In this document: piece after piece, positions 1-64,000 of the stretch
Layout: each line of letters opens with the position of its first letter
Numbering within the stretch: position 1 is the stretch's first letter
The notes under the pieces: generated by a model
What the model saw: the letters and a program-made list of their open reading frames with translations, nothing else
Told to the model about the DNA's origin: nothing
Database searches by the model: none
Source of the DNA: Candidatus Magasanikbacteria bacterium CG10_big_fil_rev_8_21_14_0_10_36_32
GTDB lineage: Bacteria > Patescibacteriota > Patescibacteriia > Magasanikbacterales > GWA2-37-8
Direction: 5' to 3'
DNA: 64,000 nt
NCBI GenBank assembly: GCA_002778465.1
Contig: PFBV01000003.1
Coordinates: forward strand, 87,736 to 151,735
Program-made: the position numbers and the translations under genes

Positions 1-2824
1 GTCCGCCTTCCGGACCCAATTCAATTACCCAATCACAATTTTTAATAATATCCAAATTATGTTCAATTATCACCACACTATTACCCTTATCCACCAACCT
101 TTCCAAAACCTGTAATAAACGATTAATATCCTCAAAATGCAAACCTGTAGTCGGTTCATCTAAAATATAAAGTGTTTTGCCGGTGGAAGCGCGAGCCAAT
201 TCAGTGGCTAATTTAATACGTTGTGCCTCACCACCGGACAAAGTGGTGGCTGATTGTCCCAATTGAACATAACCTAAGCCAACTTCGCGTAAAATATTTA
301 ATTTAACAGCAATAGGCTGCTGATTAGAAAAAAATTTAAAAGCTTCTTCCACTGTCATATTTAAAACATCGGAAATATTTTTGCCTTGATAATGAACTTC
401 CAAAGCTTCCTGATTATATCGTGAACCATTACAATCATTACAAACCATAAAAACATCGGCTAAAAATTGCATCGGAATTCTGGTATAACCTTCGCCGGCG
501 CAAGCTTCACAACGTCCGCCGCCTTTAACATTAAAACTGAATTTTCCAGCATCATAACCTCTCATTTTGGCTTCCGGCAAACTGGCAAACAAATCTCTGA
601 TTAAAGTAAAAATACCGGTATAAGTGGCAGGATTGGATCGTGGAGTGCGTCCAATCGGAGATTGATCAATGGCAATTACTTTATCAATATTAGTCAATCC
701 GACAATTGATTTATGTTCACCGGGATCTTCTTTGCTGCGATAAAAATGCTTAGATAAAGCCCTGCCTAAAATTTCAATAATTAAAGATGATTTACCGGAA
801 CCGGAAACACCGGTAACACAAACCAATTTGGCTAAAGGAATTTCCACATCTATATTTTTCAGATTAAACGCCTTTGCGCCAATAATTTTTATTTTTTTAT
901 CAGCAACGATTTTGCGTTTTTTATCGGTTTCCTGATTTCTTTTTAAATCACAACCAACCTGTAAACGTCCGGTTAAATATTCACCGGTCAAAGATTGTTT
1001 ATTCTTTTTAATTTCAGGCAAAGTTCCTTTGGCCACTATTTCTCCACCATAAACACCTGCGCCCGGACCGACATCAACCAAATAATCAGCTTCTTTCATA
1101 ATGGCCGCGTCATGTTCAACCACAATAACCGTGTTTCCTAAATCTCTCAAATATTTTAAAGTTTCAATTAATTTTTGATTATCGCGCGGATGCAAACCAA
1201 CCGACGGTTCGTCTAAAATATAAACCACACCGGTTAACCCCGAAGTCAACTGAGTCGCCAAACGAACACGAGTCACCTCACCTCCGGACAACGTATTCAT
1301 TGCTCTATCCACGCTTAAATAACGCAAACCAACTCGTTCCAAATTATCCACTCGTTGGTATAATTCTTTAATAATTGGAATAATTATTGAATCTTTTTTA
1401 TCTGTTTTAATATTTTTACCCAAAATTCCCTTAAAAAATTCCAAACTTTCTTCAATGTCCATAGCCGCAACTTCAGCAATGTTTTTGTTTTTAACCATCA
1501 CTGCTAAAGATTCTTTTTTTAATCGCTTTCCGCCGCATAAACTGCAAACCTGTTCGCGCATATATTGTTCAATCTCCCGACAAACATAATCTGAATCTGT
1601 AGATAAGTGACGCTGGCGCAAATCTTCAATCACACCGACAAAAGTTGTTTTTTTATTCAGTTCAATTTCATAGGTTTCTTTTCCTGTCCCATTTAAAATT
1701 AAATTTACAGTAGTCGACGGCATTTTGTTAATCGGCATATCCATAGAAAAATTATGCCGTTTAGCCACCGCGCTTAAAACTTTTTGATACCAACTTTGAT
1801 TACCTGTAATTCTAGTCCACGGCTGGATTGCTCCTTCAGCCAAAGTCAAACGCGGATTTGGAATAACCAAATCTGGCACTACTTCCATAGTAATACCCAA
1901 ACCGGTACATCGCGGGCAAGCGCCCAATGGGCTGTTAAAACTAAAATTACGAATATCCACCGGCGGCATCATATAACCGCACTTTGGACACAAACCAAAA
2001 GTTGAGAATGTATAAACTTTATCTTTTACCGCCACATGAACCAATCCATTGCTTAAATCCAAAGCTATTTCCACCATCTTGCTCGGATCTTGTTTTTTTA
2101 TATCATCAATAATGCCGGTTATTAAATCAACTTGATAATTTTTTTTCGGATTAAAATCATAATCAACTAAATCGGCAACTTTTACCACATCTCCATCAAT
2201 CCACACTGATTTGAAACCGGATTTTTCAACTTTATCCAACAAATCATCCGGATCAACAATATCGTTTTTAATTAATGGCGACAAAACAAAAATCTGTTTA
2301 TTTTTTCTGGCTAAATCTCTGATTTGTTCTATAATTTCTCCGGATGTATGGCTAACAATTTTTTCATCGCATTCCGGACAAAATCTTTCACCGGCTCTGG
2401 CATACAACAGACGCAAATAATCATAAATTTCCGTTACTGTACCAACGGTTGAACGCGGATTTTGTGTAGAAACACGCTGATCAATGGCAATGGTCGGAGA
2501 TAAACCGTCAATTCCATCAACATCCGGCTTGTCGCGAACTTCCATAAATTGCCGCGCATACGAAGAAAGCGACTCAGCATAACGTCGCTGGCCTTCAGCA
2601 TAAATAGTGTCAAACGCCAAACTTGATTTGCCGGAACCTGACAAACCGGTAATTACTACCAATTTATTCTTGGGAATATCAATATTGACGTTCTTCAGGT
2701 TATGAGCCCTAGCGCCTCTGATTATTATCTTGTCTTTATTTTTTAAATTATTTACTCCAAACCGATTGGAGGAATTTGATGTGGAAGTTACTTGTGATTT
2801 CTTTTTAATTTTTTTTGCCGGCAT
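1..2824 (-). CDS. uvrA: Excinuclease ABC subunit A (UvrA). The C-terminal few residues run off the window start; the start codon is at 2824.
   Basis: Reverse-strand translation reads MPAKKIKK...LVVITGLSGSGKSSLAFDTIYAEGQRRYAESLSSYARQF, and later the ABC signature LSGGEAQRIKLA and TLYILDEPTTGLHFEDI. The frame is open over about 940 codons. The ORF track shows only short spurious plus-strand ORFs here. Confidence 0.9.
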   Translation of the reverse strand, partial: MPAKKIKKKSQVTSTSNSSNRFGVNNLKNKDKIIIRGARAHNLKNVNIDIPKNKLVVITGLSGSGKSSLAFDTIYAEGQRRYAESLSSYARQFMEVRDKPDVDGIDGLSPTIAIDQRVSTQNPRSTVGTVTEIYDYLRLLYARAGERFCPECDEKIVSHTSGEIIEQIRDLARKNKQIFVLSPLIKNDIVDPDDLLDKVEKSGFKSVWIDGDVVKVADLVDYDFNPKKNYQVDLITGIIDDIKKQDPSKMVEIALDLSNGLVHVAVKDKVYTFSTFGLCPKCGYMMPPVDIRNFSFNSPLGACPRCTGLGITMEVVPDLVIPNPRLTLAEGAIQPWTRITGNQSWYQKVLSAVAKRHNFSMDMPINKMPSTTVNLILNGTGKETYEIELNKKTTFVGVIEDLRQRHLSTDSDYVCREIEQYMREQVCSLCGGKRLKKESLAVMVKNKNIAEVAAMDIEESLEFFKGILGKNIKTDKKDSIIIPIIKELYQRVDNLERVGLRYLSVDRAMNTLSGGEVTRVRLATQLTSGLTGVVYILDEPSVGLHPRDNQKLIETLKYLRDLGNTVIVVEHDAAIMKEADYLVDVGPGAGVYGGEIVAKGTLPEIKKNKQSLTGEYLTGRLQVGCDLKRNQETDKKRKIVADKKIKIIGAKAFNLKNIDVEIPLAKLVCVTGVSGSGKSSLIIEILGRALSKHFYRSKEDPGEHKSIVGLTNIDKVIAIDQSPIGRTPRSNPATYTGIFTLIRDLFASLPEAKMRGYDAGKFSFNVKGGGRCEACAGEGYTRIPMQFLADVFMVCNDCNGSRYNQEALEVHYQGKNISDVLNMTVEEAFKFFSNQQPIAVKLNILREVGLGYVQLGQSATTLSGGEAQRIKLATELARASTGKTLYILDEPTTGLHFEDINRLLQVLERLVDKGNSVVIIEHNLDIIKNCDWVIELGPEGG

Positions 2825-2894
2825 AAATTTCAATAAAACAAAAATCTAAAGGCTATTTTGTGATGTTTCATCGTAGCACGGATAGAGAAAAATA

Positions 2895-4589
2895 TCAATA
2901 GCCGGAACATTTAACATCATTTGACGCCGGTGCGTCATTTTCAAGCTGCATTTTTGTCTTAAGTATATTAATTTTTCCGGTTTGTTTTACAGGAATACAA
3001 ACACCCCATTTACCTTCCCATAATTTATTTGCTGACAAATCCCATAACTGACATTCTTTCTCACATACTCCTGGGGTAAGAATTTGATAATTTGGACCGC
3101 AATTCATCAAACCTATACATTCAGAAGCGGAATTACATTCAGCTGTATCAGAACACCAATCACCATCTTCCAAAACACCTCCGACGCATCTATCTTTGTT
3201 ACAATTATCCGATTTACAATCGCTCGCTTTGCCGCAAGGAGAACCATTGAGACCATTGGAACAAAGCGGAACATAAGCGTCTTCAACACATTTCAAACCG
3301 GCGGCGCAATCTGACACATTATAGCATTGTGAACCATTTTTTCCGTCGGAACAAAAACCAATTTCAGTTTTAGCCCAACATTTAAAAGCTGCCGTCACAC
3401 CTTTCATCTTTACACAATGACCTTCAGCGCACTGATTTTTATTTACATCACACATTTCTCCGTTTTGCAATGCTTCCGCTTTAGGCAAACAAACACCATT
3501 ATGATTGGCAAAAAAATCAACAAATTCATCAACCGCATATTCTACAATTCCACTCGCTGTTGAAACTACTATTTTTCCGCAACTGATTGAATCAGCCGAC
3601 GCGTCCGATACTTTATCGCAAGCCCAAACGGCTCCTACAGCAGTAGCGCCCCATTTCAAACCTTTAAATGAAAAAACTTTGGAACCAACATTTTTCAAAA
3701 CAGCGGTTGCGGCTTGACTTTTTGAATAATTAGCCAATTCTTTAGCTGGAATTTTAGTAGCAAAGCTTAAAATTTTAGTTCCGCCTTTACTCAAAACTGT
3801 TTTTGCTCCATTTGCCAATTCTTTTCCGATTGACGCTTCTGCGCCAGCTCCAATTGACGCGGCTCCGCCAACAAATGACACGGAAACTGTTGATATATAT
3901 TCAGCCAGAACAGCGCAAGCTCCTTGTCTGTCTGAATCATAACCGATAGTAAAACAAATATGCTGACCATCTGCTTCGCAAGCGGTTTTTGTTTCACCGC
4001 CACGCGGATCACAGTAATCACCGGCGGCAACTGACAATTCCGGTTCTGCCCGAAGCATCCAAATTTGCGGTAAACGCAAATTAACCAAAGCCGGATTAAT
4101 ACTATTTAAAATATTGTAAGACATAAAAGCGATAAATAATCCTATTACCGCTCCGCCAATTCTCTTTTTTGACTGACCAATCACTTCACTGCTGCCAGCT
4201 GAAGTAATCCACTGAACTCCTGAAACAATAATCATCACCACTGCCAAAACTCCCAAAGCCACCAAAGCATAATTATAAATAGTTTTTATATAATCACCAA
4301 GATTAGCAAAAGAAGATTTTCCGCCAAAAGAAATACTGGTTTTTGTGGCTCGGCCAGCTAAACATTTTCCCCACTCTCCCGTACAAGGTTCTTCTTGAAT
4401 CCAACCGTCGCTGGCTAATAATTCACCAGCCATTTCTTGTCTGGCTTGAACACAATCCTCTTTTTTCCAACATAAATAATTTTCGGACTGTATTATAGAA
4501 GATCCTGTTTGCGCCAAAACTAAGTCAACTGTTAAGGGAAACAAAATAACACTAAACACCAAAAAAAAGAATACTTTTTTAAAATACAT
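2895..4589 (-). CDS. Secreted Cys-rich protein (564 aa). It has a signal peptide, a two-helix membrane hairpin (aa 99-170) resembling a VirB2/TrbC-type T4SS pilin core, an Ala/Gly-rich middle, and C-terminal tandem Cys-rich (EGF-like) modules. It is a paralog of the 61950..63233 protein.
   Basis: N-terminal hydrophobic signal MYFKKVFFFLVFSVILFPLTVDLVLA. The hairpin IYNYALVALGVLAVVMIIVSGVQWITSAGSSEVIGQSKKRIGGAVIGLFIAFMSYNILNSINP is about 50% identical to the equivalent segment of the 61950 gene. The C-terminus has repeated C-x(4-6)-C-x(3-8)-C spacing (for example CGKASDCKSDNCNKDRC). The middle region is GC-rich, which produces spurious internal ORFs. Confidence 0.75.
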   Translation of the reverse strand: MYFKKVFFFLVFSVILFPLTVDLVLAQTGSSIIQSENYLCWKKEDCVQARQEMAGELLASDGWIQEEPCTGEWGKCLAGRATKTSISFGGKSSFANLGDYIKTIYNYALVALGVLAVVMIIVSGVQWITSAGSSEVIGQSKKRIGGAVIGLFIAFMSYNILNSINPALVNLRLPQIWMLRAEPELSVAAGDYCDPRGGETKTACEADGQHICFTIGYDSDRQGACAVLAEYISTVSVSFVGGAASIGAGAEASIGKELANGAKTVLSKGGTKILSFATKIPAKELANYSKSQAATAVLKNVGSKVFSFKGLKWGATAVGAVWACDKVSDASADSISCGKIVVSTASGIVEYAVDEFVDFFANHNGVCLPKAEALQNGEMCDVNKNQCAEGHCVKMKGVTAAFKCWAKTEIGFCSDGKNGSQCYNVSDCAAGLKCVEDAYVPLCSNGLNGSPCGKASDCKSDNCNKDRCVGGVLEDGDWCSDTAECNSASECIGLMNCGPNYQILTPGVCEKECQLWDLSANKLWEGKWGVCIPVKQTGKINILKTKMQLENDAPASNDVKCSGY

Positions 4590-4593
4590 AATA

Positions 4594-5349
4594 TTACAAT
4601 TTAAAATCTTTTAACAATGTTTCCCATGTTGAAAATAACATAGCGCCTTCAATTTTGTTGCCATTAACAAAAAAAGTCGGCGTTCCTTTTTTAATTCCAT
4701 ATTTAACGCCGATTGAATAATCTTTCTTAACTTCAATTTCACCTCGGCGGCTTTGTAAGCAATCTGACATTCTACTTTTATCTAAACCGAATTGATTAAT
4801 CAATACATCAACATCAGTATCGGAAAAATTTTCACCAATCATTTCTTGATTGCTAAAAAACAAATCATGCGCTAACCAAAACGCTCCCTGTTCATTTACA
4901 CAAGAAGCTACCGCGGCCAACCGATTAGTTCCGGGATGAACCGATTCCATTGGAAAATCACGAATAATCCATTTTATTTTATAACCATACTTATTTATCA
5001 ACTTTTGCATCTCGGAATATTGTCCTTTACAAATCGGACACTTAAAATCTATAAATTCAACAATTACAAAACTTGCATTTTGATTTCCCAAAAAAGGATC
5101 ATCATCTGTTTCTAATTCTTGACGTGCCGCTTGAATTTCCGGCGATTCAACTATCTGATTCAACGCCTGTTGATTCATTTGCTGTTCCAAAATATCGCCA
5201 TGTCCGGATTTTATCGCTCTCCAATAATTATATCCGAGCGCGCTTAAGGACAAAATTACAGCCGCCAACAAACAAATGGCCGCTATTATGGTAATACCCC
5301 ACCATGTTTTATACCAAACTTTTAACCCCGTAACAGGTTCCATATTCAA
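4594..5349 (-). CDS. Membrane-anchored DsbA-like thiol:disulfide oxidoreductase (thioredoxin fold, CPIC active site).
   Basis: An N-terminal TM helix is followed by FVIVEFIDFKCPICKGQ, a CxxC motif in DsbA/thioredoxin context. It lies 4 nt upstream of the Cys-rich secreted protein on the same strand. Confidence 0.75.
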   Translation of the reverse strand: MNMEPVTGLKVWYKTWWGITIIAAICLLAAVILSLSALGYNYWRAIKSGHGDILEQQMNQQALNQIVESPEIQAARQELETDDDPFLGNQNASFVIVEFIDFKCPICKGQYSEMQKLINKYGYKIKWIIRDFPMESVHPGTNRLAAVASCVNEQGAFWLAHDLFFSNQEMIGENFSDTDVDVLINQFGLDKSRMSDCLQSRRGEIEVKKDYSIGVKYGIKKGTPTFFVNGNKIEGAMLFSTWETLLKDFKL

Positions 5350-5423
5350 TTAAAATTAGCCAAAAATTCACAAAACTTCAATTGTCAATATTATATCATA
5401 TATATAAGGAACAGACAATCTTG

Positions 5424-5452
5424 TTGACAAAAAACCAAAACGGTGGTACACT
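5424..5452 (+). promoter_or_regulatory. Sigma70-type promoter for secG (TTGACA-18-TACACT).
   Basis: TTGACA at 5424-5429 and tacact at 5447-5452, about 35 nt upstream of the secG ATG. Confidence 0.5.
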
Positions 5453-5485
5453 AATGTCATTGACTTTTATATAGAAAAAGAGATT

Positions 5486-5704
5486 ATGCAAAATAATATT
5501 TTAAATATCATACAATTTGTAATGTCAGCAGTTCTTATTATTGCTATACTTTTACAACAAAAAGGTACCGGTTTAAGTGGTGTTTTTGGTGGCGGCGGAA
5601 ATGTTTACAGTACAAAAAGAGGTATTGATAAAATACTTTTTTATACCACTATTGTGGTATCAATCTTGTTTTTTGGCCTCTCTCTGGCGCGAATTTTCAT
5701 ATAA
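5486..5704 (+). CDS. secG: Preprotein translocase subunit SecG.
   Basis: 72 aa with two TM helices and the characteristic LLQQKGTGLSGVFGGGG motif. Confidence 0.8.
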   Translation: MQNNILNIIQFVMSAVLIIAILLQQKGTGLSGVFGGGGNVYSTKRGIDKILFYTTIVVSILFFGLSLARIFI

Positions 5705-5756
5705 AATGCGTCTTAACGAACACAAGTTCGTTTCACTGTTTTAATTATTTTTCTTC

Positions 5757-7700
5757 ATGAGTTGGAAACAACTTTTTAACAGGTTCGGCCACAAAGAGCC
5801 AAAACCATTAGTTCGAAATTTTGACCGACGGCTTATCAATAATCTCCGGTCTAATTTTTGGCCATCTCTAAATCAATTAAAATATTTAAAAAGATTCTTA
5901 AGCAAAGCGGAAAAAAACATAATTAAAATTTCTTGTGGCATTATTGTTTTGACGATTTTGTTTTGGGGTGGATGGATAATTGCTTCACATCATACGGTTA
6001 TTCCGAAAAATGGCGGTGAATACAGTGAAGCCTTAATTGGACAACCAAAATTGATTAATCCGATTTTTGCCGGAGCAAACGATGTTGATTCTGATATTGT
6101 TCCCCTGCTTTATTCCGGTCTTTTCCGTTTTAACAAAGATCAAAAATTAATTCCTGAATTGGCGGCCAGCTGGTCGGTCAGCAGTGATCAAAAAACTTAT
6201 ACTATTAAACTTCGTCAGGATATCGCTTGGACAGATGAAAAAAAATTAATCGCTGACGATGTTATTTTTACTTTAGAGACAATACAAAATCCAGAAGTTA
6301 ACAGTCCTCTATTTACTTCCTTTCAAGGCATAGCGGCGACAAAAATAAATGACTACGAAATTCAATTCGTTTTAAAAGAACCATTTGTATCCTTTTTAAA
6401 CAGTTTAACATTGGGAATTATACCTGAACATATTTGGGGAGAAATTTTGCCGGCCAATTTACGCTTAGCAAAAGAAAATCTTCAACCAAAAGTAACTTCA
6501 GGCCCGTGGAAATTTTTACGTTTAGTAAAAGACGGTTCTAATATTCAAACTTATGCTTTAGAAAAAAATAATAAATATTTCGGTAATCTGCCATACCTGC
6601 AAAATATCACTTTTAAATTTTATCAGGATTACGCCGAAGCAACTGATGCTCTAAGAGCAAAAGAATTGACGGCGGTCAGTTTTGTGCCACGACATTTACA
6701 AGACAAAATTTCAAGTAAAAATTTAATTATTTATAATCTTCATTTACCACAATATACCGCTTTATTTTTTAATCAAACTCAGCAATCAATTTTAAAAGAT
6801 TTAAGCTTCAGAAAAAATTTAATTCAAGCGATAGATAAAAAATTATTAGTGGCTGAGGCTTTAAATAATAATGCCAATGTAACTGACTCGCCTTTTCTGC
6901 CGGGTTCAATAGGTTACTATCCGGAAATTAAAAAAATAGAATATGATTTGGAAGCGGTTAATCAATCTTTGGATAAAGCGGAATGGAAAAAAATAGACCC
7001 GGAAACCTACTTCAAAATTAGACGAGATATTTTATTTAAAAGTCGTTTAAATGAAATTAAATCTTTACCTGAATTTGCCGCCAATTCCAGTACTTTAACG
7101 GCTGAACTGCAAGAAAAAGTAGATAATACGGTTCGCCAAGAAATGTGGCCAGATCAAACTTTTTATCGTCAAGATAAGAAAGGAAATTTATTAAGTTTGA
7201 CCATTACCACTACTGATATGCCTGAATATCAAAAAGTTGCGGATTCTGTCGCCAGAATGTGGCGAGCAAGCGGAATTCAAACCAACATTCAAACTGTTGC
7301 CGGACGACAAATCAGTCGCGATATTTTAAAAACAAGAAACTATGAAATACTGCTCTACGGAGAAATTTTAGGCGACGATCCGGATCCGTATCCTTTCTGG
7401 CATTCTTCACAAACTAACTATCCCGGTTTAAATTTATCCATGATGGCCGACAGAAATGCCGATAAAATTTTAGAAGAAGCCAGATCAACTAACGACTTGC
7501 AAAAAAGAATTCAATTATATAAACAATTCCAGGATATTTTAGCAAAAGAACTTCCGGCTATTTTTCTATATACTCCAACCTATAACTTCGTAGCGGACAA
7601 AAATTTACAAGGCGTAAAATTGGATAAAATTTTTGTTCCTTCCGATCGCTTCAATGGTTTGAGCGAATGGTATATAAAAACTAAATGGGAATGGAACTAA
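5757..7700 (+). CDS. ABC transporter substrate-binding protein (family 5, peptide/nickel type), membrane-anchored.
   Basis: 647 aa with an N-terminal TM segment. Length and sequence character match SBP_bac_5 oligopeptide-binding proteins. Confidence 0.6.
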   Translation: MSWKQLFNRFGHKEPKPLVRNFDRRLINNLRSNFWPSLNQLKYLKRFLSKAEKNIIKISCGIIVLTILFWGGWIIASHHTVIPKNGGEYSEALIGQPKLINPIFAGANDVDSDIVPLLYSGLFRFNKDQKLIPELAASWSVSSDQKTYTIKLRQDIAWTDEKKLIADDVIFTLETIQNPEVNSPLFTSFQGIAATKINDYEIQFVLKEPFVSFLNSLTLGIIPEHIWGEILPANLRLAKENLQPKVTSGPWKFLRLVKDGSNIQTYALEKNNKYFGNLPYLQNITFKFYQDYAEATDALRAKELTAVSFVPRHLQDKISSKNLIIYNLHLPQYTALFFNQTQQSILKDLSFRKNLIQAIDKKLLVAEALNNNANVTDSPFLPGSIGYYPEIKKIEYDLEAVNQSLDKAEWKKIDPETYFKIRRDILFKSRLNEIKSLPEFAANSSTLTAELQEKVDNTVRQEMWPDQTFYRQDKKGNLLSLTITTTDMPEYQKVADSVARMWRASGIQTNIQTVAGRQISRDILKTRNYEILLYGEILGDDPDPYPFWHSSQTNYPGLNLSMMADRNADKILEEARSTNDLQKRIQLYKQFQDILAKELPAIFLYTPTYNFVADKNLQGVKLDKIFVPSDRFNGLSEWYIKTKWEWN

Positions 7701-7797
7701 ATAAGTTTAAGTTAAAAAATTAAAAGTTTAACGAATTGTAAAATAACAGCCTAAAACTTTTTAATTTAATAACTTTAAAACTTTTTAACTATTACTC

Positions 7798-7880
7798 GCG
7801 GACGTGGCGGAACTTGGTATACGCGTACGTCTCAGAAGCGTATGGAGCAATCCTTGAGGGTTCAAGTCCCTCCGTCCGCA
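7798..7880 (+). tRNA. tRNA-Leu (anticodon CAG) with a long variable arm.
   Basis: Acceptor stem gcggacg/cgtccgc, anticodon loop ctCAGaa, long variable arm, T-arm gaggg-ttcaagt-ccctc, discriminator A. 83 nt in total. Confidence 0.8.
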
Positions 7881-8028
7881 CAATTATTTTTTTAAATTAT
7901 TAAAAATCCAATAATTTAAAATTAAATTTATTTATTTAATTTATCTTCAATTAACAATTTCACAAATTGTTTTTTATCCCGCCACAACGGGATTCCGCTT
8001 AACGCGGCAACTAATCATTATTTAATTT

Positions 8029-9804
8029 ATGAACACAAAAAAACCGTCAGGATCGGGAAATCGTCATTTTTCCAGATCTAAACATCAACCATCAACAACT
8101 ACGCAAAATGCGCGGCAGTCATTCTCACGTTTCCGTTCCGATGATACCAAATTAAAGGTCATTGTTTTGGGAGGGTTAGAAGAAGTCGGACGAAACTGCA
8201 CTTTAATGGAATATAACGGCGACATTATTATTATTGATATGGGACTTCAATTTCCGGAAGAAAATATGCCGGGTATTGATTATATTATTCCCAATATCAG
8301 TTATCTGAAAGGTAAAGAAAAAAATATACGCGGTGTCATCATCACACATGCTCACTATGATCATATTGGAGCTATTCCACATTTAATTACAGATCTCGGT
8401 AATCCGCCAATTTACGCTTTACCGATGACTAACGCTATTATTAAAAAACGTCAAGAAGATTATAAAAACATCCGTCCCCTGAATATCCATAACATCAGTT
8501 TAAAAGATCGTCTAAGACTTGGTAATTTTGAATTAGAATTTTTTCACCTAAATCATAACATTCCTGATACTATGGGCGTGGTTGTAAAAACTCCGGAAGG
8601 TATTATTATTCACACAGGTGATTGGAAATTTGATTATCAACCAGCAGGAGAAGCTTCGGCTGATTTACAAAAAATTGCTCAAATCGGAAGTCAAGGAGTA
8701 TTGGCTTTGATGAGTGATAGTACTAACGCATCACAACCAGGACATCAGATTTCAGAATCAGAAATCGGCACCAACTTGGAAGAAATAATCAGCAAAGCGC
8801 CCGGCCGTATTATTATTGGAACATTCGCTTCCTTATTGGCTCGCATAAAACAAATTATTGAGGTGGCGGAAAAATTAGGCAAAGTAGTGGCTTTAGACGG
8901 TTTTAGCATGAAGAGCAATGTGGAAATCGCTAAAGAATTAGGCTATATGCAATTTAGTCCCAAAACATTAATTGAATTAAAACGAACAAGTGATTATCCT
9001 GACAACAAAGTGGTCATTATTTGTACCGGAGCGCAAGGCGAAAAAAATGCTTCTTTAATGCGTATTGCCAATGGGGAACATCGTTTAATTAAATTAAATT
9101 CAGGAGACACTGTCGTCTTTTCTTCTTCGGTTATTCCGGGTAATGAGCGCACTGTCCAACGACTTAAAGATACTTTATTCAGAAAAGGCGCTGATGTTAT
9201 TCATTATCAAATGATGGATGTTCATGCCGGCGGACACGCTAAAGCTGAAGATGTAAAATTAATGATTCGTCTACTTAATCCAAAGTATTTTATTCCGATT
9301 GAAGGTAACCATTTCTTGTTGCATTACAATGCGCGAACAGCAGTATCTATGGGTTTTCCAAAAGACAATATTTTTATCGCTGACAATGGACAGGTAATGG
9401 AATTTCATCGCGGTATCGGAAAATTAACAAAAAATAAAATCAATGCCGACTATGTATTTGTTGATGGCTTAGGTGTCAGCGACGAAACCAACGTTGTATT
9501 GCGCGATCGGCAAGTCTTAGCCGAAGACGGCATGGTGGTGGTAATTGTTACTGTAGACAGTAAAACTGGAAAATTAATTCAAAATCCGGATATTATTTCA
9601 CGCGGTTTTGTGTTTTTAAAAGAAAATAAAGAATTAATTGAAGACCTTCGTCATCGCATTAAAAAAACAGTTATTGATTCAGATCCGTTATCTTGGGCCG
9701 ATACTAATTTAATCCGCAATAAAATTCGCGATTATGTCGGACAATTTTTATTCAGCAAAACCGAAAAACGCCCAATGGTGTTGCCGGTTGTAATTGAAGT
9801 ATAA
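8029..9804 (+). CDS. rnj: Ribonuclease J (metallo-beta-lactamase / beta-CASP RNase).
   Basis: HAHYDHIGA (HxHxDH) MBL motif, beta-CASP region, 591 aa. Confidence 0.85.
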
Positions 9805-10015
9805 TATGAAAAAATTATATCGATCATTAAATGATAAAAAGATTTTTGGTGTTTGTGGCGGTTGGGCGGAATATTTTAATATTGATTCCACTTTAATGAG
9901 AATTGGATGGATAATGCTTAGCCTGATTACCGGTTTTTTTCCTGTATTTATCACTTATCTTGTCGCAGCAATTATCACACCAAAAAACAATAATCATCAA
10001 TCACCGGCTTTATAA
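9794..10015 (+). CDS. PspC-domain membrane protein.
   Basis: [33 protein letters not shown] matches the PspC domain, followed by a TM helix. It overlaps the rnj stop by 11 nt. Confidence 0.7.
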
Positions 10016-10030
10016 CTTAGTCAATAAAAA

Positions 10031-10060
10031 ATACCCTCGCAAAAGCGAGGGTATTTTTTA
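10031..10060. terminator. Bidirectional rho-independent terminator (for pspC on the + strand and rnpB on the - strand).
   Basis: ataccctcgc-aaaa-gcgagggtat hairpin flanked by T-runs on both strands. Confidence 0.7.
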
Positions 10061-10061
10061 T

Positions 10062-10434
10062 TCATAGCTATAAGCCGAATTCTGTTCCCCCCGAAAGGGT
10101 GATAATCATTTCTCTAGTTGCATCATTACTGACACAATCATCAGCGAGCGAACTTTTTATCCCGACGTGAAGTCGGGACTCTGCTCTTGCACGCGAGTAA
10201 GGATTTTGCCGTTTCACCTTCAATCTTCTTTTCCCCCGATCAAAGTTAAGCTGTTATTCCTGATTAAACAAGAACATGGGATTTAGCTTTCCTTAGCCTT
10301 TCGGCTTTGGACGTTTCTGTTCGCACCTCTTGGATCGCTCCAGACGGGCGTTACCCGCTACTTTTGCCACAAATGAGCGGCTGCGTGTTCGGACTTTCCT
10401 CCCTAATAAATTAGGACGATTATCCACTATGAAC
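10062..10434 (-). ncRNA. rnpB: RNase P RNA (bacterial type A-like).
   Basis: The minus-strand read contains GGAGGAAAGTCCGAACAC (P4 5' strand) ... GGTAACGCCCG ... ACAGAAACG ... ACAGAATTCGGCTTATAGC (P4 3' strand ACAGAAnnCGGCTTA). The P1 helix pairs gttcatag with ctatgaa. A perfect promoter places the TSS at about 10434. Confidence 0.85.
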
Positions 10435-10440
10435 AGGTCT

Positions 10441-10502
10441 ATTATAGCACATTTTTAAGGTTTTGTCAATCCTTGACAAAAAACAAAAATCATGATAATT
10501 CT
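10441..10502. promoter_or_regulatory. Divergent back-to-back promoters. The minus-strand one (TTGACA-17-TATAAT) drives rnpB and the plus-strand one (TTGACA-15/17-GATAAT/TAATTC) drives the HD-domain gene. They share the palindrome TTGTCAAtccTTGACAA.
   Basis: On the minus strand, ttgaca (rc of 10464-10469) + 17 nt + tataat (rc of 10441-10446) sits 6 nt before the RNase P 5' end. On the plus strand, ttgaca at 10474-10479 is followed by gataat. Confidence 0.7.
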
Positions 10503-10539
10503 ACCTTAGTAATTTACCTCCAAACAAGGAGAAAAAATA

Positions 10540-11607
10540 ATGAAATCCGTTCTTTACAAAAAAATCAAAGAATGCAAGGGATGTTTATCTCATCTTCGAA
10601 TGTCCGAAGAAATAGCCACGCGCAAAAAAATAGACTCGCCTACCATGGTATTACTTGATGAATCACCTTTTGCTCAGGATCGCGACAGAATTCTAAAAAG
10701 TCAAGCTCTGCGTCGGCTGAGCGGTATTTGTCATGTTTTTCCATTACCCGACAATATCTATATCCGCAACCGGCTGACCCACACACTGGAAGTAGAAAGT
10801 GTCGCGGTCAAAATAGCTCATCTGCTCGGCATTAACGAAAAAATTTGCAGCGCGGCCGCTCTTGGCCACGATATCGGCCATACTCCATTCGGTCATGTCG
10901 GCGAAGATTTTATAACTGACATAACCGGACGTAAATTCCGGCACGAAGTTTTTTCAGTCATCGTCGCTCAGCAAGTGGAACGGCGTGGTCATGGTCTGAA
11001 TCTGACCAAACAAACGCTGGAAGGAATGTTTTATCACTCACGCGGCGGCGGAAAACTTTATTTGTCCAAAGTGCCAGAATATGATGTAGTGATGCTGGCC
11101 GACAAGCTGGCATACCTACTTATTTCTGACATTGAAGATATGTTCCGCTACGGCTATTTGCAATGCAAAAACTTTCCCGAATTGTCTAGAGTACTAAATT
11201 CGTTCGGCGCAAATCCGACTCAACGCATCAACACCTGTGTAGCACATCTTTGCTTGGAATCAGCAACTAAGGGTTATGTTTCTTTTTCTGATTCATCGGT
11301 CGCCCAACGGTTTGACGAACTCAAAGACTTGGCACATCTTGCTTACAAACGAATCAATCGCATTGATCGCAAACTTTGCCCGAAACACTTGGAAAGCGCC
11401 TATACCAATATCGCTCTGACCGTCAAAGATGTAGATCCGGCAATAGTTTTGGCATTGATGACCGACCAAGATGTAATAAAACTTTCACAAACCACTACCA
11501 ACACAAAAACGATAATCAAAACTATGCATTCTTTGCCTGTTTGGGAAATTATACAACCAATTCGCGGCAAGCGTATTGACTTCACCAAACCCAATCTGGA
11601 TTGGTAA
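10540..11607 (+). CDS. dGTP triphosphohydrolase-like HD-domain phosphohydrolase.
   Basis: LTHTLEVESVAVKIAHLLGI...GHDIGHTPFGH is the dGTPase-family HD motif. 355 aa. Confidence 0.75.
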   Translation: MKSVLYKKIKECKGCLSHLRMSEEIATRKKIDSPTMVLLDESPFAQDRDRILKSQALRRLSGICHVFPLPDNIYIRNRLTHTLEVESVAVKIAHLLGINEKICSAAALGHDIGHTPFGHVGEDFITDITGRKFRHEVFSVIVAQQVERRGHGLNLTKQTLEGMFYHSRGGGKLYLSKVPEYDVVMLADKLAYLLISDIEDMFRYGYLQCKNFPELSRVLNSFGANPTQRINTCVAHLCLESATKGYVSFSDSSVAQRFDELKDLAHLAYKRINRIDRKLCPKHLESAYTNIALTVKDVDPAIVLALMTDQDVIKLSQTTTNTKTIIKTMHSLPVWEIIQPIRGKRIDFTKPNLDW

Positions 11608-11617
11608 TTAAATCCCC

Positions 11618-11652
11618 CGTTCTTTTAACCCCGTCGTTTGACGGGGTTTTTA
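11618..11652 (+). terminator. Rho-independent terminator.
   Basis: ccccgtcgtttgacgggg followed by a T-run. Confidence 0.65.
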
Positions 11653-11713
11653 TTTTTTACGTTTGACTTAAACCAATGTTTTAGCGTAAAATAATGATAA
11701 TACTCATTATTTT

Positions 11714-13129
11714 ATGAAACGTTTTGAACTGTTTTTTGCCCTCATTCAACTGCCTATTGACTACGCCATGCTGGTGTTAGCCGGTTTTACTGCTTACGCT
11801 TTGCGTTTTACCGAAACAGTTCAATCTATCCGTCCTGTTATCTTTGATTTAGTATGGTCCGCATATTGGCCGGCGTTATTTATTGTAGCATTAGGATGGC
11901 TGATAATTATGGCCGCTTCCGGACTTTATTCCATTAATCCAAACCGTAAACTGGCCGTTGAGTTGACCCGTGTTTTTTTTGCTTGCGCCGCCGGATTTGC
12001 CGCTATTACCATTTTCGTATTTTTCACTTTGCATAAATTTGACTCCAGATTCTTGGTTTTGGCCGGTTGGATATTTGCCGTTATTTATGTCAGTGTAAGC
12101 CGTATACTAATTCGGCTGATTAAAATATATTGTTATAAACATAACTTCGGACAAAGAAAAACAATTTTAATCGGACAACCGTCAGCAGTAGAACAATTAA
12201 AGAAAATTTTTATAAATCGCCCGAGTTTAGGTTATACTTTGCTTGGTGTTTATAATAATTTTAATGCAACCGCCGCCGAAATGATTTTACAAACAATGCC
12301 TGATGAAATAATTTTTGCCGATCCGCCGGTTAATGATGAAAATACTCTGCAAGCCGCTCATTTTGCCAACGAACATCATATCACTTTTAAATACTCAGCT
12401 GATTTTTTTGCCACCATTTCAACCAATCTGGCGGTTTCCACTGTCGGTGGAATTCCAATAATTGAAATACGGCGAACATCACTAACTGGCTGGGGAAGAA
12501 TTTTTAAAAGAATAATGGATATTATTTTCAGCTCTTTGTTAATTATTTTATTTTCACCTTTTTACTTAATAATCTCAATAATTATTTTATTGGAAACAGG
12601 ACGTCCGATTTTTTACAAAAATAAACGCGTCGGCCAAGCCGGAAAAAACTTTTTTGTGTTAAAATTCCGTTCTATGTATCAAAAAGATTGTACTGAACAA
12701 TCAGGACAAAATAATGGCCAAGCTTTATTAAAAGAAGAAGAATTAATAAAAGAACAAAGCATTAAAGATGGGCCTGTTTATAAAATAAAGAATGACCCAC
12801 GCATCACTGCTTTCGGACGATTGATTCGTAAATGGAGTTTGGATGAAATACCTCAATTCTTCAATGTTTTAAAAGGAGAAATGAGTTTAGTTGGACCACG
12901 CCCTCATCAACCGCGAGAAGTGGAAAAATATCAATCTTGGCAACGCAATGTGTTAACTATCAAACCGGGTATTACCGGCTTAGCTCAAATTTCCGGTCGA
13001 AGCGATCTGACTTTTGATGAAGAAGCGCGGTTGGATATTTTTTATATTGAACATTGGGGTTCGTTGATGGACAGCATAATTTTAATTAAAACACCATTTG
13101 TGGTACTAACAAAAAAAGGAGCATTATAA
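11714..13129 (+). CDS. Polyprenyl-phosphate sugar phosphotransferase (bacterial sugar transferase, WbaP/CpsE-like) that initiates polysaccharide synthesis.
   Basis: N-terminal multi-TM region plus the C-terminal conserved block [15 protein letters not shown]...[34 protein letters not shown]. Confidence 0.85.
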   Translation: [471 protein letters not shown]

Positions 13130-13132
13130 AAC

Positions 13133-14254
13133 ATGAAAATTGCTTTAGTACACGACTATTTATCACAAGATGGAGGGGCAGAACGAGTTCTTAAGGCCTT
13201 CCATGAAATTTGGCCGGAAGCGCCGATTTTTGTTTTATTTCACGATAAGAAAAAAATAAATTATTTAAACCCAGAAAATATCCGCCAATCATTCTTGTCA
13301 AAATTACCATTAGTTAAATCTCTATTCCAATGGTATTTACCATTAATGCCGGCCGCCACCGAACATCACCATTTAAAAAATTTTGATTTGGTTTTATCAT
13401 CCACCAGTGCTTTTGCTAAAGGCGTAATCACCGCTCCGGAAGCTTTACATGTTTCCTATTGCCACACTCCACCGCGATATCTGTGGGCCGATGCGCATGA
13501 TTATTTAGAAAATTTAAAACGGGGTTCGTTGATTAATGCTATATTAAATAACACAATTCATAAACTGCGGTTATGGGATAAAATGAGCGCGGACCGAGTT
13601 GATTACTTTATTGCTAATTCAAAAACCGTCCAACAACGCATTCAAAAATATTATCGCCGCTTAAGCGACGTGATTTATCCTCCGGCTGACACTGATAAAT
13701 TTTATATTTCTCCTAAAATAGAAAATTATTTCGTAGCTGGCGGACGACTTGTCCCGTATAAACGTCTAGATTTAACTGTAAAAGTATTTAACCGTTTAAA
13801 AATTCCGCTCAAAATATTCGGCACCGGTCCGGAATTGCCTTATCTCAAAAAAATAGCCAAACCAAATATTGAATTTTTAGGACGAATAAGCGAAGCTGAA
13901 AAAGCTCGACTATTAAGTCGCTCTTTGGCTTTTATTCATCCGCAACTTGAAGATTTTGGCATTACACCGATTGAAGCAATGGCTTCGGGAAGACCGGTAA
14001 TTGCTTACGGTGTTGGCGGAGCCACTGAAACTGTTATTCCCAATGAAACAGGCGTTTTTTTCCGCGAACAAACCTGGGAATCATTGTTGGATACTATCAT
14101 TAATTTTGAACCGCAAAATTGGGATAGCGCCAAAATACGCGAACACGCACTACAATTTTCTTTAGATAATTTTAAAAATAATATTCAAAAATACGTTTTA
14201 GACAGATATGAAGAATTTAAAAAAGGAATGAATCAAGAACCGTTGATAAAATAA
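13133..14254 (+). CDS. Glycosyltransferase family 4.
   Basis: GT4 C-terminal signature region ...IHPQLEDFGITPIEAMASGRPVIAYGVGGATETV. Confidence 0.8.
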   Translation: MKIALVHDYLSQDGGAERVLKAFHEIWPEAPIFVLFHDKKKINYLNPENIRQSFLSKLPLVKSLFQWYLPLMPAATEHHHLKNFDLVLSSTSAFAKGVITAPEALHVSYCHTPPRYLWADAHDYLENLKRGSLINAILNNTIHKLRLWDKMSADRVDYFIANSKTVQQRIQKYYRRLSDVIYPPADTDKFYISPKIENYFVAGGRLVPYKRLDLTVKVFNRLKIPLKIFGTGPELPYLKKIAKPNIEFLGRISEAEKARLLSRSLAFIHPQLEDFGITPIEAMASGRPVIAYGVGGATETVIPNETGVFFREQTWESLLDTIINFEPQNWDSAKIREHALQFSLDNFKNNIQKYVLDRYEEFKKGMNQEPLIK

Positions 14255-14292
14255 TTTAAAAAATTTAAATTTGAATATAAAATAATACGATT

Positions 14293-15456
14293 ATGAATAT
14301 CGGCATTGATATTCGTCCAATGATGACCTCGCCGCGAACCGGGGTTGGCGAATACACATTTGAACTTCTTGACGCCGTGTTTAAAATTGACCAAAACAAT
14401 CAATATTTTTTGTATTACAACGCTTCCAAACAAACTTCAACCAATCTGCCAACTTGGAATCAACCCAATGTACATTATGTCATCACTCATTATCCAAATA
14501 AATTATTTAATAGCGCCATTAAATTATTAAGCCGACCACGACTGGACAAAATCATCTCTAAAAAATGCAACTTAACAAACGGCCTGGATTGTTTTTATTC
14601 ACCAAATTTAAATTTTGTTTCACTATCGTCAAAAACTAAATATATTTTAACCATACATGATTTATCTTTTGAATTTTTTCCAGAATTTTTTTCAAAAAAA
14701 CAAATATTATGGCATGGAGCGGTAAATCCCAAAAAACAATGCCAGCGCGCTGATACTATTTTAGCTCCGTCTGAAAATACCAAGCGTGATATTATGAATT
14801 ATTATAAAATTGAAGAAAAAAAAATAAAAGTGATTTATCCGGGTTTATCACCGATATTTAATTCAATCAACAATGAACAGCTGTCAACAAATAAGGAGTC
14901 GGTAAAACAAAAATATAACCTGCCGAATCACTATATTTTATTTTTAGGCACGATTGAACCGAGAAAAAATATTGTCGGACTAATTGAAGCTTTTGAAAAA
15001 GTTTATTCCAATTTGCCAATTCCCCACCATTTAATTATTGCCGGAGCCAACGGTTGGAGTAATAAAGAAATTTTCAATCGAGCCGCTTACTCTCCAATTA
15101 AAGATCATATAAAATTTATCGGTTATATAAATTCCGAAGATAAACCGGCTTTATATTCCAACGCCTCACTATTCATTTATCCCAGTTTTTACGAGGGCTT
15201 TGGTTTTCCGGCACTTGAAGCAATGGCAATGGGCGCGCCGGTAATTACTTCCAATCGTTCGTCGCTTTTAGAAGTAGCCGGCGATGCCGCATATTTGATA
15301 AATCCTCTGCAAACCAACTCAATAATTCAAGCAATTTTAGATATTTTAAACAAACCAGAATTAAGAGCGCGATTAATTAAAAAAGGCCGCGAACGGGCTC
15401 AATTATTTTCCTGGGAAAAAGCGGCTAAAGAATGGATTACAACAATTACTAATTAA
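14293..15456 (+). CDS. Glycosyltransferase family 4.
   Basis: [40 protein letters not shown] is the EX7E GT4 motif. Confidence 0.8.
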
Positions 15457-15457
15457 T

Positions 15458-16597
15458 ATGCACATTGGAATAGACGCTAGAATGTACGGCTCAAAACAAG
15501 GCGGGCTTGGTCGTTACATTCAACAACTTATAAAACATCTTGAAAAAACAGACACGAAACATAATTTCGTAATTTTTTTACGTCAAGAAAACTGGCATGA
15601 ATATGAACCAGCCAATCATAATTTTAAAAAAGTTCTAGCTGATATTCCGTGGTACGGCTGGCGCGAACAACTGCTTTTGCCAAAAATTATCAAAAAAGAA
15701 AAAATTAATTTGATGCATTTTCCACATTGGAATATTCCTATTTTTTATAATCAACCTTTCGTGGTAACCATTCATGATTTGCTTCTACTCCATTATCCAA
15801 CTCGTAAAGCCAGTACTCTCAGTCCGATTTCTTATTTTTTAAAAAATATCGCCTTTCGTTTTGCTTTATGTCACGCCATAAAAAAATCAAAAAACATAAT
15901 CACTCCGTGTAAATTTACAAAAAATGATATCTTAAAACATTTTGATGTCCCTGCAAAAAAAATTAATGCCGTCCATCTGGGGATTTCTAATTTTCAAATA
16001 GATTCCCTACCTACCGACAAACAGGATTCAAATTCAACCAAAATAACAAAAAAATATAGCATCACTAAACCTTATATTTTATATGTTGGCGTTGCCTATC
16101 CGCATAAAAATTTAGAAGGATTAATGCGCGCTTGGAAAATTTTTGAAGAAAAATACAATGATAATTATCAGCTTATTTTGGCTGGCAAAAAAAATTATTT
16201 TTATAAACAATTAATACAAGATAAACAATTACAAAATAAAGACATAATTTTTACCGATTTTGTTCCTGACAACGAACTGCCGGAATTGTATAAAAATGCT
16301 TCACTTTACGCATTTCCCAGTTTTTATGAAGGTTTCGGTTTACCGCCATTAGAAGCCATGTCATATGATATACCGATTGCATCTTCGGACCGTTCTTGTT
16401 TGCCTGAAATTTTACAAAATGCGGCTATTTATTTTAATCCGGAAAAACCTGAAGAAATAGCCAAAATCTTACATTATCTATTGACTGATATTGCCACTCG
16501 CGATCGCTTAATTACCAACGGCCGACAATTAATTAAAAAATACTCTTGGGACAACACCGCCAAAAGAACTTTAGAAATATATCAAGATAGTGTATAA
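15458..16597 (+). CDS. Glycosyltransferase family 4.
   Basis: [35 protein letters not shown]. Contiguous with the two upstream GT4 genes. Confidence 0.8.
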   Translation: MHIGIDARMYGSKQGGLGRYIQQLIKHLEKTDTKHNFVIFLRQENWHEYEPANHNFKKVLADIPWYGWREQLLLPKIIKKEKINLMHFPHWNIPIFYNQPFVVTIHDLLLLHYPTRKASTLSPISYFLKNIAFRFALCHAIKKSKNIITPCKFTKNDILKHFDVPAKKINAVHLGISNFQIDSLPTDKQDSNSTKITKKYSITKPYILYVGVAYPHKNLEGLMRAWKIFEEKYNDNYQLILAGKKNYFYKQLIQDKQLQNKDIIFTDFVPDNELPELYKNASLYAFPSFYEGFGLPPLEAMSYDIPIASSDRSCLPEILQNAAIYFNPEKPEEIAKILHYLLTDIATRDRLITNGRQLIKKYSWDNTAKRTLEIYQDSV

Positions 16598-16668
16598 TAT
16601 AGAGAGTAAACTTATTTTGTCTGAATTTTACTCAAACTTGATAAAAAAATAATTCTAATTTTCTGCTC

Positions 16669-19164
16669 ATGTCAGCGATAAAAAGACCACAATTGCGTTC
16701 CTGTACTTTTTGCCACAAGCCGGGACACAATAAAGCCACTTGCCCTGATTATAATTCCGCTCCAATATTGCCAGCCAAAAAACCGGCGGTCAAAGTTGTA
16801 ATTCACGGGCGAATACCATTCTCAACACAATCTCCTCACCTGCTTAATCTAAAAACTCAAAAAAATCCTTGGCTTAAAATTACTTCATCCTCTCCTGAAA
16901 AAAATACTTCTCTTTTTCAACATTATCACGAAGTAAAAGAAACAAAAAAAATTTTAAATAATCAATTTGAAAAAAAATTACCTTCTAATTTACCAAAAAT
17001 AAATTTGCGAAAAAAAATAAATAATTTACGTGACATTATAATAAAAAAATTAAAACGCAAATATAATTCTTCCGGATTAAATTTATCATCTGAACTTCCA
17101 AAAACAAAAAGAGAAAATAATTCCATAAAAAAAATAATCTCAAACTATTTAACTTCCTGGAAAACATCTGGGCGTCCGGCCTTTGTTTTGGCTATGGCAA
17201 TTTTAATATTTTTAGTTTTACCGATTCAAGCACACACCTTTTATCAAAATCTTAAGTCCACAACTCAAGCCGTGGCCGCTAATGGCACTGAAGGATTTTT
17301 AGCTCTCCAAGAATCAACCGCCGCCATAATGACAGCCGACTTGTCCGGGGCAGCGAACTCAACCAACAGCGCTTTAAATAAATTAAACAGTGCTGTTGAT
17401 ATTTTAAATACCAATCATAAATTACTTCTTAAAATTGCCTCCGTCGTGCCAATTGTCAGCCGAGAAGTACAAAGCCGGCAAAATATCATTACCGCCGGAC
17501 AAAAAATCGCACAAGGAAATTCCTTTTTAATTATGGGAATTAATTCCAGTCAAAAAAATCCTGAAGATTCATTAACACGGAGAATTTCCATTCTGACAAA
17601 ATATCTTCAAGTTGCCTTGCCTAATTATCAGGCTGCTTTAAAAGATTTAAGCAATATTGATTCAACAGTTTTACCACTGCAATACCAATCACTTTTTAAT
17701 GATTTTCGATTATTATTTGCCGGCGTTTTGAATGATTTGGATAATTTATCTGATTTGGGACAAACAATTCAAGAGGTTTTCGGAGGACAAGGTCTGCGTC
17801 GCTATCTTTTAATATTTCAAAATCCTCATGAAATTCGTCCAACCGGAGGTTTTATTGGAAGTTTCGCCATTATGGACATTAAGGATGGAAAAGTTACTAA
17901 TTTAGAAGTTCCAGCCGGAGGTTCATATGATTTACAAGGTCAACTTGATCAATTTGTTGAACCGCCAACACCATTGTTGTTAGCTAATAAACGTTGGGAA
18001 TTTCAAGACGCAAATTGGTTTCCTGATTTTCCGACCAGTGCTGAAAAAATGTTATGGTTTTATCGCCACTCTCGCCAATTAACCGCTGATGGCGTAATCG
18101 CTGTTAATGCAACCGTATTAGAACGGTTATTATCTATAATCGGTCCTGTAACAGATGAGGAACGTTCATTAACCCTGTCCGCCAATAATGCTATTGCCAC
18201 CATTCAAACAGTGGTGGAAGAAGGACCAGAAAAACAACAACGCAAACCTAAACAAATTTTAACCGATTTGGCCCCAAAACTTCTTCAACAAACAACTGAA
18301 ATCAAACCCGATCAGGCTTTGCCTTTGCTTTTAAGTATTTCAGAAGCTTTAAAACAAAAAGAAATTCAGGCTTATTTTACCGACAATGACGCTCAAAAAA
18401 CAGTGTCTTCTTTTGGTTGGGCCGGAAAAATTTTACAAACACGTGAAAATCAAGATTATCTTTTTATAGTTAACACTAATATCCGCGGGGAAAAAAGCGA
18501 TGCTGAAATTAAACAAACAATCAGTCATCAAGCGGTAATACAAGAAAATGGAGAAGTGATAAATATGGTAACAATCACTCGTGAACATTCCGGAATTCGC
18601 GGAGAAAAACTTTATGGAGCGACTAATATTGATTATCTAAGAATTTATGTGCCTGCAGGAAGTGAATTGATTTCAGTCAGCGGTTTTTCGTGGCCTGACG
18701 AAAAAACTTTTCGCGTGCCGGACAAGTGGACGACTAAAGATGAATTTATTCAAACTATTGAAAAAGAAATCAAAATTGACGACAATAGCGGCACTCGCGT
18801 CACTTCAGAATTTGGAAAAACCGCTTTCGGTAATTGGATTATTACGGAACCGGGTCAAATTTCTCAAATTCAATTTACCTACATCCTCCCTTTTAAAGTA
18901 TTCAACACTGAGGAAAATTTAAAATTATTATCATTTAAAAAAATATTGAATTCAACAAATCAATCCGCGCATTACCAATTGGCGGTTCAACGTCAATCTG
19001 GTGTGGAAACAAATTTTGATAGTCAAATAATTTTTCCAAATACATGGAAAACCACATGGAATGACGGAGAAAATTCTTTACCTGCTCTTAATGGTATGAC
19101 TATTACCGCTCATCCTTTAGAGTATGACGGAATTTGGAGTTTGTTAACACAAAAAGAAAAATAA
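16669..19164 (+). CDS. Large membrane-anchored hypothetical protein (831 aa). It has an N-terminal CCHC zinc-knuckle-like motif, a Lys/Asn-rich cytoplasmic segment, one TM helix and a ~640-aa extracytoplasmic domain.
   Basis: CTFCHKPGHNKATC has the C-x2-C-x4-H-x4-C spacing. The TM segment is RPAFVLAMAILIFLVLPI. It sits directly downstream of the glycosylation cluster. Confidence 0.6.
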   Translation: MSAIKRPQLRSCTFCHKPGHNKATCPDYNSAPILPAKKPAVKVVIHGRIPFSTQSPHLLNLKTQKNPWLKITSSSPEKNTSLFQHYHEVKETKKILNNQFEKKLPSNLPKINLRKKINNLRDIIIKKLKRKYNSSGLNLSSELPKTKRENNSIKKIISNYLTSWKTSGRPAFVLAMAILIFLVLPIQAHTFYQNLKSTTQAVAANGTEGFLALQESTAAIMTADLSGAANSTNSALNKLNSAVDILNTNHKLLLKIASVVPIVSREVQSRQNIITAGQKIAQGNSFLIMGINSSQKNPEDSLTRRISILTKYLQVALPNYQAALKDLSNIDSTVLPLQYQSLFNDFRLLFAGVLNDLDNLSDLGQTIQEVFGGQGLRRYLLIFQNPHEIRPTGGFIGSFAIMDIKDGKVTNLEVPAGGSYDLQGQLDQFVEPPTPLLLANKRWEFQDANWFPDFPTSAEKMLWFYRHSRQLTADGVIAVNATVLERLLSIIGPVTDEERSLTLSANNAIATIQTVVEEGPEKQQRKPKQILTDLAPKLLQQTTEIKPDQALPLLLSISEALKQKEIQAYFTDNDAQKTVSSFGWAGKILQTRENQDYLFIVNTNIRGEKSDAEIKQTISHQAVIQENGEVINMVTITREHSGIRGEKLYGATNIDYLRIYVPAGSELISVSGFSWPDEKTFRVPDKWTTKDEFIQTIEKEIKIDDNSGTRVTSEFGKTAFGNWIITEPGQISQIQFTYILPFKVFNTEENLKLLSFKKILNSTNQSAHYQLAVQRQSGVETNFDSQIIFPNTWKTTWNDGENSLPALNGMTITAHPLEYDGIWSLLTQKEK

Positions 19165-19215
19165 AAATTTAATTATAAAAATTTTCCGCCATCAAGCGGA
19201 ATTCCGCCAAAAGCG

Positions 19216-21180
19216 GTGAAAAAAAATATTATGTCTACAGATTTTAACACTGAAGAAAAACCTGATTTTTCTTCTCAAACAATTGGCGAAACAAAAACTC
19301 CTGCCACAAAACCAAAACATCGCGTCAAAAATATTTCCGATGATGGACACGGACGAATCAAAACAAATAAAAAACAAAAAATTGACCAGCAAATAACCGC
19401 TATTTACGAAGATGCCAACGGAAAAATTCCAGATATGAAACAAATAGAAATTAAAAAAACGCATCCATTTATCCGTAATTTAACTATTTTTGTTTTAACC
19501 GCCGCAACCATGGCCGTAATCGCTTGGGTTGGTTTTTTTGTTTTACCCACTAATAATAAATTTTCCGAAATAAAATTGGTTTTGAAAATAGAAGGTCCTT
19601 CAGAAATTACCGTCGGCGCCACCACCACCTATTCAATTTCTTTTGCCAACGAACAAGATATTAGATTAAAAAATGCCGTTTTAACAATAACTTATCCTGA
19701 AGGTTTTGTGTTTATAGAAAGTTCAAAACCGGCAAATAATGCCGGACATACCGAATGGATGCTAGATGATTTATTGCCAAATTCCGAAGGTCAAATGACA
19801 ATTACAGGAAAAACATTCGGCACTTTAAATCAAGAATATTCATGGAGCACTTTTCTGACTTATCAACCAGTAAATTTTAATTCTGAAATGCAAAAAATAG
19901 CCACTTTAAAAATTAAAATTTCAGAATCTCCTTTCAGTATTGCTTTGACCGGCCCTGACAAAACTACCGTTGGTGAAAACGCTGAATATTTATTTACTGT
20001 TAAAAATTCTTCCGACTGGTGGCCGGAATCTTTAGAATTAATTCCGTCTTTACCAATTAATTTTTATCCCGCTTCTTCGTCTCCTGCTTTGAACAAAGAT
20101 AAAAAATGGATAATAAAAACAATAAAAAACAGCTCATCCACTTTAGTTGCTCAAACGGAATATAAATTTAAACTAATAGGAAAATTTAGTGATTTTGGTG
20201 GAACAGTAACTGAAAATTTAGTTGCTTTGTCAGCTGAATTATATATACCCGGAGCAGAAAAAAAATTCGCGGTAGCAAATGGGGAAATCAAAAGTGAATT
20301 AATTAAAAATAATTATAATTTCAGTTTAGCCATCAACGGCTCAATGACCGATCTAAACAGTCAGCCGGGTGATACACTAAATATAACCATTTATCTTAAA
20401 AATGACGGACAAGAAACAATAAAAAAAGGTGTACTAAAATTAATTTTAGATTCACCCTCATTAAACAGACGCACCGCTCTTGATTGGACCAATGTCAACG
20501 ATCCGTTAGATGGTCTTATTACCGGCGAACAAATAAATAACAACATCCGACGCGGCACAATTAAATGGACAGAAAAAGATTTGTCGACTTTGTCCAGCAT
20601 TAAACCGGGACAAGAAATAGGCATTGATTTGCAATTACCTATCCGCGACAGCAAAGTTTTTGATTTGGCCGAGTTGGTTGAATACCAAGTGAAAACTTTG
20701 GCTGAGATTAACTTTTTAGACAGTGCTGGAAAAACAAAAAGTCTCTCTGCCAATCCAATCAATATCACTTTAAATTCGGATTTCAAATTTGAATCACGCG
20801 ATAGTCAAACTGTTAAAAACGGAATTGAAAAACGCGACATAACTTGGGTGTTAACTAACACATTCCATCCATTAAAAAACATTGAGCTTTCGGCGGAATT
20901 ATTCGGCGATATCAATTTCTACAGTGCTTCTCCAACTCCGGCCGGCATTTTAAATTACGATCAGGATACTAAAAAAATAATCTGGACAATTGCCGAGATG
21001 CCTCTCAATCTTGATATTTTAGCTCTACCTTTCACAATCACCATTAATACAAAAAATCCTTCACAAAGCGCCTTAATTTCTAAAATTCATATTCGGGCTG
21101 AAGATAGTATTACTGGAAAAACTTTTGATTTTATGAGTGATGAAACTCCGCTGGAATATAATCCGGTTGTTCAACAATAA
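19216..21180 (+). CDS. Surface protein with DUF11/CARDB-like repeats (654 aa), anchored by one TM helix. The track start is GTG at 19216; an ATG at 19231 (MSTDF) is the alternative.
   Basis: TM segment LTIFVLTAATMAVIAWVGFFVL. Repeated blocks resemble DUF11 (ITVGATTTYSISFANEQDIRLKNAVLTITYPEGF; TVGENAEYLFTVKNSSD; GDTLNITIYLKNDGQ). Confidence 0.6.
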   Translation: MKKNIMSTDFNTEEKPDFSSQTIGETKTPATKPKHRVKNISDDGHGRIKTNKKQKIDQQITAIYEDANGKIPDMKQIEIKKTHPFIRNLTIFVLTAATMAVIAWVGFFVLPTNNKFSEIKLVLKIEGPSEITVGATTTYSISFANEQDIRLKNAVLTITYPEGFVFIESSKPANNAGHTEWMLDDLLPNSEGQMTITGKTFGTLNQEYSWSTFLTYQPVNFNSEMQKIATLKIKISESPFSIALTGPDKTTVGENAEYLFTVKNSSDWWPESLELIPSLPINFYPASSSPALNKDKKWIIKTIKNSSSTLVAQTEYKFKLIGKFSDFGGTVTENLVALSAELYIPGAEKKFAVANGEIKSELIKNNYNFSLAINGSMTDLNSQPGDTLNITIYLKNDGQETIKKGVLKLILDSPSLNRRTALDWTNVNDPLDGLITGEQINNNIRRGTIKWTEKDLSTLSSIKPGQEIGIDLQLPIRDSKVFDLAELVEYQVKTLAEINFLDSAGKTKSLSANPINITLNSDFKFESRDSQTVKNGIEKRDITWVLTNTFHPLKNIELSAELFGDINFYSASPTPAGILNYDQDTKKIIWTIAEMPLNLDILALPFTITINTKNPSQSALISKIHIRAEDSITGKTFDFMSDETPLEYNPVVQQ

Positions 21181-21186
21181 AACAAA

Positions 21187-21218
21187 TAAAAAAAACTCCG
21201 ATGTAAAGCCGGAGTTTT
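21187..21218 (+). terminator. Rho-independent terminator.
   Basis: aaactccg-atgtaaagc-cggagttttttt. Confidence 0.6.
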
Positions 21219-21219
21219 T

Positions 21220-22131
21220 TTATTTTATAAATTTTTTAACCAATTTTTCCGCGGATTTTAAATCTTTCACCCATTTAATCTTTTTATCTCTCTTAAACCA
21301 TGCCATCTGTTTTTTAGCATACCGCCGAGTATCTCGTTTAATTAGTTCTACTGCTTCAGTCAAAGTTTTTTCTCCACGCAAATAATAACCTGTTTGTTTA
21401 TAACCCAATCCACTCATAGACGGCAACGACCAAGAATATTTTTTAGCCAATTTTTTAACCTCTTTGATTAATCCATCTTTAATTTGCTCGTCCACTCGGA
21501 CATTGATACGCCGATATAAAATTTCGCGCGGAATTCTAATTCCAATTTGCAAAGCATTAAATAATAATGGAAATTTCTTTTGTTGTGCTATGAATGAACC
21601 TTTGCTTTGCAAAAACACTTCCAAAGCACGGATTACCCGGCGCGGATTTTTCAAATCAATTTTTTCTGCCGACAACGGATCAACCTTTTTTAACATTTTT
21701 ACCAAATCCAATAAACTTTTTTTCTCTAATTTTTTACGTAACTTGGCATCTGGTGCCACCGTTGGAATATCCAAATTATCTACAATCGCCCAAATATATA
21801 AACCTGTACCGCCGACAATAATCGGCAATTTTTTTCTTTTTAAAATATCATTTATTTTTTCCATCGCTATTTTTTTAAAATGTGCTAAAGTAAATTCTTC
21901 ATCCGGTTTTACAATATCCATTAAATGGTGGGTAATACCCCGCACCAAATATCCTTTTCGTTTAGCATCACAAGGTTCTTTTGCTGTTCCAATATTCATT
22001 TCTTTATAAACCTGACGCGAATCAGCATTAATAATTTCACCATTAAATTTTTTTGCCAATTTCAAACTCAAAGCTGTCTTTCCTGACGCCGTCGGTCCAA
22101 GTATAATAATAATTTTTGGTAATTTAGACAT
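21220..22131 (-). CDS. miaA: tRNA dimethylallyltransferase (isopentenyl-transferase).
   Basis: IIIILGPTASGKTALSLKLAKKFNGEIINADSRQVY (P-loop / IPPT motif), 303 aa. Confidence 0.9.
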   Translation of the reverse strand: MSKLPKIIIILGPTASGKTALSLKLAKKFNGEIINADSRQVYKEMNIGTAKEPCDAKRKGYLVRGITHHLMDIVKPDEEFTLAHFKKIAMEKINDILKRKKLPIIVGGTGLYIWAIVDNLDIPTVAPDAKLRKKLEKKSLLDLVKMLKKVDPLSAEKIDLKNPRRVIRALEVFLQSKGSFIAQQKKFPLLFNALQIGIRIPREILYRRINVRVDEQIKDGLIKEVKKLAKKYSWSLPSMSGLGYKQTGYYLRGEKTLTEAVELIKRDTRRYAKKQMAWFKRDKKIKWVKDLKSAEKLVKKFIK

Positions 22132-22226
22132 AGATTAAGCCAATTCATAATATATGAAATTATGACAAGAGTCAAAAATAAAAACCCCGCAATAGCACGG
22201 GGTCAATGAACTTTTACTTAAATTGG

Positions 22227-22532
22227 CTAATCGCCACGATGAATACTGATTAAAACTTCCGGTGTGCCATGACAATTTTTATGAACAATTCCGCTCATAC
22301 CACACCAAATAGCGATATTATCGGGATTATCGGTCTTCAACTTATATTCTCTATACTCATGCGGTTGCCACACCCAGATACGCTTTTCGCAAAGACGACA
22401 AGAAGTGACCGCCGGCCAAAGATGAATATTTTGGTCATGATGCATAAAAATTAAATTTATGACCAAAACCATAATAAATATTGCCAATGCAGCAATAGGG
22501 ACAAACACGAATATTGCAAGCAAAAATTCCAT
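22227..22532 (-). CDS. Small membrane protein with a Cys/His cluster (hypothetical).
   Basis: An N-terminal TM helix is followed by CRLCEK...HKNCHG. It has its own terminator (22181-22207) and a TTGACA-17-TATATA promoter at about 22603-22631. Confidence 0.45.
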   Translation of the reverse strand: MEFLLAIFVFVPIAALAIFIMVLVINLIFMHHDQNIHLWPAVTSCRLCEKRIWVWQPHEYREYKLKTDNPDNIAIWCGMSGIVHKNCHGTPEVLISIHRGD

Positions 22533-22596
22533 TTTTTTCTCCTTTTTAGAGATATGGTCAAACCACTTTGTTAAAAAGAACCTTTTTATATATATC

Positions 22597-23937
22597 TTAT
22601 TTTGACGATTTTGTCAAACATCCTTTTAATAACCATAAATCCGGCTGAGTAATTTTTACTTTAACTATTTTATTGATTAAATCCGGCTGGCCAAAAAATT
22701 GAACCAATTTCATTTCACGTGAATTGCCGGAACAAATACCTTTGTCGCATTTTTCAACCATTACTTCAACAATTTTATTCAAATATTTTTGATTTTTTCT
22801 AAAAGTTATTTTTTCCATCAATTCTTGCAATTCGTGCCAGCGACGCTTTTTTTCAATTTGTGAAACACTATCTTTAAAATCTAAAACACCTGCTTTGGCG
22901 GCTTTAACGGCTGCGGTACCGCTGCGCTCGGAATAAATCGCCGTATAAGCAATGTCAAAATCACATTTTTTATAAAAATCAAGAGTATTCTTAAATTGTT
23001 TTTTTGTTTCACCGCAAAAACCAACTATTAAATCCGTACCTAAAGCAATATCCGGCTTGGCAACGCGAATTTTTTTAATCAATTCAATATATTGCTCTCG
23101 TGTATATTTACGATTCATTTTTCTTAAAATATTATTATCCCCACTTTGTGCTGGCAAATGTAAATAATTCAACTGATTAGATAACTTTAATGCCTTAATT
23201 TGCGCAAAATTAAAATACTGTGGATCAGAAGCAGTAAAATTAATGCGCTCAATTTTTTTTATTTGATTTAATTCCCATAACAAAGCGGCAAAATCATCTT
23301 TTGTTTTAAACGGATTTTTTAAGTTGAATTTTTTTCCGTCTGGTGCAATATAATGATTTACCACTTGTCCAAGTAAAGTTATTTCTTTACAGCCGTTTTT
23401 TGCTAATTTCTTAACCTCCTTTAAAATATCTTTGACCGAACGATTACGTTCCCGCCCACGGGAATACGGCACAACGCAATAAGCACAAAAATTATTACAG
23501 CCTGTTTGTATTGTTACAAAAGCCTGTGCTGATTTTTTTTGTAATGGAGAAATTGATAAATAATCTTTTTGTATTTTAAAATTCAATTCACCCAACCATT
23601 TGGGTAACACCGGTAATTCATCAATGGCAAACCATAAATCTACTCCTTTTATTTTTCTTTTAATTATACCGTCTTCATCTCGTCCGGGCATACATCCTGT
23701 TACGGCAATAATCAAATTTTTATTTTTTTGACGATACCGTTGCCAATTTTTTATTAAACCAAAAGTTTTATCCTCAGAAGCTTGCCGCACACTACAAGTG
23801 TTTAAAATAATAATATCAGCCTGAGTCGGATGTTCGGTCATCTTATAATTTAAAGAATTTAAAAGACCGGCAATCCTTTCTGAATCGCTTTTATTCATCT
23901 GACAACCCAAAGTAACAAGGTGATATTTTTTAATCAT
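22597..23937 (-). CDS. miaB: tRNA-i6A37 methylthiotransferase (radical SAM MTTase).
   Basis: YHLVTLGCQMNKSDSERIAG (MTTase N-terminal domain) and the CNNFCAYCVVP radical SAM CxxxCxxC. It is adjacent to miaA. Promoter TTGTCA-17-TAGAAT at about 23954-23982. Confidence 0.85.
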   Translation of the reverse strand: MIKKYHLVTLGCQMNKSDSERIAGLLNSLNYKMTEHPTQADIIILNTCSVRQASEDKTFGLIKNWQRYRQKNKNLIIAVTGCMPGRDEDGIIKRKIKGVDLWFAIDELPVLPKWLGELNFKIQKDYLSISPLQKKSAQAFVTIQTGCNNFCAYCVVPYSRGRERNRSVKDILKEVKKLAKNGCKEITLLGQVVNHYIAPDGKKFNLKNPFKTKDDFAALLWELNQIKKIERINFTASDPQYFNFAQIKALKLSNQLNYLHLPAQSGDNNILRKMNRKYTREQYIELIKKIRVAKPDIALGTDLIVGFCGETKKQFKNTLDFYKKCDFDIAYTAIYSERSGTAAVKAAKAGVLDFKDSVSQIEKKRRWHELQELMEKITFRKNQKYLNKIVEVMVEKCDKGICSGNSREMKLVQFFGQPDLINKIVKVKITQPDLWLLKGCLTKSSK

Positions 23938-24048
23938 AGTTTACGTTTCATTCTAATCATTTTTTGTTAATTTGACAACCCCCCTTATCAATTATAAAAG
24001 AAAAACCCTCAGCGGTTGCTGAGGGTCTAAAGGGCGAGAAAAGAACAA

Positions 24049-24711
24049 TTACGGCTGCTTGATACAGTCATAAACAGCGCAGAAGGCTTTAATGTCCAAC
24101 TTAGTCAAAAAAGGCGAGGTCTGACCGGCAACATCTTTCGGCGAACCTTCCGGATACATCACTGGCGGTTCATCGTTTGAATTCAAAAAATTAATATGCT
24201 GAAGCGCAATCCAGTGACCGAATTCGTGAACGACTACGTAATACAGAAAATGGAGATATTCAGCTTGTGTTCTGCTTTCATCATCAACCGAAGGCGCGAT
24301 GCTGAAATCAAAGAGTAGAATATCTTCCTGCACGCCAAAGCCGAGAATGGAAGCATCCGTACCTTCATACTTTCCTGTAATGTAGGTTGAATAGAGGTAG
24401 TCGTACCACTCGTCCCGCTCATCCACGTTGTAGACGACATTGTTGCCGTCATCCAGATTTTCCATCGGGGAAAAACCGTCCTTGGCGTAGCGTCCTCGGT
24501 AGATGATGATGTCGTAACCGAGATATTCACGACCAATCTGATTCCATTCCTCCGCCGCGTTCAGAATAGCTTGCTCTTGCGCTTCGGAAAAAGTATCGTC
24601 AATCATGAAATCTTTTGGAAGATCTTCAGCCAACATCTGACAAGAGGACAGGCTGATAAGGAGGCAGGCGGAAACGAACAGAATTACCAGACGCGAGAAA
24701 AACCGATCCAT
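24049..24711 (-). CDS. Lipoprotein zinc metalloprotease (metzincin-like HExxHxxxxxH).
   Basis: Signal peptide with lipobox LISLSSC and active site VVVHEFGHWIALQH. It lies in a GC-rich island. Confidence 0.65.
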   Translation of the reverse strand: MDRFFSRLVILFVSACLLISLSSCQMLAEDLPKDFMIDDTFSEAQEQAILNAAEEWNQIGREYLGYDIIIYRGRYAKDGFSPMENLDDGNNVVYNVDERDEWYDYLYSTYITGKYEGTDASILGFGVQEDILLFDFSIAPSVDDESRTQAEYLHFLYYVVVHEFGHWIALQHINFLNSNDEPPVMYPEGSPKDVAGQTSPFLTKLDIKAFCAVYDCIKQP

Positions 24712-25277
24712 ATCTGACCTCCTTTCAATGCTTCATCGTACATTGGACGAGCGAAATCACCGTAATGCCTAAACGTAGTAATCGGCGGTGGCATAAAAAC
24801 TCTCCAATCCAATGTCATAGACACTGTCTTGGTCAGCTTTACTTCAGCACCTACTCCGAAGACTATGTCAATCTTCCGCTCCAAACGGGCAACGGAAACA
24901 GGCACAGTGAGGTTGCCGAACATCCCGAAATCGCCGATGTGCAGACGCACCCGATCGGTATGGACAATATCCAAACCGAGAGCGACTCCGACTCCGTAGG
25001 GAAATACCGCGCTGACTTCCAGAACGAGGGGGGTGTACTTGGGCAGGCGGAAACGGACGGCGACATGACCGGTGAAAGAAGCGGTGCTGGAAGCGCCGTA
25101 CAGACTATCATACGCTTCCATCCACGGCGCGCCTCCGAGGCCGAGATTGAACTGGCACTCGAAGGTCTCCTGACCGGACACTTCGCTTTCAGAACCATCA
25201 TCTGCTGTTGCGACGGTGGCTAGCGCCATTCCGAAGCAAACGACCGCAACCATCAAAAACACCTTATACATCTTCAT
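24684..25277 (-). CDS. Outer-membrane-protein-like small beta-barrel (OmpW/OmpA-like porin family).
   Basis: Signal peptide MKMYKVFLMVAVVCFGMALATVATA, alternating hydrophobic beta-strand pattern, C-terminal aromatic residue (…WIGFSRVW) typical of OMP beta-barrels. It overlaps the downstream metzincin gene by 28 nt. A perfect TTGACA-17-TATAAT promoter on the minus strand is at about 25408-25436. Confidence 0.55.
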   Translation of the reverse strand: MKMYKVFLMVAVVCFGMALATVATADDGSESEVSGQETFECQFNLGLGGAPWMEAYDSLYGASSTASFTGHVAVRFRLPKYTPLVLEVSAVFPYGVGVALGLDIVHTDRVRLHIGDFGMFGNLTVPVSVARLERKIDIVFGVGAEVKLTKTVSMTLDWRVFMPPPITTFRHYGDFARPMYDEALKGGQIWIGFSRVW

Positions 25278-25486
25278 TTTTTAACTCCTTCTGTGTGTAC
25301 CTATTCATTTTAATGAACAGGTTTTGGTTTTCAAAGAACAGATTATTGTAAGCGAAACTTGAAATTACGGCGTTGCTCCTATAAAGAAAACGTAGTTTTC
25401 CTTTATTCGCAACTTTTAATTATAGCACATTTTGATGGTTTTGTCAATAGATTAATTTGGCTAAAATAAGCTAAATTTAATATTTT

Positions 25487-25515
25487 AAAAAGCCCAAATT
25501 TGGGCTTTTTAAAAT
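25487..25515. terminator. Bidirectional terminator.
   Basis: aaaaagcccaaatttgggcttttt. Confidence 0.6.
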
Positions 25516-25546
25516 TTACTTAATCTGTTTATTTTTTAATCTATGT

Positions 25547-27325
25547 TCATTTTCTTTCTTTAATTTCCTCTAAAACTCTATCTGTGAAATCGGATTGCGA
25601 TATTTTTTCCTGTTTTTCCTGCCCTCTGATTCTAATCATCCAATCTTCACCGGCTAACTCTTTATCACCCACTACCACAATGTAAGGAATTTTTTTTGCC
25701 ACCGCTTTACGAACACGATTACCCAAAGTCTCGTTAGCCGCATCCATTTCCACCCGGATACCGGCATTAAGCATATTTTTATTTATTTTCTCCGCACCAA
25801 CCGCATGTTTTTCTGAAACCGGAATTAACATAACTTGAACCGGTGACAACCAAACCGGAAACGCGCCGGCATAATGTTCAATCAAAATGCCAAAAAATCT
25901 TTCCATAGAACCATAGATTACTCTATGTATCATTACGGGGCGCTTCTCCTGTCCACTATCATCAACGTAAGTTAAATTAAATCTCTCGGGTAAATTCATA
26001 TCCAATTGAATTGTGCCGCATTGCCATGTTCGTCCAATAGCATCCTGAATATGAAAATCAATCTTCGGACCATAAAATGCTCCATCACCCTCATTAATTT
26101 TATATTCTTTACCAAATTCATCTAAGGCGCCTTTCAAACCAGCCGTCGCCAGTTCCCACGCTTCATCCGTACCAATTGATTTTTTCGGCCGAGTGGATAA
26201 TTCCAGCCGATAAGTTAAGCCAAATTTAGTATAAATTTCCTCAGCCAAACGAATCACGCCAATAATTTCTTCTTTAATCTGATCAGTTCGCATAAAAATA
26301 TGGGCATCATCTTGATGAAAACAACGTACTCTAAACAAACCGGATAAAGTGCCTGACAATTCATGCCTATGAACTAAACCGATTTCTCCCCAACGCAGCG
26401 GTAATTCGCGATAGGAATGAATCTCTTCTTTATAAACCAACATACCGCCCGGACAATTCATTGGCTTAATCGCATATTCCATTTCATCAATTTTAGTTTC
26501 ATACATATTTTCCCTATAATTTTCCCAATGTCCGGATGTCTCCCAAAGTTTGCGATTAAGCATAATCGGAGTTTTAACTTCGTCATATCCCGCTTGAACA
26601 TGCGTCTTGTGCCAATAATTCAACAACTCATTCCAAATTATCATTCCTTTGGGCTTAAAAAAAGCAAAACCCGGCCCCTCATCATGAAAACTGAATAATT
26701 CCAATTCCTTGCCCAATTTCCTATGATCTCTTTTCTCCGCTTCAGCCAACATTTTCAGATATTCATCCAATTCGGCTTGCGATTCAAAACAAACACCGTA
26801 AATTCTTTGCAGTTGCGGATTATCACTTTTTCCACGCCAATAAGCGCCGGCTAATTTTGTTAATTTAAAAGCGCCGATTTCTTGAACTGATTCTAAATGC
26901 GGCCCACGACACAAATCAACAAACTCTCCAGTGCGGTAAATTGTCACCTTGTCCAATGAACCAGCTAAATCTTTCATTTCTTCTTCTTCTTTTTCTTTAA
27001 CCTTGGTCGTGCCTTTCTTTTTTAAATCTTTCAACAATTCAACTTTGTAGTCTTGTCCAATTTTTTTGAAAAACTTAACTGCTTCATCTAATTTCATTTC
27101 TTCACATTCAAATTTCACACCTTTTTTCATTAATCCTTTGGCTCTAGCTTCTATTTTTGCCAAATCCGCTTCGCCTATCGGTTTAGAAAAATCTATATCA
27201 TAGTAAAAACCATTTTCCACCGTTGGTCCAATTCCAAATTTTGCATCAGGATATAATTCCTGAACCGCCGCCGCCACCAAATGTGCGCAACTATGCCGCA
27301 TCATTTCTATGTTTACCTTAGACAT
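25547..27325 (-). CDS. thrS: Threonyl-tRNA synthetase.
   Basis: 592 aa with TGS/editing and class II core regions. The HxxxH...CAH editing motif (HSCAHLVAAA) and motifs 2 and 3 are recognisable. Confidence 0.9.
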   Translation of the reverse strand: MSKVNIEMMRHSCAHLVAAAVQELYPDAKFGIGPTVENGFYYDIDFSKPIGEADLAKIEARAKGLMKKGVKFECEEMKLDEAVKFFKKIGQDYKVELLKDLKKKGTTKVKEKEEEEMKDLAGSLDKVTIYRTGEFVDLCRGPHLESVQEIGAFKLTKLAGAYWRGKSDNPQLQRIYGVCFESQAELDEYLKMLAEAEKRDHRKLGKELELFSFHDEGPGFAFFKPKGMIIWNELLNYWHKTHVQAGYDEVKTPIMLNRKLWETSGHWENYRENMYETKIDEMEYAIKPMNCPGGMLVYKEEIHSYRELPLRWGEIGLVHRHELSGTLSGLFRVRCFHQDDAHIFMRTDQIKEEIIGVIRLAEEIYTKFGLTYRLELSTRPKKSIGTDEAWELATAGLKGALDEFGKEYKINEGDGAFYGPKIDFHIQDAIGRTWQCGTIQLDMNLPERFNLTYVDDSGQEKRPVMIHRVIYGSMERFFGILIEHYAGAFPVWLSPVQVMLIPVSEKHAVGAEKINKNMLNAGIRVEMDAANETLGNRVRKAVAKKIPYIVVVGDKELAGEDWMIRIRGQEKQEKISQSDFTDRVLEEIKERK

Positions 27326-27361
27326 ATAATTATTATGAAATTATTAATAATTAATTAAAAA

Positions 27362-27548
27362 AATAAAAACCGATATCTAAATAGATATCGGGGTCCTTTC
27401 TTCCGGTAAGCTTAGACAGCTTGCCGGGCCGAAGCTCCAAAGGAGCGAAGGACGGTTCCACCCGAATTTTTTACTCATAAATTTGTATAATACTCCGAGA
27501 GTGGTACCATGCCTTTTTGGCTGGGCTGGTTCTCGTACAATCGTATCT
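27362..27548 (-). promoter_or_regulatory. T-box riboswitch leader (Thr specifier ACC) with terminator, upstream of thrS.
   Basis: The minus-strand RNA contains AAUUCGGGUGGAACCGUCC (T-box consensus AAUUAGGGUGGNACCGCG). A stem I segment contains GGUACCACUC (ACC + A). The terminator CCGAUAUCUAUUUAGAUAUCGG+U-run ends 35 nt before the thrS ATG. The ORF 27377..27595 from the track lies within this leader and is not coding. Confidence 0.6.
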
Positions 27549-27554
27549 TTTTTA

Positions 27555-27583
27555 ATTATAATTTTTTCTAAAACAAATGTCAA
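27555..27583 (-). promoter_or_regulatory. Promoter of the thrS T-box leader (TTGACA-17-TATAAT).
   Basis: rc of tgtcaa at 27578-27583 and of attata at 27555-27560, with a 17-nt spacer. Confidence 0.6.
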
Positions 27584-27745
27584 TACCTTTTTCAATTAAT
27601 TAAAATTTAAATTAATTCAATAAAAAAAGTAAAAAATAATGTGGATAACTGTTTTTTCTTTTTACTTGGTCAAAAACAGCCATTTGTGATATAATATAGT
27701 ATAGACGAGATAAAAATAAAAAGTAATAATTCACTAATTTAATCT

Positions 27746-28708
27746 ATGTCAGAGCCCACTTATCGCCAGGCGTTATTTCAGGCTTGGCGTTTGGTTTGGC
27801 ACAATAAAATCTTGTGGATTTTTGGTCTTTTATCCATGTTATTCGCCGGTTCTTTTGGCGCGGATAATTTTATTGGAAAATTACTGACCGCCCTATCCGA
27901 TGGAAAAGCCACTTTTTTGGCAAATTTTAAACTACGTTCTTTCCTAAATTTCACTCCAATTAATGCTATTGGTTTGGTTTGGTTGGCTGGTATTATGATA
28001 GCGATTGGTTTATTTATTATTTTTGTATCTATTTGTTCGCGCGCTTCCCTATTAATCGCCACTGCTGAATTCTATCGCCATAAAATAATCCCAAAATTTT
28101 CTTTGATTTGGCACAGTAGTATAAAATATTTTTGGCAAATTTTATCAATTGAAATGATAAAAAAAATTTTATTGATAACAATCCTCATAATTTTTACCGC
28201 CATCTGGCAACAACTTCCTAATTTAAATTCTTTATGGCAAACTCCGCTGGCTTTTCTAATTCTGGGTGTAATAATTTGTCTGTCTTTAATAATTATTTCA
28301 GTGGCAATTTATGCTTCCGGATATGCGGTTATTGATAAAAAATCTTTACTCACCAGCATAACCAGCGGTTGGAAATTATTTAGACGCCATATTTTAGTAT
28401 CGTTAGAAATCAGTTTAATTTTATTATTGATTGATTTATTAGTTTTGTTTTTACTCTTAGGAGTTTTCTCTGTTGCTTTCGTCCCCTCTTTGCTTATTTG
28501 GATAGTAGCGGCCACTGTGGGCAATTATGTCATGGCCACTATTGGATTTTTGCTTGGTTTATTTATTTTAGTAATTTTAATTGCTTTTGTCGGCGCGATC
28601 TATAATACTTTCACCACTAGCGTGTGGATGTATATGTTTATGAAAATGCACCATGAAAATATCTTCAGCCGAATATTTCATCATGTGGGCAATTTTTTCA
28701 AGAAATAA
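27746..28708 (+). CDS. Polytopic membrane protein (hypothetical).
   Basis: 320 aa with about 6 hydrophobic helices. It ends 3 nt before pilB. Confidence 0.5.
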   Translation: MSEPTYRQALFQAWRLVWHNKILWIFGLLSMLFAGSFGADNFIGKLLTALSDGKATFLANFKLRSFLNFTPINAIGLVWLAGIMIAIGLFIIFVSICSRASLLIATAEFYRHKIIPKFSLIWHSSIKYFWQILSIEMIKKILLITILIIFTAIWQQLPNLNSLWQTPLAFLILGVIICLSLIIISVAIYASGYAVIDKKSLLTSITSGWKLFRRHILVSLEISLILLLIDLLVLFLLLGVFSVAFVPSLLIWIVAATVGNYVMATIGFLLGLFILVILIAFVGAIYNTFTTSVWMYMFMKMHHENIFSRIFHHVGNFFKK

Positions 28709-28711
28709 ATT

Positions 28712-30427
28712 ATGACGGATTTTCCTTCAATAAAAGATTTGATATCCAAATCAAACGACAACAATAAAAAACCTGCCGGGCAAAAAACAGCACCGGAAAA
28801 ATTTGCGTCTAAAATGCATGAAATGGATTTAAAAGCCAAAGAAGAACAAGTTGAAGCCAAGGCTGCCAGTGCCAATATCCCCTATATAAACTTAACTAAT
28901 TTTCCTGTATCATCAGAAGCCTTACGTATAATTCCAGAAACTGAAGCGCGAGGAAAAAACATAGTTTGTTTTCATGCCACACCAGAAGAAATTAGAATCG
29001 GCAGTTTAGAAATTTCTCCTGAAATCAAAGAATATGCCTATCAACTTGGCGAACGGCATCATGCACACATTGAGATTTATTTAATCACAAAAAATAGTCT
29101 TGACACTATTTTAAAACTCTATGCCACCTTACCTGTTATTCTCCCAATTACTAAAGATATCAATATTACCGACGAGGAACTAAATAAATTTCAATCAAAT
29201 ATTGATAACTTATTTTCAATCCAAGAACATTTTAAAAATGTTTCCATTACCGATATTTTAACTTTAATGATAGCAGCCGCTTTAAAAATCAACGCCTCTG
29301 ATATCCATGTGGAAGCAGAAGAAAAAGGCATCGCGGTCCGTTACCGTATTGACGGTATTCTGCATGAAGTGGCGGAATTACCTAAAGATCAGTGGAAAAG
29401 ATTTGTTTCACGCATTAAATTATTAGCCGCCTTGAAAATAAATGTCACCGACAAACCTCAAGACGGACGTGTTACTTTGCGATTATCTTCCAACAGCTTG
29501 GATATTCGTGTTTCCACTATGCCCACCACCTACGGAGAAAGTATTGTGATGAGAATTTTACATAGCGGTTCTAAAGGTGTTACCTACGATGAATTGGGAT
29601 TACGCGGCGATGCTTATCTCAGATTAAAGAAAGAAATTGAACGACCGAATGGAATGATTATTACTACTGGTCCTACAGGTTCGGGTAAAACCACCACTCT
29701 ATATGCTATTTTAAGAACAATAAATAAACCTGGTGTAAAAATCATCACGTTAGAAGATCCGATTGAAATTAAAATGGAAGGAATTAATCAGAGTCAAGTG
29801 GACCCATCGCATGATTACACTTTTGCCAAAGGTTTGCGCAGTATTCTCCGTCAAGATCCTGACATTTGTATGGTTGGAGAAATTCGTGATTTAGAAACAG
29901 CTGAAATAGCAATTCAAGCGGCTTTAACCGGACATTTAATGCTTTCAACTATTCATACTAATAGTGCTTCAGGCGCCATCCCACGATTCCTTTCTATGGG
30001 TGTGAAACCATTTTTACTCGCTCCGGCAGTAAATGCTATTATTGGACAACGTTTGGTTAGACGTATTTGTGAAAAATGCATTGTGGAAATGGAATTAACC
30101 ACGGAACAAAAAGAACGGGTAAATAATATTTTTTCTACCATGCCTGAAACTGAAAGAAATAAAATTGATCTAAATAATTTAAAATTTTATAAAGGTGCCG
30201 GTTGTCCAGAATGTAGCGGATTGGGTTATAAAGGCCGCATTGGTATTTATGAAATTTTTGCCATGAACAAAGAAATAGAAAACATTATTTTAAGTGGCCA
30301 AGTTTCTGAATATGTCATACAAGAAATCGCCGTTAAAAATGGAATGGTTACTATGATTCAGGATGGTTTATTAAAAGCTTTGGATAAAATTACCACCATT
30401 GATGAAGTTTTTCGAGTAGCTGATTAA
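28712..30427 (+). CDS. pilB: Type II/IV secretion-system ATPase (PilB/GspE family).
   Basis: Walker A TGPTGSGKTTTLYA, Asp box, Walker B/His box, tetracysteine CEKC...CPEC, and an N-terminal GSPII_E_N-like region. Confidence 0.85.
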   Translation: MTDFPSIKDLISKSNDNNKKPAGQKTAPEKFASKMHEMDLKAKEEQVEAKAASANIPYINLTNFPVSSEALRIIPETEARGKNIVCFHATPEEIRIGSLEISPEIKEYAYQLGERHHAHIEIYLITKNSLDTILKLYATLPVILPITKDINITDEELNKFQSNIDNLFSIQEHFKNVSITDILTLMIAAALKINASDIHVEAEEKGIAVRYRIDGILHEVAELPKDQWKRFVSRIKLLAALKINVTDKPQDGRVTLRLSSNSLDIRVSTMPTTYGESIVMRILHSGSKGVTYDELGLRGDAYLRLKKEIERPNGMIITTGPTGSGKTTTLYAILRTINKPGVKIITLEDPIEIKMEGINQSQVDPSHDYTFAKGLRSILRQDPDICMVGEIRDLETAEIAIQAALTGHLMLSTIHTNSASGAIPRFLSMGVKPFLLAPAVNAIIGQRLVRRICEKCIVEMELTTEQKERVNNIFSTMPETERNKIDLNNLKFYKGAGCPECSGLGYKGRIGIYEIFAMNKEIENIILSGQVSEYVIQEIAVKNGMVTMIQDGLLKALDKITTIDEVFRVAD

Positions 30428-30455
30428 TTTTAATAATTTTTTTAAATTTTTTAAT

Positions 30456-31622
30456 ATGATTACTAGACGGCTTTCAACTCGCCCTATTCCTCCACCGCCA
30501 GTTCGACTTTATCGAACTGTGGCGTTAACATTTTTATTTATCACCATAGTTCTACTCGGTTTTGTTATTTTTGCCATGTTAAAAAAGACTGAAATTATTA
30601 TTATGGCACGCGAGGATACCAAGTCGGTCAAAACAATCATTACTGCCGAACAACAAAAACAAGGCGTTAAATCCATCAACTCTATTGTCACTTCAACGCA
30701 ATTTTATTGGCTTGAAAAATATACTCCGACTGCTGTCAAAAATGTTCCCAGCACATCAAAAGGACAGGTAATTATTTATAATAAAACTAATGAAAATCAA
30801 ATTTTAGTAAAAACCACTCGTTTATTGACACCAAATAATGTTCTCTTTCGTTTATCGGATAGAGTAATAATTCCGGCTAATGGACAATTAACCGCTGACG
30901 TATATGCTGATAAATCCGGCTCAACCAGCGATATCGGTCCGAGTCAATTCACTATTCCTGGATTATCCACGGAAAAACAAAAACTAATCTACGCTGAAAG
31001 CAAAACAGCTATGGTTGGCGGTTCAGGCACAACTAAGGTGGTTAGTGAATCTGATTTAAAAGCCGCTGAAATGGATTTTATGGAAAAAACAAAACAAGCA
31101 TTTTTAGATAAATTTGTTTCTTCTAACAACTCCAAAACAACATCGGCTGACTTCGACCAAAAAATCGTCAATGTTACATCCCAACACATTTCTCCTTCAG
31201 CAAAAATCGGACAAGAAACAAACGAATTCACTATTTCCGGAACCAGTACACTAACGGTTGTGTTTTATAACCGACAAGAATTAATAGAAACATTAAATAA
31301 AGAAATTGGTTCAAATATTGATAATGGCTCTGAAAAAATTCTATCTTTAAACGGAGAACCTCAAATTTCCATAGAATCGGTTGACTTGTCTAATGCCAAC
31401 GCCCGCTTATCTGTTACCGCTCAAGCATTGGTCACATTGGATGCTAATGCGCCACTATTGTCTAAAGAAAACTTTTTAAATAAAAATAAAAGCGAACTGG
31501 AAAGATACATCGTTGGTTTACCACATGTCATTAGTATGAATATCAAATTCACACCATCATGGATTACTAAAACTCCTGGTGTGCCAGATAAAATTAAAGT
31601 GATTGTAAAAAATGTAAAATAA
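30456..31622 (+). CDS. Membrane-anchored hypothetical protein (388 aa).
   Basis: N-terminal Pro-rich segment plus a TM helix (VALTFLFITIVLLGFVIFAML), then an extracytoplasmic Ser/Thr-rich domain. It sits directly downstream of pilB. Confidence 0.45.
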   Translation: MITRRLSTRPIPPPPVRLYRTVALTFLFITIVLLGFVIFAMLKKTEIIIMAREDTKSVKTIITAEQQKQGVKSINSIVTSTQFYWLEKYTPTAVKNVPSTSKGQVIIYNKTNENQILVKTTRLLTPNNVLFRLSDRVIIPANGQLTADVYADKSGSTSDIGPSQFTIPGLSTEKQKLIYAESKTAMVGGSGTTKVVSESDLKAAEMDFMEKTKQAFLDKFVSSNNSKTTSADFDQKIVNVTSQHISPSAKIGQETNEFTISGTSTLTVVFYNRQELIETLNKEIGSNIDNGSEKILSLNGEPQISIESVDLSNANARLSVTAQALVTLDANAPLLSKENFLNKNKSELERYIVGLPHVISMNIKFTPSWITKTPGVPDKIKVIVKNVK

Positions 31623-31679
31623 AATCTAAATATAAAAAATTCTCCCCAAATTTGGGGAGAATTTTTTATATTTAGATTA
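31623..31679. terminator. 57-bp perfect palindrome acting as a bidirectional terminator between the pilB operon and ftsH.
   Basis: aaatctaaatataaaaaattctcccc-aaattt-ggggagaattttttatatttagatt. Confidence 0.7.
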
Positions 31680-33500
31680 CTCCATTATTTTTTTAATTTC
31701 ATCTTGTTCAATTGTTTCTTTTTCTAATAACACTGCCACCATCTTTTCTAATTTATCACGATTTAATTCTATAATTTGTTTAGCTTTCTTTTCCGCTTCC
31801 AATAATAGATTAGAAACTTCTTTATCAATTGCTTCCGCAGTTTTATCACTATAATCCTGTTGATCATGAATTTCTTTGCCTAAAAAAATCATTTCTTCGT
31901 GTTCACCGAAAGTTCGCGGACCTAAATCACTCATACCAAATCTAGTAACCATGTTTTTAGCCAATTGAGTAGCACTTTTCAAATCACTAGACGGACCTGT
32001 AGAAATCATTTCATCGCCAAAAATCATTTTTTCAACCACATAACCTCCCATAATCATAGCCAATTCTGATTTAAACTGTGCTAAAGTATGATAATGACGA
32101 TCTTCTGACGGCATTTTCAAAGTATAACCACCGGCTTGACCGCGTGAAATGATTGATACTTTTCTCACAGGATCACCATGAGGTAATAAATGACCAACTA
32201 CAGCATGACCAGCCTCATGATAAGCCGTCATTTTCTTTTCCTGTTCAGTAATCACTCTATTTTTTCTTTCCGGTCCAAGTAAAACTTTTTCAATACTTTC
32301 CAAAATTTCATCCTCGGTAACTTTTTTTAATCCACGACGGACGGTTAATATTGCCGCTTCATTTAATAAATTTTCCAAATCAGCTCCGGAAAAACCAGGA
32401 GTTCGTTCGGCAATTTTTCTCAATGAAACTTCCGCCACTAATGGTTTATTTAAAGCGTGAATTGCTAAAATTTCTTCTCTATCTTTAATGTCCGGCAAAT
32501 CTAACACTACACGACGATCGAAACGACCCGGACGCAACAAGGCCGGATCCAAAACATCCGGACGATTAGTCGCGGCAATAACAATGACACCAATATTAGG
32601 ATCAAAACCGTCCATTTCCACCAAAATTTGATTTAATGTTTGTTCCCGTTCATCATGTCCACCTCCCAAACCAGCTCCACGACGTCTGCCTACCGCATCA
32701 ATCTCGTCAATAAAAACAATCGCTGGCGCGGCTTTTTTAGCCTTACCAAATAAATCTCTTACTCGCGAAGCGCCAACACCAACAAACATTTCTACAAATT
32801 CAGAACCCGACATGTGAAAAAATGGCACATTAGCTTCTCCAGCTACCGCTTTAGCTAATAATGTTTTACCTGTTCCCGGCGCACCCATTAACAATACTCC
32901 TTTGGGAATTTTAGCGCCCATTTGAGCGAATTTTTTTGGATGTTTCAAAAAATCAACAATTTCTAACAACTCTTGTTTTGCTTCACCTGCTCCAGCAACA
33001 TTTTTAAATGTTTTTTTCTCACGCGGTCCGGCTCCGGCTTGGCGAGGATTACTTTGACCAAAACCCATCGCCTTATTATTCATTCCTTGCACTCCACGAC
33101 TCATAAAATAAAAAAAGAAAATAATAATAATCAACGGCAACAAAGCCGGAATTAAATTAGCTGCCCAAAATTTCCATGAACTTTCATCTTTAACTTCCAC
33201 TTCCAATAATTTACGAGCTTCATCAGATACTCCATAATCTTTCATAATTGAACCAAAAGAATCTGTAGGCTCTTTTTTAACTTCCTGTAATTTAGCTGAT
33301 GTATCTTTTAATTCTACTTTTAATAAATTGCCTTCCACTGTTACTTTTTTAACCGTATTAGCGTTAATTTCTTCCACCATTTTAGCTACACCAATTATTT
33401 CAGGTTTCTTACTGTCATCACCCTTAAAAAAACTAATAACACCAGCGATTAAAAATAACGCTAAAAACACTATTAAAAAATTCTTCAAAAAATCTTTCAT
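31677..33500 (-). CDS. ftsH: ATP-dependent zinc metalloprotease FtsH.
   Basis: Two N-terminal TM helices, AAA Walker [21 protein letters not shown], and the HEAGHA zinc site. Confidence 0.9.
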
Positions 33501-33622
33501 AAAAATTTATAAGTTAATAATTTATAGACTTATTAGATTATAACCTCAAAACATTAAAAAATCAAGTTTGCTTTACTAAACAAAAAACCTCGTTTTTAAA
33601 CGAGGTTTTTTACTTTTTTATT

Positions 33623-34876
33623 TTACTCAGTCGTTTCTTCCTTGTCCTCTTTAATTTTTACCTCTTCCTTAACAGATTTTTCTTCTATTTTTTCCTCTTT
33701 TTCCTCAACCTGTTCTTCAGTTTGAGATGTTTCAGATTTTCGTCCGGCCTTACCTTTTACTCCCGCCACACGCAAACCAAGACGATGTTCCATTGGTTCT
33801 AAAGAAACAATGATGAATTCCTGATCCTGTCCAATTTTGAATTTATCCTGAATATTGTGCATTGGTTCATCAGATAATTCTGAAACATGAGCTAAACCAT
33901 GTATTTCCTTATCTAAACTTACCATCAAACCAAACGGTTCTATCTTTAAAATTTTACCCGTAACTGTATCTCCAATTTTAAATTTATCTTTAACCTGTTT
34001 CCAAGGATCTTCTACTAAACGTTTAATGGATAAATAAATTTTAGAACGATCAAGTTGTATAATCTGAGCTTTAACTTTATCACCAACCTTAACTAAATCT
34101 TTCGGGTGATCAATTCTTTGCCAAGCGATTTCAGAAATATGTATTAAACCTTCTAAACCATCTCCAAATTTAATAAAGACACCAAAAGAAGTCAGAGCAC
34201 TAACTTCACCTTCAACAATATCTCCAACTTTATAAGCCTCCAAAACAGCTTTTTGAGCGTCTTCCCAAACAGCTTTTTCAGAAACAATCAATTTTTCTTC
34301 ACGTTCATCCAAATCAATCACTTTGACTTCCAAATCTTGTCCGATTAAATCATGTAATTTTTCTAAAATTCTACTTTTGTCACCACCGGTCACTCTTGGA
34401 TAATGATCAGGATTCAATTGAGAAACCGGCATAAAACCGTTTAATGGACCTACTTGCATCATTAAACCGCCTTTGTTGGCTGATAATGCTTTGGCTTTTA
34501 CAGTTATGCCTTGTTTCATCCATTTTCGCATATTATCCCAAACACGCTGCATACCGGCGGTACGGAATGATAATTCCATTTCACCGTTTTCATTTTCCAA
34601 ATCAATAACAGTGCCTTCCACTTCATCGCCAGGTTTTAAATTGGCATATTCTGACGACTCAGAGAACATTTCTTTTCCACGAACAATAGCAGTGGTCAAA
34701 TTTTCTATATCAATTCTAATTTCACCTTTATCCACTGATAAAATTATACCTTTAATAATATCTCCGACTTTAGGAAAATTAACATTAGCCGATTGTAACA
34801 ATGTCTTAAAGTCTTGTTTGGTATCCATATATTTTATAATGATTTTTTTTATCTGTTCCACTGTTTGGGGTGGCAA
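33623..34876 (-). CDS. rpsA: 30S ribosomal protein S1 (multi-S1-domain), with an acidic/Lys-rich C-terminal tail.
   Basis: Four S1-like domains (for example GDIVEGEVSALTSFGVFIKFGDGLEGLIHISEI). Terminator aaaaacctcgtttttaaacgaggtttttt at about 33575-33610. Confidence 0.8.
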   Translation of the reverse strand: MPPQTVEQIKKIIIKYMDTKQDFKTLLQSANVNFPKVGDIIKGIILSVDKGEIRIDIENLTTAIVRGKEMFSESSEYANLKPGDEVEGTVIDLENENGEMELSFRTAGMQRVWDNMRKWMKQGITVKAKALSANKGGLMMQVGPLNGFMPVSQLNPDHYPRVTGGDKSRILEKLHDLIGQDLEVKVIDLDEREEKLIVSEKAVWEDAQKAVLEAYKVGDIVEGEVSALTSFGVFIKFGDGLEGLIHISEIAWQRIDHPKDLVKVGDKVKAQIIQLDRSKIYLSIKRLVEDPWKQVKDKFKIGDTVTGKILKIEPFGLMVSLDKEIHGLAHVSELSDEPMHNIQDKFKIGQDQEFIIVSLEPMEHRLGLRVAGVKGKAGRKSETSQTEEQVEEKEEKIEEKSVKEEVKIKEDKEETTE

Positions 34877-35212
34877 ATAAAAAAAATTGCTTTAGCCTCC
34901 GTCTTAAGCGGAAGTTCCAACCACTAAACCGGGCTGGATTTAATTAACTAATTGTTGAGAAGAGTATAACAAAAAATAAAAAAACTGTCAAGGGCTACAG
35001 TTATTTTTACTAATATTTTCATCTCTCCGCTTATTAATTTGACGGCTAACCGCCTTATTCAATTTTTTATCTAAAATTAGCCAAAATTATGACCAAAGTT
35101 GTCCACTTTTTATACCCAAAATTACCTTGAAAAAAAACACAATTTTTGCTAAAATATAGGCACAAATTAGCTATAATATTACTATTAAAATTAATTATTT
35201 TTAACTTTTGAT

Positions 35213-35839
35213 TTGTTTTTTATGCATATAAATTGGCTCGGACAAACCTGCGTTAAGCTACAATCAAAAAATCTTAAAGACGAAGATGTCATAATTTTAA
35301 TTGATGGCTATAAACCGTCCAAAGGAGATTTTCCTCGTTCTTTTAGTCCCAACATTGCTTTGTTTTCTAATGGTGAAAATAACTCTGCCACTCTCAGTCA
35401 AAATCCTCTAATTGCCAACACATTGGGAGAGTATGAAGCAAAAGATACAATGATATATGCATTGCCTGGACCTGATGGAAAATTAATTTTTAAAATTATT
35501 ACCGAAGGAATGACAATTGTCCATTTGGGTCAACTTAATAAAAAATTAAACCAGGATTTAATCAATCAATTGGATAATCCTGATATTTTACTGATTCCAG
35601 TTGGTGGAGGAAATTATCTAAACCCAGAAATAGCAGCAGAAATGGTTACTACATTAGAACCACGCATCGTTATTCCTATCGCCTTACAATGTGATACTGA
35701 CCCGAAAGCTGGAACTGCTAATGATTTTATTAAACAAATAGGTTTAAAACCAGAAATAACTGAGAAAAAAATTATTATTAAGAAAAAAGATTTGCCACAA
35801 GAAGAAACTAAACTAATAATTTTAGAAAAAAATTATTAG
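35213..35839 (+). CDS. MBL-fold metallo-hydrolase.
   Basis: MHINWLGQTCVKLQ...; short YtnP/YhfI-like beta-lactamase-fold protein, 208 aa. Confidence 0.55.
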   Translation: MFFMHINWLGQTCVKLQSKNLKDEDVIILIDGYKPSKGDFPRSFSPNIALFSNGENNSATLSQNPLIANTLGEYEAKDTMIYALPGPDGKLIFKIITEGMTIVHLGQLNKKLNQDLINQLDNPDILLIPVGGGNYLNPEIAAEMVTTLEPRIVIPIALQCDTDPKAGTANDFIKQIGLKPEITEKKIIIKKKDLPQEETKLIILEKNY

Positions 35840-35876
35840 TTTAGTCATACTAAATTTACCTCTTAGGTTCTTTACT

Positions 35877-36284
35877 ATGCCAAAAAAAAAGACTGTTCAG
35901 CAAAAAAAAACAAAAACATCTGAATCGAAAAATAAAAATTTTGATTTTTATAATCGCGCATCTGACATTAATAGACGGCAAACTTGGATGTGGTTAGGAG
36001 TAGGAACAGTTTTAATAACTATAATATTCTTTTGGATTTGGTCTATAAAAATCGGTTTTTCTTCTCTCTCCTGGCAAAACTCCAAAGAACAACAAATAAT
36101 CAGTAATATAAAAAATAACTGGCAAGAACAGTTTTCCGACAGTAAACCAATTTTAAATGATGAAGAAAAAATTTTGGTTCAAAATAAACTTAAAACTATA
36201 TTTAACCAAAACACTTCCCCTATTACCTCTACCGTTACATCAACCACATCAACAATTTCTCTAATTTCTACAACAACTAATTAA
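35877..36284 (+). CDS. Small membrane protein with a Thr/Ser-rich tail (hypothetical).
   Basis: Lys-rich N-terminus, one TM helix, and a [23 protein letters not shown] tail. Confidence 0.4.
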
Positions 36285-36289
36285 AAAAT

Positions 36290-38788
36290 ATGCCTCAAAC
36301 TCAAGTCAAAATGCCATTGGCAAAAAATGAAATAGGAAAATTAATTAATACTCCGATTGCCGATGAAGTAAAACAATCTTACTTGGAATATGCAATGAGT
36401 GTTATTATTTCCCGCGCTTTACCAGATGTGCGTGATGGTTTTAAACCTGTACATCGACGCATTTTATATGCCATGTGGGATATCGGTCTTAAACATACTT
36501 CAAAATTTCGTAAATCAGCCCATGTAGTCGGTGAGGTAATGGCTAAATACCATCCACATGGCGATGCCGCGATTTACGATTCTATGGTTCGTATGGCTCA
36601 GGACTTTTCTATGCGTCAAACTTTCGTAGACGGACAAGGCAACTTTGGTTCAATGGACGGAGATAGTGCCGCTGCCATGCGTTATACTGAAGCACGCTTG
36701 AGTTCTTTGGCTGAAGAAATGCTTTTTGATATTGAAAAAAATACAGTTAATTTTACTCCGACCTATGATGGCTCTCACCATGAACCTTCTGTTTTACCGT
36801 CTAAAGTTCCTAATTTGCTTTTAAATGGTACCATGGGCATTGCTGTCGGTATGTCCACCTCTATTCCACCACATAACTTAAATGAACTATGTGACGGTGT
36901 AATTGCTTTAATTGATAATCCAAAAACAACCACTGAGGATCTATCAGAAATTATTAAAGGACCTGATTTTCCAACTGGCGGTATTATTTATAATAAAAAG
37001 GATATCGCCACTACATATGCCACTGGCAAGGGTGGTGTGGTCATCCGCGCTAAAGCTGAAATCCAGGAAGTTAAATCTGGATATTTTCAAATTATTGTCA
37101 GTGAAGTACCTTATCAGGTTAACAAAGCAACTTTATTAGAAAAAATTGCAGGATTGGTTCAAGAAAAGAAAATTGAGGGGATTAAAGATTTACGAGATGA
37201 ATCATCCAGTAAAGACGGAGTTCGAGTAGTGATTGATTTAAAAAAAGATTCATATCCGAAAAAAATTCTCAATCAACTATTTAACATGACCGAATTGCAA
37301 ACGACTTTCCATACCAATATGTTGGCTTTAATTGACGGAATTCAACCTCGTGTATTAAATTTAAAAACAATTCTAGAAGAATTTATTAAACACCGCCAAG
37401 TGGTTATTCGTCGCCGAGCTGAATTTGATTTGGAAAAAGCTCAAGATCGCGCGCACATACTTAAGGGCTTAAGTATGGCATTAGACAAAATTGAAATGGT
37501 CATCAAAACCATCCGCGCTTCTAAAGACAAAGATGAGGCTAAGAAAAATTTAATATCCAAATTTAAATTCACCGAACGACAAACAACTGCTATTTTAGAA
37601 ATGAAACTTCAACAATTGGCTAACTTAGAAAGGAAAAAAATTGAAGATGAATTGAAAGAAAAAATGACTTTGATTAAAGAATTGGAATCGCTTCTTGCTT
37701 CCACTGCCAAAATTTTAAAAAATATCAGACAAGAAACTGAAGAAATTAAAAACAAATACGGTCAGCCACGCCGTACACAAATTGTCGCGCATGGCGTTAA
37801 AGAATTTACAGTAGAAGATTTAGTTCCAAACGAACCTGCCATCATAATGATTACCACCGATGGATATATTAAACGTTTATCTCCGGATACTTTCCACTCT
37901 CAATCTCGAGGTGGAAAAGGTGTAATTGGAGTCACTACCAAAGAAGAAGAAACTGTTGATCAACTTCAAGCTACCAATACTCATGATAATATTTTATTTT
38001 TCACCAATCGCGGACGAGTTTTTCAACTTTTTGCTTATGATATACCACAAGCCAGCCGTACTGCCAAAGGTCAGGCCTTAGTCAATTTCCTGCAATTAGC
38101 GCCAAACGAAAAAGTCACTGCTTTAATGGCTATGAACACTATTACTGACGCCAAATTTATGGTAATGGCAACTTATAAAGGTTTAATCAAAAAAACTCCA
38201 ATTGATGCATTTTCTAATGTTCGTCGAAGTGGACTTATTGCATTAAAACTTAAAAATGAAGATGAATTGGCTTGGGTTAAACCTTCTTCAGGACAAGATG
38301 AAATTTCTATCATTACTAAGAGTGGACAAGCTATAAGATTTAAAGAAGATAATGTCCGACCAATGGGACGCACCGCCAGCGGTGTTCGTGGTATGCGCTT
38401 AAAAACCAACGATGAAGTAATTTCTATGGATATAGTTGATCCAAAAAATAAAAATGTTGAATTATTAACCATAGGTGAAAATGGTGTTGGAAAAAGAACC
38501 CCGTTGACTCAATACAAGGTACAAGGTCGTGGTGGTAGCGGTATTAAAACAGCTGAAATCACAAAAAAAACCGGATCATTAATTCATGCCAAAGTAATTG
38601 ACGGTTCAAAAGAAGATCAATATGACTTGATTATTATGTCTGCCAAAGGACAAGCAATTCGCCTGCCTTTCAAAACAGTATCCGTTTCAGGACGAGCAAC
38701 ACAAGGAGTTCGTCTGATGAGATTTAAAGAAGATGATGATAGGGTGGTCAGTGTCACACTGGTTAATCAAGAAACAGAAAACGATTAA
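36290..38788 (+). CDS. gyrA: DNA gyrase subunit A.
   Basis: [29 protein letters not shown] and the [10 protein letters not shown] active-site Tyr region. C-terminal beta-pinwheel repeats. 832 aa. Confidence 0.9.
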
Positions 38789-38866
38789 ATAAAAATCCCG
38801 GCTTAGGCCGGGATTTTTATAATAATATTGACAAAACTACATTTTTATAGTAATATATGGACACTT

Positions 38867-38940
38867 GTCAGGGTAGCTCAGCTGGTTAGAGCACTGGATT
38901 CATAACCCGGAGGTCGGGAGTTCAAGTCTCCCCCCTGACA
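38867..38940 (+). tRNA. tRNA-Met (anticodon CAU; it could alternatively be a lysidine-modified tRNA-Ile2).
   Basis: Acceptor gtcaggg/ccctgac, D-arm gctc-agctggtta-gagc, anticodon loop ttCATaa, T-arm gggag-ttcaagt-ctccc. It ends 2 nt before the tsaD ATG. Confidence 0.8.
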
Positions 38941-38942
38941 CT

Positions 38943-39962
38943 ATGAAAATCCTTGGAATTGAAAGCTCGTGTGATGATACATCGGTCGCTTTATTAGATT
39001 GTTCTAAAAGCGGCTGTTTTATTGTATCTGAAAAAACCGCTTCACAAATTGATATACACAAAAAATATGGCGGCGTAGTTCCGGAAGTGGCCGGACGCTT
39101 ACACGCGGAAAAAATAACACCATTAATTGAAGAGATTTTAAAAAACAAAAGTAAACCAGACGCTATTGCCGTAACTTCCGGTCCGGGTTTAATTACAGGA
39201 TTAATTGTCGGCGTAGAAGCGGCTAGAACTTTATCTTATGCCTTAAAAATTCCAACAATAGATGTTAATCATATAGAGGGACATATACATTCGGTAGAAA
39301 TCAAAAATCAAAAATCAAAAATCAAAAATACTATCAAATACCCAGCTCTTGCTCTGATTGCCAGTGGCGGACATACTGAACTTATTCTAATTAAAAAACA
39401 AGGACACTACAAAATACTCGGAGCAACTAAAGATGATGCGGCTGGTGAATGCTTTGATAAAATAGCACAGTTACTAGGACTTCCTTATCCTGGCGGCCCT
39501 CAAATTTCAAAATTGGCACTTGACGGCGATGCAAAAGCAATAAAATTTCCACGTCCTATGCTAGACCAAAATAATTATGATTTCAGCTTTGCCGGATTAA
39601 AAACCTCGGCACTTTATTACTTTCAAAAAAATCCAAAAGTCAATACGAATAACTTTTGCGCTTCCGTAGAACAAGCTATTGTTGATGTTTTAATTGGTAA
39701 AACAATAAAAGCCGCTACACAGTACAACCCAAAAACAATCATTCTTGCCGGAGGGGTGGCAGCTAATAAAAAACTACGAACTATTTTAAACGAACAAATA
39801 AAAATAAAAATTCCGCATTCAAATTTTCTGATTCCGGATGGAAAATATTGCATGGATAATGCCGCCATGATTGCCGTGGCTGGATATTATAAAGCAGCCA
39901 AAAAAAAATACACTGACTGGCGCCAAATTAAAGCCGATCCGAATTGGGAACTTGGTTCATAA
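38943..39962 (+). CDS. tsaD: tRNA N6-adenosine threonylcarbamoyltransferase (Kae1/TsaD).
   Basis: MKILGIESSCDDTSVALLD, the HIEGH motif and ...IASGGHTELIL. An in-frame (atcaaaa)x4 microsatellite at 39300-39330 encodes KNQKSKIKN. Confidence 0.85.
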   Translation: MKILGIESSCDDTSVALLDCSKSGCFIVSEKTASQIDIHKKYGGVVPEVAGRLHAEKITPLIEEILKNKSKPDAIAVTSGPGLITGLIVGVEAARTLSYALKIPTIDVNHIEGHIHSVEIKNQKSKIKNTIKYPALALIASGGHTELILIKKQGHYKILGATKDDAAGECFDKIAQLLGLPYPGGPQISKLALDGDAKAIKFPRPMLDQNNYDFSFAGLKTSALYYFQKNPKVNTNNFCASVEQAIVDVLIGKTIKAATQYNPKTIILAGGVAANKKLRTILNEQIKIKIPHSNFLIPDGKYCMDNAAMIAVAGYYKAAKKKYTDWRQIKADPNWELGS

Positions 39963-40059
39963 TCACTCCAAAACATATGGAGTGATTTTTTGTTTTAAAA
40001 ACCCCACGCATTTTGCGTGGGGTTAAATTTTCAAAAGAACAGAATTGATAAATTACAAA

Positions 40060-40686
40060 TCAACAATAAAATACGCGATCGCCGGCGAATAACATTTTTT
40101 TACTATTAACAGAACGGGCATAAATATACCAACCATTTCCACCCCATTCCACCACTACTGCCCGTAATATTTCTTTGTTATCGCAAACATAAAAAATATT
40201 TGAGTAACCGTTAGTCAAAAGAACACCACTCTCACCATTTTTCTGAATTTTCATTAATTCATAAATACCAAACAATGATACTTTTACTTTATCTTCTCCG
40301 CCAAAATCTTTAATGAGATATTGATATAGCGAGGCGCACATAAGATCCTTGTGAAAACGAGGAATCGTTTCTTTTTTTATCTCTTCAATTTTATCACCAA
40401 ACCATCCTTTAAAATTATCATCAATAGCAGATATTTTAACCAAAGATTCTGAGGAAATATCTATTTTAAAGCGACTAGATACGATAAAATTAGTAACTTC
40501 AACTACAATCAGATTAACTATTTCTTCAACAATACTTTCACCTTCAACAGTAACTAGGCGACAAAGATCAGTCAGTTTACCACCTCGTTTGCACACGGCG
40601 GCAACCAACAACTTCATTACTGAAACAAGCACATCATCCGCATTTTCTACATTCTCAGATACATCTTTTAAATTATCTTTTGACAT
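40060..40686 (-). CDS. Hypothetical cytoplasmic protein (208 aa).
   Basis: The ORF has a perfect TTGACA-17-TATTAA promoter (about 40757-40788, minus strand) and a terminator aaccccacgcaaaatgcgtggggtt (40003-40030). Confidence 0.45.
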   Translation of the reverse strand: MSKDNLKDVSENVENADDVLVSVMKLLVAAVCKRGGKLTDLCRLVTVEGESIVEEIVNLIVVEVTNFIVSSRFKIDISSESLVKISAIDDNFKGWFGDKIEEIKKETIPRFHKDLMCASLYQYLIKDFGGEDKVKVSLFGIYELMKIQKNGESGVLLTNGYSNIFYVCDNKEILRAVVVEWGGNGWYIYARSVNSKKMLFAGDRVFYC

Positions 40687-40858
40687 TATTATTTCCCTTT
40701 ATTTAAGATTATCATTCATATAGATAATCTATTGGCAGTCAACGTTTTATTTTCAAAGAACAATTACATTAATACCATCTAATGACAATTTTGTCAAAGA
40801 CTAAATTATGTTCTATAATCTAAAATTTTAAATAAATAATTACTTCTACAAAATATTT

Positions 40859-41671
40859 TTATTTTTGGCAAACTTCACAAAATACAGTACCTCTACCACC
40901 AAGCTTAATTGTCTTAAGAATATTTCCACAACGACGACATTTTTCCCCACCATGTCCATAAACCTTAAGCCGTGGAACAAAATTACCTTCTTTACCAAAT
41001 AAATTCAAATAATTTACAGCCGAGCTTCCTCCACATTTAATCGCTTCGGACAAAACTTTTTTAATCGCCTGATATAATTTTTTGGCTTCATTTTTTTTCA
41101 AACTGCCGGCTGAACGAATCGGTTTAATGCCGGACGCAAAACAGGCTTCTTGAACATAAATATTTCCTAATCCGGCGATTAATTTTTGATCCAGCAATAA
41201 TTGTTTAATTTTCATTTTCGGACGTTTATTTAAAATTTCTTGAAAATTTTTAAAAATAAATTTATTGTCTAAAGGTTCTGGACCATATTCTGTATTCATA
41301 ATTTTAGATAATTCCATAACTGATAATAATTTTAAATATCCAAATCTGCGCATATCATTAAATAACAACCAATCATTCAATCCAAACTTAAAAATAACTC
41401 TGGTGTGCTTATTTTTTTCTCCGCGCCATAAATATTGTCCGGTCATTTTCAAATGTGTCACTAAAACCAAATCATTAGATAAATAAAACAATAATAATTT
41501 CGCCCGTCGGGCGATTTTTTTAATTTTAACTCCAATAATTTTCTTAACAAAAATCTTCGCCGGCATTTTAATTGTTTTGGAAGATAATATTTTAATACCG
41601 GTAATTTTTTTACCGGTAATTTTTTTCGCTAATTGGCTTCTTATGGTTTCAACTTCAGGAAGTTCGGGCAT
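40859..41671 (-). CDS. mutM: Formamidopyrimidine-DNA glycosylase.
   Basis: The true N-terminus is MPELPEVETIRSQL (catalytic Pro2). There is a C-terminal zinc finger CRRCGNILKTIKLGGRGTVFCEVCQ. The track ORF starts 9 codons earlier. Confidence 0.85.
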   Translation of the reverse strand: MPELPEVETIRSQLAKKITGKKITGIKILSSKTIKMPAKIFVKKIIGVKIKKIARRAKLLLFYLSNDLVLVTHLKMTGQYLWRGEKNKHTRVIFKFGLNDWLLFNDMRRFGYLKLLSVMELSKIMNTEYGPEPLDNKFIFKNFQEILNKRPKMKIKQLLLDQKLIAGLGNIYVQEACFASGIKPIRSAGSLKKNEAKKLYQAIKKVLSEAIKCGGSSAVNYLNLFGKEGNFVPRLKVYGHGGEKCRRCGNILKTIKLGGRGTVFCEVCQK

Positions 41672-41678
41672 AAAACAA

Positions 41679-44600
41679 TTATTTAACTCTCCCCTCACCT
41701 AATAAACTTTCAATCTCTTCTTTTAAATCTGATGATGGGGCTATTTTATATGAAGTTTTAATTTTTTTGCCTTTAACCGACAAATAAACCGGTACTTGTC
41801 CGGAATAATTCTTTAAAATTTTCTTTAAATCATCTGATTTTGTTTTTATTTCCTCTGGAGTAGCGCTGATTTCTAAACCTTTTTCTCCAATCTTTTTGTC
41901 TGGATTATCTGCAACAATTTTAACCGCAGACATGATTCCTCCGCCGTATAACATTTCTTTAATAATTGACTGACAATTTTCTTTATTTAATAAACAAGCT
42001 TTTTCCACAAATAATTTATCATCTCCCTCTCCTGTTGGCATTTTGCCAAGTACAGCTACCGGTTCACCTTCAACCCAAACATCTTTAGTTATTTCATAAG
42101 CCCGAGGAAAAACTAATAATTCAAGCTTATCAGATAAATCCTGGATAGTTACAAATAGCATTGTCTGGCCATTTTTAGTAATTTTTTTCTTAATACTATC
42201 AACCATACCTCCAACAATCGGCCAACCTTTATTTTGTACATTGAACGCATCACATAATGGCGTAATCATTCCAACTAACTTTTGTTCATAATAAGTGAAT
42301 GGGTGGGCGGTGACATAAAGTCCAAGTAATTCTTTTTCCCACTTCATTTTATCATCTTCAGTGGCCAATGGAGCCGCATCCAACCTAACTTTTTCGTTCA
42401 AATCAATATCTGTGCCTAAAAATAATGAATTTTGATTACTAATAATATTTTCTTTAGATGCGCGAACAAAAACCATTATATTTTCCGTGTTCGCCAGTAA
42501 TATTCCACGGTCATAACCGAAACAATCCAAAGCGCCACATTTAGCCAACGACTCTAAAGATTTTTTATTCAAATCTTTATCTTGAATCCGGCGTAAAAAA
42601 TCTTCAAAATCTTTATATTTTCCATTTGATTTTCTTTCACGATAAATAACTTCAGCAATATGCTCGCCAACATTTTTAATTCCCTGTAAACCAAAGCGAA
42701 TATGCGATTTACCACCATTTTCCCAACCAATCATGGCAAAGTTTTTAAAACTCTCATTAACATCGGGAGGTAAAACATCAATACCCATTTTTCCACATTC
42801 ATGAATAATTTCCGGAACCTTATCAATATCACCGCTTTCTGCAATTAATACGGCCGTCATATATTGAACCGGAAAATTAGCTTTAAGATAAGCGGTTTGA
42901 TAAGCTACTACCGCATAACTGGCGGCATGCGCTTTATTAAAACCATAACCTTGAAATGGCACGAACAAATCCCAAATCTGTTCCGCTTGTTCTTTGGTCA
43001 TTCCGCTGTGTTTCTGACAGCCGGGAACAAAAACTTCATGCTGTTTTGCCATTTCCGCGGGAATTTTTTTGCCAATGGCTTTACGAATTTTATCCACGTT
43101 TGTCCAATCATAACCGGCTAATTCCATGGCAGTAAACATTATATCATCCTGATAAACCAAAATTCCAAACGATTTATCCAGATACTTTTCCATTTTCGGA
43201 TGAAGATAAGTTACTGGGCTACGACCCTGTTTTCTAGCAATATATTCTGGAATATTTGCCATTGGACCGGGACGAAATAAAGCAATCATGGCCATAATAT
43301 CAAAAATTGTGGATGGAACCAATTCTTTCAAATAGCGGGTCATTCCGGAACCGGCCAATTGAAACAAACCAACCGTTTCACCACGGGCCAGCATTTCATA
43401 AGTTTTTTTATCATCCCAAGGAATATTAAATAAATCTATTTTTTTATTAGCGGTTTTTTCAATAATTTCCACCGCATGCCCCAAAATGGACAAATTTCTG
43501 ATGCCAAGAAAATCCATTTTCAAAACACCAGCCGGTTCAATTGAATACATATCATATTGAGTAATAATATGCGTACCGCCGGTTTCATATTGAACCGGAG
43601 TGTAATCAGTCAACGGGGTTGGCGAAATAACCACTCCGGCCGCGTGCATTGAAGAATGCCTGGCACAACCCTCAACTTTCTGAGCTAAATCAAGCAAACG
43701 ACGAGCTTGCGGATTTTTGTTATATAACTCTTCTAAATCTTTTTCCAATTCTAAAGCTTTAGCAATCGTCATTGGAAATCCCTGTGAACCCATTGGAATC
43801 ATTTTAGAAATCTGATCGCAAAAAGTATAAGAATAACCAAGAGCTCTACCGGTATCACGAATCGCACCACGCGCCATCATTGTTCCAAAAGTGATAATTT
43901 GTGCCACCCGATCGGCACCATATTTATCAGTCACATATTTAATAATTTCTTCACGGCGGTCATCAGCAAAATCTGCGTCAATATCTGGTGGACTGGGACG
44001 GAAAGGATTTAAAAATCTTTCAAATGGTAAATTAAAATACAACGGATTAACAGTGGTAATACCCATCGCATAAGAAACAATAGAACCAGCACCAGAACCG
44101 CGAGTAGTTTCCATAATACCATGATCGCGAGCATAATTAACATAATCAGCCACAGCAATAAAATAAGGCGCATAACCTTTTGTATTGATAATATTCAATT
44201 CATATTCAGCTCGCTGTTTTACTTCTGAATTTATTTCGGTTAATTTTGGTAATTTTTCAAACACTTGCTTTGTCAAATAATCTTCAGCTGTAATTCCTGG
44301 CGGAATATCAATCGGCGGAAAAATCCATTTATCCAATTCCAAAACTAAATTGACCCTTTCAGCAATTTTGACTGTATTTACTAATGCTTCTGGAATATGT
44401 TTAAAACGCCCAGCAATCTCTTTGGCTGTAGCTAAAGAACAATCCACACTTGCCATGCTTGAACGATTCGGATCTTCCATTGTTCGTCCATCACGAATGC
44501 AGGTTAAAATATCCTGTGCTTCAGCGTCTTCAGGATTTAAATAATGTGCATCGCGACTAACAATAAGGGGTATACCTGTTTCTTTAGATAATTTTTGTAA

Positions 44601-45170
44601 CTGACTATTCAATTCCATTTGTCCGGATAAAGCCGGCAAATCCATCATTTCTAAATAAAAATTTCCTTCACCAAAAATTTCCTGATATTCCAATGCAACT
44701 TTTTTTGCTTTATCAAAATTATTTTCTTTTCGTAAAATATGCGGAATCTCTCCGCCAAAACAAGCGGAAGTAGCCACCAATCCTTCATGATATTGTTTTA
44801 ATAATTCTTTATCCAACCGAGGTTTATAATAAAATCCTTCCAAATTCGCCAATGACGTCAATTTCATCAAATTACGATAACCGGTATAATTCAAAGCCAA
44901 TAAAACCAAATGAAAATATTTATTATCCGGTCCATTTTTTTCAAAACGGCTAGTCGGAGCCAGATAGGCTTCCATGCCAATAATCGGTTTTATATCTTCC
45001 TTTAAACATTTCTGATAAAATTCAATCGCCCCATACATATTACCATGATCAGTCAAAGCCAATGCCGAAAAACCGCGTTTTTTTGCGGTCTTAACCAACT
45101 CATCAATCTTTGATAAACCATCTAATAAAGAATAATGGCTGTGAACATGTAGATGAACAAATTCAGACAT
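41679..45170 (-). CDS. dnaE: DNA polymerase III alpha subunit.
   Basis: PHP domain MSEFVHLHVHSHYSLLDG, the polymerase core and an OB domain. 1163 aa. Confidence 0.9.
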   Translation of the reverse strand: MSEFVHLHVHSHYSLLDGLSKIDELVKTAKKRGFSALALTDHGNMYGAIEFYQKCLKEDIKPIIGMEAYLAPTSRFEKNGPDNKYFHLVLLALNYTGYRNLMKLTSLANLEGFYYKPRLDKELLKQYHEGLVATSACFGGEIPHILRKENNFDKAKKVALEYQEIFGEGNFYLEMMDLPALSGQMELNSQLQKLSKETGIPLIVSRDAHYLNPEDAEAQDILTCIRDGRTMEDPNRSSMASVDCSLATAKEIAGRFKHIPEALVNTVKIAERVNLVLELDKWIFPPIDIPPGITAEDYLTKQVFEKLPKLTEINSEVKQRAEYELNIINTKGYAPYFIAVADYVNYARDHGIMETTRGSGAGSIVSYAMGITTVNPLYFNLPFERFLNPFRPSPPDIDADFADDRREEIIKYVTDKYGADRVAQIITFGTMMARGAIRDTGRALGYSYTFCDQISKMIPMGSQGFPMTIAKALELEKDLEELYNKNPQARRLLDLAQKVEGCARHSSMHAAGVVISPTPLTDYTPVQYETGGTHIITQYDMYSIEPAGVLKMDFLGIRNLSILGHAVEIIEKTANKKIDLFNIPWDDKKTYEMLARGETVGLFQLAGSGMTRYLKELVPSTIFDIMAMIALFRPGPMANIPEYIARKQGRSPVTYLHPKMEKYLDKSFGILVYQDDIMFTAMELAGYDWTNVDKIRKAIGKKIPAEMAKQHEVFVPGCQKHSGMTKEQAEQIWDLFVPFQGYGFNKAHAASYAVVAYQTAYLKANFPVQYMTAVLIAESGDIDKVPEIIHECGKMGIDVLPPDVNESFKNFAMIGWENGGKSHIRFGLQGIKNVGEHIAEVIYRERKSNGKYKDFEDFLRRIQDKDLNKKSLESLAKCGALDCFGYDRGILLANTENIMVFVRASKENIISNQNSLFLGTDIDLNEKVRLDAAPLATEDDKMKWEKELLGLYVTAHPFTYYEQKLVGMITPLCDAFNVQNKGWPIVGGMVDSIKKKITKNGQTMLFVTIQDLSDKLELLVFPRAYEITKDVWVEGEPVAVLGKMPTGEGDDKLFVEKACLLNKENCQSIIKEMLYGGGIMSAVKIVADNPDKKIGEKGLEISATPEEIKTKSDDLKKILKNYSGQVPVYLSVKGKKIKTSYKIAPSSDLKEEIESLLGEGRVK

Positions 45171-45258
45171 ACTGGCTTTATTTTACGGCAAACCGCAAAT
45201 AAAATCAACCGGTTAAAAAACAAAAAATCCCCCGCTTTAACGGGGGATTTATTTTTTA

Positions 45259-45660
45259 TTATTTTTTCATTTTTTTACTTAACTTCTGAACTTTTTTCGC
45301 TGTTGCTTCAGCAGCTTTATCAACCGCTTCTTTAGCTGCCATATTTAAACTTGCCGTGCCGACATCAACTAAGTCTTTAACTTTTCCAGCTACAAATTCC
45401 TTAATATCATCCTCGCAACTGGCCTTTTTTTGTCCACCAAAAAACATTTTTACTAAACCGGATATTCCCTCAACTTTTTCTTGAACTTTAGTTACCGCTT
45501 CAGTCAATTGTTGAAAACGCATGCGAAATTCCTCAATAATTTTATTAAAATTCTTTAAAACACTACCGGCATAATAAAACATCCAACAAAGGAAAAAAGT
45601 GGCCCAAATAATACAAAAAGATATTACTATATATAGTATATCCTTTGAATTTTCTATCAT
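45259..45660 (-). CDS. Small membrane-anchored coiled-coil protein (hypothetical).
   Basis: N-terminal TM helix, then a Lys/Ala-rich helical segment. Bidirectional terminator aaaatcccccgctttaacgggggattt at 45222-45252. Confidence 0.4.
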   Translation of the reverse strand: MIENSKDILYIVISFCIIWATFFLCWMFYYAGSVLKNFNKIIEEFRMRFQQLTEAVTKVQEKVEGISGLVKMFFGGQKKASCEDDIKEFVAGKVKDLVDVGTASLNMAAKEAVDKAAEATAKKVQKLSKKMKK

Positions 45661-45726
45661 AAATTTGTGTTAAAAATTAAACTGTCTGTATTATACCACA
45701 AATCTACCCTCCAGCCAAAATTGCTT

Positions 45727-48168
45727 TTATGCGCGAATTTCAGCCTGATATTTTTTATGAAGTAAGACGACAACTTGTTCCATAACTTTATCTACCTCAG
45801 CTGAATTCAATGTCTTTTCAGGATTAGTAAAAGTTAAACGATAAGCCATGCTCTTTTTGTCTTTTTGAATATGTTCTCCTTCATAAACATCAAACAATTC
45901 AATTTTTTTAATCAATTTATCAATGCCGGATAAATCTTCAGCTATTTTTTCATGCTCGATTTTTTTAGCAACTGTAAAAGCTAAATCACGTAAAACTTCA
46001 GGAAACTCAGAAAGTTTTTCGTAAGTTTTAATTTTAGAACCGGCAACAATCTCCGCCATCTCATTCAAATTAATTTCTAAAATACCCACTCTTATATCCA
46101 ATCCAAATTTCTTTGCTGTCACCGGATTAACTTCATATATAAAACCTAGAGTTTTTTCTCCTATAACAACTTCTCCTGACCGAGTCGGATGCATCCATAA
46201 TTTTGTGGATGGAAGTTTTTTAATTGTCACTGGTAAATTCAATTCATTCATTATAACTTCAATCGTCCTACGGGCAACCGTAAACGGAATTTCATTCTTT
46301 TTATCCGCACAAACTGCTGACAACCAAACGTCCTGACGAGGTAAAAGTTCATCACTTTTTTCTTTTGTCCGCGGACCGTTAAAATCTGGCCAGAAAACCT
46401 TTCCTATTTCTAAAATTTTTACCGGACTAAAATATTCAATATTTTTTGCCGCATTCTCCAACATATTCGGCACTAACGATCGGCGAAGAAGCGGCTTTTC
46501 TTTGGAAATAGGATTATCTAATTCCACATATTCTCCATCATCACCAAACTTTTCTTTCTGTTCACGACTGACAAATGCATAATTATAAACTTCATCGTAA
46601 GCCAAATTACGAACTAAAATAGTGCGAAATAAATGTTCCAATTTTCTGATATCATTTTCTTCAGGTGGTATCATTGGAAACAGAGGAGTGGCTGATTGAA
46701 TATTATCATAACCGTAAATACGCGCGACTTCTTCAACTAAATCCTCCACAATTGAAATTTCTTTACTGGCGCGCCAACTCGGAATTTTTACCATCCAAAC
46801 TCTACTCTTATCCTTAATTTCAAAACCAAGCCTTTCTAAAATATTTTTAATATCTTTTTCCGGAATTTCTACACCTAATTTTTTAGTAAAAATATTTTTA
46901 TCCACTTCCAACGGTCCGCCAGCAACAGTAAAATTGGCAACATCAATCAATCGACTAGAAATTGTCGCTCCGTGACAAAATTCCAAAGTAAATTCAACCG
47001 CTTTTTGTAAAGCTGTTTCACACACAATAGGATCTAAACTTTTTTCAAAACGCGCCGATGAATCAGTTCTTAAACCCAAACGCACTGAACTCTTCCTAAT
47101 GGTGGCGGCATTAAAATTAGCTGATTCAAAAATTATTGTATCGGTAGTTTCATCAATTCCACTTGTTTCTCCTCCCATAATTCCAGCTAAAGCTAAAGGT
47201 TTTTCCGAATCAGCAATCACTAAATCTGCTTCTGATAAATTAACTTTAACATCATCAAGTAAAATCATTTTTTCTCCTTTTTCCGCCTGTCTAACAATAA
47301 TATTAGTTAATTTTTTGGCATCAAAAGCATGCATCGGCTGACCCAAATCCAACATTAAATAATTAGTAATGTCAACGATATTATTAATAGGTCTTAATCC
47401 TGCCGCGATTAAACTTTGTCTCATCCAATCTGGAGATTCAGTAATTTTAATTCCACTTATTGCCACCGCCATATAACGCGGACAAAGTTTTGTATCTTTA
47501 ACTTCAACTTTCAAATCAATTTCATTTTTAGAAGATTTAATCGGCTTAATTTTATAATCATTAAGTGCTTTACCTAACAAAGCCGCCACTTCACGCGCTA
47601 AACCGTAATGTCCCCACAAATCAGGACGGTTACTCAATGATTTATTATCAATTTCAAAAATTGTATCATTTAAACCCAACGCTTCAGCCAATGGTTTACC
47701 AATTGTTTTTTCTTTAACTTTTTCAGATAAATCAATAATTTCTTTTTCATCTTTTGGTGGAAACATTCCACTTAAACCAATTTCTGTCGCGCCACAAATC
47801 ATTCCATAAGATTCCACACCACGAATAGTAGTCAATTTTAATTCAACCAATTCTCCTTCACCGTGCCACTTTACTTTCGCTCCAATTTTCGCCAACGCCA
47901 CCAACATTCCTTCACGCACATTAGAACCGCCACAAACAATTTGTAATTTTTCTCCTGCATCAACTTGGCATAATTTTAATTTATCAGCCTGAGGATGTTT
48001 TTCTGCTGAAACAATTTTACCAACAACAATGTTTTCCAAATCTTTACCTTGACTTTCAACATTTTCAACTTCCACCGTGCTTAATTTTAATTTTTCCGCC
48101 ACTTCTTCCGCTGTAATAGAACTGGACAAATTAACATGTTTTTTTAACCAATTAAATGAAATTCTCAT
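45727..48168 (-). CDS. pheT: Phenylalanyl-tRNA synthetase beta subunit.
   Basis: 813 aa with an N-terminal tRNA-binding OB domain, B3/B4, B5 and C-terminal FDX-ACB regions. It is adjacent to pheS. Confidence 0.85.
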   Translation of the reverse strand: MRISFNWLKKHVNLSSSITAEEVAEKLKLSTVEVENVESQGKDLENIVVGKIVSAEKHPQADKLKLCQVDAGEKLQIVCGGSNVREGMLVALAKIGAKVKWHGEGELVELKLTTIRGVESYGMICGATEIGLSGMFPPKDEKEIIDLSEKVKEKTIGKPLAEALGLNDTIFEIDNKSLSNRPDLWGHYGLAREVAALLGKALNDYKIKPIKSSKNEIDLKVEVKDTKLCPRYMAVAISGIKITESPDWMRQSLIAAGLRPINNIVDITNYLMLDLGQPMHAFDAKKLTNIIVRQAEKGEKMILLDDVKVNLSEADLVIADSEKPLALAGIMGGETSGIDETTDTIIFESANFNAATIRKSSVRLGLRTDSSARFEKSLDPIVCETALQKAVEFTLEFCHGATISSRLIDVANFTVAGGPLEVDKNIFTKKLGVEIPEKDIKNILERLGFEIKDKSRVWMVKIPSWRASKEISIVEDLVEEVARIYGYDNIQSATPLFPMIPPEENDIRKLEHLFRTILVRNLAYDEVYNYAFVSREQKEKFGDDGEYVELDNPISKEKPLLRRSLVPNMLENAAKNIEYFSPVKILEIGKVFWPDFNGPRTKEKSDELLPRQDVWLSAVCADKKNEIPFTVARRTIEVIMNELNLPVTIKKLPSTKLWMHPTRSGEVVIGEKTLGFIYEVNPVTAKKFGLDIRVGILEINLNEMAEIVAGSKIKTYEKLSEFPEVLRDLAFTVAKKIEHEKIAEDLSGIDKLIKKIELFDVYEGEHIQKDKKSMAYRLTFTNPEKTLNSAEVDKVMEQVVVLLHKKYQAEIRA

Positions 48169-48169
48169 A

Positions 48170-49201
48170 TTAAAATTGTTTTATAAATCTCAAATCACCA
48201 CTTTCTAAAAATCGGATATCATCAATATTGTATTTAAGCATCACTAATCTAGTCAATCCAAAACCAAAAGCAAAACCCTGATATTTCATTGAGTCAATAT
48301 TGCCTTCTTTTAAAACATTAGGATGAATCATTCCGGCACCAAAAATTTCCATCCAACCGGTATATTTACATACACGACAACCTTTTCCACCACACAGAAA
48401 ACAAGTTACTTCGCCATTAACACCTGGCTCAACAAAAGGATAAAATTTCGGACGTAAACGAACCTTTGTTTCAGATCCATACAAATGTTTAGCTACCGCT
48501 TCTAAAACACCTTTCATATGTGCCAATGTAATATTTTTATCAACCACTACACCTTCCAACTGATAAAAAGTATGTTCATGTCGGGCATCAGTTGATTCAT
48601 TTCGAAAACATTTTCCAGGCACAATCATTCTCAATGGAGCACCATATTTTTGCATTGCCCTAACTTGAACCGAAGAAGTATGTGTTCGCATTACCCAATC
48701 AGAATGATCTTTAATATAAAAAGTATCTTGCATATCACGAGCCGGATGATCAGCTGGAATATTCACGGCGGCAAAATTATAATAATCACTTTCTAATTCC
48801 GGTCCATCTAAAATTTTAAAACCCATTGAAACAAAGAAGTCTTCCAAATCTTTCTGCACAATAGAATTCGGATGAAAATGTCCACATTCCTGTGACGGCA
48901 AAGCCGGCTGGCTGATATCAACTGTTTCTTTTTCCAATTCGCCTGACGAATTTTTCTCCCACAACTCATTTTTTTTAACCGCTAATTCTTCTTCTATTTC
49001 TTTCTTAACTTCATTAGCTAACTGTCCGACAGTTCGTTTTTCTTCATCAGACAAATCTTTCAATCCTTTCATCAATTCAGTCAATTCTCCGGCTTTACGT
49101 CCAAGTAATCTATTTTCTAAATCTACCAATCCAGCATCATCTTTAATAGCTTTAATCACCGCCAACGCTTCGCTTTTTAATTTTTGTAATTTATCTTTCA
49201 T
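48170..49201 (-). CDS. pheS: Phenylalanyl-tRNA synthetase alpha subunit.
   Basis: Class II core with motifs FRNE...; HEHTFYQLEGVVVDK; GFAFGFGLTRLVML. Confidence 0.9.
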   Translation of the reverse strand: MKDKLQKLKSEALAVIKAIKDDAGLVDLENRLLGRKAGELTELMKGLKDLSDEEKRTVGQLANEVKKEIEEELAVKKNELWEKNSSGELEKETVDISQPALPSQECGHFHPNSIVQKDLEDFFVSMGFKILDGPELESDYYNFAAVNIPADHPARDMQDTFYIKDHSDWVMRTHTSSVQVRAMQKYGAPLRMIVPGKCFRNESTDARHEHTFYQLEGVVVDKNITLAHMKGVLEAVAKHLYGSETKVRLRPKFYPFVEPGVNGEVTCFLCGGKGCRVCKYTGWMEIFGAGMIHPNVLKEGNIDSMKYQGFAFGFGLTRLVMLKYNIDDIRFLESGDLRFIKQF

Positions 49202-49218
49202 AATTTAAAATTATTTTT

Positions 49219-50076
49219 CTATAATTTTGGTTTAATTCTCTTGCCTGTTTTGGCAGGATCGTAAGTATCAGTTAAAGTTTTGGCATGATAAGTTTTTAAT
49301 GCTTTATGTAATTCTTCAATCACACTAGTTTCTATAAAATTTTCAGGATTAATCATTCCTTCCTGAATTGATTTTGAACAATTATCTTCTTCCTTTAATT
49401 CTTCTTCCCAATCAAACTTCTCTAAATTTTTAGTTTTAAATTTTTTAAAAAAATCAATTCCCGTTTGGTCTGATATTTTCCTAAAATACTTTAACGCTCT
49501 AGCGGTAGCATCCCTTTCCATTATTTTTTCCGATAAATTAATAACTTCCTTTGAATTTGTTTCATTTATCTTCCCAGATTTTATTAATGTCACCACTTCG
49601 GGAAACATTTTTATTACACGCTTAAATACTTCAACTCTTTCTTTTGTATTATCATCGTTCTTTTCTATTTTAATATCAAGAGCCAATTTTAAAATATCCT
49701 GATCAAAATTTTCATTTATAAATTGATCTAAATGTCCAAATTCATGCATTAAAAGCCCTAAATCAATAATACTATCAAATTTATTTATTTCTACATCACC
49801 TGACGATACAAATAAATTACCTCCCTCTTCTCCCGTATAATTAAGAAAAACTTTTCCAGCATTAACTAATTTCAAAATATCTACACTGCCTTTTGGTCCT
49901 TCAATATTCAAACTTTTTAATTCACTTATTAACGGTTCAGTTTCTTTCCATTCCACTTTCAAATGTTTATTCCAATCAAACTCCACCTTCAGTTCGCGGG
50001 TTTCTCTAATTTCTGACGGAATTTGATTTTGTTCCGGTGAACGTGTCATATTAAAAAAACTTATTCCACAAACCAA
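49219..50076 (-). CDS. Hypothetical protein with an HExxH motif (putative soluble zinc metallopeptidase).
   Basis: LLMHEFGHLDQF; no TM or signal peptide. It overlaps the rseP start by 26 nt. Confidence 0.4.
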   Translation of the reverse strand: MVCGISFFNMTRSPEQNQIPSEIRETRELKVEFDWNKHLKVEWKETEPLISELKSLNIEGPKGSVDILKLVNAGKVFLNYTGEEGGNLFVSSGDVEINKFDSIIDLGLLMHEFGHLDQFINENFDQDILKLALDIKIEKNDDNTKERVEVFKRVIKMFPEVVTLIKSGKINETNSKEVINLSEKIMERDATARALKYFRKISDQTGIDFFKKFKTKNLEKFDWEEELKEEDNCSKSIQEGMINPENFIETSVIEELHKALKTYHAKTLTDTYDPAKTGKRIKPKL

Positions 50077-51364
50077 TAAATAATCCTCTAAATGTTCCTA
50101 TATCTTTTATAGTCACCAGAGCAATCAAAGCTAGGAGTAGTACAAAACCAACTGTATGCGCCACTTGTTCATATTTTAAAAATGTCCAGCGTCGATTAAT
50201 TTTGCTTAATAATAAAAATAATAATCGTCCACCGTCTAAAGCCGGAATTGGAAGAATATTAACTACCGCCAAATTTAAAGATAAAACCGCGACAAACTGT
50301 AACAAATATAAAAATCCCATTTTTGCCACTTCACCGGTCATTACAGCAATACCAATCGGACCAGACACCGAATCACCAATGTCTTCCTTGCCAATAAACA
50401 AACCTTTAATTAAAGATCCAAAAGCAATCACAATATCTTTCAGATAAACTCCAGTATCAATACAAGCGTGATAAATTGCTTTGTACCAAGGATATTTTAC
50501 TGTGCCATATTCAGCTATACCAACGCCTATTCCACCGCGTCCGCTATCTTGATAAATCATTGGTTTAATTTTTTTATTCAATAACTCATCCCCTCGTTTA
50601 ATAACAAAAGAAACCTCATCGGTTTGGTGGGCATCAACATAATTTTGCATTTCAAATAAACGAGGATTAACAATATCACCAACTTGCGCCACCACATCAC
50701 CGGATTGAATATCAACTAAAGCAGCCGGTTTATCCGGTAAAACCTGAACAATTTCTAAAGTTCTATTTTGTACCGCACTGGTATCTTCAATTTTATCAGT
50801 CAACATCGGTAAACCAACTGAATAACCGACCGAAAATAAAATCGCGGCCAAAAGCACATTCATTGCTACACCAGCTACCATTACAATGGCTTTCTTCCAA
50901 GCCGGTTTGCCAGAAAAACTGTCTGGACCAATATCATTATTATCTTCACCTTTAATTTGAACAAAACCGCCCAAAGGGATCAAATTTATAGAATAAACCG
51001 TACCTTCACGCAACTGTTCATTGCCGTTTTCTGGAACAATCGGCTTATTACCCCAAACCCAGCGCCATTTTTTTATGGGTACTTCTTTAGTAATTTCCAC
51101 AATTTTATCAGTCACTGTTTCTTTAATCACTTCCGTATTTTCCGAAACTTGATAATCCTTAATATTAACATCTATAATTTCTTCTTCAGACAATGTTTCC
51201 AATTTTTTTCCTTCCAATCTTTGTATACCAAACAAACGCGGGGCAAATCCAAATCCAAACTCATAAACTTTCATTCCGCTTTTTTTGGCAGCAATAAAAT
51301 GCCCCACTTCATGAGATAAAACTAATATTGCCAATACGGCGATAAAAATAAGAAGAGTTGCCAT
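50051..51364 (-). CDS. rseP: Site-2 protease (M50 family, RseP-like) with a PDZ domain.
   Basis: HEVGHFIAAK near the N-terminus, a central PDZ domain, and C-terminal LNLAVVNILPIPALDGG. Confidence 0.85.
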   Translation of the reverse strand: MATLLIFIAVLAILVLSHEVGHFIAAKKSGMKVYEFGFGFAPRLFGIQRLEGKKLETLSEEEIIDVNIKDYQVSENTEVIKETVTDKIVEITKEVPIKKWRWVWGNKPIVPENGNEQLREGTVYSINLIPLGGFVQIKGEDNNDIGPDSFSGKPAWKKAIVMVAGVAMNVLLAAILFSVGYSVGLPMLTDKIEDTSAVQNRTLEIVQVLPDKPAALVDIQSGDVVAQVGDIVNPRLFEMQNYVDAHQTDEVSFVIKRGDELLNKKIKPMIYQDSGRGGIGVGIAEYGTVKYPWYKAIYHACIDTGVYLKDIVIAFGSLIKGLFIGKEDIGDSVSGPIGIAVMTGEVAKMGFLYLLQFVAVLSLNLAVVNILPIPALDGGRLLFLLLSKINRRWTFLKYEQVAHTVGFVLLLALIALVTIKDIGTFRGLFIGLWNKFF

Positions 51365-51483
51365 AAAACCCTATAAATAATGAATTAATTTTACTATATA
51401 TAATGACGATTGGCAAGTCCCTTGTTTTTCCGCTTTATTTAATATATAATGACATAAAAGTAATTATTATTAATTTTAATTTT

Positions 51484-52050
51484 ATGATGCCTCTATATAT
51501 CATCTTGGGTGTAGCCGTAGTGATTGGTTTGTGGTTAATTTTAACTTACAATGGATTAATCCGCTCAAAAAATCAGGTTGATGAATCTTACAGTGACATT
51601 GATGTTCAACTTAAACGTCGTTATGATTTAATTCCGAATTTGGTTGAAACCGTCAAAGGTTATATGACTCACGAGCAAAATACTTTGATTAAATTAACTG
51701 AGGCTCGTTCGGCGGCAATGAAAGTTCACGATAATAAAGAAGCTACTTTGGCTGAGCGGGAAGCGGCGGAAAATATGCTCTCTGGCACTTTAAAATCTTT
51801 GTTCGCGGTTACGGAAAATTATCCAGATTTAAAAGCCAGTCAGAATTTTATGGAATTACAAAGAGAATTGACTGACACAGAAAATAAAATTCAAGCCGCT
51901 CGCCGATTTTACAATGGCAATGTTCGTGACTTCAATATAAAAATTCAAGTTTTCCCAACCAATCTTATCGCCAGTGCATTGAAATTCGTCAAATATGATT
52001 TCTTCAAAGCTGATGAAGGAGAAAAAACAAACGTTAAAGTTCAATTCTAA
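51484..52050 (+). CDS. lemA: LemA-family membrane protein.
   Basis: The N-terminal TM MMPLYIILGVAVVIGLWLIL is followed by the LemA helical domain. The track ORF begins at 51403, but the ATG at 51484 gives the canonical LemA N-terminus. Confidence 0.7.
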   Translation: MMPLYIILGVAVVIGLWLILTYNGLIRSKNQVDESYSDIDVQLKRRYDLIPNLVETVKGYMTHEQNTLIKLTEARSAAMKVHDNKEATLAEREAAENMLSGTLKSLFAVTENYPDLKASQNFMELQRELTDTENKIQAARRFYNGNVRDFNIKIQVFPTNLIASALKFVKYDFFKADEGEKTNVKVQF

Positions 52051-52052
52051 TT

Positions 52053-52952
52053 ATGTATAGCGAAATTGCTTCCAATAAACGCAAGTCAATCTTGCTAGCT
52101 TCTTTATTTATTGCCGTAATAATTTTACTCGGTTGGATTTTTGATCAAGTTTACGTCGGTGGAAAAAGTTATACTGGAATAATTATCGCTATTTTTTTGT
52201 CTTTTGGTCTAACCGCCATTTCCTATTTTCAAGGCGACAAAATAGCCCTGCTGACCACCGGTGCCAAATTGCTGGAGCATGATGAAAATCAAAGAGTTTA
52301 TCATTTAGTTGAAAATCTTTGCATTGCTTCCGGCACACCGATACCAAAGATATATCTAATAGAAGATCCGGCCATTAATGCCTTTGCCACTGGAAGAAAA
52401 CCGGAAATAGCATCTATTGCTTTAACTCGCGGAGCGATTGAAAAATTGACCGACAATGAACTGGAAGGCGTCATCGCCCACGAGCTTTCGCATATTAAAA
52501 ATTACGACATCCGCTTTATGATGCTGGTAGCAGTAATGGTGGGGTCAATTTCCATTTTAGCCAATATTCTTTTACGTTCGGGCGGACTGACGCGCGGAAA
52601 AGGCGGAAATGACCGCGAGGGCGGCAGTCAGCTTTTTGCTATTTTAATGATTGTCGGAATTGTCCTGGCGATACTTTCACCGCTTATCGCTGAACTGATT
52701 AAATTGGCTATTTCCCGCCGACGCGAATTTCTAGCTGACGCTTCCGGTGCCTTATTAACTCGTTATCCCGAAGGTCTGGCCCGGGCGCTGGAAAAAATAT
52801 CAGCCGAAGCCAAACCGATGCGCACAGCTTCTTCAGCTACAGCTCATCTTTTCATCGCCTCCCCTTTCAGCGCCAAATCATTTTCCAAATTATTTTCAAC
52901 ACATCCTCCGGTTGAAGAACGCATCAAAAAATTACGGACGATGGGAGCGTAA
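52053..52952 (+). CDS. htpX: Zinc metalloprotease HtpX (M48).
   Basis: HELSHIKNYD (HExxH), four TM helices, and the common lemA-htpX pairing. Confidence 0.85.
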   Translation: MYSEIASNKRKSILLASLFIAVIILLGWIFDQVYVGGKSYTGIIIAIFLSFGLTAISYFQGDKIALLTTGAKLLEHDENQRVYHLVENLCIASGTPIPKIYLIEDPAINAFATGRKPEIASIALTRGAIEKLTDNELEGVIAHELSHIKNYDIRFMMLVAVMVGSISILANILLRSGGLTRGKGGNDREGGSQLFAILMIVGIVLAILSPLIAELIKLAISRRREFLADASGALLTRYPEGLARALEKISAEAKPMRTASSATAHLFIASPFSAKSFSKLFSTHPPVEERIKKLRTMGA

Positions 52953-52957
52953 AAAAT

Positions 52958-53376
52958 ATGAATTATAAAAATATATCCGGCTGGCTTTTATCAGGAATTG
53001 CCACGAATCTTCTTTTGAAGAAATTAAAAAATTTTTAGGCCGAATTAAACAATCCAATTTATCAGGAATAAATACCGAAGAAGCAATACCGACTTTCAAA
53101 GTTGATGAACAAACATGGAACTCTCCCGCTCACTGGTATGTCTCTACTATTGCCCATGATACTTTTCATTCCTACTTTTATCACGATTATAAAAGAAAAA
53201 ATAAAGGCAAAGTGATACCAAAAAATATATGGATCGGCGCAGAACCGGAAAAAAATGTTTAAAATTTCAACTTCAAATTTTAAAAGAAATAGATGGCGAC
53301 ATCAAAGATATAAAACATGTGGAAGAATTAATAAAAAATCCGACTTATCAAAATATTCAAAATAGAAACTGGTAAA
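52958..53376 (+). pseudogene. Frameshifted remnant of a ~140-aa gene (three consecutive reading frames give a continuous protein-like translation).
   Basis: MNYKNISGWLLSGIATNLLLKKLKNF* continues in the +1 frame as LGRIKQSNLSGINTEEAIPTFKVDEQTWNSPAHWYVSTIAHDTFHSYFYHDYKRKNKGKVIPKNIWIGAEPEKNV*, then shifts again to KFQLQILKEIDGDIKDIKHVEELIKNPTYQNIQNRNW*. Both shifts occur at A/T homopolymer runs. There is no intact ORF of at least 60 aa. Confidence 0.4.
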
Positions 53377-53379
53377 AAA

Positions 53380-53412
53380 TAAAAGCCCCGCCAATGCGGG
53401 GCGTTATTTTAT
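53380..53412. terminator. Bidirectional terminator.
   Basis: aaaagccccgccaatgcggggcgttatttt. Confidence 0.6.
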
Positions 53413-53420
53413 ATAAAGAG

Positions 53421-53726
53421 CTAAAAAATATCTATCGGTTGACCGCCAAACGTTGCTTTCAAATAGCAATTTTTGCGAGTGTCAAAAATGAATTCACCCT
53501 GTTCAATTTGAATGGTAAGGGTAGTACCTCTTTTAACAATACTCTCAATAGGCATACTCACTAAATCATCAGACAATCCCATATTAATCCGATAACTGAA
53601 CAAGTCAGGATTTTTTTCATTGGAACAATAAATAACGAAATAAATCGCCGAATTAATCATACCGAAATATACTACTTTTCGACCTTCTGGTAAACCATCA
53701 ACACTCGGCTTTTCGACGACTTTCAT
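53421..53726 (-). CDS. Hypothetical small protein (101 aa).
   Basis: ORF with plausible coding character. No recognisable motif. Confidence 0.35.
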   Translation of the reverse strand: MKVVEKPSVDGLPEGRKVVYFGMINSAIYFVIYCSNEKNPDLFSYRINMGLSDDLVSMPIESIVKRGTTLTIQIEQGEFIFDTRKNCYLKATFGGQPIDIF

Positions 53727-53926
53727 TTTTTACTCCTTTGATTTGTTAAAAAACATTTCATTTTTTTAAACACGATAAAATAATACAATTTTATTTTAAA
53801 CTTGTCAACATAACAAAAAAACACAAAAAAATAATTCAATCAAATTCCTTTGACTAAAACGTCAAAATATGTCATTCTATAAAAAGTACTTTTAAAAAAC
53901 ATAACCTAAATAAAAAGGAGTAAAAA

Positions 53927-54427
53927 ATGCTACGCTTGGTTGGACAAATCAATACCACTCATATCACCGGATTACATTCTATGGTTTGGGGTAATTTTGA
54001 TAAATTGACCGGCAATGTATCTGGACTACGGGGCAATGTTTCCAATATTTGGGGACGGATTCATCCGGAAATTGAAGGCTTTGTTAGTAATATTTTTGGA
54101 AATATTACCGGTTTATCTGGGATAATTTCCGGAATAAACGGCAACATTAATAATATATCAGGCAAAGTCGGCGGTTTATACGGTTGTATCACTGCACTCT
54201 GCGGAGACGTCAGCCGGATTCGTGGCACCATTCACCCTTCCCTCTGCGGAGACGTCAGCCGAATGCGAGGTGACATTTCCGGATTGCGCGGACATATTTT
54301 TCTACTCCATGGAACTGCCAGCGGCATTGAAGGTGATTGTACCGGACAAAAAGGCAACATTGAAGAAATCATAACCAAAGCCGCATTGGCTCGTATCGCT
54401 GAAATCCGTAAACCCTTTGACGCTTAA
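53927..54427 (+). CDS. Heptapeptide-repeat protein (166 aa) with about 18 tandem G-x-[IV]-[ST]-x-[ILM]-x units.
   Basis: Good SD (aaaaggag) 8 nt upstream. The repeats read GNVSGLR GNVSNIW GRIHPEIE GFVSNIF GNITGLS GIISGIN GNINNIS GKVGGLY GCITALC GDVSRIR GTIHPSLC GDVSRMR GDISGLR GHIFLLH GTASGIE GDCTGQK. The DNA-level near-repeat ctgcggagacgtcagccg appears at 54198 and 54243. Terminator 54440-54475. Confidence 0.6.
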   Translation: MLRLVGQINTTHITGLHSMVWGNFDKLTGNVSGLRGNVSNIWGRIHPEIEGFVSNIFGNITGLSGIISGINGNINNISGKVGGLYGCITALCGDVSRIRGTIHPSLCGDVSRMRGDISGLRGHIFLLHGTASGIEGDCTGQKGNIEEIITKAALARIAEIRKPFDA

Positions 54428-54484
54428 ACGTTCTTTAAAACAAATCCCTCCGACACAATGTCGGAGGGATTTTTAATGACTTTA

Positions 54485-54811
54485 TCATTTTTTTATTTTT
54501 TTCGATCCAAATATTTTATCAAACACCCCAACCTTTCTTACTGTTCCTTTTTCATTTTTTAAATAAACAATTCCTTCCTGTTTATCTATTTTAGTCACTT
54601 GATAAATAAACACTCTTAAATCATCGCCAATTTTTACCCTATAAACCATTTTCGGTTTTAACCCTGATAATTTAATCCTGTCGTTTATTTTTAATCTTTT
54701 TTCATAAGCAATATCCACTAAACCTTCACCGACTTTACTAAAAGCCCCCGCTCGGCGTTCTTGCCAAGAACTGTCACGGCTTGCCGGACGGCTATATTTT
54801 TTTACTGCCAT
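54485..54811 (-). CDS. Hypothetical small basic protein (108 aa).
   Basis: ORF MAVKKYSRPASRDSSWQERRAG...; Lys-rich, with no recognisable domain. Confidence 0.35.
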   Translation of the reverse strand: MAVKKYSRPASRDSSWQERRAGAFSKVGEGLVDIAYEKRLKINDRIKLSGLKPKMVYRVKIGDDLRVFIYQVTKIDKQEGIVYLKNEKGTVRKVGVFDKIFGSKKIKK

Positions 54812-54829
54812 AAAATAAAAATTAATTAA

Positions 54830-56698
54830 TTAACCTAAAATTTCATAACGTTCTCCACCTGGTGAAATTTGTTCGGCAATTTTAACCAAATCCTCCAAAA
54901 TTGCATGGGCTAATTTATCACCTTCTTTTTTAATTTGTTCATATTTTTCCTGACTAATCGGTAATCCCACCTGTCCGGTCGGCAAACCAACAGCGGCATA
55001 AAATTTTATTTTTGGTTCCGTTCCGGACGGACGAGCAACCACTCTAATCATCTTTTCTGGATTCAACCAAAATACCAAAGCATTATCAGGAAAACCACTA
55101 TATTCTCCAACTACTTCGCCAGTCCGTGGATCAAGGGTTTTTTTGTTCAACTGATCAAAAACCGATTCCACTTTTAAACCATTTATTTCTACTGGTAATT
55201 TTTCACGCAACTTTTTCATTATTAAAGACATTTTATCCATTCCATCCATTCCACGATAAAAAATTGATTGAACCAATTCGCGATAATATCCATATTCTTT
55301 TTTAATTTCTTCCAATTGTTCAAAAAGCGTTCGGCCCTGCTGTTTTAAAAGAGCGGCATATTCACAAATTAATAAACTCGAGGCAGCGCCATCTTTATCG
55401 CGAGCATAATCACCATAAAGATAACCATGACTTTCTTCTCCGCCAAATAAAAACTTTTTTTCAGGCGGAATATTATCAATCGCATCCGCAATATATTTAC
55501 AACCAACCGGTAAATCACCAATTACTTCTACTCCATTATCTTGAGCTATCTTTGTCAACAAATCAGTGGTAACCGCGGTTTTAATTAAAACATAATTATT
55601 ATCTAATTTACCTTGTTTTTTTAATTCTTTAGTAATGTAATCAAATAAAAGCGCAGCAATCTGATTTCCATTTAAAAAAACATACTCGTCACCAGTATAC
55701 GATCGACGGCTAACTACACCAATTCTATCAGCATCCGGATCAGCAGCCACCACCAAATCAGCTTTTATTTTTTTTGCCTGTGCTGTGGCTAAATCCAAAG
55801 AAATTGGCACTTCTGGATTAGGAATTCTTTTGGCAACATTGCTAAAATTGGGATCAAAAGACATTTGTTCTTCAACTTCATGAATTTTAGTGAAACCAAC
55901 ATGCTTTAATACCGGCAAAAATGAAGTGCTGGCACAGCCATGCAACGGAGTAAAAACAATATCCACATCGCGATAATTTCCTAAAGATAAACTTCCAACA
56001 GTTTCAGCATAAGCACGATCAGTAACATCATCCAATAAAATAATTTTTCCATCTTTTATCGCTTGATCAAAATCACATTTTTTAACTTCCGTCACCCGCA
56101 TTACTTTTTGAATTATATTAACATCATGCGGTGGTACGACTTGTCCTCCATTTTCCCAATAAACTTTGATACCGTTATCTTCTGGCGGATTATGACTGGC
56201 ACTAATCATCACGCCTCCAGCCGCTTTTTTATAACGAATAGTGAAGGAAAGCTGAGGAGTAGACCGAATACCTTTAAAAAAATAAACGGTTAAACCGTTA
56301 GCGGCAAATATTTCAGCCGCATATTTAGCAAACAACTCGGAATTATTACGGATATCATAAGTAATAACTACCCCCCTCTTCTTAACATCTTCACTGCCAA
56401 AAGTTTCAATTAAATAATCAGAAAAACCTTGAGAGGATTCGGCGATAGTTCTAGTATTCATCCGATTTGATCCGGCACCCATTTTCCCGCGACGTCCACC
56501 GGTGCCAAAAGGCATAACTTTATAAAAAGCATCATTAAGTTCAGAAATATTTTCATCATTTATTAATTTTTCTATTTCATTAAAAAAATCAGCATATTCC
56601 GGTTCGGTCAGCCATTTTTTTATATTTTCAAAAGCACTATCCACTAATCCATTTATTTTTAAAATTTCAAGATTGTTTAATATGTCATTTTTTACCAT
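54830..56698 (-). CDS. Phosphoglucomutase/phosphomannomutase family protein (alpha-D-phosphohexomutase).
   Basis: Active-site Ser loop ISASHNPPEDNGIKV, metal-binding DPDADR, and the sugar-binding GEESHG region. Confidence 0.85.
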   Translation of the reverse strand: MVKNDILNNLEILKINGLVDSAFENIKKWLTEPEYADFFNEIEKLINDENISELNDAFYKVMPFGTGGRRGKMGAGSNRMNTRTIAESSQGFSDYLIETFGSEDVKKRGVVITYDIRNNSELFAKYAAEIFAANGLTVYFFKGIRSTPQLSFTIRYKKAAGGVMISASHNPPEDNGIKVYWENGGQVVPPHDVNIIQKVMRVTEVKKCDFDQAIKDGKIILLDDVTDRAYAETVGSLSLGNYRDVDIVFTPLHGCASTSFLPVLKHVGFTKIHEVEEQMSFDPNFSNVAKRIPNPEVPISLDLATAQAKKIKADLVVAADPDADRIGVVSRRSYTGDEYVFLNGNQIAALLFDYITKELKKQGKLDNNYVLIKTAVTTDLLTKIAQDNGVEVIGDLPVGCKYIADAIDNIPPEKKFLFGGEESHGYLYGDYARDKDGAASSLLICEYAALLKQQGRTLFEQLEEIKKEYGYYRELVQSIFYRGMDGMDKMSLIMKKLREKLPVEINGLKVESVFDQLNKKTLDPRTGEVVGEYSGFPDNALVFWLNPEKMIRVVARPSGTEPKIKFYAAVGLPTGQVGLPISQEKYEQIKKEGDKLAHAILEDLVKIAEQISPGGERYEILG

Positions 56699-56728
56699 AT
56701 TCTAAAGATTTTATTTAATAAAATTTTC

Positions 56729-56757
56729 TTTGACTGAATGTTGAAATTATTATATAA
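56729..56757 (+). promoter_or_regulatory. Promoter of the Clp ATPase gene (TTGACT-17-TATAAT).
   Basis: ttgact at 56729-56734 and tataat at 56752-56757. Confidence 0.55.
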
Positions 56758-56812
56758 TACCGCCATAAATAAGGCAAACTTTTGATGAAATAAGGCAAAC
56801 TTTTGATGAAAT

Positions 56813-59341
56813 ATGGATATTTTAGAACGTTTTTCATCGCATTTACGCGAAGTGTTAGCACGTGGTTTACAATTGGCGACTGAACTTAAAAATCCAGAGG
56901 TGGAACCATTACACCTATTTTTCTGTTTATCAAATGAAAAAGGTTCAGTGGCGACGGAAATTTTAAATCGTTTTAAAATTGATCCTAAAATTATTGAACA
57001 AACAATTTTCTCATTACCTACAATTTCTGATAATGATTCAAAAACAACAAAAAATTCTGCTGAACAATATCAAATAATCCCTTTTTCTAACCGCTCAAAA
57101 TTAGCTTTGGAAAAAGCGATTTTTATTGCTCAACAAAATCAGCATAATTATTTAGGTACTGAACATTTACTTGAAGCATTATTAGAATTAGAAGATTCTC
57201 AGCTAAAAGAAATTTTTAAGGTAAGTAATATTAAAGAAATTGAATTAAAAAAACAAATTAACACTACTCTTTTAAATTCATCACAATTTCCACAGATTAA
57301 TGAGGTGGCGGAAGTAACCGAAAAAATACAAGAAAATTTACTCGGCCTTGAACCAGAAATTTTACCTGGCGCAAAATTTAAAAAACAAAATAAAACAAAA
57401 GAGTCTGCTCTTGAATATTTTTCCATTAATTTAACTGACATTAAAAATCAAAAAAATATCGATCCTGTTGTCGGTCGACAAGCAGAAATTGAACGATTGA
57501 CACAAATTATTTGCCGACGTACAAAGAATAATCCGATACTACTCGGTGATCCGGGTGTCGGAAAAACCGCCATTGTTGAAGGTTTAGCAAAAAACATAAC
57601 TACTGGCAATGTACCGGATATGCTCAGACAAAAAAAAATATATGCTGTAGATATGGGTTTATTAATTGCCGGAACTATTTATCGTGGTGAATTTGAATCA
57701 CGACTCAAACAAATTATTGATGAGGCTTCTGCCGACCCTGATATTATTCTTTTTATTGATGAAGTACATAATATCGTAGGCGCCGGCTCAAACCAAGGGA
57801 CTATGGATGCGGCTAATATTTTAAAACCCGCGTTGGCAAGAGGACATATCCGCTGTATTGGTTCAACCACACCGGCTGAATTTAAAAAATTTATTGAAAG
57901 TGATGCTGCTTTAGAAAGACGTTTCCAACCAATCTACGTTCGAGAACCAAGTTTGGAAGAAACAATAAAAATATTACATGGTATTAAAAAAAATTATGAA
58001 GAACATCATCAAGTAAAAATTTCCGACGATGCCATAACGGCAGCTGTTGATTTATCTTCTCGACATATTACCGGAAAATTTCTTCCTGACAAAGCGATTG
58101 ACTTAATGGACGAAACAGCAGCAGCTAAGAGATTAAATGCAGAATTTCCTATAGTGGAGAAAAAATTAATTTTATTAAAAGAACGATTACGTTATGCTTC
58201 GGCAGCCAAAGAAAAAGCGGCTTTAAATAATCGTTTTGGTGAAGCAATTAATTTAAAAGATGAAGAACATAAATTATCGGCAGAAATTAAAAAAATAGAA
58301 AAATTACTGTCAGAACAAAAAATTAAATTCTTTGGCACTGTCACAGACAAAGATATGCTCAATCAAGTAGCAAAAATGACTGGTTCCGAACCTTCAGAAT
58401 TAATTTTGAATAACAAAAAAAGATATACTCAATTAGCAAACGAATTAAAACAACATATCATCGGACAAGATCATGTAATTAATGATATTATTCGTTTAAT
58501 TCAACAGGCTCAGCTCGGAATTTCTCACCCAGAAAAACCGCTTGCTTCATTTTTATTCGTTGGATCTAGCGGTACGGGAAAAACTGAATTGGCCAAAAAA
58601 TTAGCCAGCGCCTTATATCCCGGACAAGACGCTTTGATTAAATTGGATATGACTGAATTCAGCGAAAGTTTCGGTGTATCTAAATTACTCGGTTCACCAG
58701 CAGGTTATGTCGGCTACAAAGAAACTAACCGTTTTACCGATCGGATAAAAATTAATCCTTTTAGTATAATTATTTTTGATGAAATTGATAAAGCTCACGC
58801 AGAGGTGACTAAACTGCTATTGCAAATACTGGACGGCGGAGAAATTACCGATTCGGTTGGCAAGAAAATTTCCCTAAAACATGCTATAATAATTCTAACT
58901 TCATCTTTTGGTTCGGAAGACTTGCAAAAAGGCTTACTGGGATTTGGGGATGGAACAAAAGATGATTCTGAAACAAAAAAATGTCTAATAGAAAAATTAA
59001 AAAATCGTTTTACTCCAGAATTAATAAATCGGCTGGATGAAATCTGCTTATTTAATGAATTATCTGAAGAACACCTCTCAAAAATCGCTGAATTAGAACT
59101 ACAACAATTAAATAACCGATTAAAAAAATATAACACTGCCATCAACGCTGAATCAGAAGTTCTTAATAAAATGATTAAACAATTGCCGGACAAAAACAAT
59201 AATGCACGCAATATCAGACAAAAAATAAGAACAGAAATTGAAAATATGGCGGCTAACATTATTATTAAAGGAAAAATTAAACCTCAATATCAATTAAAAA
59301 TTAAAAATAACAATTTGTCATTAAATAATTATTTGCATTAA
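56813..59341 (+). CDS. clpC: Clp/Hsp100 AAA+ chaperone (ClpC/ClpB family, two AAA modules, short middle domain).
   Basis: Clp_N repeats, Walker A GDPGVGKTAIVEGLA (AAA1) and GSSGTGKTELAKKLA (AAA2). The short M-domain points to ClpC rather than ClpB. Confidence 0.8.
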   Translation: MDILERFSSHLREVLARGLQLATELKNPEVEPLHLFFCLSNEKGSVATEILNRFKIDPKIIEQTIFSLPTISDNDSKTTKNSAEQYQIIPFSNRSKLALEKAIFIAQQNQHNYLGTEHLLEALLELEDSQLKEIFKVSNIKEIELKKQINTTLLNSSQFPQINEVAEVTEKIQENLLGLEPEILPGAKFKKQNKTKESALEYFSINLTDIKNQKNIDPVVGRQAEIERLTQIICRRTKNNPILLGDPGVGKTAIVEGLAKNITTGNVPDMLRQKKIYAVDMGLLIAGTIYRGEFESRLKQIIDEASADPDIILFIDEVHNIVGAGSNQGTMDAANILKPALARGHIRCIGSTTPAEFKKFIESDAALERRFQPIYVREPSLEETIKILHGIKKNYEEHHQVKISDDAITAAVDLSSRHITGKFLPDKAIDLMDETAAAKRLNAEFPIVEKKLILLKERLRYASAAKEKAALNNRFGEAINLKDEEHKLSAEIKKIEKLLSEQKIKFFGTVTDKDMLNQVAKMTGSEPSELILNNKKRYTQLANELKQHIIGQDHVINDIIRLIQQAQLGISHPEKPLASFLFVGSSGTGKTELAKKLASALYPGQDALIKLDMTEFSESFGVSKLLGSPAGYVGYKETNRFTDRIKINPFSIIIFDEIDKAHAEVTKLLLQILDGGEITDSVGKKISLKHAIIILTSSFGSEDLQKGLLGFGDGTKDDSETKKCLIEKLKNRFTPELINRLDEICLFNELSEEHLSKIAELELQQLNNRLKKYNTAINAESEVLNKMIKQLPDKNNNARNIRQKIRTEIENMAANIIIKGKIKPQYQLKIKNNNLSLNNYLH

Positions 59342-59357
59342 TATTGGAACAAATAAT

Positions 59358-60029
59358 ATGGTTCAAGATTTAAAAAATATTTCCAGCGCTCCAATATTAA
59401 ATGAAACTGAAGCGGCTAAAAAATTATCGGCTCAAAAAGCGTTGGACAGAAGACAAACACAAATACACAATATTCCTGCCGAATTAGGTAAAACGCCAAT
59501 TTTTGAAGATGTTGGAATGGATAAAGGTGATATTGGCATGGAAATTCCACTTCAAAAAAACGATGACATAGAAAATAATGAAAATGATTCAAACTCAGAC
59601 GAACAAAAAGAAACACAAAAATTCAATGAATATTCACAACAAACGACAAATCTAAATGCCAACATGGCAATTTCAACGCAACAACAAAGAACCTCTCAAA
59701 TCAGAAGATCTATTCAATTGCGGCAAAATCAAATTGAACAAACTACAAATAAAATAAAAACTTTATCTAAAAAAATAACATCTCTACAAGGAAGGGCGCG
59801 GGACGGAAAAAAATTAACTTTAATTTTAAAAGTTTTATCTGTTTGTACAATTGTTGGTGCGGCACTAGCTTTCTTTATAAAACATATCGTCAATTTTTTT
59901 ACAGATTCCGACAAAATTGAAGAAGAAATCAAATCTTTACAAAAAAAAATAAATTCAGAAGAAACTAATAAAAAAAATTTAGAAAAATCTTTGCAAAATG
60001 AATATCAAATACTTAATCAAAATCAATAA
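59358..60029 (+). CDS. Gln-rich coiled-coil protein with a C-proximal TM helix (hypothetical).
   Basis: Q/N-rich helical sequence, TM segment VLSVCTIVGAALAFFI, 223 aa. Confidence 0.4.
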   Translation: MVQDLKNISSAPILNETEAAKKLSAQKALDRRQTQIHNIPAELGKTPIFEDVGMDKGDIGMEIPLQKNDDIENNENDSNSDEQKETQKFNEYSQQTTNLNANMAISTQQQRTSQIRRSIQLRQNQIEQTTNKIKTLSKKITSLQGRARDGKKLTLILKVLSVCTIVGAALAFFIKHIVNFFTDSDKIEEEIKSLQKKINSEETNKKNLEKSLQNEYQILNQNQ

Positions 60030-60039
60030 TACATAATAT

Positions 60040-61269
60040 ATGTCTAAATTAAAAAAAATTTTATTAATCACCGGCTTGTTAGCTGGCACCGCAATTTTAG
60101 CATTTTTATTATTTTATATTTTTAAAAAAACCAGCCCTCTTCAACAATTACCACCAACTGTCCCGACTGAAGAACAGCCTGACGGTGGACAATTTATTCC
60201 AGCCGGACAAAGAACCGCTACCACCACCGGCGTCGGAGGAGAACAAATTGGTACATTACCAACTGCTGGAATCATACCCGGTTCACAACCAAGTTATTAT
60301 CAACCAGAATTATCAAAAAAAATTATTTCCGATTCCACTAATTTTGTTTCCCTTAATAAAACTGGCGGTGTGAGATACTATAATCCAAATGACGGAAAAT
60401 TTTATACCACTTTAGCTGACGGATCAACCAAAATTTTAAGCAACCAAACTTTTTATAATGTTCAAAAAACCACTTGGGCTAATAAACAAAACAAAGCAAT
60501 ATTGGAATTTCCTGACAGTTCAAAGATACTTTATGATTTTGACGCTCAAAAACAAGTAACATTACCAAAACATTGGGAAGAGTTTTCTTTTGCCGCCGAT
60601 GGAGAAAAGGTAGCCGCAAAAAGTCTTGGTTTGTCTCCGGAAAATCGTTGGTTAGTTACTATTAATGACGACGGCACTGGTACTCAACTAATTGAAGCAA
60701 TGGGAGAAAATGCCAACAAAGTAATTATTGATTGGTCTCCAAGTCAACAAGCAATAGGTTTTACCATGACCGGCGAAGAGCTGGGTATGTACCGAAAAGA
60801 AATTTTACTGGTTGGACTTAATGGAGAAAATTTTAAATCTTTTGTGGCTGAAGGTTTAGGATTTCAACCACAATGGTCTCCGACTGGAAAAAAATTGCTT
60901 TATAGTGTTTATAGTAATACTTCTGATTTTAAACCGGAAATTTGGGTGGTAAATTCTTATGGGCAAGAAATCGGTTCTGGAAGAAACAATCTTCAAATCA
61001 ACACTTGGGCAGACAAATGCACTTTTGCTAATGATGACACTCTTTATTGCGCCGTACCAAAATCAATGCCCACTGGCGCCGGAATCAATCCGGCTGTAGC
61101 CGCAGGATCAACCGACACTCTTTATAAAATTGATTTAAAATCTGGCCTAAAAACCACTGTTAATACCGGTGGAGATTTTGATATGAATAATTTGTCTTTT
61201 GATCAAACTAATAATCGCCTGATATTTTCCGACTCCGGACAAACAGGTGTTTTTGAAATTAAACTTTAA
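60040..61269 (+). CDS. Exported PD40/WD40-like beta-propeller repeat protein (TolB-like fold).
   Basis: Signal/TM anchor LLITGLLAGTAILAFLLFYIF. Repeated [FW]SP[DST]G-type blades (WSPSQQ, WSPTGKKLLYS). 409 aa. Confidence 0.5.
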   Translation: MSKLKKILLITGLLAGTAILAFLLFYIFKKTSPLQQLPPTVPTEEQPDGGQFIPAGQRTATTTGVGGEQIGTLPTAGIIPGSQPSYYQPELSKKIISDSTNFVSLNKTGGVRYYNPNDGKFYTTLADGSTKILSNQTFYNVQKTTWANKQNKAILEFPDSSKILYDFDAQKQVTLPKHWEEFSFAADGEKVAAKSLGLSPENRWLVTINDDGTGTQLIEAMGENANKVIIDWSPSQQAIGFTMTGEELGMYRKEILLVGLNGENFKSFVAEGLGFQPQWSPTGKKLLYSVYSNTSDFKPEIWVVNSYGQEIGSGRNNLQINTWADKCTFANDDTLYCAVPKSMPTGAGINPAVAAGSTDTLYKIDLKSGLKTTVNTGGDFDMNNLSFDQTNNRLIFSDSGQTGVFEIKL

Positions 61270-61272
61270 ATT

Positions 61273-61941
61273 ATGCTCTCTTACAAAAAAAAATTATATT
61301 TTGTATTGGCTTTAATAATATTATTTTTAATGGTTTTGATTTTTAAACAAATTTCCACCGCATATAAAATTTCCGTTTCACCGGCCAATAAAAATTTAAT
61401 TGACAATAAAATGACCGAGATTCCCTCAGACTTAAACGATCCTCTGTTTGGTAATCAAGGAGCGGCAATTACCATTGTAGAATTTGTTGATTTAAATTCA
61501 AAAGACAGTCGAGAAATTCATCGCCAAATAAAAAATTTCGTAGCTAATTATCCAACAAAAATTCGTCTTATATGGAAAGATTTACCGGAACCAAACATGT
61601 TTAATTCCAAAGCATCAATTTCTCACCAGGCCGCTTGGTGTGTTTACAAACAAGACAAAAATAAATTTTGGACATTTACTGATGCGATGCTTGATAAAAA
61701 ATCAATCAATGACACCAATGTCTTAAAAAATTTAATTGATGAATTAAAAATTAACAATACTTCTTGGCAACAATGCCTCGATTCCACTGAAGCTAAAACC
61801 AAAGTAGAAACTTCTTTATCATTAGGAAATTCTTTGGGAATTTTCTCCGCGCCGGCGATGTTTATTAATAATAAAAAAATAAACTACTTAGATGAAATAA
61901 ATATGGTTGATTTCTTAAATGAAATTATTAAAGAATACTAA
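61273..61941 (+). CDS. DsbA-like thioredoxin-fold protein lacking the CxxC active site (degenerate), membrane-anchored.
   Basis: ITIVEFVDLNSKDSREI aligns with FVIVEFIDFKCPICKGQ of the 4594..5349 DsbA-like protein, with CPIC replaced by NSKD. Same N-terminal TM architecture. Confidence 0.6.
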   Translation: MLSYKKKLYFVLALIILFLMVLIFKQISTAYKISVSPANKNLIDNKMTEIPSDLNDPLFGNQGAAITIVEFVDLNSKDSREIHRQIKNFVANYPTKIRLIWKDLPEPNMFNSKASISHQAAWCVYKQDKNKFWTFTDAMLDKKSINDTNVLKNLIDELKINNTSWQQCLDSTEAKTKVETSLSLGNSLGIFSAPAMFINNKKINYLDEINMVDFLNEIIKEY

Positions 61942-61949
61942 ATTTCAAT

Positions 61950-63233
61950 ATGATTCGGTTTAAAAAAATTTTAATTATCTCTCTAGTTGGTTATCTTCTG
62001 TTTCCGGCAATAGCAATGGCGGCAAGTTGTTGTGTGTGTGTTCAACAATCAGCCGATTTGGGTGCGGGAGGTTTTAATTATGATTGGGAATCGGGGCAAG
62101 TTTTTACAGATATCACTGATGATATTGACAGTAAGTGCAGTGAAACAAAACGAGATGCTGTTATGTTTGGGGGGCTTACTCCTTTTATCTGCGCCATTAA
62201 AGACAATACGCGCTGTTCCCCGGCGGCCGTCACCACAAAACTGGAAGAAGATTTTAAATTTTCTGATGTTGTTTTGGGTATTAAAATTCCAAATTTATCC
62301 TTTAGTGCTCCGCCAACAGAAATAGATTCTGAAGGAAATATCTATATTCCTTGGATTGGTGAATATATTAAAGCTTTATATAATTTCGCTTTAATTGCCA
62401 TCAGTGTAATAGCAGTGGTAGTATTAATTATTCAAGGAGTACGAATAATAATTTCCGCCGGCGGTCCGGAAAAATCCGCCGCTTATAAAGGTATTGCCGG
62501 AGCAGTAATCGGACTTTTTATTGCGTGGGGTTCATATGTAATTCTTTATTCAATTGACCCGAATTTAACTCAATTTAAATCTTTAAAAATAAAGTTTATT
62601 GAAACAGAATATTTGGAAGAGCCGGCTGATGATATTGAACAAACTACAACCGTTCTTTCATCTCAAATTATTAAAAAAGCCGATAAAACTGGCCGTAATG
62701 ATTGTCTAAAAGAAATATTACTTGAGACAGCCAGTATTTCTTTAAAGAAAAATTTTCCAGATTTAATAGGTAAATCTCCAAATCATCCAAAACCTCAAGG
62801 AGCACGTAGTGTCACAATTAATAAACTAATGTACAATGATTTAATGGCTGTTTTGTCTGAAATTCTACAATCAACCGACTATAAAATAAAAGCTATCGGC
62901 GGCATTCGAGGAACAAGTGGGGTTTGTAATTCTAATAATTTGCATCTTTGCGGATTAGCAGTAGATATTAATCCTGGTGATAATCCTGATTGTCCAGCTT
63001 ACATCAAAAAAAATGACAGGCAAGTTGGACAATTTTGGGATGTAGCTGGTGATCACAAGATTACTCAAACAGAATGGGACTTGTGTAATAAAGGAGGACA
63101 AGTAACTAATATCCCGCAAAAAGTTATTGACATCTTTGAAAAACACGGATTTTACTGGGGCGGTTATGGTTGGGGTAATCCTAATCGTTCAGATGCCATG
63201 CATTTCGAATATCATAAATATTGCTACGAATAA
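61950..63233 (+). CDS. Secreted Cys-rich protein (427 aa). It has a signal peptide, a Cys-rich N-domain, a VirB2/TrbC-like two-helix hairpin (aa 137-207) and a C-terminal LAS/M15-type zinc peptidoglycan peptidase domain. It is a paralog of the 2895..4589 protein.
   Basis: Signal peptide MIRFKKILIISLVGYLLFPAIAMA. The hairpin YIKALYNFALIAISVIAVVVLIIQGVRIIISAGGPEKSAAYKGIAGAVIGLFIAWGSYVILYSIDP matches the 2895 gene. The C-terminus has HLCGLAVDIN (HxxGxAxD) ... GFYWGGYGW ... DAMHFEYH, typical of VanY/M15 (LAS) peptidases. Confidence 0.7.
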   Translation: MIRFKKILIISLVGYLLFPAIAMAASCCVCVQQSADLGAGGFNYDWESGQVFTDITDDIDSKCSETKRDAVMFGGLTPFICAIKDNTRCSPAAVTTKLEEDFKFSDVVLGIKIPNLSFSAPPTEIDSEGNIYIPWIGEYIKALYNFALIAISVIAVVVLIIQGVRIIISAGGPEKSAAYKGIAGAVIGLFIAWGSYVILYSIDPNLTQFKSLKIKFIETEYLEEPADDIEQTTTVLSSQIIKKADKTGRNDCLKEILLETASISLKKNFPDLIGKSPNHPKPQGARSVTINKLMYNDLMAVLSEILQSTDYKIKAIGGIRGTSGVCNSNNLHLCGLAVDINPGDNPDCPAYIKKNDRQVGQFWDVAGDHKITQTEWDLCNKGGQVTNIPQKVIDIFEKHGFYWGGYGWGNPNRSDAMHFEYHKYCYE

Positions 63234-63249
63234 CCAATTGAGCTATAAT

Positions 63250-63288
63250 CACTTTACCCCGCTTTAAGCGGGGTAAAGTGATATTATT
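63250..63288 (+). terminator. Rho-independent terminator.
   Basis: cactttaccccgc-ttta-agcggggtaaagtg followed by a T-rich run. Confidence 0.6.
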
Positions 63289-64000
63289 ATGAAAAATAAT
63301 CAAATATTTTCTTGTTCCAACTGCGGCGCGCAATTCCAGAAATGGGTTGGGCGATGTTTAGAATGTGGAAAATGGGGAACAATTGATGATAAACCTCAAA
63401 TCCAAATAACTAAAAAACAAAATAATACAGAAAATTATGCTCTAACTTCATTATCTACTTTGTCGTCTATAAAAAGTGAAAATGCGGCTAGAATTAAAAC
63501 CAATGTTAATGAATTGGACCGCGTCTTGGGCGGTGGATTCGTGCCAGGCAGTTTAATACTGCTCGGTGGTGAACCGGGAATCGGCAAATCAACTCTGGCT
63601 CTGCAGTTAAGTTCAATTTTTGCCCACACACTTTATCTTTCAGGTGAAGAATCAATTGAACAAATTAAAATTCGATCTGAACGTTTAAAAATTAATTCCC
63701 CCACTCTGCAAATAGGTAATGAAACTAATGTAGAAAAAATTGTTGCCACTATTAGAAAAATAAAACCGCCGATGGCAATTGTTGATTCGATTCAAACAAT
63801 TTCCTCTAACGAAGCCGAGGGTGAAGCTGGAAATATAACTCAGGTTCGCGCTTGCACAGTAAAACTGATGGAAGCAGCTAAAACAACTGGCACCACCATC
63901 ATTTTGGTTGGACAAGTAACAAAAGAGGGATCAGTGGCAGGACCTAAAAGTTTAGAACATTTAGTTGATATGGTACTCTATTTAGAAGGTGATCGTTTTC
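63289..64000 (+). CDS. radA: DNA repair protein RadA/Sms (N-terminal part; continues beyond the window end).
   Basis: MKNNQIFSCSNCGAQFQKWVGRCLECGKWGT zinc finger, Walker A GGEPGIGKSTLALQ and a KNQGH-like region. It is not in the ORF track because it runs off the window. Confidence 0.85.
   Translation, partial: MKNNQIFSCSNCGAQFQKWVGRCLECGKWGTIDDKPQIQITKKQNNTENYALTSLSTLSSIKSENAARIKTNVNELDRVLGGGFVPGSLILLGGEPGIGKSTLALQLSSIFAHTLYLSGEESIEQIKIRSERLKINSPTLQIGNETNVEKIVATIRKIKPPMAIVDSIQTISSNEAEGEAGNITQVRACTVKLMEAAKTTGTTIILVGQVTKEGSVAGPKSLEHLVDMVLYLEGDRF

What the first reader, a model, noticed from the sequence alone, without database searches (positions are those of the whole stretch)
2895..5349. Duplicated two-gene module: DsbA-like oxidoreductase followed by a secreted Cys-rich protein with a VirB2/TrbC-like pilin hairpin (copy 1)
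On the minus strand, a CPIC-containing DsbA-like gene (4594..5349) is followed 4 nt later by a 564-aa exported Cys-rich protein. The core of that protein (nt about 4080-4295) is a helix-loop-helix hydrophobic hairpin: YNYALVALGVLAVVMIIVSGVQ-WITSAGSSEVIGQSKKR-IGGAVIGLFIAFMSYNIL. The same gene pair, in the same order, recurs at 61273..63233 on the other strand. Its hairpin is about 50% identical (YNFALIAISVIAVVVLIIQGV-RIIISAGGPEKSAAYKG-IAGAVIGLFIAWGSYVIL). The architecture is two TM-like helices separated by a short polar loop, within a signal-peptide protein. This is what is seen in VirB2/TrbC-type conjugative/T4SS pilins and the Gram-positive T4SS-pilin-like family. Here the hairpin is embedded in large multi-domain proteins with dedicated thiol-oxidoreductase partners. 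This may be a lineage-specific surface appendage or adhesin system rather than a classical pilin.
Basis: partly seen in the sequence, partly recalled or inferred. Interest (0 to 1): 0.8.

Follow-up and report, generated by a model that had tools for sequence, protein, structure and literature searches.

The report
Pilin-hairpin surface proteins with DsbA-like partners
An ultra-small groundwater bacterium (Candidatus Magasanikbacteria) carries two conserved gene pairs. In each pair a DsbA-type folding helper sits directly upstream of a large exported protein built around the membrane hairpin of a type IV secretion pilin. One such protein carries a cysteine-rich head and the other a cell-wall-cutting enzyme, so this is an undescribed variant of a known pilin family, not a new kind of system.

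Summary
Both gene pairs are at the stated coordinates, and the two hairpins are 56% identical.

- **Hairpin.** It is homologous to the short VirB2-like pilins (Pfam PF18895) that lie in T4SS-linked arrays in other Patescibacteria (hhalign 99.5%, E 1.4e-22). Relatives are already labelled "pilin" by NCBI.
- **Not classical pilins.** The proteins are 564 and 427 aa. They sit in housekeeping synteny (secG | pair – uvrA; clpB-like … pair – radA). No VirB4, VirB6-like or PrgI gene lies within 10 kb in 57 related loci.
- **Pairing.** The DsbA-like gene is immediately upstream in 46 of 46 testable copy-1 loci and 6 of 6 copy-2 loci.
- **Active site.** It decays across the family: 26 CxxC, 21 Cxx[S/T] (at least 10 switches). 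All seven Magasanikbacteria copy-2 partners, the window's included, have no catalytic cysteine, so copy 2 is not an oxidoreductase.
- **Copy-2 C-termini.** At one orthologous locus they are swapped peptidoglycan hydrolase domains.

Most likely these are pilin-derived surface proteins displaying variable heads, each with a dedicated folding factor or chaperone. Pilus incorporation remains untested.

Verdict: new variant of a known kind, moderate interest.

The parts
4594..5349 (-). Copy 1 partner: membrane-anchored DsbA/BdbD-type thioredoxin-fold protein (251 aa from TTG; gene callers start at an ATG two codons in, giving 249 aa). Active site CPIC is at aa 104-107 (nt 5029-5040).
   Evidence: Thioredoxin_4 88.8 bits and DSBA 44.3 bits. 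One N-terminal hydrophobic segment at aa 13-43. Closest solved relatives are 3gyk, 6eez and BdbD 3eu3. An orthologue lies immediately upstream of the long pilin gene in 46/46 testable loci.
2895..4589 (-). Copy 1 long pilin-domain protein (564 aa). Layout: signal peptide aa 1-26; 4-Cys cap aa 35-95; VirB2-like hairpin aa 97-164 (nt 4098-4301); juxtamembrane motif INPALVNLRLPQ aa 164-176 (nt 4062-4100); low-confidence linker aa 177-345; Cys-rich head aa 346-564.
   Evidence: PF18895 26.0 bits, TrbC 16.5 bits. 100% identical to PIT88377.1/COU29_01135. AF2 model has pLDDT 71, with the cap, hairpin and aa 350-500 confident. Segment conservation: hairpin 63%, motif 79%, C-terminus 21-26%.
5390..5418 (-). 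Promoter-like site (TTGTCT-17-TATAAT with TG extension) upstream of the copy-1 pair, in the divergent intergenic region shared with secG.
   Evidence: This is a consensus match only, and the regional count is not above shuffles. There is no terminator-like site between the two genes.
61273..61941 (+). Copy 2 partner: membrane-anchored thioredoxin-fold protein with no catalytic cysteine (NSKDS at aa 75-79, nt 61495-61509). The cis-Pro loop is retained.
   Evidence: Thioredoxin_4 50.2 bits. Alignment to CxxC relatives. The same [NT][SD]xxS replacement occurs in all seven Magasanikbacteria loci, the window plus six relatives.
61950..63233 (+). Copy 2 long pilin-domain protein (427 aa). Layout: signal peptide aa 1-24; N-terminal domain aa 25-133; hairpin aa 134-202 (nt 62349-62555); IDPNLTQFKSLKI motif; C-terminal Peptidase_M15_4 domain aa 331-421 (nt 62940-63212), with LHLCGLAVD and DAMHFEYH motifs.
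   Evidence: PF18895 23.1 bits; Peptidase_M15_4 45 bits against a cut-off of 25. AF2 pLDDT 76, with the hairpin above 90. Family members carry M15_4, C39_2, M15, VanY or Glucosaminidase domains.
59358..61269 (+). Two genes co-oriented and tightly packed upstream of the copy-2 pair: a 223-aa TM protein of unknown function (no significant family hit) and a 409-aa TM-anchored protein with weak TolB/PD40 beta-propeller hits. They are probably in the same operon.
   Evidence: The same order (ClpB-like, ~220-270 aa, ~410 aa, Trx-fold, hairpin protein, RadA) is seen in 6/6 related loci.

Best explanation
Each module is a two-gene operon. It makes (i) a membrane-anchored, extracytoplasmic DsbA/BdbD-family protein and (ii) a 'long pilin'.

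Proposed architecture of the long pilin:
- After signal-peptide cleavage it sits in the membrane through a VirB2-type helix-loop-helix hairpin.
- The basic loop faces the cytoplasm and both ends face outside.
- It therefore exposes a small conserved 4-Cys cap and a large, fast-evolving head on a flexible linker.
- The head is a disulfide-rich binding domain in copy 1 and a peptidoglycan hydrolase in copy 2.

Proposed role of the partner:
- It is a dedicated folding factor for this client.
- It acts as an oxidase/isomerase where it has CPxC or CPx[S/T].
- It acts as a pure chaperone where both cysteines are gone (copy 2), as F-plasmid TraF does.

Proposed role of the hairpin: I think it is more than an anchor. 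It and its juxtamembrane motif are the most conserved parts of the protein. They most likely dock the protein to the T4SS, or into or onto its VirB2-like pilus, as a specialised minor or tip subunit. That would present an adhesin head and a wall-cutting enzyme to the host cell.

What is shown and what is inferred:
- Shown: homology of the hairpin, the domain content, the conserved pairing and synteny, and the active-site states.
- Inferred: topology, client-chaperone relationship, surface display.
- Speculative: pilus or T4SS docking.
For: Hairpin homology:
- hhalign 99.5%, E 1.4e-22 against 20 short pilins.
- Those short pilins lie in arrays followed by a conserved ~530-aa protein of unknown family (VirB6-like by position only), PrgI (PF12666) and a weak TraC/VirB4 N-domain match (E 2.7e-4, below cut-off).
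- 64/66 family members hit PF18895.

Topology:
- Signal peptide plus two hydrophobic helices, with a conserved KKR at the start of helix 2. AF2 predicts the helices.

An exported, disulfide-bonded head:
- The Cys count after the hairpin is even (8-30) in the copy-1-type ORFs.

Pairing:
- The DsbA-like gene is directly upstream on the same strand, with a gap of -37 to +136 nt, in 46/46 loci and in 6/6 copy-2 loci.

The partner is not simply an oxidase:
- 26 CxxC versus 21 Cxx[ST], with at least 10 changes on an NJ tree and no difference in client Cys content.
- All seven Magasanikbacteria copy-2 partners lack catalytic Cys but keep the fold.

The hairpin is more than an anchor:
- Identity is 63% for the hairpin and 79% for the INPALVNLRLPQ motif, against 21-26% for the C-terminus.

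Precedent within true T4SS arrays:
- 31 of 170 pilin-domain ORFs there are extended (up to 984 aa), mostly with Cys-rich ectodomains.

A T4SS exists in these genomes:
- The six named genomes that carry the locus, and the four listed CG10 Magasanikbacteria assemblies, are VirB4-positive in Table S1 of PMC12102498.
- That paper also reports radA and recG near T4SS loci in class ABY1. Copy 2 is followed by radA.
Against: - No VirB4, VirB6-like or PrgI homologue, and no short pilin, lies in the 64-kb window or within 10 kb of 57 long-form loci. The neighbours are housekeeping genes (secG, uvrA, clpB-like, radA).
- Neither window protein reaches the Pfam gathering score.
- Ectodomains of 60-110 aa before and about 220-390 aa after the hairpin would be hard to fit on every subunit of a VirB2-type helical filament.
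- No experiment exists on any member of this subfamily.
Confidence: 0.45

Rival explanations
1. Exapted anchor. The pilin hairpin has been recruited purely as a two-pass membrane anchor. The proteins are membrane-tethered ecto-proteins: a cell-wall hydrolase for the organism's own wall remodelling or for attacking the host wall, and a Cys-rich binding protein. They work independently of the T4SS, and the DsbA-like genes are ordinary operon-linked folding factors.
For: - Housekeeping synteny, with no T4SS gene within 10 kb in any locus.
- Large domains on both sides of the hairpin.
- Copy-2 heads are ordinary peptidoglycan hydrolase families.
- The genes are single-copy, vertically inherited orthologues, not variable arrays.
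Against: - A mere anchor is not expected to be the most conserved part of the protein. The hairpin is 63% identical, the probably cytoplasmic loop and helix 2 68%, and the juxtamembrane motif 79%, against 21-26% for the heads.
- The GxQWITSGG...KKRI signature is shared with T4SS-linked short pilins.
- Every named carrier genome checked has VirB4.
Confidence: 0.35
2. Pro-protein or carrier. The hairpin serves as an export and membrane-staging module. The invariant post-hairpin motif (INPALVNLRLPQ in copy 1, INPxLTxFKSLKI in the copy-2 family) is a processing site. Cleavage there releases the head as a soluble secreted effector and leaves a short pilin-like remnant. This would be analogous to the C-terminal trimming of RP4 TrbC and Ti VirB2 propilins (from established knowledge).
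For: - The motif is the single most conserved segment (79%). It is specific to long forms and absent from short pilins.
- A low-confidence flexible linker follows it.
- Heads are swapped freely at one orthologous locus, as expected for cargo.
Against: - No protease gene is linked to the module.
- No evidence of cleavage exists.
- The motif could equally be a structural elbow that packs against the conserved N-terminal cap.
Confidence: 0.1
3. Classical major pilins. The two proteins polymerise as the main subunits of a T4SS pilus.
For: Homology to VirB2-like pilins. No short pilin gene was seen in the window or in related loci.
Against: - They are four to five times the size of the short pilins of T4SS-linked arrays.
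- They are unlinked to T4SS genes.
- Bulky folded domains on both termini include an enzyme.
- Only about 64 kb of a genome of probably ~0.9 Mb (if it is GCA_002773185.1; identity not confirmed) was examined, so short pilins may lie elsewhere.
Confidence: 0.05

Closest known systems
VirB2-like T4SS pilins of Patescibacteria (Pfam PF18895 T4SS_pilin; arrays next to virB4; essential array in Southlakia epibionticum). Sources: PMC12102498, PMC12857230.
   Same: - Signal peptide, two hydrophobic helices and a short basic loop.
- Shared GxQWITSGG...K..I..A..GL signature.
- Profile-profile probability 99.5%.
- Same phylum, and the carrier genomes are VirB4-positive.
   Different: - 427-564 aa instead of about 100-150 aa.
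- A conserved 4-Cys cap before the hairpin, and an INPxL motif, linker and large head after it.
- Single-copy orthologues in housekeeping synteny, not variable arrays.
- No T4SS gene within 10 kb.
- Always preceded by a DsbA-like gene, which the arrays lack.
Thioredoxin-fold assembly factors of F-type T4SS: TraF (no CxxC) and TrbB (CxxC isomerase/chaperone). Sources: PMC11315126 and Elton et al. 2005 (the latter from memory).
   Same: Extracytoplasmic thioredoxin-fold proteins serve a VirB2-family pilus system. There is an active form and a cysteine-less form, which parallels copy 1 (CPIC) and copy 2 (NSKDS).
   Different: - No sequence membership. PF13728 TraF scores E 0.11 for copy 1 and nothing for copy 2.
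- The proteins here are DsbA/BdbD-type (Thioredoxin_4) with an N-terminal TM anchor.
- They are encoded next to one client gene, not inside a T4SS cluster.
Dedicated DsbA paralogues for pilus or pseudopilus subunits: Salmonella SrgA-PefA, Vibrio TcpG, Bacillus BdbDC-ComGC, Actinomyces MdbA (all from established knowledge, not tested here).
   Same: A DsbA-family oxidoreductase is needed for, or encoded with, a disulfide-containing surface-filament subunit. BdbD (3eu3) is among the closest solved relatives of the copy-1 partner (E 4.5e-8).
   Different: Those enzymes keep CxxC. Here the resolving Cys was lost at least about 9 times, and both Cys are gone in the whole copy-2 lineage. This points to an isomerase or chaperone role and not plain oxidation.
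Membrane-anchored peptidoglycan hydrolases of Gram-positive T4SS (PrgK of pCF10, TraG of pIP501, CwlT of ICEBs1), cited in PMC12102498.
   Same: Copy 2 and its family are membrane-tethered wall hydrolases in a monoderm lineage with a Gram-positive-type T4SS. PMC12102498 notes that most Patescibacteria with VirB2 homologues lack a recognisable VirB1.
   Different: - Catalytic domains here are M15_4, VanX/VanY-type M15, C39_2 or glucosaminidase, not SLT/CHAP.
- The anchor is a pilin hairpin.
- The gene is not in a T4SS cluster.
Modular minor pilins of type IV pili with large C-terminal domains (e.g. TcpB, CofB; from memory).
   Same: The concept is shared: a pilin polymerisation module fused to a bulky functional head that can sit only at a tip or at low copy.
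   Different: It is a different, unrelated pilin fold and machinery (type IV pili versus T4SS). This is an analogy only.

Membership tests
PF18895 T4SS_pilin / VirB2-like pilins of Patescibacteria | Significant sequence-profile relationship to the family | tested here: met
   hhalign of the hairpin alignment against 20 T4SS-linked short pilins gives 99.5% and E 1.4e-22 over 74 columns. 64/66 family members hit PF18895 at E<=1e-3. Caveat: the two window proteins score 26.0 and 23.1 bits, just under the 26.6-bit gathering score.
PF18895 T4SS_pilin / VirB2-like pilins of Patescibacteria | Signal peptide followed by two hydrophobic helices joined by a short polar/basic loop | tested here: met
   Hydropathy segments are 1-29, 101-133 and 144-162 in copy 1, and 4-32, 139-173 and 181-203 in copy 2. 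AF2 helices are 97-129/134-164 and 134-168/173-202.
PF18895 T4SS_pilin / VirB2-like pilins of Patescibacteria | Small protein (about 100-150 aa) in which the hairpin is nearly the whole mature chain | tested here: not met
   564 and 427 aa. In T4SS-linked arrays 139 of 170 pilin ORFs are <=160 aa.
PF18895 T4SS_pilin / VirB2-like pilins of Patescibacteria | Encoded in or next to a T4SS cluster (VirB6-like, PrgI/VirB3, VirB4) | tested here: not met
   HMMs built from those neighbours of the arrays find nothing in the window, or within 10 kb in the 49 long-form loci L001-L049 and in L078-L083. Pfam scans of the window ORFs tested show no T4SS ATPase or channel protein; several ORFs had no family hit. 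The rest of the genome could not be read.
PF18895 T4SS_pilin / VirB2-like pilins of Patescibacteria | Polymerises into, or is incorporated in, a T4SS pilus | not testable with these tools
   Monomer models and fold searches are non-discriminating. No multimer prediction or experiment was available.
DsbA/BdbD-type thiol-disulfide oxidoreductases (Thioredoxin_4, PF13462) | Profile match above the curated cut-off | tested here: met
   88.8 bits (copy 1) and 50.2 bits (copy 2) against a cut-off of 23.2.
DsbA/BdbD-type thiol-disulfide oxidoreductases (Thioredoxin_4, PF13462) | CxxC active site: copy 1 | tested here: met
   CPIC at aa 104-107. Among orthologues, 26 are CxxC and 21 are Cxx[ST].
DsbA/BdbD-type thiol-disulfide oxidoreductases (Thioredoxin_4, PF13462) | CxxC active site: copy 2 | tested here: not met
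   NSKDS aligns with CPIC. The same [NT][SD]xxS is seen in all seven Magasanikbacteria loci, window included. The more distant L048 partner has CEGC. Copy 2 is a thioredoxin-fold protein but not an oxidoreductase.
DsbA/BdbD-type thiol-disulfide oxidoreductases (Thioredoxin_4, PF13462) | Extracytoplasmic location and a cis-Pro loop | tested here: met
   There is a single N-terminal hydrophobic segment in both proteins. The loops GTPTF (copy 1) and SAPAM (copy 2) align with the cis-Pro loop. Location is inferred from the sequence.
DsbA/BdbD-type thiol-disulfide oxidoreductases (Thioredoxin_4, PF13462) | A re-oxidising partner (DsbB, VKOR or BdbC) | not tested
   None appeared among the Pfam hits of the window ORFs scanned. 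No targeted search was made, and the rest of the genome was not available.
F-type T4SS TraF/TrbB thioredoxin-fold assembly factors | Sequence membership (PF13728 TraF or a TrbB family) | tested here: not met
   TraF scores E 0.11, 12.7 bits against a cut-off of 23 for copy 1, and there is no hit for copy 2. This is a functional analogy only.
LAS/M15 metallopeptidases (Peptidase_M15_4), copy-2 head | Profile match above the cut-off and metal-ligand motifs | tested here: met
   45 bits against a cut-off of 25, at aa 331-421. LHLCGLAVD (aa 331-339) and DAMHFEYH (aa 415-422) are read directly from the sequence; assigning them as His/Asp/His zinc-ligand motifs rests on general knowledge of LAS/M15 enzymes and was not tested here. 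Enzyme activity is not testable here.

The most novel reading that the evidence does not exclude
In Magasanikbacteria and related ABY1 Patescibacteria, the VirB2-type pilin hairpin may act as a general carrier. It would mount folded cargo (a disulfide-rich adhesin head, and interchangeable peptidoglycan hydrolases) on or at the tip of a T4SS pilus of a monoderm epibiont. The result would be an 'enzyme-tipped' conjugative-type pilus that binds and breaches the host cell wall. Each carrier would have its own thioredoxin-fold chaperone. That chaperone has evolved from a true DsbA-like oxidase (CxxC), through a monothiol isomerase (CxxS/T), to a redox-dead pilin chaperone (SxxS), convergent with F-plasmid TraF.
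Probability: 0.2. Interest if true: 0.8.

Novelty: new variant of a known kind. Interest (0 to 1): 0.5.

Why it matters
- **Open question about the T4SS.** It is the one secretion machine shown to be essential for the epibiotic life of a cultivated patescibacterium, and what it does is unknown (PMC12857230). Long pilin-domain proteins carry wall hydrolases and fast-evolving Cys-rich heads. They are concrete candidates for the parts that touch and open the host envelope.
- **A possible missing component.** They may also supply the VirB1-type hydrolase that surveys reported missing from most Patescibacteria with VirB2 homologues (PMC12102498).
- **A natural evolutionary series.** The partner genes run from CxxC through CxxS/T to SxxS. 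This tracks a DsbA-family enzyme turning into a chaperone while staying coupled to one client, and it can be tested biochemically.
- **Annotation.** Automatic labels of 'pilin' and 'DsbA family oxidoreductase' for these genes hide both points.

Tried and rejected
- **Foldseek against the PDB**, both AF2 models: nothing at E<=0.001. The best hit for copy 1 was the Dickkopf Cys-rich domain at E 0.64. That fits UniRef's automatic name for this protein but is not significant.
- **PDB sequence searches:** the hairpin profile gave no meaningful hit and the copy-2 protein gave none.
- **NCBIfam:** only a sub-threshold hit to the Mycoplasma ICE pilin-like family NF045849 (20.9 bits against a cut-off of 40).
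- **First locus search** with a too-diverse alignment failed. It worked with a trimmed hairpin alignment.
- **Locating virB4 near copy 2:** nothing within 8-10 kb either side in six related loci. The per-gene table (S3) of PMC12102498 is not held, so only presence or absence of VirB4 per genome could be read.
- **Does loss of the resolving Cys track the client's Cys content?** It does not (median 15 versus 14).
- **Mobile element or plasmid origin?** I considered this and rejected it. Both modules sit in conserved chromosomal housekeeping synteny.
- **Rfam and tRNA scans** show nothing related to the modules.


Full report
**1. The observation**

The finding is accurate.

Copy 1, minus strand:
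- 4594..5349 encodes a 251-aa protein with one N-terminal hydrophobic segment. It has a Thioredoxin_4/DSBA domain (88.8 and 44.3 bits) and CPIC at aa 104-107.
- Four nucleotides later, 2895..4589 encodes a 564-aa protein with a signal peptide and 32 cysteines. The quoted hairpin is at aa 105-161 (nt 4107-4277).

Copy 2, plus strand:
- 61273..61941 (222 aa, Thioredoxin_4 50.2 bits) is followed after 8 nt by 61950..63233 (427 aa), with the second hairpin at aa 144-199.

Similarity between the copies:
- The hairpins are 32/57 identical, and 44% identical over 106 aa.
- The cross-matches have phmmer E-values near 1e-18.
- These are the only two such pairs in the window.

Two details were missed:
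- The copy-2 thioredoxin-fold protein has NSKDS in place of CPIC.
- The copy-2 hairpin protein ends in a Peptidase_M15_4 domain (45 bits against a cut-off of 25).

**2. Where the window comes from**

- The window has about 35% G+C.
- Apart from some unannotated ORFs and a glycosyltransferase / surface-protein cluster, it is housekeeping chromosome. It holds RNase J, RNase P RNA, GyrA, DnaE, PheST, ThrRS, FtsH, a ClpB-like ATPase and a PilB-type T2SSE ATPase.
- uvrA runs off the left end and radA off the right end.
- No VirB4, VirD4 or VirB6 was detected among the ORFs scanned.

**3. The hairpin is a T4SS pilin hairpin**

- Both proteins hit PF18895 T4SS_pilin just below the gathering score (26.0 and 23.1 against 26.6 bits). 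They have weaker hits to TrbC/VirB2 and DUF6112.
- Of 66 relatives of copy 1, 64 hit PF18895 at E<=1e-3.
- Many relatives are already named 'pilin' or 'TrbC/VirB2 family protein' by NCBI.
- A scan of one genome per species returned 77 loci:
  - L001-L049 hold long forms like the window's.
  - L050-L077 (Microgenomates, Gottesman-, Collier- and Woesebacteria and others) hold tandem arrays of 100-150-aa pilins that match the window hairpin at phmmer E 1e-5 to 1e-11.
- Those arrays are followed by a conserved ~530-aa protein of unknown family (VirB6-like by position only), a PrgI-family protein and a weak TraC/VirB4 N-domain match (E 2.7e-4, below cut-off). These are the T4SS pilin arrays described in PMC12102498.
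- A profile-profile comparison of the long-form hairpin with 20 such short pilins gives 99.5% probability and E 1.4e-22 over 74 columns. They share a GxQWITSGG...K..I..A..GL signature.
- Homology is therefore settled by sequence.

**4. But they are not classical pilins**

*Size and layout*
- The family is 430-620 aa long.
- There are at least 555 clusters at 50% identity with E<=1e-30, within a wider pilin superfamily of about 39,000.
- The conserved core is the first ~190 residues:
  - a signal peptide;
  - a ~60-aa cap with four near-invariant cysteines (NPxCW..C..R..GW..PC..WGKCLP);
  - the hairpin;
  - an almost invariant juxtamembrane motif, INPALVNLRLPQ.
- Mean pairwise identity is 47% for the cap, 63% for the hairpin, 79% for the motif, and only 21-26% for everything after it.

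*Heads*
- Copy-1-type heads match no known domain.
- They have an even number of cysteines (8-30) after the hairpin, as expected for an exported disulfide-bonded domain.
- In the window protein, aa 350-500 fold confidently and aa 245-345 look like a flexible linker.
- Copy-2-type heads are peptidoglycan hydrolases of several unrelated families. Of 50 members, 13 carry Peptidase_M15_4, 4 C39_2, 2 VanX-type M15, 2 VanY and 1 glucosaminidase.

*Genomic context: copy 1*
- The order is RNase J, SBP_bac_5 and SecG on one strand, then divergently the DsbA-like gene, the long pilin and UvrA.
- UvrA lies about 40 nt downstream in 42 loci.

*Genomic context: copy 2*
- The order is PGM, then divergently ClpB-like, a ~220-270-aa protein of unknown function, a ~410-aa protein with weak TolB/PD40 beta-propeller hits, the thioredoxin-fold protein, the hairpin protein and RadA, with RecG close by.
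- This order holds in six of six related loci, even though the head domain differs between them.

*No T4SS linkage*
- HMMs for the VirB6-like, PrgI and VirB4-N neighbours of the arrays find nothing in the window, or within 10 kb in the 49 long-form loci L001-L049 and in L078-L083. The called genes of three further copy-2 loci (L084-L086) show none either.
- The short-pilin HMM finds no ORF under 300 aa there.
- The genomes do have a T4SS elsewhere. Six named genomes carrying the locus, and the four listed CG10 Magasanikbacteria assemblies, are scored VirB4-positive in Table S1 of PMC12102498.
- The same paper notes that T4SS loci in class ABY1 tend to lie near recG and radA. I could not determine the distance.

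**5. The partner gene**

*Pairing*
- A DsbA-like ORF lies directly upstream on the same strand in 46 of 46 copy-1-type loci that contain enough upstream DNA. The gaps are -37 to +136 nt.
- The same is true in all six copy-2 loci.
- It is absent from the short-pilin arrays.
- This is strong evidence for a dedicated functional couple.

*Active site*
- The partner is of the BdbD / S. aureus DsbA / ScsC type.
- Its active site is not conserved. Of the 47 partners that retain the first Cys (46 related loci plus the window's copy 1), 26 have CxxC and 21 have Cxx[S/T].
- Parsimony on an NJ tree needs at least 10 changes.
- The client's cysteine content is the same in both classes.
- In the copy-2 lineage both cysteines are replaced ([NT][SD]xxS) in all seven Magasanikbacteria loci (window plus six relatives). 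The fold, two other cysteines and the cis-Pro loop are kept.

*Inference*
- By established thioredoxin-fold chemistry, a CxxS protein can shuffle disulfides or hold mixed disulfides but cannot donate a disulfide. An SxxS protein can only bind.
- The function preserved across the family is therefore most likely client binding (a chaperone or isomerase role), with oxidation an optional extra.
- The nearest precedent is the F-plasmid pair TrbB (CxxC) and TraF (no CxxC) in F-pilus assembly (PMC11315126). That is a resemblance in role only, because sequence membership in TraF was tested and not met.

**6. Mechanism**

*Shown*
- Homology of the hairpin.
- The domain architecture.
- Operon-like pairing and its conservation.
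- The active-site states.
- The chromosomal context.

*Inferred*
- After signal-peptide cleavage the hairpin inserts with its KKR-bearing loop inside and both ends outside. This is the VirB2 topology and follows the positive-inside rule.
- The cap and head are therefore extracytoplasmic and are handled by the co-anchored thioredoxin-fold partner.

*Committed guess (about 0.45)*
- The hairpin is retained because it docks these proteins to the T4SS or its pilus as specialised low-copy subunits.
- They would present an adhesin-like head (copy 1) and a wall hydrolase (copy 2) to the host.
- In support, T4SS-linked arrays in other classes contain extended pilin-domain proteins. 31 of 170 ORFs are extended, up to 984 aa, and most carry Cys-rich ectodomains.
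- Also in support, the hairpin, loop and juxtamembrane motif are the most conserved parts of the protein.

*Rivals*
- The main rival (0.35) is that the hairpin is now only an anchor and the proteins act independently of the T4SS. The housekeeping context favours this.
- A processing or carrier model (0.1) would explain the invariant motif.
- A role as the major pilin is unlikely (0.05).

**7. Novelty and score**

- VirB2-like pilins of Patescibacteria, their arrays, and their essentiality in one cultivated species are published (PMC12102498, PMC12857230).
- Homologues of both window proteins are already auto-annotated as pilins.
- I found no description of the following in full-text searches:
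  - the long-form subfamily;
  - its obligatory DsbA-like partner;
  - the graded loss of the partner's catalytic cysteines;
  - the in-place swapping of hydrolase heads.
- I rate this a new variant of a known kind, with interest 0.5.
- The boldest reading is cargo-bearing T4SS pili with dedicated pseudo-DsbA chaperones. I give it a probability of about 0.2, and it would deserve about 0.8 if true.

Noticed in passing
L081-L086 versus window 61950..63233: At one orthologous chromosomal position (between the Cys-less thioredoxin-fold gene and radA), the hairpin protein carries different C-terminal domains in different genomes: Peptidase_M15_4, VanX-type Peptidase_M15, Peptidase_C39_2, or an unrecognised domain. 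This implies in-place domain swapping.
   Followed up: partly
window 59358..61269 (+): A 223-aa TM protein of unknown function (no significant family hit) and a 409-aa TM-anchored protein with weak TolB/PD40-like beta-propeller hits are packed between the ClpB-like gene and the copy-2 pair. They are conserved in that order in six related loci. Their function is unknown, and they may belong to the same system.
   Followed up: partly
L050-L077, e.g. L070:10693-13437 and L073:10973-13927: T4SS-linked pilin arrays of other Patescibacteria contain very long pilin-domain proteins (up to 914-984 aa). They have 22-23 Cys in an N-terminal ectodomain and the hairpin at the extreme C-terminus. This is the mirror image of the Magasanikbacteria layout.
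   Followed up: partly
window 4062..4100 (aa 164-176 of the 564-aa protein): The motif INPALVNLRLPQ just after the second helix is the most conserved stretch of the family (79% mean identity). It is absent from short pilins, and its role (elbow, docking site or cleavage site) is unexplained.
   Followed up: partly
window 27746..31622 (+): A PilB-type T2SSE ATPase (28712..30427, 409 bits) is flanked by two ORFs of 320 and 388 aa with no family hit. This is probably part of a type IV pilus or competence pilus locus.
   Followed up: no
window 11714..21180 (+): A surface-polysaccharide and surface-protein cluster: a Bac_transf priming transferase, three GT4 glycosyltransferases, an 831-aa DUF4012 protein and a 654-aa DUF11 protein.
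   Followed up: no
window 10055..10435 (-): Bacterial RNase P class A RNA (114 bits, full length).
   Followed up: no
window 1..2823 (-) and 63289..64000 (+): uvrA runs off the left end and radA off the right end of the window. That is why neither appears in the ORF lists. Both are the conserved downstream neighbours of the two modules.
   Followed up: yes
L005, L013, L018-L021, L025, L027 and others: Many third-party MAG records titled 'uncultured Gammaproteobacteria' or 'Pseudomonadales' (and one 'Candidatus Udaeobacter', L035) carry this Patescibacteria-specific syntenic locus. Their organism labels are almost certainly wrong.
   Followed up: no
L016:5619-8888, L048:9716-12928, L032:17102-20117: Some relatives carry two long pilin-domain genes in tandem behind a single DsbA-like gene, or a copy-2-type pair a few kb from copy 1. 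The Paceibacter-like L048 partner still has CEGC, so it may resemble the ancestral state before the two modules diverged.
   Followed up: no

Follow-up and report, generated by a model that had tools for sequence, protein, structure and literature searches.

A proposed two-gene transcription unit between thrS and miaB

The window analysed here is the whole 64-kb stretch of DNA, from a Candidatus Magasanikbacteria genome. This host belongs to the CPR (Patescibacteria), a phylum regarded as monoderm and without an outer membrane (PMC8871954, PMC12102498), in agreement with the preliminary description of this DNA, which had taken the organism for a probable monoderm. Between thrS and miaB, two genes referred to here as A and B lie on the minus strand and overlap by 28 nt, confirming the translational overlap that had been described (Table 1). 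The region 24040-25300 has a GC content of 48.9%, versus 35.0% in the remainder of the window and 32.5% and 37.1% in the 2-kb flanks, and is the most GC-rich 1261-bp stretch of the 64 kb (z = 4.6). GC3 reaches 0.58 in gene A and 0.52 in gene B, compared to a mean of 0.27 for the 40 other ORFs (sd 0.05, maximum 0.42). The GC excess of the two genes is due to codon usage, beyond amino-acid content alone. The GC-rich island reported earlier is thus borne out by windowed GC and by GC3, with one correction: positions 25021-25080 are indeed of high GC, but at 60% and not ~58%.

The extra ORFs previously noticed in other frames are also present, at 24765-25223 and 24829-24999 on the plus strand and at 24863-25201 and 24234-24536 on the minus strand. 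They are long because gene A is nearly devoid of TTA, CTA, and TCA codons. An overlapping antisense gene within A was considered and rejected, as synonymous-codon shuffles yielded antisense ORFs of comparable length.

Table 1. Features of the thrS-miaB intergenic unit, listed in the direction of transcription.
Feature	Position	Strand	Remarks
Terminator-like hairpin 3' of thrS, upstream boundary of the unit	25482..25515	-	15-pair stem, 4-nt loop; perfect 17-nt palindrome arms
Sigma-70-type promoter, TTGACA-17-TATAAT with extended -10 (TG)	25419..25447	-	TGTGCTATAAT; 12/12 matches
5' leader, ~140 nt	25278..25418	-	3' end is the Shine-Dalgarno GAAGGAG of A
Gene A, 197 aa, predicted secreted 8-stranded OMP-type beta-barrel	24684..25277	-	C-terminus ...WIGFSRVW
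Shine-Dalgarno of B	24718..24725	-	AAAGGAGG, within the Lys185-Gly186-Gly187 codons of A, 6 nt upstream of the ATG of B
A end/B start overlap, 28 nt (translational coupling)	24684..24711	-	
Gene B, 220 aa, predicted lipoprotein, matrixin-like (M10) metzincin	24049..24711	-	Lipobox L21-S-S-C24
Zinc-binding motif HEFGHWIALQH	24196..24228	-	H162, E163, H166, H172
Met-turn methionine M185, in PVMYP	24157..24159	-	Aligns with the MMP-7 Met-turn AVMYP
Intrinsic-terminator-like hairpin and T-run 3' of B, downstream boundary of the unit	24003..24028	-	11 pairs, 6 G-C, then TTCTTTTATA

The unit is bracketed by terminator-like hairpins, as had been proposed, and is preceded by a perfect consensus promoter on the strand already indicated, although its position had to be moved by 11 nt from the one first given (25408-25436). 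This promoter had been regarded as a host-type element newly acquired by the island. However, the same promoter is conserved in relatives, with the block TTGACAAAA...AAAATGTGCTAYAAT kept upstream of A at loci L002 and L003. The leader of the window is ~85 nt longer than the leaders of these two loci; a riboswitch or other known RNA was sought in it, and no Rfam match came near any gathering score. We propose that the island is transcribed as an independent unit, from a consensus promoter and up to a terminator that both belong to it, and that it carries a conserved two-gene envelope cassette.

The predicted products and their coupling

Gene A is predicted to encode an outer-membrane-type beta-barrel of 8 strands that is exported by the Sec route and ends in an aromatic residue. 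Its signal peptide, of the Sec type and conserved across homologues, spans residues 1-25 (ATA|DD; MKMYKVFLMVAVVCFGMALATVATA|DD). The AF2 model, built from a 6-sequence input and of moderate confidence, shows 8 strands in a closed barrel (pLDDT 66.8, pTM 0.61), and the best Foldseek matches of this model include OmpA, OmpX, OmpW, TtoA, NspA, and Ail. The strands are 9-13 residues long, with one hydrophobic face (mean KD +3.06) and one polar face (-1.15), both assigned by sequence pattern and not from coordinates. The polar face is Gly-rich and better conserved (2.41 vs 1.75 bits, p = 3e-4), whereas the hydrophobic face is variable. The last residue is aromatic (F, W, or Y) in 67 of the 88 core A members, W in the window, and an aromatic is found among the last three residues in 83 of them. 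The model, the dyad pattern, and the C-terminal aromatic support the barrel that had been suspected from the signal peptide and the ...FSRVW terminus.

At the level of sequence families, A from the window matched no Pfam family at E-values up to 1. PF13505 (OMP_b-brl) gave weak matches in 14 of 53 A relatives, with a best E-value of 1e-3, and one relative, from Magasanikbacteria, is annotated in UniRef as 'Outer membrane protein beta-barrel domain-containing protein'. When the profile of a small A alignment was compared to the sequences of all PDB chains (2026 copy), no barrel protein of any kind was matched; the single match, botrocetin, was dismissed as a chance WIGxSxVW resemblance. The most conserved parts of A are two long loops, L3 (PVSVxRxxR) and L4, which contains the helix YGDFARPxYxEAxKGG.

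Judged from its sequence, the product of B is both a lipoprotein and a metzincin, of the matrixin (M10) type. The lipobox cysteine C24, the zinc-site residues H162, E163, H166, and H172, and the Met-turn M185 are invariant in 12 of 12 homologues, corroborating the earlier assignment from LSSC and HEFGHWIALQH. Compared to the HExxHxxGxxH pattern, the window has Ala in place of the Gly that most homologues have. All 12 B members matched Peptidase_M10 (PF00413; best E-value 7e-10), the window protein itself scoring 18.9 bits against a gathering threshold of 24. Profile searches with B retrieved the catalytic domains of MMP-7, -12, -8, and -16 at E-values of about 3e-5, over a match that spans the zinc motif, the Met-turn, and helix C. 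A PDB sequence search with a small B alignment gave no useful match, and the AF2 model of B, from a 4-sequence input, had a pLDDT of 37. No cysteine-switch prodomain (PRCGxPD) is present in the B sequence, and the ~137 residues from Cys24 to H162 correspond to the size of the catalytic domain alone. The product would thus be a lipid-anchored, prodomain-less zinc protease resembling a matrixin catalytic domain.

The arrangement of the two genes is strongly conserved. The overlap is exactly 28 nt in 15 of 16 core-family loci, and is common to L001, L003, L005-L007, L010-L014, and the P0046 locus. The AAAGGAGG motif, or GGGAGG, was found at the matching position in eight of the nine tabulated loci and in L014, and this embedded Shine-Dalgarno sequence is kept even in hosts with a GC3 near 0.85. 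Every locus that carries B has both the overlap and the embedded motif, and the KGG/Shine-Dalgarno motif is lost at the sole locus where A stands alone. Translation of B is coupled to that of A, with the ribosome-binding site and ATG of B located within the conserved ...KGGQ(I/L)W... codons of A, and the fixed overlap favours matched production of the two proteins. We infer that the two proteins associate in an envelope complex, in which the barrel may be a membrane-embedded dock or a regulator of the protease, with the conserved loops L3 and L4 as the likely contact.

Alternatively, A could be a secreted barrel of eight strands that is soluble and serves as inhibitor or chaperone of the protease translated with it. 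A precedent is provided by the potempins of Tannerella forsythia, soluble-core lipoprotein inhibitors of 98-132 aa, which are small beta-barrels, some of them eight-stranded and up-and-down, and whose genes lie directly upstream of, and are co-transcribed with, those of KLIKK peptidases, including the MMP-like karilysin (PMC9890683). Since B has no cysteine-switch prodomain, its latency would have to be controlled in another way; the tight coupling favours a 1:1 production of A and B, and a soluble A would remove the difficulty of a barrel in a monoderm cell. However, the faces of A are the reverse of those of a soluble barrel, the conserved one being polar and Gly-rich and the variable one strongly hydrophobic. 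The length of the strands, the conserved C-terminal aromatic, and the PDB comparison, in which the A profile found botrocetin and no barrel, also argue against it. Moreover, potempins are themselves lipoproteins, while here the lipoprotein is the protease. We therefore consider a soluble inhibitor unlikely.

Age and origin of the cassette

The island had been interpreted as a horizontal acquisition from a diderm bacterium or a phage. Regarding its age, the nearest homologues of A and B belong to the same lineage: four loci (L001-L004) share the thrS-A-B-miaB slot with the window, with A and B relatives at 52-77% identity. Closest homologues within the lineage are an outcome that the preliminary description had itself listed as contradicting its view. 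The flanking proteins are 72-86% (miaB) and 76% (thrS) identical, and the A/B identities rank across relatives in the same order as those of the flanking genes. With dN/dS values of 0.12-0.33 and dS values of 0.7-3, A and B are under purifying selection, and their synonymous sites are near saturation.

These results do not sustain a recent genomic island, received from a diderm or a phage and not yet ameliorated. The strong GC and GC3 anomaly would be expected from such an event; in addition, the unit lies between the two perfect copies of a 12-nt direct repeat, TATTTTTTAATC (23924-23935 and 25530-25541), and a distant A-like subfamily was found on a 304-kb phage-like contig. However, the repeat is A/T-rich and could be due to chance, no integrase, tRNA, or mobility gene is located within or adjoining the island, and the core A/B family has no relatives in viral contigs and no PHROG matches, which also speaks against a phage source for this family. 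The promoter conserved among relatives, the dS values, and above all the shared slot with flanking genes diverged in parallel are at variance with recent entry, a scenario that is largely refuted by synteny and that we regard as improbable. We give virtually no weight to an assembly chimera or a contaminating fragment: the composition does change abruptly at both ends, but several Logan and NCBI assemblies independently show the same thrS-A and B-miaB junctions, the boundaries are marked by a promoter and terminators and not by read-length breaks, and the window sits on a 513-kb contig. The locus also calls for caution: its strong GC3 anomaly had suggested a recent island, whereas the cassette has been resident for so long that its synonymous sites are close to saturated.

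The wider family was collected by searches of different depth. Single-protein word-indexed searches returned six A and four B relatives, an exhaustive profile search returned 141 A family clusters, and profile searches returned two loci from genome contigs (12-sequence alignment) and three from metagenomes. Most of the 141 clusters are not CPR-like by composition. In high-GC hosts the cassette has a GC3 of 0.79-0.89, like the neighbouring genes, and it is tandemly duplicated in one of them. The only high-GC host with a taxonomic label is a Vicinamibacterales (Acidobacteriota) MAG (locus L005), and no conserved functional context was seen among the flanking genes at the high-GC loci. Within the CPR, the cassette occurs in three clades (the window clade, L006/P0014, and L007/P0019), and its locus varies among different Magasanikbacteria. 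The neighbour-joining tree is weak and star-like; it does not group the CPR clades and is compatible with one or several transfers. A diderm origin is the best reading of these data, because the wider family resides in high-GC bacteria with native composition, one of them the Vicinamibacterales MAG, and this part of the preliminary description is supported.

It is also conceivable, with a small chance of being correct, that no inter-phylum transfer into the CPR took place, the cassette being ancestral in Magasanikbacteria or having passed from the CPR to diderms, and that its GC-richness is maintained by selection acting, for instance, on codon choice, on the structure of the mRNA, or on the level of expression. 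The presence of the cassette in three CPR clades and its strong, conserved promoter are consistent with this. In all CPR relatives, the GC3 of the cassette is about 0.44-0.71 whatever that of the host (0.25-0.50), the two matching in L006. This high GC3 persists despite a near-saturated dS, and a simple amelioration model accounts for it only marginally. Between the window and L001, the dS of A (0.72) is lower than that of miaB (1.5), hinting at a constraint on synonymous sites. On the other hand, only diderms have a known route for assembling OMP-type barrels that bear the aromatic signal at their C-terminus. The composition of most clusters, the native composition in high-GC hosts together with the tandem duplication, the different loci in different Magasanikbacteria, and the CPR clades left ungrouped in the weak tree also point away from a CPR origin.

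We thus favour, as the probable history, an envelope cassette native to high-GC diderms, including Acidobacteriota, that entered an ancestor of the Magasanikbacteria lineage by horizontal transfer and has since been passed on vertically in the slot between thrS and miaB, with purifying selection acting on it. In this history, the distribution, synteny, selection, and composition are shown by the data, and the direction and age of the transfer are inferred.

Envelope location and comparison with known systems

An outer-membrane location is not obviously available to A in this host, because Patescibacteria are regarded as monoderm and devoid of BAM. Among the scanned ORFs of the 64-kb window, no outer-membrane biogenesis genes were seen. 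A CPR lineage may nevertheless have kept, under purifying selection, a true transmembrane barrel of the outer-membrane type together with a coupled surface protease, the barrel residing either in an outer lipid layer of Magasanikbacteria or, after export and BAM-independent insertion, in another membrane, with the GC-rich synonymous sites reflecting selection on the mRNA of the unit. We consider this doubtful. If true, the most attractive version of BAM-independent insertion would have the outer membrane of a diderm host as its target, and the barrel and protease would constitute an attachment or host-surface-remodelling device of the episymbiont.

A belongs to the small outer-membrane barrels and B to the matrixin-like metzincins, both of them well-known superfamilies, and the two are paired across distant phyla, one of which is generally held to be without an outer membrane and barrel-assembly machinery. 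A fixed, translationally coupled barrel-protease pairing was absent from the curated libraries and the literature searched. If A truly resides in a membrane of Magasanikbacteria, this has implications for the architecture of the CPR envelope and for the way in which episymbionts interact with their diderm hosts; if A controls B instead, the pair would be a compact new protease-regulator module.

The pair may also resemble LptD-LptE, SusC-SusD, and RcsF-OmpA, in which an integral barrel is paired genetically or physically with a lipoprotein. These systems differ in that their barrels are much larger or that they do not form an overlapping two-gene unit, and none of them is known to involve a metzincin.

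Like the OmpA transmembrane domain, OmpX/Ail/NspA, OmpW, and Thermus TtoA (clan MBB), A combines a signal peptide with eight antiparallel amphipathic strands, short turns at one side and long loops at the opposite one, a lumen that is polar, charged, and rich in Gly, and an aromatic residue at the C-terminus. Unlike these small outer-membrane barrels, A from the window has no significant Pfam match, its long loops L3 and L4, the latter with a helix, show the highest conservation and not the highest variability, its gene is always translationally joined to a protease gene, and it is found in a phylum thought to be without an outer membrane.

B shares with matrixins (M10; MMP catalytic domains and karilysin) the HExxHxx(G/A/S)xxH motif, the VMYP Met-turn, and the helix-C pattern L-x-x-x-D-I-x-x-F-x-x-(V/L)-Y. 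It differs from them by having an N-terminal lipid anchor, no cysteine-switch prodomain, a conserved C-terminal Cys pair (FCxVYDC), and a variable residue following the third His.

Finally, potempin-KLIKK operons likewise place a small beta-barrel gene directly upstream of a co-expressed secreted peptidase gene (PMC9890683). No sequence similarity was found between A and potempins, the A profile matching no barrel protein among the PDB chains. The two systems also differ in that A, a barrel of 172 aa once mature, has a type-I signal peptide and an exterior that is hydrophobic, the lipid anchor being on the protease. Since the gene order is the same and one of the KLIKK peptidases is MMP-like, these operons suggest that the barrel may act as a partner or regulator of B.

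A self-contained unit between thrS and miaB

The stretch 24040-25300 contained 48.9% GC versus 35.0% in the remaining window and was the highest-GC 1261-bp window among the 64 kb (z = 4.6), bearing out the preliminary description on this point. It carries gene A, encoding an outer-membrane-protein (OMP)-type beta-barrel, and gene B, encoding a lipoprotein metzincin. Their third-codon GC (GC3) was 0.58 and 0.52, respectively, versus a mean of 0.27 (sd 0.05, max 0.42) in 40 other ORFs; the GC surplus thus sits in codon choice. The additional other-frame ORFs over this region are real and result from the near absence of TTA, CTA, and TCA codons from A; synonymous-codon shuffles yielded antisense ORFs of similar lengths. 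A mildly raised GC3 was also observed in the ORFs at 10540-11607 (HD-domain protein, 0.42), 52053-52952 (Peptidase_M48 protein, 0.39), and 53927-54427 (no Pfam match, 0.39).

A and B together form a self-contained transcription unit, hereafter the cassette. The bracketing hairpins previously described were recovered as terminator-like structures, and the promoter was confirmed as a perfect match to the consensus, but its reported position was 11 nt off. The remaining window content was typical of CPR bacteria (Patescibacteria), with DUF4012, DUF11, a T4SS pilin-like protein, FtsH, PilB, and RNase P RNA, and the public copy of B lies on a 513-kb Candidatus Magasanikbacteria contig.

Features of the cassette, its flanks, and the RNA genes of the window
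Feature	Position	Strand	Remark
A	24684-25277	minus	197-aa ORF
B	24049-24711	minus	220-aa ORF
Promoter TTGACA-17-TATAAT	25447..25419	minus	perfect consensus match, TG extension
Terminator-like hairpin	25515..25482		
Terminator-like hairpin	24028..24003		
thrS	25547-27325	minus	upstream of cassette
miaB	22597-23937	minus	downstream of cassette
RNase P RNA, bacterial class A	10055-10435	minus	114 bits
tRNA-Leu(CAG)	7798-7881		
tRNA-Met	38867-38941		

The leader between promoter and A (25278-25418, minus strand) exceeds those of the related loci L002 and L003 by about 85 nt. Within it, the promoter-proximal sequence recurs in degenerate form (...CGCTTACAATAATCTGTTCTTT...), and no Rfam family was matched. 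A perfect 12-nt direct repeat, TATTTTTTAATC, flanks the whole unit, with one copy in the first codons of miaB (23924-23935) and the other just past the thrS stop (25530-25541); it could be due to chance in AT-rich DNA or be an insertion remnant.

An exported barrel and a putative lipid-anchored protease

Protein A is an exported OMP-type barrel, as had been proposed. It carries a type-I signal peptide with the cleavage site ATA|DD, and AlphaFold2, run on a 6-sequence alignment, gave 8 strands of 9-13 residues each and placed a helix within the final long loop (pLDDT 66.8, pTM 0.61). For this model, the best Foldseek matches were OmpA, OmpX, NspA, Ail, and OmpW. In an alignment of 88 family members, two faces alternate along every strand. 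The variable face is hydrophobic, with hydropathy averaging +3.06 in the window protein, whereas the other is polar or glycine-rich (-1.15) and more conserved (2.41 versus 1.75 bits, p = 3e-4), with residues including E87, D137, G141, G143, R159, G118, R75, and H113. Judged from the alignment, this pattern marks A as a barrel embedded in lipid and packed with polar residues inside, the opposite being expected for a soluble barrel. Of the 88 members, 67 end in an aromatic residue, and turns of 2-4 residues lie on one side and long loops on the other. Unusually, the most conserved segments are the long loops L3 (PVSVxRxxR) and L4 (YGDFARPxYxEAxKGG). The window protein matched no Pfam or NCBIfam model; PF13505 (OMP_b-brl) was weakly matched by 14 of 53 relatives, and one Magasanikbacteria relative carries the UniRef label OMP beta-barrel domain protein.

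The metzincin assignment of B was likewise upheld. B contains a lipobox (LSSC, Cys24), the zinc motif HEFGHWIALQH, and PVMYP. Across 12 homologues there is no variation at C24, H162, E163, H166, H172, M185, or the FC...C pair near the C-terminus. All 12 matched Pfam Peptidase_M10 (best E-value 7e-10), window B scoring 18.9 bits against a cut-off of 24, and the family profile matched the catalytic domains of MMP-7, -12, -8, -16, -1, -3, and -14 (E ~3e-5 to 4e-4), with alignments that start at the zinc motif, include the Met-turn, and extend to helix C. No cysteine-switch prodomain was found in B. Since the AlphaFold2 model reached only pLDDT 37, the fold was assigned from sequence, and B is a putative lipid-anchored M10-like protease whose predicted active site is intact. 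The NCBI protein (COU29_01225, 195 aa) begins at internal Met26 and thus misses both the lipobox and the signal peptide; the 220-aa form is the probable product, given a conserved N-terminus (MDR...) and an overlap of 28 nt with A in 12 homologues. A was found in JGI and ENA gene calls only.

Coupling, residence, and origin of the cassette

An exhaustive profile search yielded relatives of A in 141 clusters at 50% identity, mostly of 180-200 aa. Pairing was scored in the loci of the core, cassette-type family with retrievable gene context. B follows A in L001, L003-L014, and the P0046 locus; L004 keeps just the last 28 residues of A before B, the L002 contig stops 58 residues into B, and L011 (40-1859, a 57.5%-GC metagenome contig) carries two tandem copies (A-B-A...). 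Coupling of the two genes is obligatory, L016 (201-776) being the sole exception. Wherever B accompanies A, the overlap is 28 nt. The start codon of B falls in the W190 region of A, and the Shine-Dalgarno sequence of B, AAAGGAGG, is built from the K-G-G codons of A. That these adenine-rich codons are retained even where host GC3 is near 0.85 suggests selection at the nucleotide level, and the solo A of L016 has ISGQ in place of the KGGQ motif holding this site, which fits its conservation for translational coupling. Such coupling favours matched production of A and B.

The P0046 cassette (JGI 3300071325, a high-GARP organism), also with the 28-nt overlap, adjoins 7 tandem MopE/C-type-lectin-domain genes and FG-GAP/TSP_3/GON proteins. 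The only recurring neighbour in high-GC loci was a class-I SAM methyltransferase of ~190 aa shortly downstream (L010 2182-2748, L012 8147-8722).

In the window clade (L001-L004), the cassette always occupies the thrS/miaB slot, and divergence of A and B parallels that of flanking genes: identities to the window were 86% (miaB), 76% (A), and 63% (B) for L001, 76% (thrS) and 63% (A) for L002, and 72% (miaB), 52% (A), and 43% (B) for L003. A and B showed dS of 0.7-3 and dN/dS of 0.12-0.33; both are under purifying selection and are thus long-standing functional residents. The promoter block TTGACAAAA...AAAATGTGCTAYAAT is kept in L002 and L003. The reading as a recent island, gained by horizontal transfer and newly equipped with a promoter, therefore has to be given up. 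A better one is a diderm-type cassette of translationally coupled barrel and protease genes that entered a CPR lineage long ago and has since been inherited vertically. GC3 of the cassette remains high despite near-saturating synonymous divergence, and in the closest pair dS of A was about half the miaB value, a hint that synonymous sites are constrained.

A phage source, also suggested previously, found no support for the core family, as viral contigs yielded no relative and neither A nor B matched PHROG. The sole phage-like link is a distant A-like subfamily of 250-280 aa, without B. Its member L015 (6001-6807, 268 aa), extended at the N-terminus by a Lys/Pro-rich stretch, is encoded on a contig of 304 kb and 36% GC that resembles a jumbo phage, with genes for RNR, PhoH, thymidine kinase, GIY-YIG, endonuclease VII, and DNA ligase nearby and no metzincin adjoining.

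In high-GC hosts (L005, a Vicinamibacterales MAG of Acidobacteriota, and L010-L014; 58-68% GC), cassette GC3 (0.79-0.89) equals that of neighbouring genes, whereas in CPR contigs it is 0.44-0.71 regardless of host GC3 (0.25-0.50). This is most simply read as an origin in high-GC diderms and a later transfer into CPR; Patescibacteria are known to acquire genes horizontally, for the most part from members of their own phylum and sometimes from diderm phyla (PMC12455944). The CPR contigs fall into three groups: the window clade, L006, and L007-L009 (Magasanikbacteria assembly GCA_001783185.1), where the cassette is at a different locus. L006 is titled 'uncultured Gammaproteobacteria', but this label is probably wrong, its gene order being that of the window (miaA-miaB-[cassette]-thrS...pilB), with proteins 47-66% identical. 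Its cassette (3070-4151) is inverted in the miaB/thrS slot, with one additional 152-aa ORF, and may reflect an inversion or a second insertion. The neighbour-joining tree was star-like, with CPR clades not joined, and so does not distinguish one ancient transfer from several.

A possible barrel-protease complex

Patescibacteria are regarded as monoderm or without outer membrane (PMC8871954; 10.1101/2021.05.31.446380; PMC12102498), and the CPR copies of A keep their hydrophobic exterior, even above family level. The cassette bears chiefly on CPR envelope biology. We infer that A and B form a complex, in which the barrel would serve as membrane dock or regulator of the prodomain-less protease, probably contacting it via the conserved loops L3 and L4.

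The cassette is assembled from known kinds of parts. As in the potempin/KLIKK system (PMC9890683), a barrel gene lies upstream of the gene for an MMP-like peptidase, and on this precedent A could be a potempin-like partner of B. Potempins, however, are soluble-core lipoprotein inhibitors, and the conservation pattern of A is the reverse of theirs, which makes this identification improbable.

Follow-up and report, generated by a model that had tools for sequence, protein, structure and literature searches.

What kind of protein is made when a gene repeats, unit after unit, a seven-residue motif that begins with glycine? This question is raised by an open reading frame (ORF) at positions 53927-54427 (+ strand) of a 64,000-nucleotide stretch of DNA from a Candidatus Magasanikbacteria (Patescibacteria/CPR) genome, the whole stretch being referred to here as the window. 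Short-period repeat folds are few (pentapeptide, hexapeptide, RTX, collagen and coiled coil), and each of those known has opened a field, be it DNA mimicry, acyltransferases or protein design. An earlier note on this DNA had described the product of the ORF as a novel protein of about 18 tandem Gly-initiated heptapeptides and had proposed a regular solenoid or beta-roll. In the current study, the gene, its repeat array and its relatives were analysed computationally so as to establish what the protein is, how it may fold and what it may do.

An intact gene with putative expression signals

The ORF starts with ATG and, with the stop codon counted in, encodes a protein of 166 aa according to the ORF list. 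A Shine-Dalgarno-like AGGAG, read from the sequence at 53916-53920 (+ strand), lies 6 nt 5′ of the ATG, and an inverted repeat at 54442-54477, beginning 15 nt past the stop codon, forms a perfect 14-bp hairpin followed by a U-run. The RNA fold of this hairpin (−23.9 kcal/mol, z = −6.98) was not equalled in stability by any of 200 shuffles, and the element looks like an intrinsic terminator common to the ORF and to a convergent gene encoding a 108-aa protein. A crude test for signal peptides and transmembrane helices revealed neither in the 166-aa protein, as its N-terminus is not hydrophobic and its highest Kyte-Doolittle 19-residue mean is 1.28; the earlier reading of an ORF with a Shine-Dalgarno sequence and without a signal peptide is thereby confirmed.

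The identical 166-aa protein recurs on 12 contigs drawn from several metagenomes, and at five fetched loci encoding the exact protein the DNA was identical in four and carried a single synonymous change in the fifth; these contigs are one strain. The gene has a GC content of 44.5% (GC3 39%) versus 35.3% for the window, an excess for which its Gly, Arg and Ser codons account, and the GC content was not taken as evidence of horizontal transfer. The protein is basic, with a pI of 8.8. The signals described above, together with a protein-level periodicity written in varied codons and the existence of homologues, substantiate the earlier view that this is a genuine coding gene, and by these sequence criteria the ORF is shown to be an intact protein-coding gene of the Candidatus Magasanikbacteria genome. 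Its predicted product is cytoplasmic and is shown, at the level of primary structure, to consist of three parts, i.e. an N-terminal cap with a conserved His, approximately 17 repeat units and a putative C-terminal helix.

Architecture of the repeat array

Based on the codon table, shuffles and the family profile, the array comprises 17 units (15 heptads and 2 octads) at residues 22-142 (53990-54352, + strand), with the consensus G-[DN]-[VI]-[ST]-x-[IL]-x. Units 1-9 are GNFDKLT, GNVSGLR, GNVSNIW, GRIHPEIE, GFVSNIF, GNITGLS, GIISGIN, GNINNIS and GKVGGLY, and units 10-17 are GCITALC, GDVSRIR, GTIHPSLC, GDVSRMR, GDISGLR, GHIFLLH, GTASGIE and GDCTGQK, the heptads that had been listed previously being read exactly as they were given. 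When parsed strictly, the protein gave an unbroken run of 16 units, each 7 or 8 residues long and the run flanked on both sides by a degenerate unit, compared to a longest unit chain of 3 (mean 0.86) in 5000 shuffles of the protein. The tandem repeat is therefore real. The two 8-residue variants are equally real: in the codon table, GRIHPEIE occupies 54053-54076 and GTIHPSLC 54224-54247 (both + strand), each with Pro at position 5. G, S, N and D are abundant in the repeat region, which consists of 20.7% Gly, with A, E, L, M, Q, K and R together accounting for only 21% and with 2 Pro residues. No super-period of two or three units was detectable when unit similarity at lags 1-7, aromatic recurrence and octad spacing were assessed, and only a faint signal was seen at lag 2.

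The array is preceded by an N-terminal lead or cap (residues 6-21, GQINTTHIT-GLHSMVW; 53942-53989, + strand), which was delimited by a motif survey anchored on G.H. Of the sequences that carry four or more G[DNY][VIAC][ST] motifs, 277 in all, 61 have the cap motif G-x-H-x-x-[IVL]-x-G directly before the array; among them is the 166-aa protein, whose cap (..THIT-GLHSMVW-GNF..) aligns with those of the 60 other members. The longer, hairpin-like lead [YWF][HY][YF]x[DN]G, usual in viral members, is absent from the 166-aa protein. The C-terminal tail (residues 143-166, GNIEEIITKAALARIAEIRKPFDA; 54353-54424, + strand) is helical in both AlphaFold2 runs described below. It takes the place of the canonical viral C-cap GN[LIV]DxC[EG][IL]TxE[ED]RxxG[IV]xIx[DE]LI, which is absent, and resembles the alternative 'G-x-V-E-E-L-V...' helical tails of relatives P0014, P0088, P0148 and P0078.

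At the DNA level the array tells a different story. Tandem Repeats Finder saw no DNA repeat in the gene, heptads compared in pairs share on average 45% of their nucleotides, each of the four Gly codons occurs, and the Ser at position 4 is encoded by TCN as well as AGY; the periodicity is consequently maintained at the protein rather than the DNA level. A repeat search and direct comparison identified a local direct duplication of 45 nt (15 codons, i.e. a heptad plus an octad or heptad) at 54192-54277 (+ strand), with an exact core of 20 nt (54197-54216 being identical to 54242-54261) and 80% identity over 41 nt. It had been called a near-exact 45-bp duplication, a description that does not survive, as over the copies as then placed only 32 of 45 positions are identical. 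The inferred recent expansion of the repeat thus shrinks to, at most, one 15-codon unit: this single local duplication is already diverged, and the other units of the array are old at the DNA level.

A large family of glycine-heptad proteins

A phmmer search of 1.84 billion representatives with the 166-aa protein returned 818 matches at E ≤ 1e-3, of which 106 reached E ≤ 1e-10 (best 1.9e-52), and a profile search returned 140 proteins at E ≤ 1e-10, the E-values of both kinds of search being inflated by periodic composition. At least nine units are present in 122 of 150 representatives among the matches listed, or in 124 of 152 when the earlier matches P0001 and P0002 are included. A profile of 1514 heptads from the family reads Gly at position 1, D (54%) or N (18%) at position 2, V (55%) or I (16%) at position 3, S (45%) or T (32%) at position 4, G (29%) or N (19%) at position 5, L (43%), I (36%) or V (15%) at position 6 and a variable position 7; the first Gly is invariant, and the figure for position 5 means that 29% of units carry a second one. 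Pro is the commonest residue at position 5 of the octads (54 of 165 family octads, 33%).

Members are abundant on phage contigs, where they lie in early or replication regions, often as several paralogues, and they are also found in CPR bacteria and DPANN archaea; the array furthermore occurs as a module fused to other domains. The phage contigs concerned carry primase, helicase, SSB, RecT-like and tail-fibre genes, and the neighbours of viral family genes are replication and recombination genes, but no individual neighbour is conserved in more than four loci around 84 viral family genes (81 distinct ORFs). A scan of IMG/VR with a strict, degenerate two-heptad DNA pattern matched 63 stretches, with up to four paralogues per locus. 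The viral members are small and acidic (median pI 5.05). Between closely related and otherwise identical phage genes, the difference is one of exactly 5 or 8 heptads with the frame preserved; the search for homologues and for variable copy number that the earlier note had advised thus yielded relatives in which the number does vary, always by whole heptads.

Scans of Pfam, NCBIfam, PHROG and PADLOC with the 166-aa protein, its neighbours, 20 relatives and an idealised consensus produced no above-threshold match to the glycine-heptad proteins, PADLOC giving none for the family. What they returned were sub-threshold periodic matches only, to coiled-coil families, tape-measure proteins, TigB, SlaB and LbR_Ice_bind. 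All source annotations of family members that were seen read 'hypothetical protein', and a literature search with motif strings and with heptapeptide, solenoid and phage terms found no paper describing the family. The expression 'heptapeptide repeat' is also cited for PlyA and PlyB of Rhizobium, secreted exopolysaccharide glycanases and thus a context unrelated to the present one. The earlier placement of the repeat outside the known repeat classes is upheld by the lack of any curated library model above threshold, whereas novelty in the sense of uniqueness is contradicted by the 818 phmmer matches and the 63 viral stretches. Judged by its unit grammar, its sequence similarity to other members and its N-terminal cap, the 166-aa protein belongs to a large, widespread, unnamed and uncurated glycine-heptad repeat family. 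Such a repeat, with hundreds to thousands of members and conserved caps, and with no curated model, structure or paper found, would be a noteworthy addition to the short list of folds given above.

Genomic setting

On its two sides, the patch that holds the gene is bounded by htpX and a gene for a phospho-sugar mutase. The region 52959-53375 yields a readable protein only by switching frame, and the neighbouring proteins of 101 and 108 aa are without a family match in Pfam, NCBIfam, PHROG or PADLOC, so that the earlier description of an accessory patch (52953-54830) with a frameshifted remnant and two orphan small ORFs holds. Neither a scan of GTDB genomes nor one of JGI metagenomes found a syntenic orthologue: the former returned one non-syntenic relative of 98 aa in another Patescibacteria MAG, and the latter returned no matches. 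We take the Magasanikbacteria gene to be a probable accessory gene, acquired in all likelihood by horizontal transfer, within a patch that would be variable.

Fold prediction and the weighing of alternatives

The proposal of a regular solenoid or beta-roll is plausible, but the two AlphaFold2 runs conflict and the best solved matches are trimeric coiled coils. Run without an alignment, AlphaFold2 folded residues 2-165 into one unbroken helix (pLDDT 85); over the five models pLDDT ranged from 47 to 85, with 67 or less in three of them. With a 37-sequence alignment, it produced 5-residue strands every 7 residues (pLDDT 55), with residues 114-144 below pLDDT 50 and a helix at residues 145-165 at about 80. 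The structure check that the earlier note had called for therefore returned a helix or strands depending on the input. In Foldseek the alignment-based model resembles beta-helices without significance, as nothing was found in PDB or BFVD at E ≤ 0.001 and the best match was a predicted ectromelia-virus repeat protein (E = 0.09). The family profile, when compared to solved structures, best matched SlaB (8qox_B, 5.7e-9) and the tail needle gp26 (4lin, 8.8e-9), with further matches to cavin-1 (1.3e-6), reovirus sigma-1 and a grass beta-roll (3ult, 8.5e-3).

From the sequence grammar, namely an invariant Gly, 21% Gly overall, Pro-containing octads and capping motifs, we infer that a beta-solenoid-like rod is to be favoured over a coiled coil, and the conservation of caps at both termini, as is typical of solenoids, supports this preference, as do the second Gly at position 5 in 29% of units, the strands spaced 7 apart in the alignment-based model, the pentapeptide-like grammar of positions 1-5 and the N/D ladder documented for T4 gp5. 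The rod would be elongated, capped and of solenoid type, with one short strand and one tight turn supplied by each unit, and would be made of a single chain or of three intertwined chains. L6, G1 and V3 would face the core, S4 and the variable residue 5 would lie at the corner, and the extra Pro of the 8-residue variants would lengthen that corner. The number of units would set the length of the rod, to be altered by gain or loss of whole heptads, and the variable positions 5 and 7 would present a surface for binding of a partner.

The competing proposal is that of an alpha-helical, probably trimeric coiled-coil rod, which likens the heptads, read as x-N-[IV]-[ST]-x-L-x, to those of phage tail needles, fibres or S-layer stalks; the protein would be a stalk or spacer that brings about oligomerisation, and Gly would be tolerated because it falls on the exposed f position. 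We consider this the less likely of the two. In its favour, valine or isoleucine at position 3 and leucine or isoleucine at position 6 have the classic a/d spacing, the alignment-free helix and the top solved matches (8qox_B, 4lin, cavin-1 and reovirus sigma-1) point in the same direction, and GEIASLQ and GRVTTAE, two units of a solved stretch of gp26, keep the same register. Many relatives match Pfam LPP, DUF1664, Baculo_PEP_C and FlaC below threshold, in the distant matches P0037, P0120 and P0024 canonical coiled-coil heptads give way directly to G-heptads, gains or losses of any whole number of heptads (5 or 8) are accommodated, and a super-period of two or three units is undetectable. Composition argues against such a helix, as Gly makes up 20.7% of the repeat region but 3-7.5% of the matched coiled coils, and the mean helix-propensity cost of the region is well above theirs (0.62 versus 0.42-0.45 kcal/mol per residue in three matched solved coiled coils, on the Pace-Scholtz scale). 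Furthermore, G1, S/T4 and G/N5 are conserved at what would be the exposed f, b and c positions, where coiled coils constrain little; a third of octads carry Pro at position 5, and heptads alternate with octads in some relatives; conserved capping motifs are not a coiled-coil feature; three of the five single-sequence models have a pLDDT of 67 or less; and the helix vanishes once an alignment is added.

The capped solenoid has also to be set against readings in which there is no rod at all. The low confidence of the alignment-based model, particularly at residues 114-144, the labile copy number and the abundance of G, S, N and D are compatible with a largely disordered or low-complexity region that folds, if at all, upon partner binding and owes its periodicity to replication slippage and weak selection; this is improbable given the strong positional conservation among very divergent members (hydrophobics at 3 and 6, S/T at 4), the existence of conserved caps and the age of the units of the 166-aa protein at the DNA level, which rules out recent slippage. 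Far less probable still is a repeat-motif RiPP precursor of the TigB or TvgA type, with Ile/Val modified by a partner radical-SAM enzyme: NCBIfam NF047709 (RiPP_TigB) scored 20.8 bits with the 166-aa protein and up to 39.7 with P0114, but these scores are far under the cut-off of 70 and reflect a periodic G/I/V/S composition, genes for a radical-SAM enzyme, a peptidase or a transporter are missing beside the gene, both in the window and in all examined contexts of homologues, and capped proteins of 100-250 aa are atypical as RiPP precursors. That the ORF is no gene and merely runs by chance over a DNA repeat would fit with the missing syntenic orthologue and with the finding that no consensus sigma-70 promoter was detected upstream on the + strand. 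This reading is effectively refuted by the family evidence, with its hundreds of homologues, and it is further opposed by the varied codons that encode the periodicity, by the lack of a tandem repeat in the DNA, by the Shine-Dalgarno sequence and terminator and by the opposite strand, whose longest ORFs within the gene reach just 48-56 aa.

Possible role and significance

The family is concentrated in the early regions of phages and in CPR bacteria and DPANN archaea, whose genomes are reduced, a distribution suggestive of a part in the interaction of viruses, or of symbionts, with their hosts. Our best guess is that the glycine-heptad protein would act as a length-variable binding scaffold or decoy in the interplay of phage and host. 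Against this count the lack of a conserved neighbour and of a PADLOC match, the basic pI of the 166-aa protein compared to the acidic viral members, its missing viral C-cap and the failure to find a syntenic orthologue. A role for the 166-aa protein as a DNA mimic was not adopted, as the viral members are acidic but this protein is basic. Taken as a whole, the reading of a capped solenoid-type rod, acting as a phage-host binding scaffold or decoy and present as an accessory copy in Magasanikbacteria, is the one that we prefer, and we hold it tentatively, at somewhat short of an even chance. In its boldest form, the proposal would be that of a new short-period solenoid class, the 'heptapeptide repeat protein', a 7-residue counterpart to the beta-helices of pentapeptide and hexapeptide repeats, with its own caps and possibly an intertwined trimer, carried mainly by phages as multi-copy early genes that vary by whole heptads. 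Its rod, of adjustable length, would serve for binding or as a decoy where phage and host are in conflict, and the gene in Magasanikbacteria would be a copy that was captured and has diverged; this we offer as a conjecture that is less likely than not to hold. The repeat straddles the grammars of coiled coil and beta-solenoid, and since AlphaFold2 flips between the two depending on its input, a solved structure would be informative for both fold prediction and repeat-protein design.

Comparison with known repeat systems

The pentapeptide repeat proteins (PF00805 and relatives, Rfr fold; e.g. MfpA and Qnr) are built on [small]-[D/N]-[hydrophobic]-[S/T/R]-[G], a pattern to which the first five residues of the glycine heptad, G-[DN]-[VI]-[ST]-[G/N], conform. 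Both groups are small, cytoplasmic and variable in copy number, with the viral heptad members being acidic. The period is 5 in the one and 7 (or 8) in the other, two extra residues, [IL]-x, being added, and the pentapeptide HMMs (PF00805, PF13599 and PF13576) did not match the 166-aa protein even at E ≤ 10.

The left-handed beta-helix (LbH) and the grass beta-roll (PF21300; 3ult) likewise have repeats of short period in which an aliphatic residue occurs together with Gly and a small residue, and the ice-recrystallisation-inhibition roll of grass LpIRI is made of 7-residue half-turns. Their details differ: the hexapeptide model PF00132, with its 6-residue [LIV]-[GAED]-x2-[STAV]-x, gave no HMM match to the 166-aa protein, of period 7 or 8, and the grass consensus is xxNxVxG compared to GDVSxIx. 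PF21300 (LbR_Ice_bind) scored 16-23 bits with P0008, P0114 and P0147, below its cut-off of 30, the 166-aa protein not being among the listed matches, and nothing in the gene contexts of the family points to ice binding.

Trimeric coiled coils such as P22-type gp26 (4lin) and the archaeal S-layer stalk SlaB (8qox) share the heptad x-[N/D]-[IV]-[ST]-x-L-x in the same register, and those of phage tail needles and fibres share with the family its association with phages. The glycine-heptad family differs from them in its invariant Gly1, frequent Gly5, Pro-containing octads and helix-unfavourable composition, and its members are small, standalone, capped proteins of early regions rather than structural modules.

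The triple-stranded beta-helix of T4 gp5 (VxGxxxxx) is a virion spike domain with a period of 8, the order V-[ND]-G as opposed to G-[DN]-V, and no sequence match with the family. It is nevertheless like the glycine-heptad array in being phage-borne and in placing a conserved N/D beside the Gly of a short repeat. In gp5, the N/D near the Gly corner forms a surface hydrogen-bonded ladder, and the length of the rod is tunable through the number of repeats (PMC4576200).

The glycine-heptad gene

The 166-aa open reading frame at 53927..54427 (+) in the ORF list is a real gene, preceded by an AGGAG located 6 nt upstream of its ATG (53916-53920, +; identified by reading the sequence). The inverted-repeat search revealed a perfect 14-bp hairpin followed by a U-run 15 nt past the stop codon (54442-54472, no strand assigned), for which RNA folding returned -23.9 kcal/mol (z = -6.98), none of 200 shuffles being equally stable. 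Residues 22-142 of the encoded protein consist of 17 back-to-back Gly-initiated units, namely 15 heptads and two octads (GRIHPEIE and GTIHPSLC), exactly as listed in the earlier note, whose observation of a heptad-encoding frame is confirmed. A strict parser (G at position 1, hydrophobic residues at position 3 and the penultimate position, then G) chained 16 units in this protein, against a longest chain of 3 in 5000 shuffles of it. No hydrophobic N-terminus or transmembrane-like segment was observed (Kyte-Doolittle 19-residue mean maximum of 1.28), nor was a second glycine-heptad gene found elsewhere in the 64-kb window.

Tandem Repeats Finder reported no repeat within the gene, the heptad units share a mean nucleotide identity of 45%, position-1 Gly is encoded by GGC, GGA, GGT and GGG, and position-4 Ser by TCN as well as AGY codons. 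What keeps the periodicity is thus selection at the protein level and not recent slippage. The exception is a single duplication of 15 codons (one heptad plus one octad), already diverged, which retains a 20-nt exact core (54197-54216 = 54242-54261) and an identity of 32/45, or 80% across 41 nt. A 45-bp duplication had been reported previously and is indeed present, although its description as near-exact, and as a sign of recent expansion, was overstated.

Genomic context

Neighbouring genes are exact matches to PIT88412-PIT88418 (COU29_01325 to COU29_01350) of a Candidatus Magasanikbacteria MAG, and the position of the repeat gene among them suggests that it is COU29_01345. The identical protein recurs in several metagenomes, on 12 contigs in all; in four of five fetched loci the DNA is identical over the gene and 52953-54830, while the fifth spans the gene alone and carries one synonymous change. 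These loci represent one population and are uninformative on selection.

The interval that holds the gene is bounded by htpX and a phospho-sugar mutase gene. Just after htpX lies a frameshifted gene remnant (52959-53375, +), readable only by switching frame twice: MNYKNISGW..., then ...SFEEIKKFLGRIKQSNLSGINTEE...IWIGAEPEK, and finally ...LKFQLQILKEIDGDIKDIKHVEELIKNPTYQNIQNRNW, the second switch occurring at an A7 run (53249-53255). Four other contigs carry the remnant with identical DNA, so that a one-off assembly error does not account for it; its stitched 135-aa sequence matched no Pfam family. The MAG annotation lists two hypothetical proteins, one of 101 aa (COU29_01340; 53421-53726, -) encoded divergently from the repeat gene and one of 108 aa (COU29_01350; 54485-54811, -) encoded convergently with it, both of which are singletons in 90% clustering and matched no Pfam, NCBIfam, PHROG or PADLOC model. 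Between the remnant and the 101-aa gene, a GC-rich 7-bp hairpin with T-runs on either side (53385-53402) looks, from its sequence, like a bidirectional terminator. Elsewhere in the window, the Rfam scan located ordinary housekeeping RNAs: a bacterial class A RNase P RNA (10055-10435, -) and two tRNA genes (7798-7880, + and 38867-38940, +). The region looks, tentatively, like a variable patch, and the Magasanikbacteria copy like an accessory gene within it.

A family of glycine-heptad proteins

A phmmer search of the protein against 1.84 billion representatives yielded 818 matches at E<=1e-3, 106 at E<=1e-10 and three at E<=1e-30, so that it belongs to a large family and is not unique; the earlier note had called it novel. 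At least nine G-heptads were present in 122 of the 150 listed representatives among these matches (124 of 152 where P0001 and P0002, homologues from an earlier search, are included). The weak end of the list is inflated by ordinary coiled-coil heptads (e.g. P0037, P0120 and P0024), despite which the core family is unmistakable. Across 168 arrays, 1514 heptads gave the profile G / D54 N18 / V55 I16 / S45 T32 / G29 N19 / L43 I36 V15 / variable, with S, R, T, E, K, Q, Y and W found at position 7, and 165 octads gave G / x / I62 / S53 / P33 / x / L86 / x.

All family members encountered bear the source name 'hypothetical protein' except the 97-aa P0255, labelled 'ribosomal protein L21E' by JGI. 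None of the models in Pfam, NCBIfam, PHROGs or PADLOC picks up the family, in keeping with the earlier note's view of an unclassified repeat class, and full-text literature searches with motif strings returned nothing relevant. This is a sizeable family, undescribed in curated databases and the searchable literature, of short-period tandem-repeat rods, a kind of protein already known.

Distribution and possible function

When IMG/VR was scanned with a strict DNA pattern encoding two GDV[ST]xIxG units in a row, 63 stretches matched, and these loci provided 81 distinct ORFs, mostly of 76-260 aa and mostly acidic (median pI 5.05). The canonical viral protein comprises an N-terminal lead, [YWF][HY][YF]x[DN]Gx[KR][IV]xGxHxx[IL]xG, an array of 6-30 heptads and a C-terminal cap, GN[LIV]DxC[EG][IL]TxE[ED]RxxG[IV]xIx[DE]LI, both terminal motifs being strongly conserved. 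Surrounding genes encode primase, helicase, SSB, RecT-like, MazG-like and small unknown proteins, placing the viral genes in an early/replication module and not in a structural module. Paralogues are often adjacent, two to four in tandem (four in contig L064, three each in L035 and L053). Some genes from related viral contigs are the same except for array length, which differs by exactly eight heptads (151 vs 207 aa) or exactly five (103 vs 138 aa) between unchanged flanks; copy number, which the earlier note had proposed to check, thus varies in whole heptads and the frame is never broken, contrary to the refuting condition set in that note. Phage contigs with tandem paralogues or such differences include L035, L039 and L045 (IMG/VR), L064, L053 and L021.

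Beyond phages, the only relative found in GTDB species-representative genomes is a 98-aa ORF (locus L006, 7977-8273) of Patescibacteria MAG JBMOLN010000007.1, with a 'LINxENLxGDxSxIWGDA' lead, about seven heptads and an unrelated genomic context; another member (P0034) occurs in Micrarchaeaceae. Three proteins of about 460-480 aa (P0019, P0053 and P0066) carry a kinase-like domain (Pkinase 21-31 bits, just under the gathering score) followed by a C-terminal array, and P0017 (L013, 1837-3489) has an N-terminal array, a signal-peptide-like segment and a secretin (Secretin_N + Secretin), a fusion that could be read-through of two adjacent genes.

The Magasanikbacteria protein has a short-form N-cap (..THIT-GLHSMVW-GNF..), lacks the canonical viral C-cap, is basic (pI 8.8) and over its first half carries N in place of D at position 2; these traits mark it as diverged within the family. 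Its tail, GNIEEIITKAALARIAEIRK, predicted to be helical in both AlphaFold2 runs, is similar to the helical tails ('G-x-V-E-E-L-V') of P0014, P0088, P0148 and P0078.

No conserved neighbour was found around the viral genes, no PADLOC defence-system model matched, and no RiPP maturase was found in the window or in the homologue contexts examined. The proteins of the family would form capped rods of variable length, each unit exposing two or three variable positions on the surface. Given such rods, multi-copy early phage genes and copy-number variation among close relatives, the simplest reading, which we hold with low confidence, is that they may act as binding scaffolds or decoys in phage-host interaction.

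Predicted fold

Structure prediction depended on the input. Without an alignment, AlphaFold2 produced a single helix (residues 2-165, pLDDT 85.3, pTM 0.34), the pLDDT of the five models lying between 47 and 85; given an alignment of 37 repeat-segment sequences, it produced five-residue strands every seven residues (53-57, 60-64, 67-71, 74-78 and so on) and a C-terminal helix at a pLDDT of 55. In Foldseek, the look-alikes of the latter model included right-handed beta-helices and pentapeptide proteins, none at E<=0.001. Its best match was the predicted structure of a poxvirus protein, Ectromelia virus EVN041 (BFVD A0A075ILN4; TM 0.48, probability 1.00, E 0.09), possibly another short-period repeat protein, and the match may merely reflect how predictors handle short-period repeats. 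When the alignment profile was compared with PDB sequences, trimeric coiled coils scored best (SlaB 8qox_B, 5.7e-9; tail needle gp26 4lin, 8.8e-9; cavin-1, 1.3e-6), and a grass beta-roll (3ult) reached 8.5e-3. The solenoid suggested in the earlier note is plausible, no more: the two AlphaFold2 runs disagree, and the best PDB-sequence matches are coiled coils.

We regard it as an even call that the fold is solenoid-type, as a single chain or intertwined. A coiled coil is a distinctly less probable alternative. In its favour are the a/d pattern at heptad positions 3 and 6, the fact that arrays with any whole number of heptads are tolerated, the N-[IV]-[ST]-x-L grammar common to glycine heptads, gp26 and SlaB, and two of four gp26 heptads that place a Gly at the corresponding position; in a coiled coil, however, the conserved heptad positions would fall on the exposed f, b and c. 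Gly is invariant at position 1, with a second at position 5 in 29% of units, and accounts for 20.7% of the repeat region, where A, E, L, M, Q, K and R together reach only 21%. The mean helix-propensity cost (Pace-Scholtz scale) comes to 0.62 kcal/mol per residue, compared with 0.42-0.45 in the three matched solved coiled coils. Pro is the commonest residue at octad position 5, and octads alternate with heptads in some relatives (e.g. P0064 and P0100). Together with the exposure that a coiled coil would impose on conserved residues and with the conserved N- and C-caps, a solenoid hallmark, these features argue for a beta-solenoid-like structure. No super-period of two or three units was found in the array. 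Disorder is improbable, and some other fold takes up what little remains.

In the beta-solenoid-like structure, L6-x7-G1-D2-V3 would form a five-residue strand with L, G and V inward and D outward, and S4 and x5 would form a corner that octads lengthen by one Pro, an arrangement that explains every conserved position. Pentapeptide repeats have the grammar [small][DN][hydrophobic][STR][G], which heptad positions 1-5 would follow if the strand and corner are so placed. In the VxGxxxxx beta-helix of T4 gp5, a surface N/D ladder runs beside a Gly corner (PMC4576200).
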